A DNA stretch of 52,827 bases from an uncultured Methanobacteriaceae archaeon (lineage in GTDB: Archaea; Methanobacteriota; Methanobacteria; Methanobacteriales; Methanobacteriaceae), in contig CAYUFT010000002.1 in assembly GCA_964444115.1 (NCBI GenBank), positions 1-52,827 of the forward strand, written 5' to 3'. Both the position numbers and the translations under genes were made by a program. Shown piece after piece: positions 1-52,827 of the stretch (the stretch's first letter is position 1; each line of letters begins with the position of its first letter). The notes below the pieces were generated by a model, which was not told the DNA's origin, made no database searches, and saw only the letters and a list, made by a program, of their open reading frames with translations.

Positions 1-177
1 TTTTTCAGGTTTATACGACATATCATGTTAAAGTAAATAGAGATAAGTGAAAATTAGATTATTTTTTTAGTTTAAACTGTTTTAGATTAAACTAGCATAG
101 GAAAAATAGTCTAATTTAAGAATAAAAAATAAAAAAATAAAAAAAAGTCTAATTTAAAAATAAAAAATTATTATTTT

Positions 178-1776
178 TTAAGCAATATCCCGCCGCTGGA
201 AACCAAATATACCCATCAATATTAGCACTAGTGCCACCACCAAAACTATACCTAAAGGCCATCCTATAGTATCCCCTAACAATAAATTAGGTACCTGTGT
301 AAATGGAGAAATATTCAGTATCCACTGATTTATATCCAGGAAATCCGCCAGTAAATTTATTATCAATAATAATCCCAGTACTACCCAACTTAAAGAGGTT
401 AATCTAGGCAAAATACCAAATAATGCCATAGATATTCCCACCATCACCCAGATTGCGGGTAAATAAACTATGGCTGCGCTTAATAGTTGGGGTAGGTTCT
501 GGCCCATATTACCTGAAATTAATCCATAACTGATACTGTAACATGAAATAAATATGACCATAATTATAGCGGGGCCAATTAATGCCAAAGAAAGGTTAGT
601 TAAAGCCCATTTAGTTCTACTTACTGTATTTGTGAGAAGGAATTCTGAATATCTTTTTACTTCCTGAGAACGTAATTTCAATACCGATAAAATCCCATAA
701 ATGGCAAATATCTGACCAAATAATACCAGCATGAAATTTATATAAATATCCAATGGTTCTGTGCCCTTACCAATTTGGGAGATGATATTCAAAAACTGCG
801 GATTATCAATAAATATATTAGAAACGGTCTGGGCAGAGTATCCAATAAAAACTCCCATTAAAGCAAACCCTGCTATCCAAAATAGTAACATTCCCCTTTG
901 TAGTCTCCAGGCCAGTCCCAGGGTACTACCTAATGTAAATGATGCCCGATTAGGACCACTTCTTGGTGGTAAAATCCCTGCCCCTAAATCTCGCACTGAA
1001 GAGAGATAATAGGCTAAAGCAATTAATCCCATGGTCAAAACAGTGAATAATCCAAAAATCCACCATTCTTCACCAGCAAAAGCACGAATATTCTGCACCC
1101 ATCCCAGGGGTGAAAGCCAGAAAAACCAGTTAGTGCCTCCTTCATCCCACCCTATGATGCGTAATATGAAAAAAGCTATTAAAATGGCCACACTGAGGTA
1201 TCGTGCCTCACTTGAACTTTCGGTTAACTGTACCATTACTGCAGTAATGGCTGCAAAAAGGCACCCAAAAGCAACCATGGATAATGCCAGGGCCAGTGAA
1301 CCTTCCCAGGGAAGTCCCAGCCCCAGAAAAGATAGGAAAATTACTATCCCCAGGAGCATATTAGCACCGCAAATGGTAATTAAAGCTGAAGTTAGTGTCG
1401 CCTGCCGACCAACTACCGTGGAATTTAATAGCTCAAGACGCCCTTTTCTTTCCTCACTACGAGTATGTCGAATCATGAGAAAGATACTTACCAATGCTAC
1501 TAATATAGGGCCAAATACAGCACTACGCCAGGCCACCAGGCCACCAATTGAAGAGTTTTGAATAGGGCCTAAAGTTAGAACAATACCAGGATTACTAGAA
1601 ATCTGTAAAACCAGGGCTTCTCTTAGTGCAGCGTCCGCATAAAGATTAACAAAACTGGCAGCGATGCTGACAAATATTAAAATAAGGAATAAAAATAGAA
1701 CTGGTATGATTATGCGATCTCTGCGAAGAATTAGGCGGATTAAGGCCCGGGTACCAGAAAGATTTTCCATTTTCAT
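178..1776 (-). CDS. ABC-2-type exporter permease (multi-pass membrane protein)
   Basis: 532-aa ORF made almost entirely of hydrophobic helices in two bundles. Its start overlaps the stop of the upstream ABC ATPase gene by 4 nt (ATGA at 1773-1776), implying one operon. Confidence 0.7.
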   Translation of the reverse strand: MKMENLSGTRALIRLILRRDRIIIPVLFLFLILIFVSIAASFVNLYADAALREALVLQISSNPGIVLTLGPIQNSSIGGLVAWRSAVFGPILVALVSIFLMIRHTRSEERKGRLELLNSTVVGRQATLTSALITICGANMLLGIVIFLSFLGLGLPWEGSLALALSMVAFGCLFAAITAVMVQLTESSSEARYLSVAILIAFFILRIIGWDEGGTNWFFWLSPLGWVQNIRAFAGEEWWIFGLFTVLTMGLIALAYYLSSVRDLGAGILPPRSGPNRASFTLGSTLGLAWRLQRGMLLFWIAGFALMGVFIGYSAQTVSNIFIDNPQFLNIISQIGKGTEPLDIYINFMLVLFGQIFAIYGILSVLKLRSQEVKRYSEFLLTNTVSRTKWALTNLSLALIGPAIIMVIFISCYSISYGLISGNMGQNLPQLLSAAIVYLPAIWVMVGISMALFGILPRLTSLSWVVLGLLLIINLLADFLDINQWILNISPFTQVPNLLLGDTIGWPLGIVLVVALVLILMGIFGFQRRDIA

Positions 1777-2690
1777 TTAAATTCACTCCACGGCCGCATA
1801 TCTGGGGTGTATTCATCACCATAATAACGCATGAAGAGATCTTCAAGTGTAGGGGGAGTACTTAGGAGAGACTTTACACCGAATTGGACTAAATAGTTCA
1901 GCACCGAATCAATTTTTTCTGCATCCACACTGAACTGAGCATGATTTTCTTTTAAAGAAAGGTTGTAGACACCTTCCTGATTTTCTAGGCCGGTAATGGG
2001 TTTATATGATTCTATGGTGATAGATGTACGGGTGAGGTGTCTTAATTCTTCAAATGTGCCGGTTTCAATAATTTGCCCCTCCCTAATAATACTAACCCGG
2101 TCACAAAGTGCTTCTACCTCTGAGAGTATATGGCTAGAGAGTAAAACTGTTTTACCCTCTTTTTTTAGTTCATTAATACACCCTCGAAAGACTACTTCCA
2201 TTAGTGGATCCAGGCCTATGGTTGGTTCATCAAGAATATATAGTTCTACATCAGAGACTAATGCAGATATAAGGGCTACTTTTTGCTTGTTACCTGTTGA
2301 ATAAGTACCACATTTCTTGGTTGGATCTAATTTAAACATTTTTATGAGTTTTTCCCGGCGTTCTTCACTAAACCCTCCCCGGAGTCTTCCTAAAAAATCA
2401 ATGACCTCCCCACCGGTTAGGTTGGGCCATAGATTCACTTCACCAGGAACATAAGCCAAACGTGAATGGAGTTTTACTGCATCTTTCCAGGGATCAAGCC
2501 CCATAATAGAGACCTTTCCACTGTTTTTTTGCAGCATACCCATTAAAATACGTAAAGTGGTTGATTTACCTGCACCATTAGGGCCAATAAAACCAAAAAT
2601 TTCACCTTGCTCTACTTTGAAATCTAGACTATTTAACGCCCTGAATTTTCCATAATTTTTGGTCAAATTATTTATTTCAATAACCGACAT
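1773..2690 (-). CDS. ABC transporter ATP-binding protein
   Basis: Walker A GPNGAGKST, signature-like YSTGNKQKV, Walker B LYILDEPTIGLD, H-loop LLSSHIL. Confidence 0.92.
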   Translation of the reverse strand: MSVIEINNLTKNYGKFRALNSLDFKVEQGEIFGFIGPNGAGKSTTLRILMGMLQKNSGKVSIMGLDPWKDAVKLHSRLAYVPGEVNLWPNLTGGEVIDFLGRLRGGFSEERREKLIKMFKLDPTKKCGTYSTGNKQKVALISALVSDVELYILDEPTIGLDPLMEVVFRGCINELKKEGKTVLLSSHILSEVEALCDRVSIIREGQIIETGTFEELRHLTRTSITIESYKPITGLENQEGVYNLSLKENHAQFSVDAEKIDSVLNYLVQFGVKSLLSTPPTLEDLFMRYYGDEYTPDMRPWSEFK

Positions 2691-2775
2691 GTACTCACAT
2701 CTCCCGCATTATTTAATCATCATATTCCCTGAATTGAGGTAATAGCCATAGATTATAGAATAATTATAAATTGAT

Positions 2776-4803
2776 TTAAAAGTCTTTATACCTATCAAAG
2801 GTCCTTATTTTGGATCCATAATGTATTAAACCATAAAGTATCTTTATATCTGATATTATCCATTCCAGGTATTTGAATGCTACCATATACTCCTCGTTAG
2901 TGATATCTTTTTTCATATTTTCAATCATGTTAGTTGCATAATTAAAGTCGATTTCTGGGGGTACTTTCGATGTTAGTTTTATTGATTCTTCCAGAGTACC
3001 TAGTAAGTCAGCCAGATATTTTATGGCTAATTGGAAGTCTTCATCAGTTATTTTAATGTTTTTAGTTTGTAAGGTGAGTGCAGTGAAATCACCAGATAAT
3101 TTGTCAACTGAATTAAGAATATCTTGATAAAATAACACATCATCATCTATATCGTCATAGGAGTCTTTTAATTTTTGAATACCAGCCTTAAGATTGTTAT
3201 GGGTTCTGGCTATTTCACGAACAGCGATTAATATTTCTGGATTATTGATATCCATAGGTGGTGATGATTTGAGCACATAATCTCTGGTTGAGTTTAATCT
3301 ATCTGCCAAAAGTTGAGGTAGATTCACCTTTAAACGGGTTGGTAAAACTACATAACTCACAACAAAAGCTATTGTTGATCCAATTAAAACATCTAACACC
3401 CTTAATCCACCCATAATCATTATTTTATCCATAGGTAGAATGAAAATAATAAGCATGGTGGCAGCTACTGCCATGTGTAAATAGCTTATATTGTAATATA
3501 ACACTATAAAAGCCATCATAATCAAAATCATTACTGTAATCATCACTGGCCAGCCAATAAATATGAAAAAGTTAGCTATGATTAAGGCCAGCACCACCCC
3601 GATTATTGTGGCTATCACTCTCTTAATCATCCTTTCTTTGGTGCTTATTAGGTCTGGTTTTAATACCACGAAAATGGATAGTGCTATCCAGTGGATGTTG
3701 TGAGATTGGGTTATTAAATATAATACAAAAGCGATACCAACAGCCAGTGAAAACCGGATCCCGTGCCTAATATACATATTATTTATATTTAAGTTGGCTT
3801 TGATATTCTCCCAAGCCGATAAGTCCGATGAAAAATTATTGGGAGGGAGAGGTATAACCAGGTTACCCATTAAAACATCCTGGGCTTTTAGAAATATGTT
3901 TAGATAGCCTTTCGCTAGTTTTTCAGCATTAAAAAATTCAGGATCAGTACCTGGAAAATCATTTATCAGCTTGAATTTTGCCTCAAGCTTCTCAAGGCCA
4001 ATTATATGGTTTTTATCATTTTTTATAACACTCTCTGCTATATCTCGGCTTAAATAATCTACTTCAGCCAGGTAATCTTGAAAATATTCTTTGATTTTTC
4101 CACTTAATTCTGATTCTATGCTATTTGCTTGGAATCGGGCCGCCACCAATAGCCCTCCCACCGCCACCAGGCTGGTGTTTTTCTGGTTTGAAATAGTATC
4201 AGAGACGAGTTTCTGAGCCATCATAATAGTATTTAGATTCGCGTCGGGAAGAAGACATGAGGCCACAATTTCACGTTTTGAGCGGTCTTTTTGTAAAAAT
4301 TTAGGGATAAGAATAACTAATGAGCTTATAAATGCTCCAAAAGATGCGTAAAGACCCCACTGTAAGGGAGTAGCCTGGTAGTTTACTATGGCAATAGAAC
4401 CATAGAAAAACAAAAATACCCCCATAAAACCTAGAGTTCCCGGGGCCTTTCCAAGTATATTTAAAATTGATAAGAGAAAAATCCATGCAAGCAATAATAA
4501 AAGGGCTACCCATGGACTCATCAATCCAATACCTGCGGTTATAAATGATATGCCAATTATTATAATGCTCAGAATATTTAAACGCAACAATAAATTTAAG
4601 GGGAGTTTTAAACTCAAAATCTGGCTTATAATAGCACCAGTCAATACAAAGGTAATGGCATAGCTATCCAGACCCAATAAATAAACTAATGGTAAAACAA
4701 CTGCCAAGGCAGCGAACATGTTTAAAAGGCCCTTCCAGTTTGGTTGAGCATTATTAGGAAATATAAAGGTATGTATCTTTTTTTTAAAATTTTTCAAAGA
4801 CAT
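2776..4803 (-). CDS. FUSC/YccS-like integral membrane protein
   Basis: 675-aa ORF with two clusters of TM helices, each followed by a long soluble helical region. This architecture is typical of the fusaric-acid-resistance/YccS family. The family assignment rests on architecture only. Confidence 0.45.
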   Translation of the reverse strand: MSLKNFKKKIHTFIFPNNAQPNWKGLLNMFAALAVVLPLVYLLGLDSYAITFVLTGAIISQILSLKLPLNLLLRLNILSIIIIGISFITAGIGLMSPWVALLLLLAWIFLLSILNILGKAPGTLGFMGVFLFFYGSIAIVNYQATPLQWGLYASFGAFISSLVILIPKFLQKDRSKREIVASCLLPDANLNTIMMAQKLVSDTISNQKNTSLVAVGGLLVAARFQANSIESELSGKIKEYFQDYLAEVDYLSRDIAESVIKNDKNHIIGLEKLEAKFKLINDFPGTDPEFFNAEKLAKGYLNIFLKAQDVLMGNLVIPLPPNNFSSDLSAWENIKANLNINNMYIRHGIRFSLAVGIAFVLYLITQSHNIHWIALSIFVVLKPDLISTKERMIKRVIATIIGVVLALIIANFFIFIGWPVMITVMILIMMAFIVLYYNISYLHMAVAATMLIIFILPMDKIMIMGGLRVLDVLIGSTIAFVVSYVVLPTRLKVNLPQLLADRLNSTRDYVLKSSPPMDINNPEILIAVREIARTHNNLKAGIQKLKDSYDDIDDDVLFYQDILNSVDKLSGDFTALTLQTKNIKITDEDFQLAIKYLADLLGTLEESIKLTSKVPPEIDFNYATNMIENMKKDITNEEYMVAFKYLEWIISDIKILYGLIHYGSKIRTFDRYKDF

Positions 4804-5038
4804 ATGAACATCCTATAACTGCATGTATTTTTTGTTAATATGAGTTCCAGGTTCTTAAACCCTTTAAGGTATAGTATAATAAGTTTTATGACTCTAAACG
4901 TATTTATGTTTTTTATTCAATTGATAGTTGTTGTGTAAACAAATTTTTTATATTTCATCATAATATTAAACTCCTTTTTATTATAAAATTAATTAAGTAA
5001 AACATAAAAATAAAGTTTGTAAAAATGGGAAAATATAC

Positions 5039-5280
5039 TAGTACTGGTAGAGTAATTGGTTTAGGCCATGTTTGCAGCCATAGGATTCTCCAGCATACTA
5101 ACGGCCGCCGCCATACTGGAAAAATTTAGAAGAGAAAAGGGAATCTGTAAAAGAAGAAAATCAAGAAACAATGGGCCATTTAATTAAAATAGTGGCCCTT
5201 TACAAATTTTCACAGGAAATAAATAAAGAAATCCTGGAATTCGCTGATAAAACCAAATTAATTTAGGGCATAACCATATA
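5039..5280 (+). pseudogene. Scrambled relic of the downstream K+ channel gene (3' part fused to a mid-gene part)
   Basis: 5039-5189 matches about 6330-6491 and 5180-5280 matches about 6086-6190 of the intact gene. It has indels and a TAT->TAG stop, and the junction lies in the shared decamer TTAATTAAAA. Confidence 0.8.
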
Positions 5281-5341
5281 AAAATAATGGAAAATATAAT
5301 ATGAATATTAATTATATTAAGTAAAATAACAGGTGATATTT

Positions 5342-5521
5342 ATGAATAATACTGAAAAAGTAATTAAAGCATTTAAAGAAGCAGAAGAGCCATTAAACGC
5401 CACTAAAGTCAGTGCCCTCTCTGGTGTAGAGAAAAAAGAAGTGGATAAAATAATGAAAGAACTCAAGAAAGACGAGACCATTATCTCCCCTAAAAGGTGC
5501 TACTGGGCCTTAAAAGAGTAA
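5342..5521 (+). CDS. Small winged-helix DNA-binding protein (about 59 aa)
   Basis: ORF-track frame 5333..5521. ATG at 5342 is preceded by AGGTGA (5331-5336). The sequence ...LNATKVSALSGVEKKEVDKIMKELKKDETIISPKR... has a helix-turn-helix plus wing pattern. Confidence 0.5.
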   Translation: MNNTEKVIKAFKEAEEPLNATKVSALSGVEKKEVDKIMKELKKDETIISPKRCYWALKE

Positions 5522-5610
5522 TTTTAGTTTATTATTCTTATTTTTATATTTATATTAATTCACTTGAGTTTATTTTTACAAGTTTTGATTAAGAATTTAA
5601 ACCAAATCCG

Positions 5611-5630
5611 GTTCAATTTAGAAATTGAAC
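5611..5630. promoter_or_regulatory. Inverted repeat GTTCAATT-taga-AATTGAAC upstream of the K+ channel gene
   Basis: Perfect 8-bp arms. It shares the string AATTGAACTAA with the operator-like region at 14679-14689. Confidence 0.3.
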
Positions 5631-5764
5631 TAATAATATAGTTCTAATTTTTAAAATTAAATTATTAAATAGTTCATTTTAAAATTTTAACCAATTATTT
5701 TTAACAGCAATAGAATTTCTTTTTAAAAACAAAAGAATATATCTAAAAAATATTAATAATAATT

Positions 5765-6568
5765 ATGAAAGAAGAAAGAAGAATCAGACGCATTTACGAA
5801 TTACTATGTTTTGTCCTGGTTATTTTTTATGCTTTCACGCTCTTAATGATTGTTGTTTTTGAATTTGAACCTGATAATTTAATATTATTGATTTATGCGG
5901 ATTTATTAGTCTCATTACTGCTTTTTGTAGAATTTTACCTGAGAATAAAAGATTTAGATGATAAATGGAGTTATATTAAGCGAAACTGGACCGATATTCT
6001 GGTCATTACCCCTTTAAATTTTATTATATTCCTATTTGCCGGCGGAATAACACCCCTGGTCTTCATATCCATCAAAGTGGTCGCTTTAATTAAAATAGTG
6101 GCCCTTTACAAGTTTTCACGGGAAATAAATGAAGAAGTCCTGGATTTTGCTGATAAAACTAAATTAATTTATGGCATAACCATATATCTGGCCATAATCT
6201 TATTTGGATCCCTGGCCGTTTTCCACATAGAAAGGGGCCTGAACCCAGGTATTCATAACCTGGGAGATGGTTTCTGGTTTATAATGCAGACCATTACTAC
6301 CGCCGGCTATGGAGATGTAGTCCCCCATACCAGTACGGGTAGAGTAATTGGTTTAATGGCCATGTTTGCGGCCATAGGATTCTCCAGCATACTAACAGCC
6401 ACGGCCACCACAGCTATACTGGAAAAATTTAGAAGAGAAAGGGAATCTGTAAAGGAAGAAAATCAGGAAACTATGGGCCATTTAATTAAAAAATTAGATG
6501 ATATGGACCATCAGATGCGAGAAATAAAATCAGAAATAGATGATTTAAAGGAAATTCTTAAGAAGTAG
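5765..6568 (+). CDS. Potassium channel, 6-TM-like with a degenerate S4 and a C-terminal coiled coil
   Basis: Selectivity filter TITTAGYGDV. The preceding helices include a K/R-spaced segment, ISIKVVALIKIVALYKFSR. There is no RCK domain. Confidence 0.85.
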   Translation: MKEERRIRRIYELLCFVLVIFYAFTLLMIVVFEFEPDNLILLIYADLLVSLLLFVEFYLRIKDLDDKWSYIKRNWTDILVITPLNFIIFLFAGGITPLVFISIKVVALIKIVALYKFSREINEEVLDFADKTKLIYGITIYLAIILFGSLAVFHIERGLNPGIHNLGDGFWFIMQTITTAGYGDVVPHTSTGRVIGLMAMFAAIGFSSILTATATTAILEKFRRERESVKEENQETMGHLIKKLDDMDHQMREIKSEIDDLKEILKK

Positions 6569-6637
6569 GGTTTGGAATAAGAAATAATATATTACAACAT
6601 CAAGAATATTAATTATAAAAAATTAAATTTAAAAGAT

Positions 6638-7309
6638 TCAAACATCCTTAATTGTTTTCAATTCTTTTAATGCAGATTGATAGGCCGATTCAGTTATGTT
6701 TTTATCATCAAATAATGTTTTTAGTTCAAATCGAATGTTTTTCACGGTGATACGGTCTCCTTTATTGCGAAGATGAGCATAGGCCGTGAGAATGATAGGA
6801 TCTTCATCTGCTAAGTCATAGATGGATACTGAATCTGGGGTTTTCGATTTTTTACTAATGGTGGCATCTATAACTTCCAGGTTAAGAGTTTTAGCATCTT
6901 CATTAGGTGATTGAACTGTTTTTACTGTTATCAGAGACACATTATCATTTACTGTTTTTCGGAATTTGTGGAAATTCACAGAATAGTTTTCCTGCCAATT
7001 TTTAGGAGTATTATTCACCACCTGATTTAAAGAGTCGAGAAAATTGTAAAATAGACCCCCATGTTCTCCATAAATATTATCTGTTTCAGGATAATAGGGG
7101 GTTGTAAATTCACAAACCCATTTTTTACGATTTCCATGATCAGTTATTATGACATAAAATTCAGCTACTTCCCTTTTTCCCATGGGTAAGGCTTTAAATT
7201 CTCCAATGACAATTTCACCAGAAATTTGCTCACCCAGAACTAATTCATTCAAAAATTTAGTTTCATAATCTTCCATTTTTTCCTGGACAGTGATACCAAA
7301 ATCTAACAT
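6638..7309 (-). CDS. Hypothetical protein
   Basis: 223-aa ORF with ordinary soluble-protein composition. No motif recognised. Confidence 0.5.
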   Translation of the reverse strand: MLDFGITVQEKMEDYETKFLNELVLGEQISGEIVIGEFKALPMGKREVAEFYVIITDHGNRKKWVCEFTTPYYPETDNIYGEHGGLFYNFLDSLNQVVNNTPKNWQENYSVNFHKFRKTVNDNVSLITVKTVQSPNEDAKTLNLEVIDATISKKSKTPDSVSIYDLADEDPIILTAYAHLRNKGDRITVKNIRFELKTLFDDKNITESAYQSALKELKTIKDV

Positions 7310-7699
7310 TTTAAAAAACCTCCCCTGTTTAGTATATTGCTTTTTAATAGGATATAATTTCTATTCAAAAAGATAGTTCCTTAGCAAAAAAATTAACCGG
7401 GCAAGATGATGTTTTTATTTCAGTTTCATTGTAAAGGGAGACCTATAATCTAATCGAAGGTTCATATTTTGAGTTGATTGATGATAGTGGACATATGTCA
7501 TTATTCCAGATAATGTGGATTATTTAGAGGTGTTGATTTTGAGATTTTTAGAAAAAATGATAAATAATGGATATTTTGATTAAGTCTTGAAAAAGTCTTA
7601 TTTAGAGAATATAATAAATGAATATTAGCATTTAACTCTTTTGATTATCCATAATAATAAATATTAATAATATTGAAACTAAATTCAAATTGTATAATT

Positions 7700-8071
7700 A
7701 TGAATGAAAAAAACCAGCACTCCCTAAAAAAAATATTATCCATGATTTCTTTTTGCCACCGGCTGCCAGAGAGAACATTTAAGATTAGGGAGCATTATTT
7801 CCCTGTTTGTTCCAGGTGTACCGGTATCTATTTAGGAGGTTTCTCATATTTTATATATGTGTACTTTTACTATGTAGATTACAGTTATCTATTGTTGTTA
7901 TTGGCCTTTTTAATGACACTACCCACTTTTTTAGATGGTTCAACTCAATTATTTGGGTTCAGAAAAAGTAATAATGTTTTAAGATTTTTTTCCGGTGTGA
8001 TGGCTGGAGTGGGGCTGGCTATTTTAATTAAGGCCATTAAATGGGCTATAATTGGTGGGAGCATTAGTTAG
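7700..8071 (+). CDS. DUF2085-like small membrane protein
   Basis: CHRLPERTF...FPVCSRCTGIYLG motif followed by TM helices. The ORF-track frame opens at 7673, and the ATG at 7700 is the more likely start. Confidence 0.6.
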   Translation: MNEKNQHSLKKILSMISFCHRLPERTFKIREHYFPVCSRCTGIYLGGFSYFIYVYFYYVDYSYLLLLLAFLMTLPTFLDGSTQLFGFRKSNNVLRFFSGVMAGVGLAILIKAIKWAIIGGSIS

Positions 8072-8103
8072 ATAAATTTCTTAAATTCTGATATTAAATA
8101 ATT

Positions 8104-8256
8104 ACAATCCTACTAATCAGGATAAAAGAAAAAAACTAAATTCATAAATTAGATATTTAAACACAATCCTACTAATCAGGATAAAAGAAAAAAACTAAAT
8201 TCATAAATTAGATATTTAAACACAATCCTACTAATCAGGATAAAAGAAAAACTAAG
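8104..8256 (+). repeat. 59-bp tandem direct repeat, about 2.6 copies, directly upstream of the 8267 gene
   Basis: ACAATCCTACTAATCAGGATAAAAGAAAAAAACTAAATTCATAAATTAGATATTTAAAC begins at 8104, 8163 and 8222. The third copy runs into the AAGGAGG RBS. Confidence 0.9.
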
Positions 8257-8266
8257 GAGGGTAAAA

Positions 8267-8941
8267 ATGGGTAAAATATGTTCCAAATGTGGAAAAGAAA
8301 ATAAGGAAGACGCCAAGTTCTGTGAAAATTGCGGCACCACTATGCCAGATTTCGGTTCTATTAAAGAACCATTAAATGAACCAATGCCTAAACCAAAAGG
8401 TAAACCCATTGGAAAACCATTAAATGAAAGAGCACAAAAATCAAGTAGACCTGAAAAATCTGAGGGATTTTTAAATAAACATGGATTAAAACTTCTAATC
8501 GGTGTGGGTGTTTGTTGTGTGGGAATTATATTGATTTTAGGAATATTTGGTTTATTATCCATGGATCAGAATAATGTAGATGTGAATGATAATTATTCCA
8601 GTACATCCACTGATAGTGTTAGTGTTAGTGGTACCTGGCACAGTGTGGCTAATTTTACTGGTGCTGACTATGACAATACCAGCTCATTTAATATAAAGGG
8701 AAGCAAATTTAAACTTAAAGTTAGTGCAACCGCAGAAACTCCAAAATATGCTTTATTCTCAGTATATGCTTATCCAGTAGGTGAGACAGGAATATATGCT
8801 GGCAAAGGCAGCATTGATTCTTTTAATAAAACAACTGAAAAAAAGGAATTTATTATAAATGAAGGTTCAGGGGATTATTATCTCCGTATAATAGCTGCCA
8901 ATTTAGGAAAATGGAAGATAGAGGTTTTTGATTATTATTAA
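8267..8941 (+). CDS. Zinc-ribbon / single-TM / extracellular beta-rich domain protein
   Basis: N-terminal CSKCGKENKEDAKFCENCG, a TM helix LLIGVGVCCVGIILILGIFGLL, and a C-terminus ...WKIEVFDYY paralogous to the 21690 gene (...WNIKVYDYY). RBS AAGGAGG. Confidence 0.75.
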   Translation: MGKICSKCGKENKEDAKFCENCGTTMPDFGSIKEPLNEPMPKPKGKPIGKPLNERAQKSSRPEKSEGFLNKHGLKLLIGVGVCCVGIILILGIFGLLSMDQNNVDVNDNYSSTSTDSVSVSGTWHSVANFTGADYDNTSSFNIKGSKFKLKVSATAETPKYALFSVYAYPVGETGIYAGKGSIDSFNKTTEKKEFIINEGSGDYYLRIIAANLGKWKIEVFDYY

Positions 8942-9037
8942 ACCTCATTTTTTTATTTTTAAGGACATATTAAATTTTGATTTTTAATCATAGTTTCTGA
9001 AACCTATCAATGAACGATATGGTGTTTTTATATTACT

Positions 9038-9127
9038 ATGTCGGAATTTATGAATATTTCTCCTGATGTTAAAAAAAGAATATTAAGGCGTTATTTATCA
9101 GATAAACATATTATAAATGCTTTTTGA
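9038..9127 (+). pseudogene. Short relic of the C-terminal wHTH module of an AlbA_2-type gene
   Basis: Encodes MSEFMNISPDVKKRILRRYLSDKHIINAF. Compare ...TMSEFKRVSPNVHERTLRRYLSDLVDKD at the end of the 14828..16165 gene. The DNA string GGCGTTATTTATCAGAT is shared. Confidence 0.5.
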
Positions 9128-9224
9128 TATAAAAAATGGATGAAGTATATTCTTTTTAATGATTAAAATATAGGACACTTATATGACAAATAAAAAAATT
9201 AATATTACTTTTTATCATAATAAT

Positions 9225-10442
9225 TTAACTATTTAAATGGTGTTTCAACCGTTCTACATAACGTTTAGACAAAGGCAGGGCTGTCACCCCATGGGCCACC
9301 ACACTAAATAGCACGGTTACAAAAATGACTAAAATAAAAGTATCCTCGCTAGGAAAAGATCCCAGCTCTTCCAAAGCAATAAGGGCCAATACCACGGAGG
9401 CCAGGCCCCTAGGGCCAAACCAACCCATGAATAAGATGGAACTTATGTCAACTTTGGCCCCCAGTAGGGATAGGGCCACGGGTAGCATACGGATAATGGT
9501 TAAGCTTAAAATAGCATAGAGAACGATTTGCCAGGTGATAAATGGTAGCAATCCCGCGATTATTATCCCTAAAATAAAGAAAACTGTTAGGTTAAGAAAC
9601 TGGCCTTCGGCCTCGGCAAAGTCAATGAGAACTTTCCCTGCATCCCGGGTGATGTATCCTGTAGCCAGGCCACCTACAAAGGCCGCTATAAATCCACTGC
9701 CCCCAATTTCATCAGCTAAAAGGAAAGAGATTACGGCTAAAACTAAAAATGCGATTCTCTGATACTCGGGGGTGATCCATCCCTTATCACGGGATTTTAT
9801 AACCACTCCAGAACCAATGATTCCCACACCCAGACCTACCAGGGCCCCTAATCCTATTTGGGCCAGGGCCACCTCTATAAAATATCCCATGGGGGAAAAT
9901 GTCTCCTCAGCCAGGCCTATGGCAATAAATACCAGTAAAAATGGCACACACAATCCATCATTTAAACCACTTTCCATTTCCAGGGCTTTGCGGATTTTTT
10001 CCGGGATTTTCTTATTTTTAACTACAATCTGGCCCAGGGCCGCATCAGTAGGGGCCAGAACTATTCCAATGATGGCAGCTTCCCAAAAAGTTAAATCAGT
10101 GAATATTGCCGCTGCAGCCAGAATTCCCAGGATTAGGGTAGATATTAGGCCTACAGATAAAAGTCTTAGGGTTAATAGATTTGATTTAAGGGCCCCTAAT
10201 TTGACCTGGGAGGCATCGGTGAACAGCACCAGTACCAGGGCCACTTCGGCAATTATGAGCACGATAGTGGATATGGGAGGTTCTCGCACATCCACAAAAC
10301 CCGTTAAAAAATAGCCGGCCGCCATACCGGCAAATATGAAAATCATCTGGGCCGATACCGGTAGATTATCAATTTTACTTGATATTAAGGCCACTATAAA
10401 TAGCATTATGAGAAAGAATAGTAGTTCCACCATGTTTATCAT
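9225..10442 (-). CDS. Cation:proton (Na+/H+) antiporter, CPA1-like
   Basis: 405-aa polytopic membrane protein with LAPTDAA and ESGLNDG motifs characteristic of Na+/H+ exchanger family proteins. Confidence 0.8.
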   Translation of the reverse strand: MINMVELLFFLIMLFIVALISSKIDNLPVSAQMIFIFAGMAAGYFLTGFVDVREPPISTIVLIIAEVALVLVLFTDASQVKLGALKSNLLTLRLLSVGLISTLILGILAAAAIFTDLTFWEAAIIGIVLAPTDAALGQIVVKNKKIPEKIRKALEMESGLNDGLCVPFLLVFIAIGLAEETFSPMGYFIEVALAQIGLGALVGLGVGIIGSGVVIKSRDKGWITPEYQRIAFLVLAVISFLLADEIGGSGFIAAFVGGLATGYITRDAGKVLIDFAEAEGQFLNLTVFFILGIIIAGLLPFITWQIVLYAILSLTIIRMLPVALSLLGAKVDISSILFMGWFGPRGLASVVLALIALEELGSFPSEDTFILVIFVTVLFSVVAHGVTALPLSKRYVERLKHHLNS

Positions 10443-10612
10443 TATTTTTTATGTTATTGGTGGGTGAAATAATTTTTTATTTAAACTAAAGGACTGATAT
10501 ACTATCGCAATATAATATTTCATTTTATATTCATTATTCAGACAATACTAAACACTTACTTCCATATTTAATGTTTATTGAATTTAAGATTGTATTTAAA
10601 AAAATAAAAGAA

Positions 10613-11362
10613 TTAATATTTTTTTGTTTTGAATTTTAGCACGTATCCTGTGTTTTTATTTCCGGCAGCATCTTTGACCGCTCCCGCAGGTATGTAAACT
10701 CGATAGGTGTTAAGACTTAGTCTGCTTCTGGTCATTTTGATGGTTAATGTGTTTCCAGATAGGCTGGTTACTGTTGATTTTGCGATTTTATTGGTGTTTA
10801 GGTTTTTAATGTAGATTTTTGAGAATTTTGTTCCTTTGCTGATTTTTTCACTGAATTTGATTTTTATGGGTGAGGTTAGAGATAAATGGTTGGAGTTAGT
10901 GAGGGGTTTAGTTGTAATTATTTTAGGTGGAATTATGTCATTGTATGTTGTGCCACCAAAACTCAATTTCTGTGAAGTTACACTTACATAGATATTTCTC
11001 GAGGTGTCAATATCCGGGGTTTCCAATGTATGTCCACTATAATCCCCCATTATCGGTACATCAAAATCATCTGCAACACGTTTTAGGGTTCCAGTAGTTG
11101 TATAATATGCTATGTCTATTTGAACATTATAACTGACATAAACTAGTTCACTTCGCCATTCTGTTTTTAAGCTTGATGATGATGGGCTGGTTATGGTAAA
11201 CCCTACCGTATTGAAAGGACCAGCACCTATTGGTTGATAATTTCCAATTTTAACATTATTATAATATCCTGAGGGTAAATAACTGGCTGAAATGGCCGTC
11301 ATGCTGGCAAAAACACAACATACAAAAGCAACTATTAGAAATTCTTTTTTCATATTTTTCAC
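10613..11362 (-). CDS. Secreted protein with a C-terminal SbsA-type Ig-like domain
   Basis: Signal-like N-terminus MKNMKKEFLIVAFVCCVFASMTAISA. C-terminal pattern ...IKFSEKI...LTIKMTRSRLSLNTYRVYIPAGAVKDAAGNKN. Confidence 0.65.
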   Translation of the reverse strand: MKNMKKEFLIVAFVCCVFASMTAISASYLPSGYYNNVKIGNYQPIGAGPFNTVGFTITSPSSSSLKTEWRSELVYVSYNVQIDIAYYTTTGTLKRVADDFDVPIMGDYSGHTLETPDIDTSRNIYVSVTSQKLSFGGTTYNDIIPPKIITTKPLTNSNHLSLTSPIKIKFSEKISKGTKFSKIYIKNLNTNKIAKSTVTSLSGNTLTIKMTRSRLSLNTYRVYIPAGAVKDAAGNKNTGYVLKFKTKKY

Positions 11363-11535
11363 CTTAGAAGTAATCTATAATCTAGATGTCTAAATATAAA
11401 TAAATTTATGACTAATTCATAAAATAATAGAAATTAAAAATGCAATCAATTTGTTGTAAGTTAAAAAAAGGGTTGATTCTAATTATTTAGATAATGGTTA
11501 ATTGTTTATTTTTTGGCTTATTTCTTTAAAAATGA

Positions 11536-12069
11536 CTATTTTAATAATAATTTCTCAATTTCAAAAAGGAATCTTTTAGATCTATCTAATGAGGTCTTGG
11601 CCTTTGATGTTTTTACTGATTCGGTCATATTATATTGAAATTTAGATCTTTTAATTCGTTCAAATTCAAAGCTTTCTATTAAATCATTTGCTTTCAATTT
11701 AGTAACATCTAGAGCCTCTTCTTTTGCTTCTTCAAAGTCTTCTAAATATTTTTGTTCTAATTTATTTCTAATATAAACTATCAATGCATCACTGGTTACT
11801 TTATGAGAAATACGATCACCAACTTTATAACCCATTTTGTAGAGTATTGCATTGGCCATATAATACATGGCGTAATAAGAACACACTATAACCCACAGAG
11901 AAGACATATCATTTTTATCTAAAAAATCAGCAACCTTTATACTCTCTTGTGAATTTTTTATTAAAATATTTATAATATTTTCATCAGGAGTTTTATTTTT
12001 TAATAACCCCTCTTTAAAATAGGATTTAACGTTTTTTTCTGCCTGAATAATTTTATTATCATCTAACAT
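11536..12069 (-). CDS. HEPN-domain protein (toxin-like partner of MNT)
   Basis: All-helical 177-aa protein, ...WVIVCSYYAMYYMANAILYKMGYKVGDRISHKV.... Overlaps the upstream nucleotidyltransferase gene by 11 nt. Confidence 0.65.
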   Translation of the reverse strand: MLDDNKIIQAEKNVKSYFKEGLLKNKTPDENIINILIKNSQESIKVADFLDKNDMSSLWVIVCSYYAMYYMANAILYKMGYKVGDRISHKVTSDALIVYIRNKLEQKYLEDFEEAKEEALDVTKLKANDLIESFEFERIKRSKFQYNMTESVKTSKAKTSLDRSKRFLFEIEKLLLK

Positions 12070-12634
12070 TATTTAACATCCGGTAATAATCTTCAATACC
12101 CACTAATATTATATTATTTTTCATAGCCTCCGAAACAACGGTAAATTCTTTGCTCATGGCCATATCCATAAAATCTTCAAAATTTAAAGTTGTAAGATGA
12201 ATATCCAAGGGTAATAAAGAAATAATGCTTTCAAAATCATTTTCACGATTTTTTTCACATATTATTAAAAGATCTATATCTGATCCATATAGTGCTTCTT
12301 TTTTAGCATTAGATCCGAAAATGAGGGAAATAAATGGAAAGCTAAGGTGGTTTAGTTTATTATATAGGACTTTAAAATCCAGATTCTTGATTAAATCTTC
12401 TCTTCGCTTAAATTCAGCTTCAAAAAGGCAGTGATGATTTTTTTTATTTAAAACAATATTGTATGCTTTCCCCAACTTCTCCAAGAAAATTAGATTTTCT
12501 TTTTCCAGTCTTTTAACAATATCATGTACGGTTTTATAATCAGTATTAGTCTCTTTAGATAGCTGACTGATAGTTATTTGTTCACTATCTTTCTCTAACA
12601 ATGAAATTAAAATATCCACATCTTTTTTTTTCAT
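12059..12634 (-). CDS. wHTH-fused minimal nucleotidyltransferase (MNT)
   Basis: N-terminal wHTH (ISQLSKETNTDYKTVHDIVKRLEKENLI) and the NTase motif GSNAKKEALYGSDIDLLII. Confidence 0.8.
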   Translation of the reverse strand: MKKKDVDILISLLEKDSEQITISQLSKETNTDYKTVHDIVKRLEKENLIFLEKLGKAYNIVLNKKNHHCLFEAEFKRREDLIKNLDFKVLYNKLNHLSFPFISLIFGSNAKKEALYGSDIDLLIICEKNRENDFESIISLLPLDIHLTTLNFEDFMDMAMSKEFTVVSEAMKNNIILVGIEDYYRMLNNVR

Positions 12635-12637
12635 GAC

Positions 12638-12679
12638 AATATCACCATAACATTATGGTAGTTCTACCATATTATCTAT
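12638..12679. promoter_or_regulatory. Operator-like 42-bp element abutting the MNT start codon (copy 1)
   Basis: AATATCACCATAACATTATGGTAGTTCTACCATATTATCTAT contains the inverted repeat ACCATAA-ca-TTATGGT plus a third ACCAT half-site. It lies 4 nt from the ATG at 12634. Confidence 0.55.
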
Positions 12680-12847
12680 GTATAATTAATTAATATAGTT
12701 TTCTAAAAATTAGTGTTTATTAATTAATTTAACTTTATAAAGAAAATCAATAATTTATAAGATTAAATAAGCATTTTAAATAATTAAAAATCATTATAAA
12801 AGGTTTTTTTAAATATATTTTCAAAAATATATTGAATTTATTATGGT

Positions 12848-12889
12848 AATATCACCATAACATTATGGTAGTTCTACCATATTATCTAT
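12848..12889. repeat. Perfect second copy of the 42-bp element, 210 bp away
   Basis: Identical 42-mer to 12638-12679, preceded by an extra TTATGGT half-site at 12841-12847. Confidence 0.85.
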
Positions 12890-13061
12890 ATTAATATAAT
12901 TAATACTATTGGTTAATTTTTTCTAATCTCTGTAAGAAGTTCTCATTGCACCCCTAGATATTCATAAAAGATTTCAACTTCTTTAATAGTTTTCAATTCT
13001 TTTTTTAATAATCATAATAGTCATATATTTAGTAATAATAAATATTATTTCAGTGATATAA

Positions 13062-13818
13062 ATGTTTTCTGAAAAAGATCTCAATAAAACTAGGGACGTT
13101 AATCCTGGAATAAATAATGATTATCGAATATTAAAAGAGCGTTCTATTAAATCCCAAATAAAAATAAAGTCTAAAAATAATAATTCATATCCCCTTGATT
13201 CAGAAATTAACCAATTAGAATCATCAGGCCAAATATTAATCTCCAAAGGTGGTAGATTCAATAAATTAATAAAAGAACATGAATTAGCCATAAGCAAGAT
13301 TATTATTTATAGTATAAACGAATCAACATTTACTTCTGGATAAATCTGAAACCTTAGACCTTCTTAAAGGTAAAAAATCAGAAAAAATACTTACTTTGGC
13401 AGATGAATTATCTACTTATTCGGCATTATCTCATTGCCGAGAAGAATGGCTAAAAAATTTAATTAACGAGCTATATAAGCAAAAATTATCTTCAAATTAA
13501 ATATAATTCTGGAAAAGAATTATTAACACTAAATGAAAATAGTTTGCAATTATTTCCCCCAATATACCTGGTAAAAATGAAAAAGAGTCATTTGTTTATG
13601 ACGAAAAATTATATGAAAAACTTAGAAAATTAAGAAATGAATTAGCCACAGAAAATAATTTCGCCCCCTACATTATTTGCAATAATTCGACATTAAAAGA
13701 AATGGCCGTGAAAATGCCTAAAAATGATAAATCCCTGATTAAAATTAAAGGCGTGGGTGTGAAATTTTTGGAAAACTATGGCCTTGCTTTTTCAGAAGGT
13801 TATAAAGGATTATTGTGA
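13062..13818 (+). pseudogene. Frameshifted remnant of a RecQ-family C-terminus (RQC wing + HRDC)
   Basis: Three frames read in succession. First ...ISKIIIYSINESTFTSG. Then LDLLKGKKSEKILTLADELSTYSALSHCREEWLKNLINELYKQKL (RQC-like). Then EKLYEKLRKLRNELATENNFAPYIICNNSTLKEMAVKMPKNDKSLIKIKGVGVKFLENYG (HRDC-like). There is no helicase core and no start for the HRDC frame. Confidence 0.55.
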
Positions 13819-14029
13819 TGAAATTATTGGAGATTAAAATTTAGTGATGTAAATTTTACAACAAATATATATAAGTAATCTTTAAAATAACAACACATTA
13901 AAACTATTCAGGCTCGAATCTGGATAAAACATTAATCGTAGAGTCAGTAAAAGAGGTTGGGCCACAGCCATAATGTCCAACATAGAAACAAAGGAATAAA
14001 TAAAAAAGAATTATTAATGGAGCTTTAAA

Positions 14030-14455
14030 ATGAAAGTCACCCTCATAAGAGAAATAACTGGTGAAGAATTAATCCATGATCTGGAAAGAACATATGGATC
14101 CATTAATAAACTGGAAACGCTTTATGAGAGAAATCCAGAGAACATGAAGATATATACGGACCTGGACAATTGGAAATACTATTCTAACAACTTAGAAGAG
14201 GTAATTCAGGAATGTAAAACCACAATCACCGAAAAACTAAGCCTGGGAAAAGTAGAAATGGAATTACTGAATTTAATTAAAACCCAAAAACCCCAATCCA
14301 TCCGAGAACTGGCCCGCATGATTCATAAAGATATAAAGACCGTGCATGTAAAAGTGAAAAAACTGGAAAAAGAAGGCCTTATTGAATTTAAGAAAGGGCC
14401 TAAGAATAAGAAGATTCCGGTGATGAATTATGATAAGATAGAGATTATTGTTTGA
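14030..14455 (+). CDS. wHTH DNA-binding protein (MarR/HVO_A0114-like)
   Basis: C-terminal half ELLNLIKTQKPQSIRELARMIHKDIKTVHVKVKKLEKEGLIEFKK...PVMNYDKIEI. Confidence 0.55.
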   Translation: MKVTLIREITGEELIHDLERTYGSINKLETLYERNPENMKIYTDLDNWKYYSNNLEEVIQECKTTITEKLSLGKVEMELLNLIKTQKPQSIRELARMIHKDIKTVHVKVKKLEKEGLIEFKKGPKNKKIPVMNYDKIEIIV

Positions 14456-14651
14456 TTTTTCATTTTATGTTGACTTAATCTCATTGAATATTTAATTAAA
14501 TACATTGTTAGTTTTAATATATATTAATATTTCCAAAAATCCGATTAAATATTATTTCACTATTAGAAAATAGCTTTGAAAACAAAATAAGAAATTATTA
14601 ACCATGTTTTTACAGTTTATATGGTTATATTTTTTTAAAAATTCTATAAAA

Positions 14652-14671
14652 TTGAACCATATATGGTTCAA
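14652..14671. promoter_or_regulatory. Perfect 20-bp palindrome TTGAACCATATATGGTTCAA in the promoter region of the AlbA_2-like gene
   Basis: Exact self-complement. Additional AACCATAT/ATATGGTT half-sites lie at about 14600, 14619, 14715 and 14730, and an imperfect TTGAAC...GGTTCA at 14681-14699. Confidence 0.55.
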
Positions 14672-14827
14672 TATGATAATTGAACTAAATACGGTTCACT
14701 CTAAGATTTTATAAATATGGTGGACTTAAACCATATTAGGTAAGTTTATTAAATTTATTTAATACAAAAATTATAAATAATTAATACTAATAAATATCAT
14801 ACATTAATTTATAGAGTTGGAGTTAAA

Positions 14828-16165
14828 ATGAATTTTACTACTGTTTTAGAAGAAGGAGAAAATACAAAAGTAGAATTTAAGGAATCCATGAATGAAAATG
14901 GATATAAAACTATTTCTGCTTTTTCTAATACTTCTGGAGGTACCTTATTTTGCGGAGTCTCTGATGATGGAAATATTATTGGTTTTGATTGTTCAGAAGA
15001 ATCTGTAAGGAAAATAACCACTAAAATACTTAATAAAATGGGAATCCACCCCTTAATAGATTGTTTCCAGGAGCAAGAAATAAAAATTTTAAAAATTCAA
15101 ATTGAAAAGAACACCAATCCTATTTCTTACAATGGTCGATATTACAAGCGTGTGGGAAGTTCCACCACTGAAATGAGACATGACGAACTAAAAGAGTTTT
15201 TTTTAAGAGGTACCAACTGGGATGGCCTTACCGGAGATTATGGATTGGAAGAAATAGATCCCGAAACTCTGGAAACATTTATAAAAAGAGCCGTAAATAG
15301 TGGGAGACTATTGGATTACACAACATTTGATATTCAAGAAATACTCACTCAACTAAACCTTCTAGTTGATGGAAAACTCACCCACGCTGCAATTATATTA
15401 TTTGGTAAAAATCCTCAGAAATACTTTAATAACGCCCTGATTAGAGTCATGAAATTTAAAGGAGAAATCAGTATTTCTGATAGGCATATTAAAGGTAATC
15501 TTTTCCAACAAGTTCAGGATGCAGAAGAAGCTATAAAAAATGTTATAAATGTGGAATATTCCATAAATGATGAACTAAGAAGAGAAGAAATTTGGGATTA
15601 TCCTTTAAAAGCAATTAGGGAATCATTACTTAATTCAATCATTCACCGAGATTATTTCAAACACGGCATACAAAATCAAATCAAAATATATGAAGATAAT
15701 ATCTGGTTTTTTAATCCCGGCGGTCTCTTTGGAGGGATTACCCTAGAAGATCTTAAAAAGCCCCATCCTTCGGCCACCAGAAACCCGCTCATTGCCGACG
15801 TATTTTTTAGAGCAGGCCTGGTAGAAGTATTTGGTTCAGGTATAGGTCGAATATTAAATTCTCTCAAAGATAATGGCCTTCCTGAAGCTGAATTTAAGGA
15901 AGAATTTGGCGGTTTCTCAGTTTATTTAATGAGAGTGGCTTGTATGGAAGAAACTCTAAAGGGCCTAGGCCTTAATGAAGATCAGATTATAGTTATGAAC
16001 TATTTAAAAGAACATGAATCTATTACCATGTCTGAATTTAAGAGGGTTTCCCCCAATGTTCACGAGCGGACCTTACGGCGTTATTTATCAGATTTAGTGG
16101 ATAAAGATCTTATAAGGCCCCTTGGGGATAAAAAAGGAAGGAAATATGTTATATTTAATGATTGA
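14828..16165 (+). CDS. AlbA_2/Schlafen-type divergent-AAA domain protein with a HATPase_c_4-like region and a C-terminal wHTH (RecG-like putative transcriptional regulator)
   Basis: EGENTKVEFKES and AFSNTSGGTLFCGVSDDGNIIG (AlbA_2). LLNSIIHRDY, FFNPGGL and TRNPLIADVFFRAGLVEVFGSGI (HATPase_c_4-like). C-terminal ...ITMSEFKRVSPNVHERTLRRYLSDLVDKDLI. RBS GGAG. Confidence 0.8.
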   Translation: MNFTTVLEEGENTKVEFKESMNENGYKTISAFSNTSGGTLFCGVSDDGNIIGFDCSEESVRKITTKILNKMGIHPLIDCFQEQEIKILKIQIEKNTNPISYNGRYYKRVGSSTTEMRHDELKEFFLRGTNWDGLTGDYGLEEIDPETLETFIKRAVNSGRLLDYTTFDIQEILTQLNLLVDGKLTHAAIILFGKNPQKYFNNALIRVMKFKGEISISDRHIKGNLFQQVQDAEEAIKNVINVEYSINDELRREEIWDYPLKAIRESLLNSIIHRDYFKHGIQNQIKIYEDNIWFFNPGGLFGGITLEDLKKPHPSATRNPLIADVFFRAGLVEVFGSGIGRILNSLKDNGLPEAEFKEEFGGFSVYLMRVACMEETLKGLGLNEDQIIVMNYLKEHESITMSEFKRVSPNVHERTLRRYLSDLVDKDLIRPLGDKKGRKYVIFND

Positions 16166-16170
16166 TATAT

Positions 16171-16208
16171 CGGACATTTCGGCCAAATAACGGACAATTT
16201 ATCGGACA
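16171..16208 (+). repeat. Array of four CGGACA-type hexamers at 9-12 bp spacing, just after the AlbA_2-like stop codon
   Basis: CGGACA at 16171, CGGCCA at 16180, CGGACA at 16191, CGGACA at 16203. A matching array (CTGACA, CGTACA, CGGACA, CGGACA) lies at 18613-18649. Confidence 0.6.
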
Positions 16209-16483
16209 AAATGAATTTAATTGAAATTTAATATTATACAGTAACCATTTCTCTCTCAATACTTGGAATACTAGTATCATTAGATGTAAAAGTATCAATA
16301 GATTGAATCTGGTCTTGTTTATGTATATTCACACCTATAGAGACCTTAAGACATATGGATTTATCATCAACATGAACCTTCATTTTTATCATATTTATAT
16401 GGCCCAAGCGGGACTTAGAAATTTTAAGAAAACGAGACGCATTTAATATTTCCAGGACTTTTAAGGAAAATCAGAGATTGTAA

Positions 16484-16852
16484 TTAGGCGATTTTCTGCC
16501 GGCTGCTCGGGGCAGTTACCAGGATCTCCTGAAAAAAGCCAAATTTGCCGCAAATTCCTGGAAAAACCAGAAGGAATTAATGCGTCTTAAAGCCATTGAA
16601 GATAATTCTAAAAGGATATTCAACCATTCCCAGACCGAAGAATGGGCCGTTAATATTAATGTCCACTATAATAATTGGACTAATTTCTCGGTGGAAGATT
16701 TTAGACAGGTAGTGGGGGCTTTTCATGACCTATTTGGAGTTTTCCAGTGCGATAGCTGTAGAGGCATTATACATCTGAGTAAAAACGGAACAACTGCAGA
16801 GGCCGTTCGGTGCAATTGCGGGGCAGTTAATTGGAATTTAGTTAAGAAATGA
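16484..16852 (+). pseudogene. Remnant encoding only the C-terminal module of an ABC ATPase paralogous to the 32232..34604 gene
   Basis: NINVHYNNWTNFSVEDFRQVVGAFHDLFGVFQCDSCRG...VRCNCG aligns by eye with GNLLSHENLMAGNVSIDEVESFCNSIHKLHEFMLCDECSN...FRCSGKNC. The frame is open from 16484 and the first ATG is at 16580. Confidence 0.5.
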
Positions 16853-17160
16853 TGATTTAAATAGGGTTTGCCTACGGCAGGTTCATAAACCTGGTTTCTC
16901 TTCCATGGTGTGATGCTTTCAGGATGTCAACGTTTTTAATCAAATATGCATTATATTTTTTTATAATAATGATTTAGATTATTTTTACTTTTCATACGCT
17001 CTATCCAAATCCTATTATACTTGAATGGTCGACTTATAATAGATATGAGGAGATTAAATACATTATATCAAAATTGAATCCAAATAACCTGCTTTGAGTC
17101 GATATTCAAAGTAATAGGAAATATTATTTTTAAAAATATTATTGGGGATTTTAAGTAAAA

Positions 17161-17990
17161 TGAAAGATGTAGCTTGTGAACAATGCGGGGCTCAGTACCA
17201 GGTCCAGCCTGTGCTTAATATCAAAAGATGTTCAAAATGTGGTGGGAACCTTAAAGGAGCCCCCCGTGCAAAGAGATCCTATAAATCTAAAAGGAAGCTT
17301 ATAAAAAATCGCCGATACTATGCTGAGCGCCAGGCATCATATTTTGGCGTAGCCATGTTAGTCGGAGTCATAATTGGTTTAATTGGACTATTAGCAATAT
17401 TTATCACCAGAGTATATATTGCAGCGGGAATATTTGCTGCGGGAATATTATTATTCAGAAAAGCCTCTGAAAAGAGAAAAATCTGGAAGAAAGGTGTGAG
17501 GGGTGAGCGAAAAGTAGCTAGATATCTAAATACTCTCCCCAGAGGATTCTTTGTTTTTAATGATGTAACCCTACCCCATACCAAAGGCAATCTTGACCAT
17601 GTAGTTGTGGGGCCTACCGGCGTTTTTGCCATAGAGACCAAGAATTATCTGGGTAGATTCCAGCTCAATGGGGATGACCTACAAATTATAAAAAAAGGAC
17701 ATTTAAGACCATTACACACCAACCCTGGCAGACAGTCCAGGTATAATGCAACAGGGCTATCAAAATATATATCTGCCCAGGGTATAACTGGTGTTCGTGT
17801 GAGGCCCGTGGTGACCTTTATAAATAAAAATGTGGATATAAAAATGAATCCTCAGAACTATGATTTCACTTATCATGATACATTGCAGGGTTTTATATTA
17901 AAACAACACGGAAATATGGATTATGATAAAATAAAAAAATGTGCATTTATATTGAGGAAGTATTGTGCTGAATATTCTTTTTTTGAGTAA
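17161..17990 (+). CDS. NERD-domain protein with an N-terminal zinc ribbon and TM helices
   Basis: CEQCGAQY...CSKCGG, TM segment FGVAMLVGVIIGLIGLLAIFI..., NERD core GERKVARYLNTLPRGFFVFNDVTLPHTKGNLDHVVVGPTGVFAIETKNY. The ORF track opens at TTG 17142, and the ATG at 17161 is more likely. Confidence 0.8.
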
Positions 17991-18037
17991 TCCTTACGGA
18001 TTCATGAGACAAAATAATCCTGAAAAATAAAAATAAA

Positions 18038-18065
18038 AAAAAGGAAAAAAGTTTATTTCCTTTTT
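18038..18065. terminator. Hairpin with flanking A/T runs between convergent genes
   Basis: AAAAAGGAAA-aaagttta-TTTCCTTTTT gives oligo-T on both strands. It lies between the stops at 17990 (+) and 18070 (-). Confidence 0.4.
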
Positions 18066-18069
18066 GGCA

Positions 18070-18345
18070 CTAAAAACCACCACAAACCGCAAGCATAGTT
18101 AGTATTAATCCTACTATTGGTAATCCTGTTTTCTGCATCCCCACTGATTTTTCTGTTGTGGTTACTGCGTTTAATGTTGCTGTGGGAATAAAATCGACAT
18201 ATAAAAATAGCAAACCATTTCTTAAAATTAGAATTGATAAAGTTCCTATTTTATATCTTGCTTTTTCTCCAGGGATTAGCACCGGTTCATTAAATAAAAC
18301 TATAGTTTTCACACCATTTGCCTTGACAATAAATGGTTTCACCAC
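18070..18345 (-). CDS. Small protein with a C-terminal hydrophobic anchor (possibly a fragment of a surface protein)
   Basis: 91-aa ORF with a GTG start preceded by AAGGAA. Ends in ...KTGLPIVGLILTMLAVCGGF. No N-terminal signal peptide. Confidence 0.3.
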   Translation of the reverse strand: MVKPFIVKANGVKTIVLFNEPVLIPGEKARYKIGTLSILILRNGLLFLYVDFIPTATLNAVTTTEKSVGMQKTGLPIVGLILTMLAVCGGF

Positions 18346-18390
18346 GGAGTTCCTTAGTTAATTCTAATGTTTTGAAATCTATCCACACTA

Positions 18391-18607
18391 AAGAAACTCT
18401 CAAAGGCCTAGGCCTTAATGAAAATCAGATACTGGCCCTGAATTATGTTATGGAACATGACTCTATTACCATGTCTGAATTTAGGAGCGTTTCCCCCTAT
18501 ACTAATGAGTGGACTTACGGCGTTATTTATCAGATTTAGTGGATAAAGATCTTATAAGGCCCCTTGGGGATAAAAAAGGAAGGAAATATGTTATATTTAA
18601 TGATTGA
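18391..18607 (+). pseudogene. Frameshifted duplicate of the 3' end (wHTH module) of an AlbA_2-like gene
   Basis: Aligns with 15948-16165. About 100 bp (18515-18613 vs 16073-16171) is identical. A 1-bp deletion (GAGCGGACCTTACGG vs GAGTGGACTTACGG) breaks the frame. No N-terminal domains are present. Confidence 0.85.
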
Positions 18608-18691
18608 TATATCTGACATTTCGTACAGGTAACGGACACTTATCGGACAATTTAATTTTAAAGTTTAGAATAATAAAATTAAATAGAAAAA

Positions 18692-19015
18692 TTATAAATT
18701 TATGGTTTTTGAAAATTTAAGTTCCCCACCACATTCACATTCATTAAATTCATCAGGAGATTCATCTTTTTGAAGTTTATAATATCCATGACAATTTTCA
18801 CAAATTAAAAATCCTTTATTTTCAGATTTTTTTAATTTAAAATCTTTAAACTTATTATAAAAATCATCAACCAGATCATTAGCTTCATTTTTGAATTTAC
18901 CAAGCTCTTCATCAATTTTATTTTCTTTTATAAAGTTATTTACTTTTTCTTGAGCTTTAGAAAATTCAGTTTCTACATCAGAAATTAAATCGTTAGGAGT
19001 ATTTTGAGTTTCCAT
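18692..19015 (-). CDS. Zinc-ribbon protein; the frame stays open for 45 more codons (to 19150) encoding a B-box-like Cys/His cluster
   Basis: The 107-aa ORF ends with CENCHGYY...CECGG. The upstream in-frame extension IQCDQHPDKEAVAICLGCYKGLCEECRHYYLEKSVCEDCL has no ATG/GTG/TTG. It opens at ATT 19150-19148, immediately after a TAA and 8 nt after GGAGA. Confidence 0.55.
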   Translation of the reverse strand: METQNTPNDLISDVETEFSKAQEKVNNFIKENKIDEELGKFKNEANDLVDDFYNKFKDFKLKKSENKGFLICENCHGYYKLQKDESPDEFNECECGGELKFSKTINL

Positions 19016-19188
19016 TTCGTTTATAGTAGCTAAACAATCTTCACAAACGCTTTTTTCAAGATAATAATGGCGGCATTCTTCACATAGGCCTTTATAACAT
19101 CCTAAACAAATCGCAACAGCTTCTTTATCTGGATGTTGATCACATTGAATTTAAATCATCTCCAAAAATAATAAAATAAAAAAAGTAT

Positions 19189-19905
19189 TTAAAGTTTTAG
19201 TTTATGTCCTTGATCTATATCTGCTTTAGGAAGCTTAATAATTAAAAGATCGTTATCAAATTCAGCTTCAGCTTTCTCCGGAACTATTTCTTTTCTCAAA
19301 AGAATATCTTTGTTTAAACTGCCTCTTTCAATCTCTTTACGAACTATTTGAGTGCCCTGTTCAATTTCTACTTCATGATCAAATTCAGCTTTGAGATTTA
19401 TCCTGCGAGGAGTAATATCAATATCCAGATCTTCTTTTTTTATTTGGGGTAGGTCAACCGTGACAATGTAACTGTCGTGAGTTTCATTGATTTCAGCCTC
19501 AATAGCTAGAGTATAATCCTGAATAGATTTTTTAATATCTGTTTTGGCCTTATAGGCAGCTTTACCAGCATCAGAAACTAATTTACTAGTTAATCCTTTT
19601 CGCTTGGTTATGGGCTTTTTTTTATTAATTAAATTACTTAGATTACCGGAAGAAGAACTGCTACTTGTGTTAGTTGGAGTAGTTTGTTCAAGAAGATTTT
19701 GGCCACATTCTGGACAAAATTTTACGCCGGCGGGACTAATAGCTCCACATCCATAACAAACACTTTCAGTTTCCTGATTAATTTGTATATTTTGGCCACA
19801 TTCTATACAAAACTTTGCAGTTTCTGTATTTTCACTCCCACAATCTGAACAGATGTTTGGTTGTTCTGAAACATTGTCTATATTACTCATTTTCATATCT
19901 CCCAT
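19189..19905 (-). CDS. Double zinc-ribbon / Hsp20 (alpha-crystallin domain) fusion protein
   Basis: CSDCGSENTETAKFCIECG and CYGCGAISPAGVKFCPECG, a Ser-rich linker, then ...SYIVTVDLPQIKKEDLDIDITPRRINLKAEF...EAEFDNDLLIIKLPK. The third ATG (19890) has the best RBS (GGGAGA). Confidence 0.8.
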   Translation of the reverse strand: MGDMKMSNIDNVSEQPNICSDCGSENTETAKFCIECGQNIQINQETESVCYGCGAISPAGVKFCPECGQNLLEQTTPTNTSSSSSSGNLSNLINKKKPITKRKGLTSKLVSDAGKAAYKAKTDIKKSIQDYTLAIEAEINETHDSYIVTVDLPQIKKEDLDIDITPRRINLKAEFDHEVEIEQGTQIVRKEIERGSLNKDILLRKEIVPEKAEAEFDNDLLIIKLPKADIDQGHKLKL

Positions 19906-20188
19906 TTTAAATTATTAAAATATTCTACAAAATAATATTCCATTTTTTATATATAATTTTATGGATAACATTGAAAATTAATAAAATACATGAAATTAGT
20001 TGATTTTCCAGTTTATTTGTAGATGAAAGTTTAGAATTTAATTTACAAAATTCATTTTTTCTATTTCTAAAATTACATTATAATAGTTACTATTGAATAT
20101 AATAGCAAATATTATAATATACTAAATCATATCTTAACTAAGGTCATTGAGGATTGTAAAGTATGTATAAAGTATACAATTACAACTA

Positions 20189-20890
20189 TTGGCTATTTTT
20201 TTAAAATATTGTAAAGGGGGACTTTTAATATACAGTGAATCAACATCAGAAATGATAAAAGCAGATGAGAAGAATTTCTGCCCAAAGTGTGGAAGTACAG
20301 TGAGGCCAGATGCCGTTTTCTGTAAAAAGTGCGGTTATTCCATGGTAGGCGAAGATAAAAGTCGAATTGATAAATGGAATGATAAAATAAACATATTATC
20401 CATATTCATTGGATTGGGTGTTTCTGTAGTATTTTTATTTTTAGGATCAATAGTATACAGCTTTTTACTATCACAAGGGATTCTGGACCTAGTGTCTTAT
20501 TTTGGACTAGTAATTATAACTATGATATTCTTTGGCGGATTAACTGTAGGAATTCTGAGTTGTAATGATTATTCTGATGCTCCGATAAATGGAGGTTTTT
20601 TAACACTGATTTTATTTATATTAGGGGGTTTAGTAACAGGAACTGGATTTGCCACTACTTTAGGATTCGCTGGAGCAATCGCTAGTGCCTATAGTTCCAT
20701 ATTACCATCTACCAATAGTTATTCCAGTGATATCGTGAATAGTACGGACAGTGGCTCTTCTCAAGCAATGTATTCGGATAGTATCTTTTTTGTTATCAAA
20801 ATTATTGTTATCGGGATAATAGTATTATTAAGTGGAATAGCTGGAAGTTATGTGGGAGTATTCATAAAAAAATCCCTGAAAAATCGTTAA
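20189..20890 (+). CDS. Zinc-ribbon protein with about 5 TM helices
   Basis: CPKCGSTVRPDAVFCKKCG followed by hydrophobic helices. The ORF-track start is TTG 20189, and the ATG at 20252 (MIKADEK...) is an alternative. Confidence 0.7.
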   Translation: MAIFLKYCKGGLLIYSESTSEMIKADEKNFCPKCGSTVRPDAVFCKKCGYSMVGEDKSRIDKWNDKINILSIFIGLGVSVVFLFLGSIVYSFLLSQGILDLVSYFGLVIITMIFFGGLTVGILSCNDYSDAPINGGFLTLILFILGGLVTGTGFATTLGFAGAIASAYSSILPSTNSYSSDIVNSTDSGSSQAMYSDSIFFVIKIIVIGIIVLLSGIAGSYVGVFIKKSLKNR

Positions 20891-20902
20891 TGGGGTAAAA
20901 TC

Positions 20903-21670
20903 ATGATATGTCCAAAATGTGGTACTCCTAATAAGGAAAATGCCAAGTTCTGTGTAAAATGTGGACAAGAATTAGAATATAATTCAAAAAATAATGATAA
21001 AAAAAAGATAATCTTATTAGTGTCTGCATTATTGATACTGGGCCTTATTAGTTCGGTAGTAGGGTATGCTTTTTTAGGAGATAAGTCAAATCCCAGTCAG
21101 AAAGTTAATGAAACTTTAAGTCAGGGAACTCCCCTAGAATACAGTTCTGAATATATTAGCTTTGATAAAGCAAAATCGATAGCTGTTTCCAATAGTGCTA
21201 ATGGAGTTTCCACTTCAGAACCTATTTTAATCCAGGATAAACAGGGCAGAGCGGTTTATATTTGTACTTATAGTTATAATGGCGATGTAATTGGAGGTAT
21301 TATAATAAATGCAAAAAATGGAGCAGTTATCTACCATGAATTAAATCTGCCTTTTTATTATAATGTAGTTCCATCTACAGAATATACAGAATCGAATTAC
21401 GATGAAACTCCCTCCGAAGACCTTTCTAACAGCAATCCGTCCTATGATAGTGATGAAAATAGTTATGATAACTCTGAAAACTATTACACTAGGAGTGAAG
21501 AGAGCCAACCCGAAAAATGCAGTGTTTGTAAAGGAATTGCTTGGTTGGCAGCTTCTTGTAATCAAAAGGATCATGATATAAATCATGAACGAGATTCTTG
21601 TCCAGATTGTGACTATAATGGATGGAATTTTTGTTCAAATTGTGATGGGGACGGATATATAAACGATTAA
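20903..21670 (+). CDS. Zinc-ribbon / TM / PepSY-like / C-terminal Cys-rich (DnaJ-type CxxCxGxG-like) protein
   Basis: MICPKCGTPNKENAKFCVKCG; TM ILLVSALLILGLISSVVGYAFL; ISFDKAKSIAVSN...QDKQGRAVYICTYSYNGDVIGGIIINAKNGAVI; CSVCKG...CPDCDYNG...CSNCDGDG. Confidence 0.75.
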   Translation: MICPKCGTPNKENAKFCVKCGQELEYNSKNNDKKKIILLVSALLILGLISSVVGYAFLGDKSNPSQKVNETLSQGTPLEYSSEYISFDKAKSIAVSNSANGVSTSEPILIQDKQGRAVYICTYSYNGDVIGGIIINAKNGAVIYHELNLPFYYNVVPSTEYTESNYDETPSEDLSNSNPSYDSDENSYDNSENYYTRSEESQPEKCSVCKGIAWLAASCNQKDHDINHERDSCPDCDYNGWNFCSNCDGDGYIND

Positions 21671-21689
21671 AATGAAAAGAGGGTAAAAT

Positions 21690-22253
21690 ATGATATGTCC
21701 AAAATGTGGAACGAAAAATGATGAAGACGCTGCATATTGTGTGAAATGCGGGCGTCAATTAAAGGATTATCAAAGCCAAAAGGGTTCTGGTCGGAACATT
21801 AAAATTTTAATAGCTATCTGTGCCGTGTTGATTATTGGTTTGGGTTTAGTTTCAGGCATGCTTATGCAAAAGAACAGTGCATCACCGCCCACAGATGCCG
21901 TGGTGGTTAATCAGACCTCATCTGAAGTAGTTAATAGTGATAAATGGCATGAAATTGATAGTTTTTCAGGTGTTAGTGATGATTCAACTTCATTTACAAC
22001 TAGAGGCAATCAATTCAAGATTGTGGCCTCGGCAACGCCTCTGAAAAACTACGACACCAACATGCTGAGTCTAGATGTCTCAGATAATAACAACAATCAA
22101 ATAACCAGTGCAGAAATTGACTGGACATCTACCGAAGCGGTGACTGAAAAGCAAAAAACTACAATCATTAAAGCAAGTCCTGGAACCTACGGGATTAATA
22201 TTTACGCCAAGGAACTTAGTTCTTGGAATATTAAAGTCTATGATTACTACTAG
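21690..22253 (+). CDS. Zinc-ribbon / TM / extracellular beta-rich protein (paralogue of 8267..8941)
   Basis: MICPKCGTKNDEDAAYCVKCG, one TM helix, and the C-terminus ...WNIKVYDYY. The 5' end and RBS are near-identical to the 20903 gene. Confidence 0.75.
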   Translation: MICPKCGTKNDEDAAYCVKCGRQLKDYQSQKGSGRNIKILIAICAVLIIGLGLVSGMLMQKNSASPPTDAVVVNQTSSEVVNSDKWHEIDSFSGVSDDSTSFTTRGNQFKIVASATPLKNYDTNMLSLDVSDNNNNQITSAEIDWTSTEAVTEKQKTTIIKASPGTYGINIYAKELSSWNIKVYDYY

Positions 22254-22263
22254 GAGAAACAAT

Positions 22264-22938
22264 ATGCCCATAAACAAAGCCAATTGCCCACATTGCGGTG
22301 CAAAAAACGATGGTGATGCACGTTTCTGTGAACAATGTGGTAAACCAATTTATAAGAAGGAAGCTAAAACTGGTGGAATTGATAATAAGATACTGATTGC
22401 GTTATGCATCATTCTGGTAGTGGGTTTTGGAATTACTGCTGGAATATTACTTAAAAATAACCAGTCAAACTCAGCACAGGCAGCCACTAATAATGCCTCA
22501 CAGGTTTCAGAGAGTACTGGATTTCCAGTCTCCCAAGCCCCAGATTTAGCAAGTAAAATCTATGCCAGTAGCAATTACGGTAGTATAACTTATGGTTCAG
22601 TGACCCTGGACAAATATCAGAGCATGTACATTCTATCCAAGGCCATAGTCCTGATAGATGAGGGAAAAGGTGGAAGCATTCCTATAAATAATTTTAATTC
22701 TCCTGATGAACCTTACGGATATATAACCAGCACCACACTTTCAAAAAGTGAATATGTGGATATTGCAACTAGGACCTATGAATGGATGGATAAAAATGGA
22801 GTCGCACCAAATTATGTGGGTATAAGCTCCCCTGGCCAGCCTGATCTTGCACCAGATACCATGTTAAACCTGTTTTCTAAGGTTTTAGATCAATACAAAA
22901 CCAATAATCAGTTACCCGACACTATAAGCATCCCTTAA
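22264..22938 (+). CDS. Zinc-ribbon / TM / pseudomurein-binding-repeat-like protein
   Basis: CPHCGAKNDGDARFCEQCG and one TM helix. Two repeats of the type ...LDKYQSMYILSKAIVLIDEGKGGSIPINNF and ...SKSEYVDIATRTYEWMDKNGVAPNYVGIS. ATG 22264 follows AGGAG; the ORF track opens at 22240. Confidence 0.6.
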   Translation: MPINKANCPHCGAKNDGDARFCEQCGKPIYKKEAKTGGIDNKILIALCIILVVGFGITAGILLKNNQSNSAQAATNNASQVSESTGFPVSQAPDLASKIYASSNYGSITYGSVTLDKYQSMYILSKAIVLIDEGKGGSIPINNFNSPDEPYGYITSTTLSKSEYVDIATRTYEWMDKNGVAPNYVGISSPGQPDLAPDTMLNLFSKVLDQYKTNNQLPDTISIP

Positions 22939-22953
22939 AATGGTGGATAATAT

Positions 22954-23670
22954 ATGAAAAGAAATAAAACTATCATGATAATAGCCGTATTATCCATGAT
23001 CTTCATCATAACCACCATTTCTTCTTTTTTACTATACTCTAATGAAGAAATAATTGCTTCATCTTCTTCAGATACAGATAATAATGTATCTTTAGGTGCC
23101 ACAGATTATGGTAGTGTTGAGAAGCTGGGGCCCTATGGAAATACCAGTTCCCAGGTGAAGATTGCCTATATCACAGGGGTGCACCCTCTAGAATATAAAT
23201 CACACCAGGCCCTGATGGAATCATTGATAAACAGTTCATCATCCCTCAAATACTGTTACTACATTTACAAGATTAATGTGACACAAGACAAGGACGATTA
23301 CAATAAGGGAAGGATGAATGGCCAATTACTAGCCAATAAATATGTGGTAAGTGATATTGAGAAAAATAATTTTAATATGGCCATTGATGTGCATTCCAAT
23401 AGTGGAAACTGGAAAGAAAATCGTTTTATTTTCGCTCCAGTAAGTGGAAGTGAATCAGAAGCATATGCTAAACAGATAAAAAATAAGTTAAGTTGGTTAA
23501 CCTATTATGTTCCACCAAATCCAACCAGCACGGATTATATTACTGGGCCCTTGATAAAGGCCGGAGTCCCAGCCGTGATTTATGAGACATATAATAAGGA
23601 GTCTTATGATGTCACTCTGGAGCAGGCCCGGGAGTTTATAGGGGTTGTGGATGGGATTGTTTTTGTTTAA
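22954..23670 (+). CDS. Membrane-anchored putative zinc hydrolase (cell-wall amidase/carboxypeptidase-like)
   Basis: N-terminal anchor IMIIAVLSMIFIITTISSFLL. GVHPLEYKSH (HxxE) and AIDVHSNSG (H) resemble zinc-ligand motifs of Amidase_3/M14-type enzymes. The assignment is weak. Confidence 0.35.
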   Translation: MKRNKTIMIIAVLSMIFIITTISSFLLYSNEEIIASSSSDTDNNVSLGATDYGSVEKLGPYGNTSSQVKIAYITGVHPLEYKSHQALMESLINSSSSLKYCYYIYKINVTQDKDDYNKGRMNGQLLANKYVVSDIEKNNFNMAIDVHSNSGNWKENRFIFAPVSGSESEAYAKQIKNKLSWLTYYVPPNPTSTDYITGPLIKAGVPAVIYETYNKESYDVTLEQAREFIGVVDGIVFV

Positions 23671-23700
23671 TAAATTTAATATAGTTAATGAGGGTCTTCA

Positions 23701-24540
23701 ATGGGATATCTAATATGTATTGTTTGCAACCATTACTATGAAATTTCTAGTACAGATGAAATTTTCGAATTCTGCTCTTGTGGCCGGAAACTGGAATATT
23801 ATGAGTACTTAGAAGATTACCATCAATCGGTTTATCCAAAAAATCGGTTCAATTTAAGTTATTTAAAGAAAATGGAATATAAACATGACACCATAATGAT
23901 GTCTGGTGTTTTTTTATCTTTTTTTGGAATTCTAGGAATTATATATGGTAATCTTTTAGGAATATTACTTTTTTTAGGTGGAATTTATCCCATTTTTTAT
24001 GGTTATGCCAATGGAAAAAGCTGGTACAAAGGCTATGAAGGAGAAAAAACCGTTAAAAAATCTTTAAAAAAATTAAATGGCGGTTATCATATTTTTAATG
24101 ATGTTAAACTTCCGGGATCCTGGGGAAACATAGATCACATTGTAGTAGGCCCCACTGGAATTTTTGTTATTGAATCCAAAAATCTTGGTGGGCTGCATAT
24201 AGTGGATGGAGATAATTGGTCTGCTAAATATAAAGAATATGGTGGATTTAAAAAAAGCTATAAAAGTCCAGGAAAACAGACAAAAGCGAATGCAGCTCAG
24301 CTTCGAAAGTATTTAATAAAAAATGATGTGAATATGAAAGATTTATGGGTTAAATCTATGGTGGCTCTCAATAGTATGCACGTTATTAGAAAATATGATC
24401 CTAAAGATTATGAATTGATTCATCCGGACTATTTAGTGGAATTTATTCATCAAAGGAAGTCTAATATTAAAGAAAGAACTATTAATGAGAGTTTTTATGT
24501 TTTAAGAGGATTTTGTGATAATTATTTTTACAAAGAATAG
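23701..24540 (+). CDS. NERD-domain protein with an N-terminal Cys cluster and TM helices (paralogue of 17161..17990)
   Basis: CIVCNHYY...CSCG, TM IMMSGVFLSFFGILGIIYGNLLGILLFLGGIYPIF, NERD core GEKTVKKSLKKLNGGYHIFNDVKLPGSWGNIDHIVVGPTGIFVIESKN. Confidence 0.8.
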   Translation: MGYLICIVCNHYYEISSTDEIFEFCSCGRKLEYYEYLEDYHQSVYPKNRFNLSYLKKMEYKHDTIMMSGVFLSFFGILGIIYGNLLGILLFLGGIYPIFYGYANGKSWYKGYEGEKTVKKSLKKLNGGYHIFNDVKLPGSWGNIDHIVVGPTGIFVIESKNLGGLHIVDGDNWSAKYKEYGGFKKSYKSPGKQTKANAAQLRKYLIKNDVNMKDLWVKSMVALNSMHVIRKYDPKDYELIHPDYLVEFIHQRKSNIKERTINESFYVLRGFCDNYFYKE

Positions 24541-24555
24541 AAATGATAATATTAT

Positions 24556-25695
24556 CTAAGGCTCATAATCTGGAAAACTATAAACACTAGTAATATAAAG
24601 CCAGTGAATGTCCTCAGCAATTTGCTGGAGGCCAATCCTCAAATATAAATCCCTATTTTCAAATTTTGATTTAATCAAATCATTAATCTGGTCAGAAGAA
24701 TTTCCCTGTTCACTTAAATTATTTAAATAATTTTTAAATGTATAATCCTTTACTGATAAATTATACTCTTCATTTTTTTCATCAATAAAAGACAAAATAC
24801 ATTCTTTTTGATCATTAGTCTCGTATTCTAAATGGTTTATTTTAGAAATCTTAATAGTTCCCATGGACTTTTCAATAACCTTAGATTTTACGAAATTTCC
24901 TTGATGAATTTCATCATGGAAGATATCACTAACTGCTTGGTGACAATCATAATCCAATAATTCTTTTATTTCTTCTTCTGAAAGATTTCTTATAAAAATA
25001 GGGGAAATATCATTATCCCATAGCTTATCTTCTAAATAAGAGCTTTCAATATTTTCAGATAACAATTTTAGTTTTACCACAGAAAATGGCCTAATATTCT
25101 TATTTTCAAGTGAATCTATATTTTCATTAATAGCATCGGTATTGGGAATCAATCTTATTGAATTACCATCATTATCAATCGCATGTACTGTTATTTTATC
25201 ATTAACATTATAAAAGAGATCGGTGATGATTACTGTTTTCAATTCTTCCGTAGGCAAGGTAACTGAACTATCAAATTCGTTTAATATAGAATTAATATTA
25301 GAATCCTTTTCATTATTTTGAACTTGGGCTTCAACTTTTATTTTTTTAGCATAAGTATACCAGCTTCCTTTTGCTATTTTAGCATTATTTAGATCTTCTT
25401 CAGAAATAATTCCAGACGCAATTATCTCTTTTATTTTTTTATTATCTGGTGATAAAACCTGCTCCCAGAGGCCTTTTTGTAAGAGAATAGGTTTTAGTTT
25501 ATCTTCATCCCAACTAACTCGAGTAATATAGTTACGGTAGACCTTTATATCATCACTGATGATTTCATTAACTCTTTTTTGGTCAAATATTTCAAAAAGA
25601 GAATTTCGCATCTTTTTTCGGCGAGATTCCAATTTGTTTATTTGGGATTTTAATTCATAGTATTCTCTGGCCATTTGTTCAGGATCTAATTGCAA
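24556..25695 (-). CDS. Hypothetical protein (N-terminal coiled coil) downstream of the DUF1998 helicase
   Basis: 379-aa ORF, 50 nt downstream of and co-oriented with the helicase gene. The track start is TTG 25695 and the first ATG is at 25674. No catalytic motif recognised. Confidence 0.6.
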   Translation of the reverse strand: MQLDPEQMAREYYELKSQINKLESRRKKMRNSLFEIFDQKRVNEIISDDIKVYRNYITRVSWDEDKLKPILLQKGLWEQVLSPDNKKIKEIIASGIISEEDLNNAKIAKGSWYTYAKKIKVEAQVQNNEKDSNINSILNEFDSSVTLPTEELKTVIITDLFYNVNDKITVHAIDNDGNSIRLIPNTDAINENIDSLENKNIRPFSVVKLKLLSENIESSYLEDKLWDNDISPIFIRNLSEEEIKELLDYDCHQAVSDIFHDEIHQGNFVKSKVIEKSMGTIKISKINHLEYETNDQKECILSFIDEKNEEYNLSVKDYTFKNYLNNLSEQGNSSDQINDLIKSKFENRDLYLRIGLQQIAEDIHWLYITSVYSFPDYEP

Positions 25696-25745
25696 AAAAT
25701 CACCTAGTAATTAAATTAAATAATAAATTGAACGATTAATAATAA

Positions 25746-28550
25746 TTATACTAACTTTTTAAGATTTTTAAAGGCATCTTCATGAAGGGGATTGATACTT
25801 AGTACTTGTGAATAACATTTTATGGCTTCTGCATCATTACCTTCGTACTCCAAACAGAATCCTTTAAGATACCAAGCATCTTCATGGTCTTGAACTTCTT
25901 TAATAACTTGATTTAAAAGTTTAATTGCCTCAACAATCTCATTATCATTGAAAAGAGTGACCGCCTTTAGATAAAGAATTTCAAAATTATCTGGATCTAA
26001 TTTTAAAGCCATATCATAATATTTAAGAGCAAATTCCCTATTCTCTTTCATTTCCATAATCATGGCCTTATATTCTAGAGCTTCCAGGTTTTCTTTAGAA
26101 ACTAATGAACGGTTGAAAAATACCAAAGCATCGTCTAGATTACCTTCATCAAATAATCCTTTTCCTTTTTCATTAAATAGTAAAAATTGGTCACTATTTT
26201 TATAAACCTCAGCACCTATACCAATTTTTTCAGGTCTAGACTCTGAAATTAGGTTTTCATATTCCATGGCCTGAAAAGAGGGATTAATGGATTTTAATAA
26301 ATGCTGTAAAACAATTATGGTTCCTTTTTTATCCAGAGGTTGATTATCATTACCACATTTAGGTGAATAGATGCAAGAAGGGCAACCATCTTTACAGCGG
26401 CATCCTTTGACCATTTGCAAGGTTACTTTAATAATTTCCTCAAACAAAACTGTCGCCTTCTCTGCCAGGCCAATGCCACCCTGATAGGAATCATATATGA
26501 AAATAGTGGCCTCTTGAGTGTCACGGTGGTAAGAAGTGGAAAAGCCACCAATATCATTACGATCACACATGACATGCAAGGGCATCATGGAGATAAGAGC
26601 ATGTTCTGCCCCATGGAGACCTCCTTCAAAAATATCACTAATGGAAAAGAGATTAAATATTTTTTCTTGTATGGAAAAGGGTATGGTGAACCATAATCCT
26701 TTGGTTTGAAATTTTATGGGTGGAAGGTCCAATTTATGCACTTCTAGTGTTTTACCATAGTTCATGACTTTATATTTATCAAAATTTTCCGTAACCTCCA
26801 CTTCCCCAAAATGTATGGACAAATTTCCTGTTTTTCTGGTGTTAATTTCATTAATAACATGGATGTCAACATCTCTCATGACATGGGTGGTGTAATCCAC
26901 GTCTTTTTTAGTTACGTTAATAACTTGTTTTTTTAAATCTAATCTATCAACCAGATAGGTTTCCCCTTTATTCATTAAAACTGCGCCTTCGTGGGCCTCT
27001 CGGTAGGCATAGGAGCGATCCATTTTCTCCAGTAATTTATTCTTGTAAAAAACCTTAAAAGTATCTGAAGATATTTGATCTAATCCATATTCAAAAGCAG
27101 GGCTATTATTTTTATCGAAATAAATCCATCCTTGTTTTGTTCGGGTTACTAGGCCTTTATTAAATAAATTTTCAATAAAATTCAATCCGGTCCCAAAAAT
27201 GGTTTCCATTTCATCATCAGCTAATGGAAGTTCATTGGTGGCACATAAAAGATGAGCTTGAATAATGTGTGGATTTTCAAGACTAATAATTGCATTTTCA
27301 TGGGGCTTGTCAAAGAGGAAAGCGGGATTTTGCATAAAGTACTGATCTAAAGGATTTTCAAAGGCCACCAGGAAAACCATGGCATCGTCTGAACCTCTAC
27401 CAGCTCTTCCAGCTTGTTGCCAGGTAGAAATAACAGTGCCAGGATATCCTGAAATAATTACCACATCTAGAGAACCAATGTTAATACCCATCTCTAAAGC
27501 ATTGGTGGAGGTAACGGCCAGAAGTTCACCTTCTTTTAAACCTTTTTCAATTTTTCTTCTATCTTCAGCTAAGTATCCAGCCCTATAAGCCATTATTTTA
27601 TCTACCATCTCTGGTTTTACCTTATTAAATTCATTTCGAGCTTGATTAGCAATAATTTCGGCCATTTTTCGGGAAATGGTGAAACATAAGGTCTGAAGAT
27701 TAGATAAAACAAAAACCAATAATAAGTTCTTGGTTTCTAAGTGAGTTGATAATTTGTTTTTTACTTTATAGGGATTGTAGAGGACAAAATATTTCTTACC
27801 ACGAGGAGAAGTATCCTCACTGACCAGTTTAAAATCTAAACCTGTGAGTTTATTTCCAAATTCCTTAGGATTGGCCAGAGTAGCTGAAGAAAGGATAAAT
27901 TGAGGATTGGAGCCATAGTAATTACAAATTCTGCGTATTCTTCTTATTAAAAAGGCCACATTTGACCCAAAAACACCTCGATAGTGGTGAGCCTCATCAA
28001 TAACAATAAATTTTAGATTTTTATAGAATTTAGACCATAAATGGTGCCAAGAGAGAATTAAATGCAATTCATAGGGATTAGTGAGAACTAATCTGGAATT
28101 GTCTCTAATCCAGGGTCTGATATCACGAGGAGTATCTCCATCATAAATATTTGGTTCCAGTTCCAGTCCTAATTCTTTTTCCAGATCTCTTAAAATATTT
28201 AACTGGTCATTGGCCAGGGCCTTGGCCGGATAGATATAAAGGGCTGTGGCCTCACTATTTTTAGATAAATTTTCTAATATGGGAATATTAAAAGAAAGTG
28301 TTTTACCTGAAGCTGTGGGAGTGGTAATGAGCACATTTTTTCCATCTCTTAAATATTCAGCAGCCTCACATTGATGTTTATAAAGTTTAATCTGATTATT
28401 TTCTAGATAATTTTGAATATTAGCTGGTAAATTATCTAATTGGTCGTATTGGGCCTCTTTAGGAGGGATGATTTCCACATGTTCTATTTTATCCCGGAAG
28501 AGATTATTGGCCTGGATTTTGTCCAGAGTTTTTTTGATCAAGATAATCAA
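25746..28550 (-). CDS. DEAD/DEAH-box helicase with a DUF1998 (MrfA/YprA-type Zn-binding) domain and C-terminal TPR repeats
   Basis: TTPTASGKT (motif I), VIDEAHHYRG (DEAH), SSAT, QQAGRAGR (motif VI). DUF1998 hallmark HALISMMP...CRCKDGCPSCIYSPKCGNDNQPLDK. The last 170 aa or so are TPR-like (ALKYYDMALKLDPDNFEILYLKA..., AIKCYSQVLSINPLHEDA). Confidence 0.9.
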   Translation of the reverse strand: MIILIKKTLDKIQANNLFRDKIEHVEIIPPKEAQYDQLDNLPANIQNYLENNQIKLYKHQCEAAEYLRDGKNVLITTPTASGKTLSFNIPILENLSKNSEATALYIYPAKALANDQLNILRDLEKELGLELEPNIYDGDTPRDIRPWIRDNSRLVLTNPYELHLILSWHHLWSKFYKNLKFIVIDEAHHYRGVFGSNVAFLIRRIRRICNYYGSNPQFILSSATLANPKEFGNKLTGLDFKLVSEDTSPRGKKYFVLYNPYKVKNKLSTHLETKNLLLVFVLSNLQTLCFTISRKMAEIIANQARNEFNKVKPEMVDKIMAYRAGYLAEDRRKIEKGLKEGELLAVTSTNALEMGINIGSLDVVIISGYPGTVISTWQQAGRAGRGSDDAMVFLVAFENPLDQYFMQNPAFLFDKPHENAIISLENPHIIQAHLLCATNELPLADDEMETIFGTGLNFIENLFNKGLVTRTKQGWIYFDKNNSPAFEYGLDQISSDTFKVFYKNKLLEKMDRSYAYREAHEGAVLMNKGETYLVDRLDLKKQVINVTKKDVDYTTHVMRDVDIHVINEINTRKTGNLSIHFGEVEVTENFDKYKVMNYGKTLEVHKLDLPPIKFQTKGLWFTIPFSIQEKIFNLFSISDIFEGGLHGAEHALISMMPLHVMCDRNDIGGFSTSYHRDTQEATIFIYDSYQGGIGLAEKATVLFEEIIKVTLQMVKGCRCKDGCPSCIYSPKCGNDNQPLDKKGTIIVLQHLLKSINPSFQAMEYENLISESRPEKIGIGAEVYKNSDQFLLFNEKGKGLFDEGNLDDALVFFNRSLVSKENLEALEYKAMIMEMKENREFALKYYDMALKLDPDNFEILYLKAVTLFNDNEIVEAIKLLNQVIKEVQDHEDAWYLKGFCLEYEGNDAEAIKCYSQVLSINPLHEDAFKNLKKLV

Positions 28551-28665
28551 GAACTTAGATTTATTTATAAATTTTAAACATTATTGATAAAATACTCCAT
28601 ATTATATATAAATTTAAATAGAATAAATATATATTTTTTTATTTAATTTCAAAGGGGTGTTATTA

Positions 28666-28812
28666 GTGGAATCAATTAAAAAAGAAACTAGAGTAGTAAA
28701 ATATAAAACTGGAGAATATGATTTTAGAGATGAAATAAACTTAATTGAAATGTTAAATCAGCTAAAGCCTAAGCCGGACCAATTAGTTGAGATTATTATT
28801 TCAAAAAAGTAA
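28666..28812 (+). CDS. Possible 48-aa small ORF between the two helicase genes
   Basis: GTG start 7 nt after GGGGTG. Encodes (M)ESIKKETRVVKYKTGEYDFRDEINLIEMLNQLKPKPDQLVEIIISKK. Below the ORF-track cutoff and with no homology evidence. Confidence 0.25.
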   Translation: MESIKKETRVVKYKTGEYDFRDEINLIEMLNQLKPKPDQLVEIIISKK

Positions 28813-28839
28813 AGAATAGGAAATAATCCTGAAATGGGC

Positions 28840-31800
28840 CTATTCTAATTGGGATGTAGTTTTAGGATTATTTTTGAATTTTTCAATAGGTATATAACGT
28901 GTACCTTGAGCAAAGGCCGTTTTTCTGCCTGAAGAATCTTTTTTATCATTTATGATATCATTTTCTAGTTTTATTGTTTCATTAGAATCTGGAGGTGATA
29001 GGAAAAACACTTTACTAGCATAATACAACCTCTCCTGATCATCTTTCTCTTCCAGACTTTTAACTAGATTTAATAGAGCTTCTTTTTTCTCATCACTTAA
29101 TAATTTAGAATTATGAATCAAATCTGGAGATAAAACAAAATTATCTACTACACCCAATATTTTAGGGACGTATTTGGAGACTTTTCCATTAGCATAAAAT
29201 CCTAAATATTCCACATTCCTAAAGGACCTATCTGGTGGGCACATATATACTGAATGATCAAAATATTCATCAATGGCAAATTTAGCAGGTACAATTACCA
29301 CATCTTCATTATAAATATAATCTAAAGCTGAAGGAATAATTAATTCTTTTGGACCAGAAAGCCCATATTCCTCCCTGTATTGTCGAATATATTGAGTAAA
29401 TTCCAAAAGGAACTGAGAAATCCAATTAGGATCTCCATCAAAGGTAATTTCCCAGGAATCTAAAAATTTATCATTTTGATAGATATTAGTTGAATGGGCT
29501 GCACCACATTTATAAAAGAAGTTAATTTTACGCCTTAGAAACTTTTCCCACCATTGATGATCAGTAACTTGTGTTTCATCTAATCTATTTAATTCTGTTA
29601 GTGCTGGGAATTTAGTTGGAGATTTTTTTAATGGAGTTTCTGATGTTCTAAAATCAATTGTTTCTGTCCTTTTTAATCCATTACATGTTTTACATAATAA
29701 TTGCAAATTATCCGCAGAATTATCATGAACATAATATCTAGGTTTAATATGGTCAATTTCTAAAAAATTGACATTATCTTCACCACAGCACTGACAGACA
29801 AAGTTATCTCTTTTAAATATAAACTTTCGGAGATCTTCAGGTAATGGTTCTCTATCTGGATCTTGATCATCATTTATCCAAGGTTTATGAGTTAAAAACG
29901 TTTTAGGAGGATTTAAATATCTGAAAATTCGATAATCCACCTCTGATTTGAATTTTCTAAATTCAGGATATAGTGCCTTCCAATATCGATCTTCTTTTTC
30001 ATATTCACTTTCACAAGCATCATTTAAAGATTTTGGGCCTAAATCATTCATAGCATAAGTCTTTGCTATAGAATCCAAATCATGTTTCTGCCTATCTTCA
30101 AAATTAAAGTATTTAGGTGAGTCTTTATCATTTTGGGCCATGTGCCGTGAAATTTTAAATAAATTCCTTAGAACATCTTTTACCTTATTTTCACTATAGG
30201 TAAATGAGAAAAATTTGTCAAACCATTTTTCAAGACTTTTATTTACATTAGAATCTTTATTTAGGTCAAATTCTAAATTTTCATCTTCAAAAATTTCCAA
30301 ATTCTCATTTTTTAAATGGGTGATAAATTTCTCATAGTAATCTCTTTCTGGGGCTTGATTTTCTTCTTCAAAAACTAATACAAAGTCTTTTACAGATTCA
30401 GGATCTTTATCTTCATTTATTATATCAAATTCAGTTAAATACCATCCCGAAGGCATCAAAGAAGTGAAATTACAGTCAGGAACAATTTCTCCATCTTTAT
30501 CCCTCTCACTAGCCCAATCTATTACCAATTTTATAGATATTAGTTCAAGAGGGATTTTAGGTGGTGAATCTGTTGAATCATCTTCAGGTTCATCACCTGG
30601 AAGAGGATCCCATTCAGCCCAATTAATTTCATACTCCCAGTCATCTACAAAAGAAACTATATTTGCAGTTTCAGTTCCTTTAAATTCAGGACCTCTTAAC
30701 GCCCTTCCTATCATTTGAGTAAGTAATATCTGACTGGTGGTTTGCCGGGTGAGAAATACTGTTTCAGCATCTGGAACATCAGTACCCTCCGTTAACATTT
30801 TAATATTTATTAAAACATCTAAATTTCCATTTTTAAAATTTTCTAATACTTCTAAATTCTTTTGAGCCGTTCCAGCAGTACCTAAAGATTTATCTACCTT
30901 TGTAAACATCACATCAGCATTAACTCCTCTATTTCGCAGGAATTTACACAAAGTGGTGCATTGATACCATCTATCAGTAAAAATTATGGTTTTTCCGTAT
31001 TCTTCTTTATTATCCACATAATTTTGAGCGATTATTCTGTTTCTTTTTTCATTTTTTGCTAGATGCTTAATGATTTTTTGAGGAAGATCTTTATAAGTAT
31101 TAATCCATTTTTGAAATTCTCCCTGATTAAAATCAGCCTTAATTTCGGTATTGATATTCTTGAATATTGGTTTAGAGAGTATTTTATCAGCCATTAATTT
31201 ATCCAAAGTAGTCTGAGAAATATTGGATTGGGGGAATAATTTTCTAAGCCACATTTTCTTATTTTCAGTAGCAGCTGTAGGTGTGGCAGTTAGTCCCAAA
31301 AGATACATATCAGGATGTCTTTTTCTTAAATTCTCAATTAATCGCCTGAAACTTGGAGCTGCTGCATGATGGGCCTCATCAAAGACAACAAATAATTTAT
31401 CACTAGCTGAATCTAGGAAATTCATGAAATGAGGTTGTTCTTTTTCATAAGCGCCCCTAATAGTTTGCAATGTAGCTATAATAACATCGTCATCTTCTTT
31501 AATTTGTTTAGGTGGGTAAAAATTTTGAGCACCCGAAACAACCCTTACTTTGAGTTCTTCTCGAGGTTCTGAAATATAACCTACTTCATATCCTTTATCA
31601 GACTTTTCATATTTAGGACCGAATGTGAAAAATGCCTGTTCTAAAAGGTGATGTGTATGGGCCAGCCATAACACTTTATATCCCTGAGATAGGGGATATT
31701 GACATAGAAATCTTACTGCAGTAACTGTTTTACCACTACCTGTAGGCAAGGCCAGTATTCCTCCTGCATTTTCAGGCCTTTGATTAAACCAATTTGCCAT

Positions 31801-31911
31801 TGCATTAATGGCCTCTTTTTGATGTATTACTGGTTCAAGTACTGATTTCTGTTTACGGCAATCATCAAGATCATATTTTTTATAAAAACCTTCTTTTTCT
31901 ATTAGTGACAT
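28840..31911 (-). CDS. SF2 (ResIII-type) helicase fused to an HNH endonuclease and an unassigned C-terminal domain
   Basis: LALPTGSGKT, VFDEAHHAA, LLGLTATP, TQMIGRALRG. HNH: CQCCGEDNVNFLEIDHIKPRYYVHDNSADNLQLLCKTCNGLKR (about 29672-29800). The C-terminal 170 aa or so (28840 to about 29330) are beta-rich with no recognised motif. Confidence 0.85.
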   Translation of the reverse strand: MSLIEKEGFYKKYDLDDCRKQKSVLEPVIHQKEAINAMANWFNQRPENAGGILALPTGSGKTVTAVRFLCQYPLSQGYKVLWLAHTHHLLEQAFFTFGPKYEKSDKGYEVGYISEPREELKVRVVSGAQNFYPPKQIKEDDDVIIATLQTIRGAYEKEQPHFMNFLDSASDKLFVVFDEAHHAAAPSFRRLIENLRKRHPDMYLLGLTATPTAATENKKMWLRKLFPQSNISQTTLDKLMADKILSKPIFKNINTEIKADFNQGEFQKWINTYKDLPQKIIKHLAKNEKRNRIIAQNYVDNKEEYGKTIIFTDRWYQCTTLCKFLRNRGVNADVMFTKVDKSLGTAGTAQKNLEVLENFKNGNLDVLINIKMLTEGTDVPDAETVFLTRQTTSQILLTQMIGRALRGPEFKGTETANIVSFVDDWEYEINWAEWDPLPGDEPEDDSTDSPPKIPLELISIKLVIDWASERDKDGEIVPDCNFTSLMPSGWYLTEFDIINEDKDPESVKDFVLVFEEENQAPERDYYEKFITHLKNENLEIFEDENLEFDLNKDSNVNKSLEKWFDKFFSFTYSENKVKDVLRNLFKISRHMAQNDKDSPKYFNFEDRQKHDLDSIAKTYAMNDLGPKSLNDACESEYEKEDRYWKALYPEFRKFKSEVDYRIFRYLNPPKTFLTHKPWINDDQDPDREPLPEDLRKFIFKRDNFVCQCCGEDNVNFLEIDHIKPRYYVHDNSADNLQLLCKTCNGLKRTETIDFRTSETPLKKSPTKFPALTELNRLDETQVTDHQWWEKFLRRKINFFYKCGAAHSTNIYQNDKFLDSWEITFDGDPNWISQFLLEFTQYIRQYREEYGLSGPKELIIPSALDYIYNEDVVIVPAKFAIDEYFDHSVYMCPPDRSFRNVEYLGFYANGKVSKYVPKILGVVDNFVLSPDLIHNSKLLSDEKKEALLNLVKSLEEKDDQERLYYASKVFFLSPPDSNETIKLENDIINDKKDSSGRKTAFAQGTRYIPIEKFKNNPKTTSQLE

Positions 31912-32050
31912 TTTGACCCCTTATGAATGTTATACAATTCATTCTATAATTATAGTTGTAAGGTTGATTGTTATATAAAAAGTTTCTAATTTGAATGTCA
32001 AATAGTAAATTTTATAATAGTTTAATATTGATTAATTAATAGGTGTTGTA

Positions 32051-32242
32051 ATGACGGGGGATGAACAGTTTGCAAATATTCTTCTCAAAGAAGTTTTTGA
32101 AGATTTTATAAAAGAATTAGAAAACGATACAGAGTTTCCAAAATATGTTATCAACAATTTAAAGAAATTTAAAACTTATGATTTAACATCAAAAGAAACC
32201 ATGTTAAAATCTTTAAAAAGAGAGGATTCTAATGAAGATTAA
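32051..32242 (+). CDS. Small acidic protein (63 aa) overlapping the start of the ABC ATPase gene
   Basis: ATG preceded by AGGTG. 11-nt overlap with the 32232 gene. No motif. Confidence 0.4.
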   Translation: MTGDEQFANILLKEVFEDFIKELENDTEFPKYVINNLKKFKTYDLTSKETMLKSLKREDSNED

Positions 32243-34604
32243 AAATATTCAAATAGAATCTTTTAGGGGAATACCCTATCTAGATCAACCTTTGAATGAG
32301 AAAAGTTTGTTAATTCATGGCGAAAATGGAACTGGAAAAAGTTCTATAGTAGACGCAATTGAATATTTTTTTACGGGGAATATTTCCCATTTATCTAGGC
32401 CTTTTTCCATTAAAAATCATGGAACTCATACCAATTACTCACCAGAAGATCTTAAGGTATGTTTAGAATTAAATCCAACAAGCTGTTCACTAGAGAGAAC
32501 CATGGATTCAGTACCAATATGTCCTGAGGAACTTGAGGATGATATGGCAGCTGCTGAAAACAGCCCATTTATTTTACGAAGGTCTCAAATTCTTGAATTT
32601 ATTAATAGTGCTCCTGGTAAAAGATATAAACAAATTGGGAGTATGATTGGGGTGGATAATCTAGAAAAGATTGAAAGCACCCTAAAAGATGCCGTCGGTG
32701 ACATCCAGAGCGATATAAATACCAAACTCGGGCATTCCGAGAAAATAAAAGAAAATTTAGGCCAAATTTTAGATGATGATCTGAAAGAAGCTTATGAAAT
32801 TTTGGCTTTAATAAATAATTTTCTAGATAAAGAAGATCTTGATCATTTAGAATCTGTTGATGAAATTGAAGATTATGTTAATAAACTTGAAAAAACAGTT
32901 AAAACAATAGATTCAAGCAAAATTCATACTTTAGATAATATTTCCGGAAAAATTAAGAAAATAAATTCCGCTGATATAGAAATAACTGAGTTATTTAGTA
33001 TAATAGAAGATTTAAAAGAAAAAATCTTCCAAGAGCATGATATTTCTGATTTATCATTAATAGAAATCCTTAAAACTTCTAAAAAAATTCTCACAAAAAG
33101 TAAAACTTGTCCAATATGTGAAAATGAAATTAATGGAAAAGAACTTGTTGAAAAAATTGATGAACGTTTAAATGGGCTTGAAATACTTAAACAAAATCAT
33201 GACGAATTGAAAAAATCTATTAATGATCTTTACAAACTTATTGAGTTAGATAAAAGAAATTTAGAAAGTTTAATTGACGAATTGGAAATATTTGAAGAAT
33301 TTAATGAGTTAAATGATATCGCAACTAATAAAAAAGATTCTTTTGAAGATTTATTGAAAAATATTAATCAAGAGTCTTTCATTAAAGAAGAAATTCAGTT
33401 AGAATACTATGAAACTCTTAAATCGTCTCTAGAAGAATTTTTAAAAGATTTATCAAAACAAAATGAAAAATTAGAAGAAGAATTGAAACCTTCAGAAAAA
33501 GATGAAAATATTACTGAAATTTGTAAGAGTCTTTTAGAAATTAAAGGATATCTAAATGATTTAAATGATTTAAATAAACATATTTCTCAATTAGAGTCTG
33601 AATTAAAACTTGCAGATAAGATGTATACTGTTTTTTCTAAAATTCGAAAGGAAAAAATCCAAGAAATTTATGACACCATTGAAAAAGATGTTCAGAATTT
33701 CTATAGCATAATACATCCCAATGAGTTGTATGATGAGATAAAAATTGATATTGATCATTCGAGAAGAGCAAGTACCAACTTAAAAATGACAATTTTTGGT
33801 AAAGAAGATCAAGATCCTCGTGCATTAAGTAGTGAAGGCCATTTAGATTCATTAGGATTATGTATTTTCTTAGCACTTTTTAAAAATTTTAATAAAGAAT
33901 TCCCTCTTCTGGTTTTAGATGATGTGGTGTCAACCATGGATTCTAGGCACAGAGAACACGTTTGCAAACTTTTGTTTGAAAAATTTGCTGATAAACAACT
34001 TATAATAACTACTCATGATGGAATTTGGTTTGATCAATTAAAAGCTGCTCAAAGAGCCTATGGCCTATCAGGAAAATTTGAAAATATACAAATTGTTGGA
34101 TGGGATCTTGAGAATGGGCCTGTTATTGACAAATACACACCAAGATGGGATCGAATTCAGAATAAAATAAAAGAAAGAGACACTCATTGCGCTGGAAATG
34201 AAGGTCGGCGATATTTAGAATGGTTACTTAAAGAAATTTGTACTAATTCAAAGGCCAAAATTCCCCTAAAATCATCTGGAAGATATGAAATAAATGATCT
34301 TTTTGATCCCGCCAAGACAAGAATGATTAAACTAATCGAAGATCCTGATCTCAAGAAAGAACTTGAATCATCTTTTGATGAATTGAAAGCTACTATGATT
34401 ATGGGTAATTTATTATCTCATGAAAATTTGATGGCCGGAAATGTTTCTATCGATGAAGTAGAAAGTTTTTGCAATTCAATTCACAAACTTCATGAATTTA
34501 TGCTTTGTGATGAATGCAGTAATCCACTTAGATATTATCAAGAGATAAAAGTATTCAGATGTAGTGGTAAGAACTGTTCTAATCCAACCGAGATTAAATG
34601 CTAG
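32232..34604 (+). CDS. PrrC/RloC-like (AAA_13-type) ABC ATPase with a long coiled-coil insert, a CxxC hook and a C-terminal His-containing module plus Zn ribbon
   Basis: Walker A GENGTGKSS (about 32328-32354). Roughly 400 aa of heptad-rich insert with CPIC at 33108-33119. Signature-like LSSEGHLDSLGL, Walker B LLVLDDVVSTMD, H-loop ITTHD. C-terminal GRRYLEWLLKE ... GNLLSHEN ... CDECSN...FRCSGKNC. Confidence 0.75.
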   Translation: MKIKNIQIESFRGIPYLDQPLNEKSLLIHGENGTGKSSIVDAIEYFFTGNISHLSRPFSIKNHGTHTNYSPEDLKVCLELNPTSCSLERTMDSVPICPEELEDDMAAAENSPFILRRSQILEFINSAPGKRYKQIGSMIGVDNLEKIESTLKDAVGDIQSDINTKLGHSEKIKENLGQILDDDLKEAYEILALINNFLDKEDLDHLESVDEIEDYVNKLEKTVKTIDSSKIHTLDNISGKIKKINSADIEITELFSIIEDLKEKIFQEHDISDLSLIEILKTSKKILTKSKTCPICENEINGKELVEKIDERLNGLEILKQNHDELKKSINDLYKLIELDKRNLESLIDELEIFEEFNELNDIATNKKDSFEDLLKNINQESFIKEEIQLEYYETLKSSLEEFLKDLSKQNEKLEEELKPSEKDENITEICKSLLEIKGYLNDLNDLNKHISQLESELKLADKMYTVFSKIRKEKIQEIYDTIEKDVQNFYSIIHPNELYDEIKIDIDHSRRASTNLKMTIFGKEDQDPRALSSEGHLDSLGLCIFLALFKNFNKEFPLLVLDDVVSTMDSRHREHVCKLLFEKFADKQLIITTHDGIWFDQLKAAQRAYGLSGKFENIQIVGWDLENGPVIDKYTPRWDRIQNKIKERDTHCAGNEGRRYLEWLLKEICTNSKAKIPLKSSGRYEINDLFDPAKTRMIKLIEDPDLKKELESSFDELKATMIMGNLLSHENLMAGNVSIDEVESFCNSIHKLHEFMLCDECSNPLRYYQEIKVFRCSGKNCSNPTEIKC

Positions 34605-34637
34605 TAATTAATTTATTGATTTCATTAAATTGACAGA

Positions 34638-34646
34638 TTTTATAAA
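34638..34646 (+). promoter_or_regulatory. Candidate TATA box for the Type I R-M operon
   Basis: TTTATAAAA lies 56 nt upstream of the hsdM ATG, and GAGGG lies 8 nt upstream of the ATG. By position only. Confidence 0.3.
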
Positions 34647-34701
34647 ATAAGAAAGAAGATATTAAATTAATAAATCAGAAATTTTATCGAGGGTATTTAA
34701 A

Positions 34702-36258
34702 ATGGCAGTGAATAACAGCGAGATAGAAAACAAATTATGGAAAGCAGCCGATCAACTGAGAGCAAACTCAAAATTAACAGCCTCTGAATACTCAATTCCA
34801 GTTTTAGGACTAATTTTTTTACGTTATGCTGATTCTAAATTTACTTTGGCAAAAGAAAAGATAGAAAGCGAATTTAAAAATAAGAATAGTCGGATGGGAA
34901 TCAAGAAAGAACACTATCAATCAAAAGGTGTTCTATATCTCCCTGAAGAATCACGTTTTTCAAATCTTCTAGAACTGCCTGAAGACCAAAATATAGGAAG
35001 GGCAGTAAATGATGCCATGAAGGCCATTGAAGCTGAAAATGATGAATTAAAAGACGTATTACCCAAAACTTACAACCGATTAGAAAATGATGTATTGATT
35101 TCATTATTAAAAAACTTCTCTAACATATCAATTGATCTTGAAGGAGATGTTTTTGGGAAAATTTACGAATATTTCTTAGGTAAATTCGCAATGGCTGAAG
35201 GCCAACGGGGAGGAGAATTTTTTACTCCTACATCTTTAGTTAAATTGATAGTAGCGATAATCAAACCATTCCATGGCCGTATTTATGATCCTGCATGTGG
35301 TTCTGGAGGTATGTTTGTCCAGAGTGCTCATTTTGTAGAAGAGCATAAAAAAAATCCTACCAAAGAAATAGCAATTTATGGGCAGGAAAAAACTGCAGCC
35401 ACTATAAGATTATGTAAGATGAATCTTGCCGTGCATGGTTTATCCGGAGATATAAGACAAGGAAACACGTATTATGAAGATATACACAACTCTTTTGGTA
35501 AATTCGACTTTGTAATGGCCAATCCACCATTTAATGTGAGTGGGGTCGATAAAGAAAAGGTTAAAGACGATAAAAGATTTTCTTATGGTATTCCTCGTGC
35601 TGACAATGGAAACTATCTCTGGATTGAAGCTTTTGCCAATGCACTTAATCCAAAAGGGCGTGCCGGATTTGTCATGGCCAATTCTGCTGGTGACGCTGGA
35701 CAGTCTGAACTTGAAATTCGTAAAAAGTTAATCGAAGAAGGAATTGTAGATGTAATGGTTTCAGTAGGGCCTAATTTCTTTTATACTGTAACTTTACCTT
35801 GCAGCCTATGGTTTTTAGATAAAAACAAAAAAGGAACTCCTACTGAAAATAAAGTTCTTTTCATAGATGCTCGTGAAACTTATAGGCAAATTGACCGTGC
35901 ACATCGCGATTTTAAACCAGAACAAATTGAATTTTTAGCAAATATTGCTAGACTCTATCGTGGAGAAGAAATCGAGAATTTACATAATAGTAAATCGTTA
36001 GTTAATGAAACTTTTCCCGAAGGAGAATATAAAAATGTTTTAGGTCTTTGTAAATTAGTAAATTTTGATGAAATCATTGAAAATGGATATTCACTGAATC
36101 CTGGCCGTTATGTTGGTGTTGCTGAAATGGAAGAAGATGAATTTGATTTTAATGAGCGTTTGCATGAAATAAATAATGAGTTTCAACATTTGAATAAAAA
36201 AGCCCATGAATTAGAGAAAACAATTACAGAAAATTTATCTTCTTTATTGGAGAAATAG
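34702..36258 (+). CDS. hsdM: Type I restriction-modification system, methyltransferase subunit
   Basis: HsdM N-terminal helix bundle (LWKAADQLR), FFTP, motif [13 protein letters not shown], motif [11 protein letters not shown]. Confidence 0.95.
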
Positions 36259-36259
36259 C

Positions 36260-37561
36260 ATGCTTAAATTTCATAAATTAGATAATGTGACAAATTTCCT
36301 CGGTAGGGGTGTTCAGCCAGCCTATGATGAAAATGGAATTATTGTTTTTAATCAAAGGTGCATTAGGAATAATATTGTAAGTTTAAAGGAATCTCGAATT
36401 ACTAATCCTGAAAAAAGAAAAATTTCTAAAGAAAAATTTCTTCAAAAATATGATGTTTTAGTTAATTCAACGGGTGTAGGCACTCTAGGACGTGTTGGGC
36501 AGATTAAAGATATAAATTACGCCGCTACTGTGGATTCTCATGTAACCATTGTGAGACCGAATTTAAGTTGTTTTAATGGATTATTTTTTGGATATGCAAT
36601 GGTGTATTCCCAACCAAAAATAGAAGCTATGGGAGAAGGTACTACTGGTCAGACAGAACTTTCTAGAAAACGTTTAGGTTCTCAAATTAAAGTTCCTATC
36701 CCTAATTTAGAAATTCAAAATAAAATTGCTGAAATTCTTACAGCATATGATAATCTTATTGAAAACAATAATAATAGGATTCAAATATTATCTAAATTAA
36801 CAGAAATTATTTTTAGAGAATGGTTTATAAAATACAGATTCCCAAGTAAAGAAAAATTCGAAATGATTGAATCAAAAGTAGGATTAATACCTCAAAATTG
36901 GGAAATTAAGCCTTTGAGAGAGCTAATTTCTTATTACATTGGTGGTGGATGGGGAAAAGAATATCATGAATCTGATTTTCCTGATGAAGCATATGTAATT
37001 AGAGGTACTGACATACCCCAAGTTTCAGTTGGAAATTTAAAATCGTGTCCACATCGATTCCATAAAGCTTCAAATTTAAAATCAAGAAAAATTAAATCAA
37101 CGGATATTGTATTTGAGGTTTCTGGAGGAAGCAAAGGTCAACCCGTAGGTAGAAATATTCTCATTACAGAAGAAGTTGTTAATAGGCTGAGTAATATTAT
37201 GTGTGCGAGTTTTTGTAAATTGATTAGGCCTAATAATGAATTAATTAGCCCATTCTTTTTAGATCAATTCTTTAAATATATTTATAAATCTGGTGAAATT
37301 TTAACTTATCAAACACAATCAACGGGAATTTCAAATTTCAAATTTGAATATTTCTTAGATAAAGTTATGATCGCTGTTCCTCCTAAAGAGTTATCAATTG
37401 AATTTACAAATATTATATCTCCGATTTATGAATTGATAGCTAAATTAGGCCATAAAAACGAAATTTTACTTCAAAAAAGAGATTTAATCCTTCCCAAACT
37501 TATTTCAGGCCAAATAGATATCACAGATTTAGATATTATCACAGAGGAGATAGAATCATGA
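36260..37561 (+). CDS. hsdS: Type I restriction-modification system, specificity subunit (two TRDs)
   Basis: Two variable halves, each followed by a conserved helix (ILTAYDNLIENNNNRIQILSKLTEIIFREWF and LLQKRDLILPKLISGQIDI). 1-nt gap from hsdM and 4-nt overlap with hsdR. Confidence 0.9.
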   Translation: MLKFHKLDNVTNFLGRGVQPAYDENGIIVFNQRCIRNNIVSLKESRITNPEKRKISKEKFLQKYDVLVNSTGVGTLGRVGQIKDINYAATVDSHVTIVRPNLSCFNGLFFGYAMVYSQPKIEAMGEGTTGQTELSRKRLGSQIKVPIPNLEIQNKIAEILTAYDNLIENNNNRIQILSKLTEIIFREWFIKYRFPSKEKFEMIESKVGLIPQNWEIKPLRELISYYIGGGWGKEYHESDFPDEAYVIRGTDIPQVSVGNLKSCPHRFHKASNLKSRKIKSTDIVFEVSGGSKGQPVGRNILITEEVVNRLSNIMCASFCKLIRPNNELISPFFLDQFFKYIYKSGEILTYQTQSTGISNFKFEYFLDKVMIAVPPKELSIEFTNIISPIYELIAKLGHKNEILLQKRDLILPKLISGQIDITDLDIITEEIES

Positions 37562-40500
37562 CTCCAGGTTCATATTCTGAAGATGCATTGATTGAACAAC
37601 CAGCCATTGAATTGTTCAAGTCTTTAGGCTATGAACATAAAAATGGTTTTCATGAGACATTAGGTGAAAATGGAACTTTTAGTAGAGAAACTCAATCAGA
37701 AGTTGTTCTTAAAAAGCGATTAAAAGATTCTCTAATTCGTTTAAACCCTGGAATACCAGATCATATCATTGATCTTGCAATTGAAGACATCAGTAGAGAT
37801 AGGAGTATTCTAAATCCTACTGTGGCCAATCATGAAATTTATAAAATGATTCGAGATGGGATTAAAGTAAGTGTCAATTTTGATGAGGAATATGAAGAAA
37901 TTGAAACTCTAAAGATAATTGATTTTGATAACCCAAATAATAACGACTTTTTTTTGGCTTCACAGTTCTGGATCACTGGAGATATTGAGAAAAGAAGAGC
38001 AGATTTAGTAGGTTTTGTTAATGGCCTACCCCTTATTTTTATTGAACTAAAAGCAGCACATCGGAAAGTTAGTGATGCATTTACACATAATTTATCAGAT
38101 TATAAAGATACTATTCCCCAATTATTCTGGTATAACACTTTTATTATATTATCAAATGGTTCTCAAAGCAAAATTGGAACCATATCTGCTAAATTAGAAC
38201 ATTTTAGTGATTGGAAAAGAATTTCTAGTGAAGGAGAAAAAGGAATAATTTCTTTAGACACGATTATAAGAGGAACTTGTCAAAAAGAAAGATTTTTAGA
38301 TTTATTAGAAAACTTCACATTATTTAATGACGGTGGAACTCTGATTAAGATTCTAGGAAGAAACCACCAATATTTAGGAGTTAATAATGCCATTGAATCT
38401 TTTGAAAAGATTAAAGAAAACCAGGGAAAATTAGGGGTTTTCTGGCATACTCAGGGGAGCGGGAAAAGTTATTCCATGATTTTCTTTTCACAGAAAATTT
38501 TAAGGAAATTCCCTGGAAATTACACTTTTTTAATTGTTACTGATAGAAAAGAGTTAGATGATCAGATTTATAAAAATTTTGCCAATGCTGGTGCAGTAAT
38601 TGAGGATGAAGTACATGCAAAAAGCGGCGCCCATTTACAAGAGCTCTTAAGAGAAAACCATCGCAATATTTTCACACTTATCCATAAATTTCAAACAGAT
38701 GAAGGTGAAATCTATCCTGTTTTATCGGAACGTTCAGATATCATTGTTATTACTGACGAAGCACATCGTTCTCAGTACTCTACACTGGCCATGAACATGC
38801 GAACTGCACTTCCTAATGCTGCTTTTATTGCGTTTACCGGAACTCCTTTAATGGCGGGAGAAGAACTTACTAAAAATACCTTTGGGGATTATGTTAGCAT
38901 ATACAACTTCCGACAGTCTATTGAAGATCAGGCAACGGTTCCTTTATACTATGAGAACCGTATCCCAGAAGTTCAACTCAAAAATAAGGATCTTAACTCA
39001 GATATGGAGCGTATTATTGAAGATGCGCTGCTTGATGAGGACCAGCTGCAAAAACTTGAGCGAGAATTTGCCAGAGAATATCACTTAATAACTCGCAATG
39101 ATCGGCTCGAAAAAGTTGCAGAAGATATTGTCGATCATTTTATAGGCCGTGGCTATGATGGAAAAGCCATGGTAGTGTCCATTGATAAACCAACTGCAGT
39201 TAAAATGTACAATAAAGTTCAAGAATACTGGAAACATCATATTATTGAACTCCAAGATGAAATTAATCTTATTGATGATCCATCCCATAGAAAAGAGCTT
39301 GAAAATAAGCTTAATTTTATGATGGAAACTGATATGGCCGTTGTGGTAAGTGGTGGTCAAAATGAATTTGAAAAGTTCAAGCGCCTTAATTTAGACATAA
39401 AATCCCATCGTAAGAGAATGCAAAGTGAAGATTTAGCTTCCATGTTCAAAGATGCTGATAACCCTTTCAGAATTGTTTTTGTATGTGCTATGTGGATGAC
39501 TGGTTTTGATGTTCCTTCACTTTCAACCATTTACTTAGATAAACCAATGCGTAACCATACACTAATGCAGACTATCGCAAGAGCAAATAGGGTCTTTGAA
39601 GATAAGCCAAATGGTTTAATTGTTGATTACATTGGAGTATTTAGAGATTTGAAGAGAGCTTTGGCAATATATGGAGCTCCTGGAGAAGAATCAGAGGATA
39701 TTCCTGTAAAACCAAAATCAGAACTCATCGAAGAACTTAAAGAAGCATTAGATGAGATTGAAAGTTTTTGTAAAGAAAAAGAAATTAATACAATAGATAT
39801 TATATCTACAACAGGTTTTGAGAAAGTTAAACTCCTTGAAGATGCTGTAGATTCAATTTTAGTTAATGAAGATTCTAAAAAGAAATATTTTACCTTAGAA
39901 AGTGCTGTAAAAAACTTATTTAAAGCAATATTGCCTGATCGTGATGCTGGAATATTTAACGAAAAGGTTACATTATTTAGAATAATTTCCGAAAAAATTA
40001 GATCTTTAGATCCTGATGTTGATATATCCGAAGTAATGGACGACGTTGAGAAATTACTCGATGATTCGATTGAAAGCGAAGGATATATGATAAAAGCTAA
40101 AGGAAAAGGGATAGATTTAAGTAAAATCGACTTTGATGCTTTAAGAAAACACTTCGAAACAGGTAGAAAACATACAAAAGCAGAAAAGCTCAAAAATGAT
40201 GTTCAAAGAAAGGTTAAAGAGATGGTAACTCTTAATCAAACCAGAATAGATTTCATGGAAAAATTTGAAAAGATAATAAACGATTATAATTCTGGATCTG
40301 CCAACGTAGAAGCATTTTTTGAAGAATTGATGGAATTTGCAAAGGAGTTGAATAAAGAAGATATAAGGGGCATTTCTGAAAATCTTACTGAAGAAGAATT
40401 AGTAATCTTTGATTTGATTTACAAAGATGATCTAAAAGAAAAAGAAAAGAAAAAAGTTAAAAATACAGCTAAGTATCTTCTTAAAGTTCTAAAAAACGAA

Positions 40501-40701
40501 AAATTAGTTATTGACTGGAGAAAAAAACAGCAGTCAAGAGCTGATGTGTTATTTACTATTGAAAGCATTTTAGATGAATGTTTACCAAGAAGTTACTCTC
40601 CAGAAATATACGAAGAAAAATGTAATTTTGTTTATCAGCATATTTATGATTCATATTATGGGGTTGGGGAAAGCCTATATTCCAAAATGGGAATTGCTTG
40701 A
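37558..40701 (+). CDS. hsdR: Type I restriction enzyme, endonuclease/translocase subunit
   Basis: N-terminal nuclease region (RADLVGFVNGLPLIFIELKA), WHTQGSGKS, VITDEAHRSQ, FTGTP, QTIARANR. Confidence 0.95.
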   Translation: MTPGSYSEDALIEQPAIELFKSLGYEHKNGFHETLGENGTFSRETQSEVVLKKRLKDSLIRLNPGIPDHIIDLAIEDISRDRSILNPTVANHEIYKMIRDGIKVSVNFDEEYEEIETLKIIDFDNPNNNDFFLASQFWITGDIEKRRADLVGFVNGLPLIFIELKAAHRKVSDAFTHNLSDYKDTIPQLFWYNTFIILSNGSQSKIGTISAKLEHFSDWKRISSEGEKGIISLDTIIRGTCQKERFLDLLENFTLFNDGGTLIKILGRNHQYLGVNNAIESFEKIKENQGKLGVFWHTQGSGKSYSMIFFSQKILRKFPGNYTFLIVTDRKELDDQIYKNFANAGAVIEDEVHAKSGAHLQELLRENHRNIFTLIHKFQTDEGEIYPVLSERSDIIVITDEAHRSQYSTLAMNMRTALPNAAFIAFTGTPLMAGEELTKNTFGDYVSIYNFRQSIEDQATVPLYYENRIPEVQLKNKDLNSDMERIIEDALLDEDQLQKLEREFAREYHLITRNDRLEKVAEDIVDHFIGRGYDGKAMVVSIDKPTAVKMYNKVQEYWKHHIIELQDEINLIDDPSHRKELENKLNFMMETDMAVVVSGGQNEFEKFKRLNLDIKSHRKRMQSEDLASMFKDADNPFRIVFVCAMWMTGFDVPSLSTIYLDKPMRNHTLMQTIARANRVFEDKPNGLIVDYIGVFRDLKRALAIYGAPGEESEDIPVKPKSELIEELKEALDEIESFCKEKEINTIDIISTTGFEKVKLLEDAVDSILVNEDSKKKYFTLESAVKNLFKAILPDRDAGIFNEKVTLFRIISEKIRSLDPDVDISEVMDDVEKLLDDSIESEGYMIKAKGKGIDLSKIDFDALRKHFETGRKHTKAEKLKNDVQRKVKEMVTLNQTRIDFMEKFEKIINDYNSGSANVEAFFEELMEFAKELNKEDIRGISENLTEEELVIFDLIYKDDLKEKEKKKVKNTAKYLLKVLKNEKLVIDWRKKQQSRADVLFTIESILDECLPRSYSPEIYEEKCNFVYQHIYDSYYGVGESLYSKMGIA

Positions 40702-40739
40702 AATTACTTAATTGGAAATAGAATTAATAAAGGTGCAAA

Positions 40740-42884
40740 ATGAAACTATTTGAAGAATCTGAATTAATTCAGTCATCAATATCTTATTTAAGGAATGAAT
40801 TAGGTTTCAGTTTAATTGATTATGAAGTTCCATTTAATATTGGAAAAACAAAAAATAGGGCAGATATTGTAGTTTATAAAAAGAAAAATAATGAACAAAA
40901 GCCCTATATTTTAGTTGAAGTTAATTCACAAGATAAAATCGGAAAATATGCATGGATTCAAGCTGAAAGCTATGCTAAAAGATTAAAAACTCCTTACTTT
41001 GCTGTTACAAATGGTAATGAATGGCAATGGTTTAAAACTGGGAAAATTGGTGAATCTGATGAAATTAATATTGATCAAATAAATCGTTCTGGAACCACTG
41101 TGGGTAAAATTACTATTAAAGATCAAAAACATTTTTTAAAAGTTTTTGATCATATGAAACAGATTGTATATGAATCTGAAAATTTAAGATCAGATAAAAC
41201 CCTATATGAACTAATAAAAATAATATTTGTTAAGTTGGAATATGATAAAGACATTAATAAAAAAAATTCTTTAATTGGTGAAGACAGAAGTTTAACAGAC
41301 GGAATTAATGATTTTTATCAAATAAAGCTAAAAAAATACCCTAAATTGATTGATTCGAAATTAAACGAAAATTTTTTTAGAATAAACCTTAGTGAAGAAA
41401 CAATTTCTAAATTAATTAGTATTTTAGATCAATTTAAATTTATTGATTCCGATGTTAATGAATGTTTTAATCTTAATCTGCCTACTTTGGGTTATAACTT
41501 CAAAAATGAATTAGGATATTTCTTTATACCTCTTGAATTAAGTAAATTCATTGTTAATTTTATTAATCCAAGTATTGATAATTCAATTTTAAATCCTGCC
41601 TGCAAAAACGGAGCTTTATTAATTGAAACAATTAAAAAAAATTGTGAAGAGTTAAAAAGCTCAGAAAAGCCTGAAAATATTAAAGCTAATATATCTAAAA
41701 AAATTCATGGAATAGAAGATAACCCTGAACTTTACTGGTTTACTTGCATGAATTTAATTCTACATGGATATAGTGCTGATGGAATATCCCTTACAGATAC
41801 CTTAAATTTAGAAGAAAATGATAAATACGATATAATTTTTGTTATGCCCCCATTTGGCCATATAAATCGTTTTAATAATTTTATATCTGATGAAAATTTA
41901 AGAATAAGATATACAGAAGAAGCTTTTTTATTAAAATCTATTAAATTGCTTAAAAATTCAGGCAAAATGAGTATAATATTACCTGATCGAGTTTTGACGA
42001 GTCCTAGTGCTAGACTTTTAAGAAAATATTTAAAAGAAAAAATGAATATTTTATCGATTATTTCTTTACCAAATAACATTTTTATTCATAAAAATATTAA
42101 AACATCCATTTTGTTTCTCGAAAAAAAAGAAGAAGGATTTTCTAAACAAAAAACCGTTTTTATGGTTGATTTCCAATCTAAACATCAATTAAAGGAAAAG
42201 GATTTTAATGAAGTTTTAGAAGATTACATTCTTTTTAAAAAGACAAATTTAAAAAAGGGACGAATAAGTGAGAGTTCTTTCGCAGTGAATGAAGATTTGA
42301 TTATTGAAAATGATGTTTTAAGTACTTCTTATTATAATCCCGAATATTTAGAAATTAAAAATCAATTAAAAAAATTAAAGAATCAAAAAAAATTAAAAGA
42401 TATTGGTGAAATATCCATAGGACAAAGATTTAAAGATAATTTTGAATCATCTGACAGCAGCATACCTCTTATAAAGATTAAAAATATAGTTGATGGAAAA
42501 ATTTCAAAAAAAGATCTAAAATTTATAGAGATAAATAATCCTCGGACGAAATTATGGTCACCTGATACGTTAATAATTTCTCGAATTGGACTAAAAAATA
42601 AAATTGCAATATTACCGCCTGATTTTCCAAAATATACTCTAGATAAAAATTTAATAGGTATAAAACTTGAAAAAAACGTTATACCTGAATATTTGGCTTT
42701 ATTTTTAAATTCGAAATATGGAACGGTGCAGTTAGAATCAATAAAAGTTTCTGGAATAATTCCATATCTTGGTTTATCACATTTAAAGGAGATTATTATA
42801 CCTCTAAACTCAATTAAAGCTCAGAAAAAAATTTTGGAATTAAAAGATGGAAATGAAAATGATTTTTTTATGGAGATTAAATAA
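40740..42884 (+). CDS. Fusion protein: HsdR_N-like PD-(D/E)xK-fold N-domain + HsdM-like domain with degenerate catalytic motifs + a single HsdS-type TRD
   Basis: N-terminus NRADIVVYKK...PYILVEVNSQDK...YFAVTNGNEWQWF. MTase fold FFIPLELSKFIV, IHGIEDNPELYWFTCMNLILHG, SIISLPNNIF...TSILFLEK. Motif I reads ILNPACKNGALL (41592-41612) and motif IV reads FVMPPFG (41844-41855), not DPACGSG and NPPF. The C-terminal 190 aa or so are TRD-like. Confidence 0.8.
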   Translation: MKLFEESELIQSSISYLRNELGFSLIDYEVPFNIGKTKNRADIVVYKKKNNEQKPYILVEVNSQDKIGKYAWIQAESYAKRLKTPYFAVTNGNEWQWFKTGKIGESDEINIDQINRSGTTVGKITIKDQKHFLKVFDHMKQIVYESENLRSDKTLYELIKIIFVKLEYDKDINKKNSLIGEDRSLTDGINDFYQIKLKKYPKLIDSKLNENFFRINLSEETISKLISILDQFKFIDSDVNECFNLNLPTLGYNFKNELGYFFIPLELSKFIVNFINPSIDNSILNPACKNGALLIETIKKNCEELKSSEKPENIKANISKKIHGIEDNPELYWFTCMNLILHGYSADGISLTDTLNLEENDKYDIIFVMPPFGHINRFNNFISDENLRIRYTEEAFLLKSIKLLKNSGKMSIILPDRVLTSPSARLLRKYLKEKMNILSIISLPNNIFIHKNIKTSILFLEKKEEGFSKQKTVFMVDFQSKHQLKEKDFNEVLEDYILFKKTNLKKGRISESSFAVNEDLIIENDVLSTSYYNPEYLEIKNQLKKLKNQKKLKDIGEISIGQRFKDNFESSDSSIPLIKIKNIVDGKISKKDLKFIEINNPRTKLWSPDTLIISRIGLKNKIAILPPDFPKYTLDKNLIGIKLEKNVIPEYLALFLNSKYGTVQLESIKVSGIIPYLGLSHLKEIIIPLNSIKAQKKILELKDGNENDFFMEIK

Positions 42885-43681
42885 TGAAATTTTCATCCTC
42901 CGATATTTTCTGTATTTGTAAAATTATTAATGATTATTTCCCGTTAGAAGTCATTATCGGTGAGTTAACTGAAATTACTAATGATCAGGATTTAGATACA
43001 TTTCCAGAAATTCAGGAAACTATTTATAATTCAACTCAATCATTAAACTCAGATGCTATTAATGAATTAAGCGAATATTTTCATAGTTATCATATTAACT
43101 TTTTTTTGTTTATTAAAAAATTTGTCTCTGAAGAATTTTCAGAAACTTATTTAGAATATTTCCAATCATCAGATTTCTTAAAAAAGTTAAATAAAATTTT
43201 AATTGCCTATGAAATACGTATTAAAAACTATAAAATCCAAAAAAGAGTTTTTTTATTGCAAAATAGCTCTTTAGAGGAAAATTTATTATTTGTAGATATA
43301 ATAACACCAGATCATGTTGTTGATTATTACAAAGAATCATTAATTTGTCTAAATAATGAAACATTTAGATCATCTATTCTTTTTTGTGTTTTTGCTTTTG
43401 AGGCCGGGCTAAAATGTATGTATTATACTGTAGAAAAAAAAATTCCAAACGAACCGCTTCGTAGATTAATAGATTGGGCCAATAATAATAATCTTTTAGA
43501 AAAATTAGATGAAGACTATGATGAAGGCTATGAGGAATTAATTAAATTAAAAGATTATAGGAATATTCTTGTACATTGTAGTCCAAAGGAACGCGAAGAT
43601 ATCTCTTCAGAAATTGCAGGAAACCGAGCAGTAGCTGATTTAAATTTAATTAACCAGTCTTTAAATTCAATATTTGATTAA
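42884..43681 (+). CDS. HEPN-domain protein (predicted RNase)
   Basis: C-terminal four-helix pattern with FAFEAGLKCMYY... and the R-x4-H motif KDYRNILVHCS (43559-43576). Its start shares 1 nt with the stop of the upstream gene (TAATG). Confidence 0.6.
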   Translation: MKFSSSDIFCICKIINDYFPLEVIIGELTEITNDQDLDTFPEIQETIYNSTQSLNSDAINELSEYFHSYHINFFLFIKKFVSEEFSETYLEYFQSSDFLKKLNKILIAYEIRIKNYKIQKRVFLLQNSSLEENLLFVDIITPDHVVDYYKESLICLNNETFRSSILFCVFAFEAGLKCMYYTVEKKIPNEPLRRLIDWANNNNLLEKLDEDYDEGYEELIKLKDYRNILVHCSPKEREDISSEIAGNRAVADLNLINQSLNSIFD

Positions 43682-43694
43682 TAGGGGGGCTTAG

Positions 43695-46600
43695 ATGAAA
43701 TGGACATTTATTATAAATAAAGATTTTTATTCCGAACTAAAATCCAAGAATGAAATAAAATGGAATAGTGCTAAAGAAGTGAAGAAAGGAGACATAATTT
43801 TAATATATACTGGATCTCCTTACAGCAATATTGGTTTCATTTTAAAAGCTATTTCAGACCCTTTTGAAGATTCAGAAATAAGAAAAGCCTGGGATAGACC
43901 AGCAATAATGGTTGAAAAATTACTCGAAATTCCAGAACCTATCGAACTATCTCAACTAAAAGAAAACCCCATATTAAGCAATTGGGGTGCCGTGAGAATG
44001 GGTTTTAGGGGTTCTCATTTCAAAATGTCACAAGAAGAGTGGAAAGAAATAATAAAACTTATTTTAGGGCAAAATCCTGAATTGGAAGTTGAAATTCTAA
44101 ATTTAGAAAACATATTATCAAATGGGACAATTAATCCAGAAACTATACATTATAATGATTTAAGTGCTGGTCGGGCCCATTTAGTTCGTGATTTATGCTA
44201 TTTAATAGAAAAAAATAGTAATTTAAGTGAAAAAAAGCTTTTTGATATCTTAAGGAGAAAAGTAGGAAATAATGATAATTATTGGAAAGCATATTTTTTA
44301 AGATCTAATAAAAATAACAGTCCTCAGTACAGTTTAAATTCAGCAAGAAGTTTAGGGCTGGTTGAAAAAAATTCACTACACCTAACTGAAACAGGAAAAG
44401 AATTAGCAGATTTATCTACATCCAATGAATTATTCACTCATTATTATGGGCTAGAAGTAAAAAAGTTCTTCTTTAAATTGGCTGCTTCTATCCATTCTAT
44501 AAAAACAGCTATGCAAATTTTAAAGGAAAAAAGAGAATTGCGTTTTTATTCTCCAACCTGTAAAGAAATTGATAAAGTGACTTGGGACTGGAAGATCGAA
44601 AATGGAAAAGTAATTTGTGAATCTGACAAATATAACAAATGTAAATTATGTGATAACGATTTTATGACTCATATGAAAGAATCATCACTACCCCTTGAAA
44701 CTATGCAAAAAACTAATGGGGAAGGATACGGATTTGTATTCTGGATGTGCAGTCGTATCACTCCAATGCATTTGAAAGGTTCAGATCCAGTTTATTCTGG
44801 AAATTATATTTATTGGGATGATGATGCTGAAAAAGAGCTTGGGCATCTAATTAAAATATTAGATGAAAATAAAAATTCATCCCCCAAAGTATGGAAAATA
44901 TCTCCAGGTAACTTTGAAAAAAGAAAAAAATTATGGCCAATCCTTGTTGAAAAAGGTTATATTGGAGTAGGATGGTTTGGTTGTGAATCTTTTATCAAGA
45001 AATCATTTTCTCAATTTAAATCACTAGATAGTTTAAAAGAAGAACTTCAAAAATGCTCCAAAAAGAAAGCAGTTATAAAAAATGCAGACATGATATGGAA
45101 TTTTGGAAAAGAAATTAAAATTGGAGATTATGTTGTAGCTAACAATGGCCTTAAAGGAATATGGGGCATAGGAATAATAAAAAGTGATTATATACCTCCA
45201 GATGAATCAATTAAGTTGAAGATTGATGAAGATAATGAATATTTCCATTTCAGAAAAGTTGAATGGTTAATAACCGCTCCTATTGAAATGAAAGAAGATT
45301 ATTTTTTTGTACAACAAACTATTAAAAAAATAGATTCCGAGAAATGGAAAAAAATTAAGTCATCTTATATTAAAATAAACCCTGAATATGAACGTATTTT
45401 CAGAGAAATGGAAAATAAGTCGAAAAGTGGGGACATTGAACAAGAAATTAAATTAATTAAAAAGTTATATGCTGAATTCAATAAAGATTATTTTTCAAAA
45501 CCAATAGGCATAGAACATGCTGAGGGCTATGAAAAAGAAAGACAAGAAGTTCTTAAATATTACAACAAAATTAAAGATAATCCTGAAATTTTTAATGATA
45601 CCAATAACCCAATAATTAACTACCTCTTGCCAATAAAACGTTTTTCAGTTGCTCCTACCGGATTCAATGATATTAAAGCTGTTCGAAGAAGAGAAGATAA
45701 TCTGCCTGAATTTTCAGAGTCTGTTTATAATCTAATTATTGATTTAATCAACAAAAATGATTCTAATGAACAGAAAGAGGTAATTAATACATTTAAAACA
45801 GGAGATGGGAAGGGAATACAGTCTGCAGTTTTATCATCAGTTCTTTATTTCTTAAACCCAACTTATCTATATATTAACACAAAGACTGTAAAAACTTTTA
45901 GAATATTATCTGAACTTTTAGGTCATGACAAATATATCAATGGGAATTTAATCGACTATATTGATAATTTAAAAAGATTGAAAGAATTGAAAAATGAAAT
46001 TTCTGCAATTATACCCGAATTTAAAGATTTTGAGGTTTTTGATGCCTTCTGTAACTGGATGTGTGATGCAAATCTAGGTGCTTATGCAGTTAATGGTATA
46101 AAACTCGAAATTTTAAAAAAGAATTATGATTTAAACATCAAAAATTCATTTGAAATCCTTTTAGAAAATTACAACAAAGCTAAAGTAGATAAAGTTTCAC
46201 CTGCTGAAAAAATCTTAGTAAGAGACCTATTATCAACTACAATCCCTGAAAAGTTATCTGAAATAAATCAGGGCCAATATAAAATATTCAGTAGCGCTTG
46301 GGATAAATGGCATTATTGTCCCTATGTGGCCTTGATGAATGAAAAAATCACATCTAAACATATAACTGGATATTATGTTAATTACATGTTTAGAGAAGAT
46401 ATGAGTGGCATTTATCTGGCCTTAAGGCAAGGTGTGCCAGAATTTGATAAAAGAAAGCTGGCTAAAAATTCAGAAGAATATAGAAGTAAAATAAGATCTC
46501 AAAAAGAAGTTACTGAATTTTCAGAAGAAATTGACCTAAAATCCTCTCAGGGCCAATTTGGAAAGTTTTATGAATCTGCAAATATCTACTCCAAATTTTA

Positions 46601-47831
46601 TCCAAAAGAGAACATCCCTTCTGAGGAAGAATTAATCTCTGATCTTGAAAAAATGCTAAAACTTTATGATGATTTAAGTGAATTAACTTCTATTCAATTT
46701 AATTCATTCAATGACTTTTTAAAAGATAAGAACTTCTTATACACTCCAGAAATGTTGGAGAATTACTTACTTTCATTGAAGGTCAAACCATTTGTCATAT
46801 TAACGGGTAACTCCGGTACTGGTAAGACAAAAATAGCACAGCTTTTTGCAGAATACTTAGAACAAAAAGATGTAGGTGAATCAGTAATAATACCCGTGGG
46901 TGCTAACTGGACTGAAAATAGACATCTAATGGGATTCTTTAATGTGATAACCAGTGACTACCAGTCAACCCCAGCCCTAGATCTAATAATAAAGGCCTCA
47001 AATGACAATAGTAAACCTTATTTTTTAATCCTGGATGAAATGAATCTTTCTCATGTGGAACGTTATTTCTCTGACTTTTTATCGGCCATGGAAAGTGGTA
47101 AAGAAATATCCCTATATTCCAAGGATAATGCTAAAGTTATTAAGAACAAACTAATCCCTGAAAAACTGGAAATTCCAGATAACTTATTTGTTATTGGAAC
47201 CGTTAATGTGGATGAAACAACCTTTAGGTTATTTCCTAAGGTTCTGGATAGGGCCAATACTATTGAATTTAAAACATATCCTGCTAGGGACTACATAATG
47301 TGTGAAATTGAACATGAATCTCCCAAAGGAGATATTAATTATTTAGAGAATCCCATATCTGATTTTAAAATGAGAAAATGTAAAATAAACAATTTAAAAG
47401 ATAAATTAACTCACGTGAAAGTCAATGACAATAATAACCTCTGGGAAGAGTTGGCCTTAGAGATTCATTCATTCCAAGATGTTTTATCCACAGCAGGCTT
47501 TGATTTTGGATTCCGAGTTATTGATGAGATAATGAGATTCATGTATACTGCCTGGCTTTATGAAGATTCACCCGATGAATGGAATAACTGGGAGCGTTAT
47601 TTTGATGCTCAAATTATGCAAAAAATGCTTCCTAAAATTCATGGCTCTCAAAGAGAGCTTGAAACTATTTTAGAAGAACTTTTCAAAAAATGCTACCGAA
47701 GTAATTTTGAAGAATTGTGGTATTCAATTAATTTAGAAGGAAATGACATTATTTATGCATCAAGTGCTAAAAAGCTTCAAAGAATGGGTAAAACTCTTCA
47801 GGAAAAACGATTTGTATCATTTACGGATTAG
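43695..47831 (+). CDS. mcrB: McrB-like AAA+ GTPase with an N-terminal EVE/PUA-like domain, a second PUA-like domain and a DUF3578 (MrcB_N)-like domain
   Basis: EVE-like aa 1-125 (KGDIILIYTG...IGFILKAISDP...LSQLKENPIL...FKMSQEEWKEI). Second PUA-like domain about 44885-45300 (KVWKISPGN...GYIGVGW...IKIGDYVVA...GIGIIKSDY...FRKVEWL). DUF3578-like about 46250-46435 (WHYCPYVALMNEKITSKHITGYYVNYMFREDMSGIYLALRQG). AAA+ region: VILTGNSGTGKTK (46806-46829), FLILDEMNLSHVERYFSDFLSAME, FVIGTVNVDETT, LDRANTIEF. Confidence 0.85.
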   Translation: MKWTFIINKDFYSELKSKNEIKWNSAKEVKKGDIILIYTGSPYSNIGFILKAISDPFEDSEIRKAWDRPAIMVEKLLEIPEPIELSQLKENPILSNWGAVRMGFRGSHFKMSQEEWKEIIKLILGQNPELEVEILNLENILSNGTINPETIHYNDLSAGRAHLVRDLCYLIEKNSNLSEKKLFDILRRKVGNNDNYWKAYFLRSNKNNSPQYSLNSARSLGLVEKNSLHLTETGKELADLSTSNELFTHYYGLEVKKFFFKLAASIHSIKTAMQILKEKRELRFYSPTCKEIDKVTWDWKIENGKVICESDKYNKCKLCDNDFMTHMKESSLPLETMQKTNGEGYGFVFWMCSRITPMHLKGSDPVYSGNYIYWDDDAEKELGHLIKILDENKNSSPKVWKISPGNFEKRKKLWPILVEKGYIGVGWFGCESFIKKSFSQFKSLDSLKEELQKCSKKKAVIKNADMIWNFGKEIKIGDYVVANNGLKGIWGIGIIKSDYIPPDESIKLKIDEDNEYFHFRKVEWLITAPIEMKEDYFFVQQTIKKIDSEKWKKIKSSYIKINPEYERIFREMENKSKSGDIEQEIKLIKKLYAEFNKDYFSKPIGIEHAEGYEKERQEVLKYYNKIKDNPEIFNDTNNPIINYLLPIKRFSVAPTGFNDIKAVRRREDNLPEFSESVYNLIIDLINKNDSNEQKEVINTFKTGDGKGIQSAVLSSVLYFLNPTYLYINTKTVKTFRILSELLGHDKYINGNLIDYIDNLKRLKELKNEISAIIPEFKDFEVFDAFCNWMCDANLGAYAVNGIKLEILKKNYDLNIKNSFEILLENYNKAKVDKVSPAEKILVRDLLSTTIPEKLSEINQGQYKIFSSAWDKWHYCPYVALMNEKITSKHITGYYVNYMFREDMSGIYLALRQGVPEFDKRKLAKNSEEYRSKIRSQKEVTEFSEEIDLKSSQGQFGKFYESANIYSKFYPKENIPSEEELISDLEKMLKLYDDLSELTSIQFNSFNDFLKDKNFLYTPEMLENYLLSLKVKPFVILTGNSGTGKTKIAQLFAEYLEQKDVGESVIIPVGANWTENRHLMGFFNVITSDYQSTPALDLIIKASNDNSKPYFLILDEMNLSHVERYFSDFLSAMESGKEISLYSKDNAKVIKNKLIPEKLEIPDNLFVIGTVNVDETTFRLFPKVLDRANTIEFKTYPARDYIMCEIEHESPKGDINYLENPISDFKMRKCKINNLKDKLTHVKVNDNNNLWEELALEIHSFQDVLSTAGFDFGFRVIDEIMRFMYTAWLYEDSPDEWNNWERYFDAQIMQKMLPKIHGSQRELETILEELFKKCYRSNFEELWYSINLEGNDIIYASSAKKLQRMGKTLQEKRFVSFTD

Positions 47832-47836
47832 GTATA

Positions 47837-49624
47837 ATGATTACCCAAGAAATTAAAATCAGTTTCCAAGATGCATATGGGAATAATCTAGGAACACTGA
47901 TTATTACTTACTCTAACAAACACATTGAAGAGTATGAAACCTTCTCGAAAATGATTAATGGCAATTATATTGAATTTAAAAATGTTCCTCGAGTTTTTAA
48001 AACAAATCAGAATACAGCCATAGCATTTAATGAAAATAAATGTGTGCATGAGAGCATATTGCTACTGGAAGAAACGGAATATCAGCTTTTTTTCACTCCT
48101 GCGAATATTAATATTGAAAATATTTCATTTCCCACACTGGAAAAAAAAGACAAAACCCCGGTTTTCAAGAAATTAAATATTAATAGGGCTGATATTTACA
48201 GCGGAATTCTTAATTTCAAAGCATATGCTGGTAAATCATTTTTTGATGTTCAAATTGATAAAAACGTCTCTTTAAAATGTCCCTTCGAAGTTCGATCTAA
48301 AAAAATAGATTATATTAATCACTACTCCTCCATGATTAGTGATCTTTCACAAGCCGATTCTTCAATTATTCTTTATGATAAATCTCCGGTTCACAGTTTA
48401 CTAAACTTTGAAGAAAGGGTAAAAAAGAGTTTTTATGAAGATTTCATGTTTTTAGAATATATTTTCCGCCCTGAGAATCTTCCAACTTCTTATGGGCATA
48501 TAAGAAGAGACCCTCATAGAATACTAATTAAATATACTGAAACAGTCCCTATATCATTAGCATCATCTGTAGGGCCTTCCAGTTTAATTGATATAGTGGC
48601 TTGTCCTGAAAACCTGACTAAAACAGATGAAGTTCCTTTTAACTGGCCAGCTGAAATGAAGAACCTGGTTCCTCAGAAAGTCGCTAAAGAGAGTTATATT
48701 GATAATCTGGATACTCCTGAAAACAGATTTATTAAGTATTTTTTAACTTTATTATTTGAATTAATCAGTGAAATGAATTTATATATTGAAAAGGAAGGTA
48801 TTAATGGATATCCTGCTGAGAAGATAATAGAATATCAAGAAATTATTCAGGAATATGTTATGGATGAATGGGTAGATGAAGTAGGTAAACTGGATCATTT
48901 CCCATCAAATTCTCAAGTTCTACAAAAAAAAGAAGGATATCGAGAAATTTTTGACTATTTCCTAATATTCGAGTTCAGCTTTAATTTCCAGTTCGAAGAA
49001 GTAAAAGAAGAAATTAAAGGATATCAAAAAAAGCTCAGTGAACTTTATGAATACTGGTGCTATCTTAAACTTATTAAAATTATGAGTAAATTATCCAGAG
49101 TTAAAGTTAATTATTCCTCTATTTTCGATTTAAATAGAAAAAAATGGTCTATTAAGGTTAAAAGAGGGGAAGAATCATCTCAAAAATTTATAATCCCCTT
49201 AAATGATATGGATTTGGAAGTAGAATTAGAGTTTAACAGAGAATTTAAAAAATATGAATTAAATTACAATCCATATCCCTTAAAATATAGGCCAGATTAT
49301 ACAATTATAGTGAAAACAAGTTATTATAAAGTATTTTTACATTTCGATGCTAAATATAAACTAAACAAAGAAACTTTTAAAAATGAGGATATTTTTAAAA
49401 TGCATACATATAAAGATGCCATTAAATATTCATCAGGGGCTTATGTATTATATCCCGGTCTGAAAGAAGGAATATATTATGAAAACGAAAAAACTGTGGC
49501 ATCTGTAGGAGCATTCCCTCTTAAACCCGGAAAATTAGATATTGAAGATGAAAATAAGATAGAAACATTTTTAATTAAATTTTTAAACTTAATTTCAGAA
49601 GAATCAGAGGACAATATTAAATAA
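47837..49624 (+). CDS. mcrC: McrC-like protein (DUF2357-type N-region + PD-(D/E)xK nuclease, DUF524-like)
   Basis: 5-nt gap after the McrB-like gene. C-terminal nuclease motif YRPDYTIIVK...FLHFDAKYK (DAK at 49346-49354) ...HTYKDAI. Confidence 0.8.
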   Translation: MITQEIKISFQDAYGNNLGTLIITYSNKHIEEYETFSKMINGNYIEFKNVPRVFKTNQNTAIAFNENKCVHESILLLEETEYQLFFTPANINIENISFPTLEKKDKTPVFKKLNINRADIYSGILNFKAYAGKSFFDVQIDKNVSLKCPFEVRSKKIDYINHYSSMISDLSQADSSIILYDKSPVHSLLNFEERVKKSFYEDFMFLEYIFRPENLPTSYGHIRRDPHRILIKYTETVPISLASSVGPSSLIDIVACPENLTKTDEVPFNWPAEMKNLVPQKVAKESYIDNLDTPENRFIKYFLTLLFELISEMNLYIEKEGINGYPAEKIIEYQEIIQEYVMDEWVDEVGKLDHFPSNSQVLQKKEGYREIFDYFLIFEFSFNFQFEEVKEEIKGYQKKLSELYEYWCYLKLIKIMSKLSRVKVNYSSIFDLNRKKWSIKVKRGEESSQKFIIPLNDMDLEVELEFNREFKKYELNYNPYPLKYRPDYTIIVKTSYYKVFLHFDAKYKLNKETFKNEDIFKMHTYKDAIKYSSGAYVLYPGLKEGIYYENEKTVASVGAFPLKPGKLDIEDENKIETFLIKFLNLISEESEDNIK

Positions 49625-49661
49625 CTGAAAGATTCATGATTGATTAAAAAAATTAAATGAA

Positions 49662-50912
49662 CTATTCAAATATTTCTAGTTCATCATCAAAATTGTCCCA
49701 TTCTAGATTGTCAAATAAGTCAATTATTTTTTCACTGGAGTCGAATTTATCTGGATTTTGTTGAACTATATCCAGCGCACTGACTACTCCCCGAACATAA
49801 TCTCGGGGCTGTACTGAACCGGTAAGAATCGATTTTTCTTTGTAGAAATCAATGATACTCACAATTAAACTATCATCAAATTTATCTGTGATTTCATTCC
49901 CATATACTGAAGAATACAATACTAGGATTTTTCTAGTTAATGTGTCCAGATCTTCATTAGTAAATCCTTCCAACTTCATAATAGGCTTTCTAAAATCTTT
50001 ATATTCAGATTCTATAGCATCTTTAATTCTCTGATGCAAGGCTGGATAGGAGGGAACCCCTTTTTCTGGATTTTCAAAAAATTCATCAGTACCGGCCATT
50101 ACAAACAGGGTCTTTTCAAAATTACCTAAATTGCACTCATCATACAAATATCTAACATAATCCAGAGCCGTGGATCGGATATTCTTATTGGCCAGCATTA
50201 TAATAAATTCAATCTCATCAATCAATATAACAAGACCATTGTAACCTATAGATGAAATAAAAGCAGACAAGGCCTTTAAAAAGTCAAATACATTTTCCTT
50301 AGAAACTCCGCCCTTAACTCCAAATTGTCTTTTCACGGTGAAAGGAATATTATCATCACATCTTAGCCAGGCCTGGGCATAGTTAGCAATTTCATCATCA
50401 CCATTTACCGAAGCCTCATAGTAACTTTCAATAGCTGTAACAAAGGAATTAGAATAATTTCGGGCACTCTGCAAATCAATGTGGATATTATCCATCACAA
50501 TATGATTTTGCTGTAAAGGGTCTTCCGTTTCATCCATAGCCGCGATTTTAAGTTCATTTATCCATCTTTCAATGATATGCTGCAGTGAAACTCCAGTTTT
50601 ACATTTTAAAGTGCTTACAATTTTTCTATAAACTTCTTCAAATTTATTAAAGGGAACATCACGAGTAATAGTTATCTTAGAGACTACAAAATTATTTTCC
50701 AGTGCATTTTCCTCAATCATTTTCAGTAAGAATGATTTTCCAGTCCCAAATTTTCCTTCCACAAATTTTGCGGAACCTTTTCCTTGTTTAATGTTTTCCA
50801 GTATATTTTGAAATTCTAAAATTTCTGAATCCCGTCCCACCGAAATTTCAAAAGTACCCTCTGGAGGAACATTTCCATCCTTTAGTGCCCTTATTATATC
50901 TTCATTTTCCAT
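49662..50912 (-). CDS. P-loop ATPase (DUF2791/BrxD-like by pattern)
   Basis: Walker A VEGKFGTGKSFLLK, Walker B GLVILIDEIEF. 9-nt gap after the upstream co-oriented gene. The family name is from memory of the motif layout and has not been searched. Confidence 0.65.
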   Translation of the reverse strand: MENEDIIRALKDGNVPPEGTFEISVGRDSEILEFQNILENIKQGKGSAKFVEGKFGTGKSFLLKMIEENALENNFVVSKITITRDVPFNKFEEVYRKIVSTLKCKTGVSLQHIIERWINELKIAAMDETEDPLQQNHIVMDNIHIDLQSARNYSNSFVTAIESYYEASVNGDDEIANYAQAWLRCDDNIPFTVKRQFGVKGGVSKENVFDFLKALSAFISSIGYNGLVILIDEIEFIIMLANKNIRSTALDYVRYLYDECNLGNFEKTLFVMAGTDEFFENPEKGVPSYPALHQRIKDAIESEYKDFRKPIMKLEGFTNEDLDTLTRKILVLYSSVYGNEITDKFDDSLIVSIIDFYKEKSILTGSVQPRDYVRGVVSALDIVQQNPDKFDSSEKIIDLFDNLEWDNFDDELEIFE

Positions 50913-50921
50913 TTTAACCCC

Positions 50922-51485
50922 TCACCGCAGTTTAATATAAGCCAATTGATTATCGTTTCCCCTTGAATCAAAAAGTTGAACAAATTTTTTAGGATCCCGA
51001 GAAGTGGTATGTACTATACCTACTTTCCATACATTATATCGATAAAAGTTATTTATTTCTGTTAAACTCTTGGTAATCCCTTGAGATTTAATTAAAGCAT
51101 GTAATAATTTAATAAATTCCTTAATTTCAATTTGATTTAGATTTTGAGTTTCTTGAAGGACTTCATATAATCCCGATATGGAATTAAGAATAAATTCATC
51201 ATAATTAAATGAAATTGACTCAAAATATGTAGGAAATTCATCAGTGGATGTTGATTTTCTGAAAACTCTTTTAAAATCAGTCTCTGAAATTTCCCGGTAC
51301 TCTGAGTTAAAGTAACTGGAAAATTTCTTTTTATTCTTTACAAACTCTAGGCCATCGACATCAGAAACTATTACTGGATTTCGGAAATATTTGATAACCG
51401 CCAATTCAATTTTATGGGCGGACTTATCAAATCCTAGAATTTCATCATCAGACCGGAATAACCGCTTAACGAGACCAAATCCCAC
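50922..51485 (-). CDS. Hypothetical protein; the reading frame stays open 76 codons further upstream (to 51713) encoding a PUA/EVE-like segment without a canonical start
   Basis: The track ORF starts at GTG 51485 with no RBS. The upstream in-frame translation ...HFEGDYIKDKKFHNSPKYWIHRLEPDYIDSFHKKKIISSRSPQARAINKVNTKDRILFVCPINVGKSKKIAFVGFGLV is protein-like. Only ATA/ATT codons follow the TAA at 51716-51714. Confidence 0.55.
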   Translation of the reverse strand: MGFGLVKRLFRSDDEILGFDKSAHKIELAVIKYFRNPVIVSDVDGLEFVKNKKKFSSYFNSEYREISETDFKRVFRKSTSTDEFPTYFESISFNYDEFILNSISGLYEVLQETQNLNQIEIKEFIKLLHALIKSQGITKSLTEINNFYRYNVWKVGIVHTTSRDPKKFVQLFDSRGNDNQLAYIKLR

Positions 51486-51833
51486 AAAAGCTATTTTTTT
51501 AGATTTCCCAACATTAATAGGACAAACAAAAAGAATTCTATCTTTAGTATTAACCTTGTTAATGGCTCTGGCCTGGGGGCTACGGGAACTGATTATCTTT
51601 TTTTTATGGAAAGAGTCAATATAATCCGGTTCAAGCCGATGAATCCAGTACTTTGGAGAATTATGAAATTTTTTATCTTTAATATAATCACCCTCAAAAT
51701 GTATAATTATTAATTAAATTTTACATATATAATCATTTCTTTTTAATTCTCATCGATATATTTATTTAAACATATGTCATGTAAATATTAAATATAAACA
51801 ATACTTGTTTTATTATTGATATCAGGTAACAAA

Positions 51834-52827
51834 ATGTCACAGGAAAATAAGACTCCAGCGCAGCAATTAAACTCCAAAGGCGAATTAAATCAGAAACAAA
51901 AAGACATAGACCCTCGAAAAATTAATTATTATGATGTATTTAAAAAAGATTCAGATATTGAACCAGAAAAAATAGATTTTGATTCTAAAATTTGTGATAC
52001 TTGTGGGAACGATTTGCCCCTGAACATGTTTCTTAGGTCAGCTATGGAAGCTGATGGACATCGTAAAACCTGTCGAGATTGCACTAAAAAACAAAAAGCA
52101 GTCAAAGCATTACAAGAAATATCAGAATATGTTGATTTGGACACTCCATTTAAAAAAGAAGAGCTATCTAGAAAAATAAATATTGATTCTGCATTATTTG
52201 AATATTATATAGATATATTACTGGAATTAGAATTAATTAAGGCCGTTAAAGGTTCAAACTTTTACATTTTACCAAAAACACCTCAATTAGATGAATATGG
52301 TGTTTCTTTTAGCAGTGTAAAGATTAAAGAAAATGATAATTCTAGAAATAAAACCAATAAAGATTTAAATCTTAAGAATGGGACTAATAAGGAAACTAAA
52401 GTATGTGATTCTTGTAAAAAAGAACTTGAATTATCAATGTTTCTTATAACAAAATTAGAAGCGGATGGTTACCGAAAAATCTGTAGAAAATGTACTAAGA
52501 AGCAGAACGCCGCTCGAGCAATTAAAAATTTGCTAAAATTTGTAAAAATAGATGAAAAATTCACCATTGAACAGCTCAAGGGGAGAATCAGCGGTTCATT
52601 TAATTTTTATGAACGATATATTTGGATATTAGAAGAATTAGACTTGCTGGAATATAATGAAAAATCTGAATATTATAATTTAAAAAAAACCGATAAATTA
52701 GTTGAGTTTTGTAAAGAATTTTCCATAGAAATCCCTGAAACTCCAAATGAATTTACAAATAATCTAATTTCTAATAAATATGATGCTCCTAAAGAATCCA
52801 TTGATATAAAGAAAGAAAATGGAGATT
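51834..52827 (+). CDS. Partial CDS (runs off the window): protein with two tandem Zn-ribbon + wHTH-like modules
   Basis: The ATG at 51834 opens a frame with no stop to 52827 (331 codons). It is absent from the ORF track, presumably for lack of a stop. Module 1: CDTCGNDLPLNMFLRSAMEADGHRKTCRDCTKKQKAVKAL.... Module 2: CDSCKKELELSMFLITKLEADGYRKICRKCTKKQNAARAI.... Confidence 0.65.
   Translation, partial: MSQENKTPAQQLNSKGELNQKQKDIDPRKINYYDVFKKDSDIEPEKIDFDSKICDTCGNDLPLNMFLRSAMEADGHRKTCRDCTKKQKAVKALQEISEYVDLDTPFKKEELSRKINIDSALFEYYIDILLELELIKAVKGSNFYILPKTPQLDEYGVSFSSVKIKENDNSRNKTNKDLNLKNGTNKETKVCDSCKKELELSMFLITKLEADGYRKICRKCTKKQNAARAIKNLLKFVKIDEKFTIEQLKGRISGSFNFYERYIWILEELDLLEYNEKSEYYNLKKTDKLVEFCKEFSIEIPETPNEFTNNLISNKYDAPKESIDIKKENGD

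Follow-up and report, generated by a model that had tools for sequence, protein, structure and literature searches.

The 52,827-nucleotide window analysed here, a stretch of DNA from an uncultured Methanobacteriaceae archaeon, encodes a protein, P0001, that is an unusually large homologue of the McrB GTPase with five modules N-terminal of its motor, at least three of them reader-like. We consider it probable that P0001 and the McrC homologue following it (together 43695-49624) form an McrBC-like restriction system of Type IV, dependent on modification and equipped with a mosaic head of several readers. The protein stands out as a variant of an established phage-defence enzyme, and the kind of system is itself not new. 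McrBC is the classic example of a modification-dependent restriction enzyme; to our knowledge the characterised McrB homologues have one specificity domain each. P0001 assembles three recognisable readers and one DNA-binding-type fold (module B) on a single motor.

Features of the mcrB-mcrC locus and the genes upstream, in positions of the window
Feature	Position	Strand	Description	Evidence
HsdM	34702-36258	+		Pfam, PADLOC
HsdS	36260-37561	+		Pfam, PADLOC
HsdR	37558-40701	+		Pfam, PADLOC
Methylase-like/TRD fusion	40740-42884	+	714 aa, MPPF replacing NPPF	Pfam, PADLOC
P0047	42884-43681	+	265-aa ORF with RNILVH motif	motif at aa 226-231
McrB-family protein P0001	43695-47831	+	1378 aa, module order A-B-C-D-E-F	ORF list, translation, BLAST
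Module A	43695-44078	+	aa 1-128, EVE, PUA-like modified-base reader	Pfam PF01878
Module B	44142-44870	+	aa 150-392, winged helix and C4 zinc ribbon	alignment, AF2
Module C	44880-45374	+	aa 396-560, DUF8426, second PUA-like beta-barrel	precomputed Pfam PF28530, Foldseek
Module D	45417-46109	+	aa 575-805, all-helical	AF2 secondary structure
Module E	46152-46688	+	aa 820-998, MrcB_N / DUF3578 ('ADAM')	Pfam PF12102
Module F	46707-47828	+	aa 1005-1378, McrB-type AAA+ GTPase core	AAA_5, PADLOC, phmmer
McrC homologue P0048	47837-49624	+	595 aa, starts 5 nt past the McrB stop	Pfam

A preliminary description of this DNA had proposed a giant McrB homologue, and this was borne out: the ORF is intact, with an uninterrupted frame of 4137 nt in the ORF list and its translation, the motor matches solved McrB proteins and a McrC homologue adjoins. 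A G-rich, RBS-like stretch lies 5′ of the mcrB ATG. All the motifs quoted earlier (GNSGTGKT, DEMNLS, GTVNVDE and GYYVNYMFREDMSGIYLALRQG, the last at aa 892-913) were found. The module map, built by BLAST against 45 relatives, gave five elements before the motor and not the four first counted, the 230-aa helical module D having been overlooked. Profile and structure searches, on which the proposed reader folds were to stand or fall, placed the EVE and MrcB_N domains above the Pfam thresholds and found the middle barrel to be PUA-like by fold.

The motor contains Walker A GNSGTGKT (aa 1038-1045, 46806-46829), Walker B in FLILDEMN (aa 1110-1117) and DEMNLS (aa 1114-1119, 47034-47051), and the signature GTVNVDE (aa 1168-1174, 47196-47216). 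It matched Pfam AAA_5 (aa 1034-1186, E = 3e-5), the solved McrB proteins of E. coli (6hz4, E = 5e-7) and T. gammatolerans (6ut3, E = 1.6e-6; also 6ut6) in phmmer searches, and the PADLOC model PDC-M26A (E = 2.4e-52). When VNVDE is aligned to the E. coli MNTAD, the Asn is kept and the Asp comes one residue earlier. P0001 has the NxD(E) variant (PMC11090510) and therefore not the canonical NxxD form, and on sequence grounds its motor is placed in the NxD clade and not in the canonical NxxD clade. The NxD clade was defined by a strict NxD followed by Glu, and its members are biochemically uncharacterised (PMC11090510). The partner P0048 showed DUF2357 (aa 123-375, E = 9.3e-46) and PDDEXK_7 (aa 402-543, E = 5e-27) in Pfam, and its RPDY...FDAKYK indicates that the PD...DxK catalytic motif is intact; P0048 matched no PADLOC model. 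NxD-type relatives likewise have a DUF2357 and PDDEXK_7 gene right after McrB. The Walker A/B core, the Nx(x)D signature and the adjacent McrC expected of an McrB-family member were all present, in agreement with the GTPase core first noted.

Two of the reader-type modules were identified by profile. Module A, for which an EVE-like domain had been claimed at aa 1-125, matched the Pfam EVE profile PF01878 with 39.8 bits, above its curated cut-off of 23 (aa 18-122, E = 5.5e-10), the match covering profile positions 20-145 of 145, and showed a weak PDB sequence match to 1zce (Atu2648). Module E, also anticipated as DUF3578/MrcB_N-like, scored 110.7 bits with PF12102, whose cut-off is 25 (aa 823-995, E = 8.5e-32), and covers profile positions 3-182 of 183. 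A phmmer search of module E against solved structures gave no match, the module having diverged too far from the N-domain of the E. coli protein. MrcB_N is a family binding 5mC in DNA and includes the 5mC-binding domain of E. coli McrB (PMC11090510).

The third, module C, coincides with the second PUA-like domain proposed at about 44885-45300. Precomputed calls assign it to DUF8426, and it resembles the N-terminal 120 residues of the PADLOC PDC-S02 models (E = 2.2e-10). In a Foldseek search against the PDB with a three-domain query (AF2 model, mean pLDDT 84), the best 15 matches of module C were all YTH or ASCH structures, including YTHDF2 and YTHDC1 (probability 0.69-1.00, TM on target 0.5-0.58, E >= 0.02). 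In BFVD it matched an EVE-domain protein (probability 0.90) and a myovirus protein (E = 8.8e-6). The order of secondary structure in the AF2 model agrees with the PUA-like pattern, and the aromatic residues W400, W414, W468, F470, Y499 and W524 are invariant. Homology to a named PUA-like family was not found at the sequence-profile level by hhalign, Pfam or PDB profiles: there was no PDB profile match, and one of 18 module C members had a Pfam EVE match (E = 0.007). The modelled structure thus points to a YTH/ASCH/EVE-like, PUA-like module C at the level of fold, the call being confined to that level because the hhalign alignment with the EVE module reached a probability of only 10% over 24 columns.

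Module B had been described as a Cys-containing helical region. A separate region with Cys is indeed there, but it is not merely helical; the AF2 model (pLDDT 90.6, pTM 0.88) gives a single module of winged helix-turn-helix, C4 zinc ribbon (C289, C308, C316, C319) and beta structure. A GRAHxVRD motif, the winged helix and a FWMCSRxTPMHL strand characterise the module, which has 41 invariant columns in 20 aligned sequences. Neither Pfam nor PDB profiles matched it, and Foldseek against the PDB gave no match with E < 1, leaving it with no solved relative. Relatives of module B were limited to 24 clusters among 1.84 billion representatives. The distant ones are small stand-alone proteins of 360-410 aa in which module B forms the non-catalytic half, preceded by an N-terminal PD-(D/E)xK-like motif (invariant D..ExK). 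Pfam, PADLOC and PDB searches with the D..ExK domain were all silent, and its motif suggests that it is nuclease-like. From this N-terminal motif in its distant relatives, module B is probably a fourth target-binding module.

Module D is all helix in the AF2 model, with pLDDT mostly 85-96, and had no match in Pfam or the PDB. Among the relatives it is almost always located immediately 5′ of E-F or F. An HhH-GPD glycosylase-like fold was considered for module D and not supported; hhalign against 13 archaeal EndoIII sequences gave a probability of 0.1%, Foldseek gave only 3knt (probability 0.09) and a medusavirus glycosylase (probability 0.13), and Pfam gave no match.

Across 46 Methanobacteriaceae-type relatives the five head modules vary in order and copy number, on motors of both the NxD (n = 22) and the NxxD (n = 23) type. 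The best relative differed from module to module, being P0043 for A (77% identity), P0011 for B (67%) and F (70%), P0027 for C (77%) and P0031-33 for D (63%), so that P0001 is a mosaic. The survey of homologues for stacked readers that had been suggested found at least three reader-type modules in 26 of the 46 relatives, a share biased upward because they were collected by N-terminal similarity. Judged from the sequences compared, multi-reader stacking is the norm within this mosaic Methanobacteriaceae family and not unique to P0001. The shuffling of cassettes among relatives and across NxD and NxxD motors is the pattern expected from an arms race over specificity.

It is unlikely that only one or two of the modules are working readers, the rest being relics of accretion or serving in auto-inhibition, as an oligomer scaffold or as decoys that detect anti-restriction proteins of phages, with no widening of the range of modifications. 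Module D, with 6 invariant residues in 19 sequences, does behave like a connector, module B is a putative reader, and the relatives presumably work with anything from one to five modules, whatever their order. Another contig of the same genome also keeps a plain McrBC pair with MrcB_N as its single reader, which makes P0001 an elaborated paralogue. Modules A, B and C, however, keep many invariant residues and aromatic clusters across relatives of 40-70% identity, which argues for purifying selection on each of them; every module has a confident AF2 fold, and the re-use of the cassettes on two motor clades is hard to square with dead weight.

The mcrB-mcrC pair ends a seven-gene co-directional block opening with a Type I R-M system. 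Intergenic gaps from 34702 to 43681 are between -4 and 38 nt, and the P0047 gene is tightly packed, overlapping its upstream gene by 1 nt and ending 13 nt before mcrB. The defence-island neighbours are the Type I R-M genes, a BrxC/D-like ATPase, a helicase-HNH protein and an SMC-like ATPase.

EVE and YTH domains can read RNA as well as DNA. We regard it as quite unlikely that the head reads RNA, or RNA together with DNA, in the manner of the RNA-targeting CoCoNuT relatives, with P0047 (Rx4H) as a HEPN RNase providing a second, abortive-infection tier. The NxD signature of P0001 is common to CoCoNuTs, which are often paired with HEPN RNases (PMC11090510), the RNILVH motif of P0047 and the packing of its gene would suit such a role, and RNA readers exist among the EVE, YTH and ASCH folds (PMC7641849). 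On the other hand, P0047 had no match in Pfam, NCBIfam or PADLOC, and in 3 relatives inspected the upstream genes, P0047 included, were absent beside McrB-McrC. MrcB_N binds DNA 5mC, and archaea are almost devoid of CoCoNuTs (PMC11090510). A coiled-coil fusion and a lost or replaced McrC nuclease were both looked for in considering the locus as a CoCoNuT, and neither was found. That adjacent genes were artificially joined into the long ORF, in assembly or by gene fusion, is highly improbable, since, although the source is a 200-contig draft genome and the P0001 cluster holds 2 member sequences from 1 contig, the frame is open throughout, P0002 from a separate Methanobacterium MAG is colinear with it across all six modules (40-67% identity per module) and dozens of relatives contain three to six modules in a single ORF, some on megabase contigs.

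Among known systems, the Type IV enzyme of E. coli K-12 (EcoKMcrBC) shares with the locus a homologous AAA+ core with Walker A/B, a DUF3578/MrcB_N-family domain directly before the motor, a separate downstream McrC with DUF2357 and PD-DxK, and a position adjoining Type I R-M that has been called typical (PMC11090510). P0001 differs in having NxD(E) instead of NxxD, about 820 extra N-terminal residues that make up four further modules, a strongly diverged MrcB_N copy and an archaeal host. The EVE-McrB and YTH-McrB fusions (PMC7641849) and T. gammatolerans McrB (PMC7680126) also have a PUA-like reader N-terminal to the McrB GTPase, whereas P0001 joins two distinct PUA-like domains, MrcB_N and modules B and D in a single chain; such a stack and its combinatorial shuffling are not described in PMC7641849 or PMC7680126. 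With the NxD-clade McrB and CoCoNuT proteins (PMC11090510) P0001 shares the strict NxD then Glu and an island with methyltransferase-like genes, Type I R-M and BREX-type genes. Unlike in typical CoCoNuTs, its N-terminal 1000 aa consist of the globular modules A-E, with no coiled-coil in Pfam or AF2, its McrC keeps an active-looking PD-DxK, the Rx4H ORF is a putative nuclease not conserved with the pair, and the host belongs to the archaea, from which CoCoNuTs are nearly missing (PMC11090510). P0001 fits the 'rest of the NxD homologs' deferred by that study. The PADLOC entries PDC-M26 (component A) and PDC-S02 are computational candidates resembling the motor and module C, respectively, but the partner P0048 matches no model there.

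The working of the probable modification-dependent system may be depicted as follows. By analogy with the E. coli and T. gammatolerans enzymes, P0001 would assemble into a hexamer through its C-terminal AAA+ GTPase, the DUF2357 domain of the McrC homologue would enter the hexamer and stimulate GTP hydrolysis, and the intact PD-DxK nuclease of McrC would cut the DNA. Target choice could use the 1000-aa N-terminal head of independently folding cassettes, in which the three reader-type domains (EVE, the DUF8426 barrel and MrcB_N/DUF3578) are combined with module B and the motor-adjacent helical D. Each hexamer would then display approximately 24 binding modules of four kinds. We infer that the most likely logic would be 'OR' with avidity, where any of several base modifications recruits the motor, and this would widen the range of viruses restricted. 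More tentatively, and with considerable doubt, the Methanobacteriaceae may set restriction specificity by cassettes, drawing on a stock of five or more portable head modules recombined onto NxD and NxxD motors, with B and perhaps D as new readers of modified or virus-specific DNA and a hexamer of four or five specificities capable of combinatorial recognition.

P0001 lends itself naturally to asking whether a stack of readers broadens the restricted range (OR), makes it more selective (AND) or contributes avidity, and it gives tractable access to the biochemically unstudied NxD-clade McrB GTPases. Module B and DUF8426 would receive a first functional assignment, and isolated domains could be developed into new reagents for the affinity capture of modified bases. 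In this mosaic family one can see how the swapping of cassettes may diversify the defence genes of archaea.

The 1378-aa McrB-family protein P0001 is encoded by 1378 codons without interruption (43695-47831, + strand), preceded by a G-rich, ribosome-binding-like stretch, and all the motifs quoted for it in the preliminary description were located in the translation. In Pfam, the EVE profile scored above its gathering threshold over aa 18-122 (E 5.5e-10), MrcB_N/DUF3578 matched aa 823-995 (E 8.5e-32, the profile being covered almost end to end) and AAA_5 matched aa 1034-1186. The N-terminal 830 aa, used as a query, recovered 45 relatives, and the module borders were obtained by BLAST of six query segments against these. 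Four stacked elements had been described ahead of the motor; the stacking was borne out, but the count is five, as the cassettes of the relatives define the borders independently.

Features of P0001 and of its genomic surroundings
Feature	Position	Strand	Basis
GNSGTGKT	P0001 aa 1038-1045	+	motif search
DEMNLS	P0001 aa 1114-1119	+	motif search
GTVNVDE	P0001 aa 1168-1174	+	motif search
GYYVNYMFREDMSGIYLALRQG	P0001 aa 892-913	+	motif search
Module A (EVE)	P0001 aa 1-128	+	BLAST vs relatives
Module B (wHTH and C4 zinc ribbon)	P0001 aa 150-392	+	BLAST vs relatives
Module C (DUF8426)	P0001 aa 396-560	+	BLAST vs relatives
Module D (helical)	P0001 aa 575-805	+	BLAST vs relatives
Module E (MrcB_N)	P0001 aa 820-998	+	BLAST vs relatives
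Module F (AAA+ motor)	P0001 aa 1005-1378	+	BLAST vs relatives
HsdM, HsdS, HsdR	first three genes of seven-gene block	+	Pfam/PADLOC
DEAD helicase + MZB (DUF1998) + TPR protein	25746-28550	-	
Helicase-HNH fusion	28840-31911	-	
SMC/AAA_23-type ATPase	32232-34604	+	
BrxC/BrxD-family ATPase, 416 aa	49662-50912	-	PF10923, E 3e-95; convergent with McrC gene

The cassettes of P0001 recurred among the relatives in varied order and copy number (BLAST), as in the architectures A-A-B-C-D-F, A-A-E-C-D-E-F, E-C-D-F, A-D-F and B-F. The closest relative changed from module to module (A, 77% to P0043; B, 67% to P0011; C, 77% to P0027; D, 63% to P0031-33; F, 70% to P0011), and P0002, the sole relative with the identical A-B-C-D-E-F order, was only 40-67% identical per module. 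On these grounds the family is mosaic. The motors of the 46 proteins were split between GTVN[VI]DE (NxD, n = 22) and MN/LN-x-x-DK/R (NxxD, n = 23), with one untyped. At least three reader-type modules were present in 26 of the 46 proteins and all four kinds in P0001, P0002 and P0020 only, fractions that are biased upward since the sample was collected by similarity to the head. Almost all the named relatives were Methanobacterium or Methanobacteriaceae. A match with E ≤ 1e-10 was present in 55 of the 151 genomes sampled from the family (19 of 27 genera), and a complete six-module colinear match in none of them.

The C-terminal 374 aa of P0001 matched the AAA+ domains of McrB from E. coli (6hz4, E 5e-7) and T. 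gammatolerans (6ut3, E 1.6e-6), and the core was similar to the PADLOC candidate PDC-M26A (E 2.4e-52). The HMMER alignment paired IGTVNVDETT of P0001 with IGLMNTADRS of E. coli; the Asn is kept, whereas the Asp is found one residue earlier and is followed by Glu. In the NxD clade the motif is strictly conserved, usually with E or D following, and no member has been characterised (Bell et al. 2024, PMC11090510). Read from its residues, the signature of P0001 fits the definition of this clade exactly.

The gene for the McrC homologue P0048 starts 5 nt 3′ of mcrB, and the protein displayed DUF2357 (9.3e-46), PDDEXK_7 (5e-27) and an intact nuclease motif (RPDY...FDAKYK). The same type of partner (DUF2357 and nuclease) directly follows the NxD-type relatives P0011 and P0033. 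Behind the NxxD-type P0009 lie two genes without a recorded Pfam match and then a plain MrcB_N-McrB and DUF2357-nuclease pair. Locus L006 of one relative (GCA_013402945.1, 10001-20497) contained a 1247-aa multi-reader McrB of the NxxD type with the order A-A-B-C-D-F, genes of 427 and 297 aa with no recorded Pfam match and next a plain MrcB_N-McrB and DUF2357-nuclease pair, that is, two tandem McrBC-like systems. The gene of 427 aa may encode a type of McrC that has so far escaped recognition. The genome of the window itself contained a second, plain NxD-type McrBC pair on contig C8 (~34900-39300, + strand; loci L002-L004). Its McrB (846 aa) has MrcB_N only and is 58% identical to P0001 in the core, and its McrC (632 aa) is 43% identical to P0048. 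Simple and elaborated versions of McrBC are thus found side by side in one genome.

Modules B, C and D gave no significant match when each member was compared with Pfam or in profile searches of PDB sequences, except for one weak EVE match for module C. The AF2 model of aa 130-820 (mean pLDDT 84.2) was based on an alignment of 30 relatives, taken as whole proteins after a local check against forcing non-homologous cassettes together. When isolated module fragments were aligned to the 691-aa query with MAFFT, the D fragments were misplaced (identity 11-18%), and that alignment was discarded.

Modelled by itself (AF2), module B reached a pLDDT of 90.6 and a pTM of 0.88. It starts with a GRAHxVRD helix followed by a winged-helix unit, carries a ribbon with four invariant cysteines (C289, C308, C316 and C319) and closes with a beta-sheet that contains the invariant segment FWxxSRxTPMxL. 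The best Foldseek match in the PDB was FokI (E 1.0, prob 0.23). Only 24 clusters were recovered when the module B profile was compared with 1.84 billion representatives, and the strongest of these (E < 1e-30) were mostly McrB-like proteins of the relatives set. Two distant relatives lack the Cys cluster and keep the wHTH core, and the zinc ribbon is therefore an insert and not the core of the module. An HNH or beta-beta-alpha-Me nuclease was rejected as an identity for module B, given this dispensable cluster and the lack of Foldseek or Pfam support.

The distant relatives of module B (E 4e-20 to 1e-4) are proteins of 360-410 aa in which the B-like region makes up the C-terminal half; they include P0056, P0057, P0059, P0063, P0064 and P0065 (loci L010-L014). 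Their N-terminal half displayed invariant Y, D-V-x-G and Y-x-x-E-x-K in all six, and the D...ExK is a candidate PD-(D/E)xK nuclease pattern by this motif, an assignment unconfirmed by Pfam, PADLOC and PDB profile searches, which returned nothing for this half; the genomic surroundings of these proteins, short or uninformative, did not add to it. These small proteins, without a family match in Pfam or PADLOC, may constitute an undescribed family of restriction-like nucleases, and we infer that module B is their target-binding half, re-used as the fourth module in the head of P0001.

Module C, over which the precomputed Pfam label is PF28530 (DUF8426), displayed the order beta-alpha-beta-alpha(alpha)-beta-beta-(alpha)-beta-beta-alpha in the AF2 model. 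The best 15 PDB matches of the aa 130-820 model were all YTH (YTHDF2, YTHDC1, YTHDF1) or ASCH domains (Foldseek prob 0.69-1.00, TM on target ≤0.58, best E 0.02), and an EVE-domain protein in BFVD also matched it (Foldseek prob 0.90). By these structural matches module C is a PUA-like barrel at the fold level, as had been suggested for a second domain of this kind; a profile-level tie to the EVE copy was unsupported (hhalign prob only 10%). Aromatics (W, W, W, F, Y, W) abound among the invariant residues, a composition that would fit a base-binding cage. Residues 398-528 of P0001 were similar to the N-terminus of the PADLOC candidate PDC-S02 (E 2.2e-10). The B-C-D model also matched an uncharacterised 336-aa protein of Myoviridae sp. 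ctEBR14 (BFVD A0A8S5NVT7; E 8.8e-6, 26% identity over 200 columns). The part matched is taken to be the DUF8426 region, so that this reader fold may also be encoded by a phage.

Module D was all-helical with high pLDDT in the AF2 model, had only six invariant positions and was without relatives in Pfam or PDB searches. Among the relatives it is nearly always located directly 5′ of E-F or F, and it may therefore be a connector. An inactivated HhH-GPD glycosylase, suggested by a resemblance between motifs and by two weak Foldseek matches, was rejected for now (hhalign against archaeal EndoIII, prob 0.1%).

The McrB and McrC genes belong to a co-directional block of seven genes with intergenic gaps of -4 to 38 nt. 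The true HsdM (34702-36258, + strand) has the catalytic motif NPPF. A 714-aa fusion of HSDR_N_2, N6_Mtase and TRD (40740-42884, + strand) has MPPF instead of NPPF as motif IV and is probably an inactive methylase. Directly 5′ of mcrB, the gene for the 265-aa P0047 (42884-43681, + strand) shares 1 nt with the stop codon of the gene before it. One Rx4H motif, of the type known from HEPN RNases, is present at aa 226-231 (RNILVH), and the protein had no family match in Pfam, NCBIfam or PADLOC. Neither the methylase-like gene nor P0047 was found beside the McrB-McrC pair at the three relatives' loci inspected; both were therefore rejected as fixed partners, and the two-gene McrBC pair is taken here as the functional unit. 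A BrxC/D-type gene is located 3′ of the block on the opposite strand, and SMC-like and helicase genes are located 5′ of it. The neighbourhood is a defence island; further BREX genes were not seen in the examined part of the window. In Methanobacterium movens (L008), a gene similar to the SMC-like gene of the window is located directly 5′ of a McrB relative.

At the sequence level, P0001 belongs to the McrB family (NxD variant) and carries EVE and MrcB_N. The absence of a coiled-coil and the intact McrC set it apart from the CoCoNuTs, to which it does not belong. EVE-McrB proteins often carry extra domains (Bell et al. 2020, PMC7641849), and the non-CoCoNuT NxD homologues were left for later work in the 2024 census, which covers roughly 34,000 McrB homologues (PMC11090510). 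The McrB literature consulted for comparison gave no account of a P0001-type reader stack, of module B or of NxD/NxxD cassette exchange.

The mechanism proposed for P0001 and P0048 follows the solved McrBC complexes (PMC7680126), which the pair would resemble in its working. P0001 would form GTP-dependent hexamers, the McrC finger would stimulate GTP hydrolysis, a McrC dimer would bridge two hexamers and its PD-DxK nuclease would do the cleavage. The reader domains would be located at the hexamer periphery on flexible linkers. The head, as found here, combines three domains of reader type with one likely binding module; each of the four is conserved and can move independently of the others. 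Rival explanations are AND logic across the modules, reading of RNA by the head, and roles other than reading for some modules. As a reader stack with about 24 modules on display per hexamer, the head would mainly broaden the modifications able to recruit the enzyme and would add avidity.
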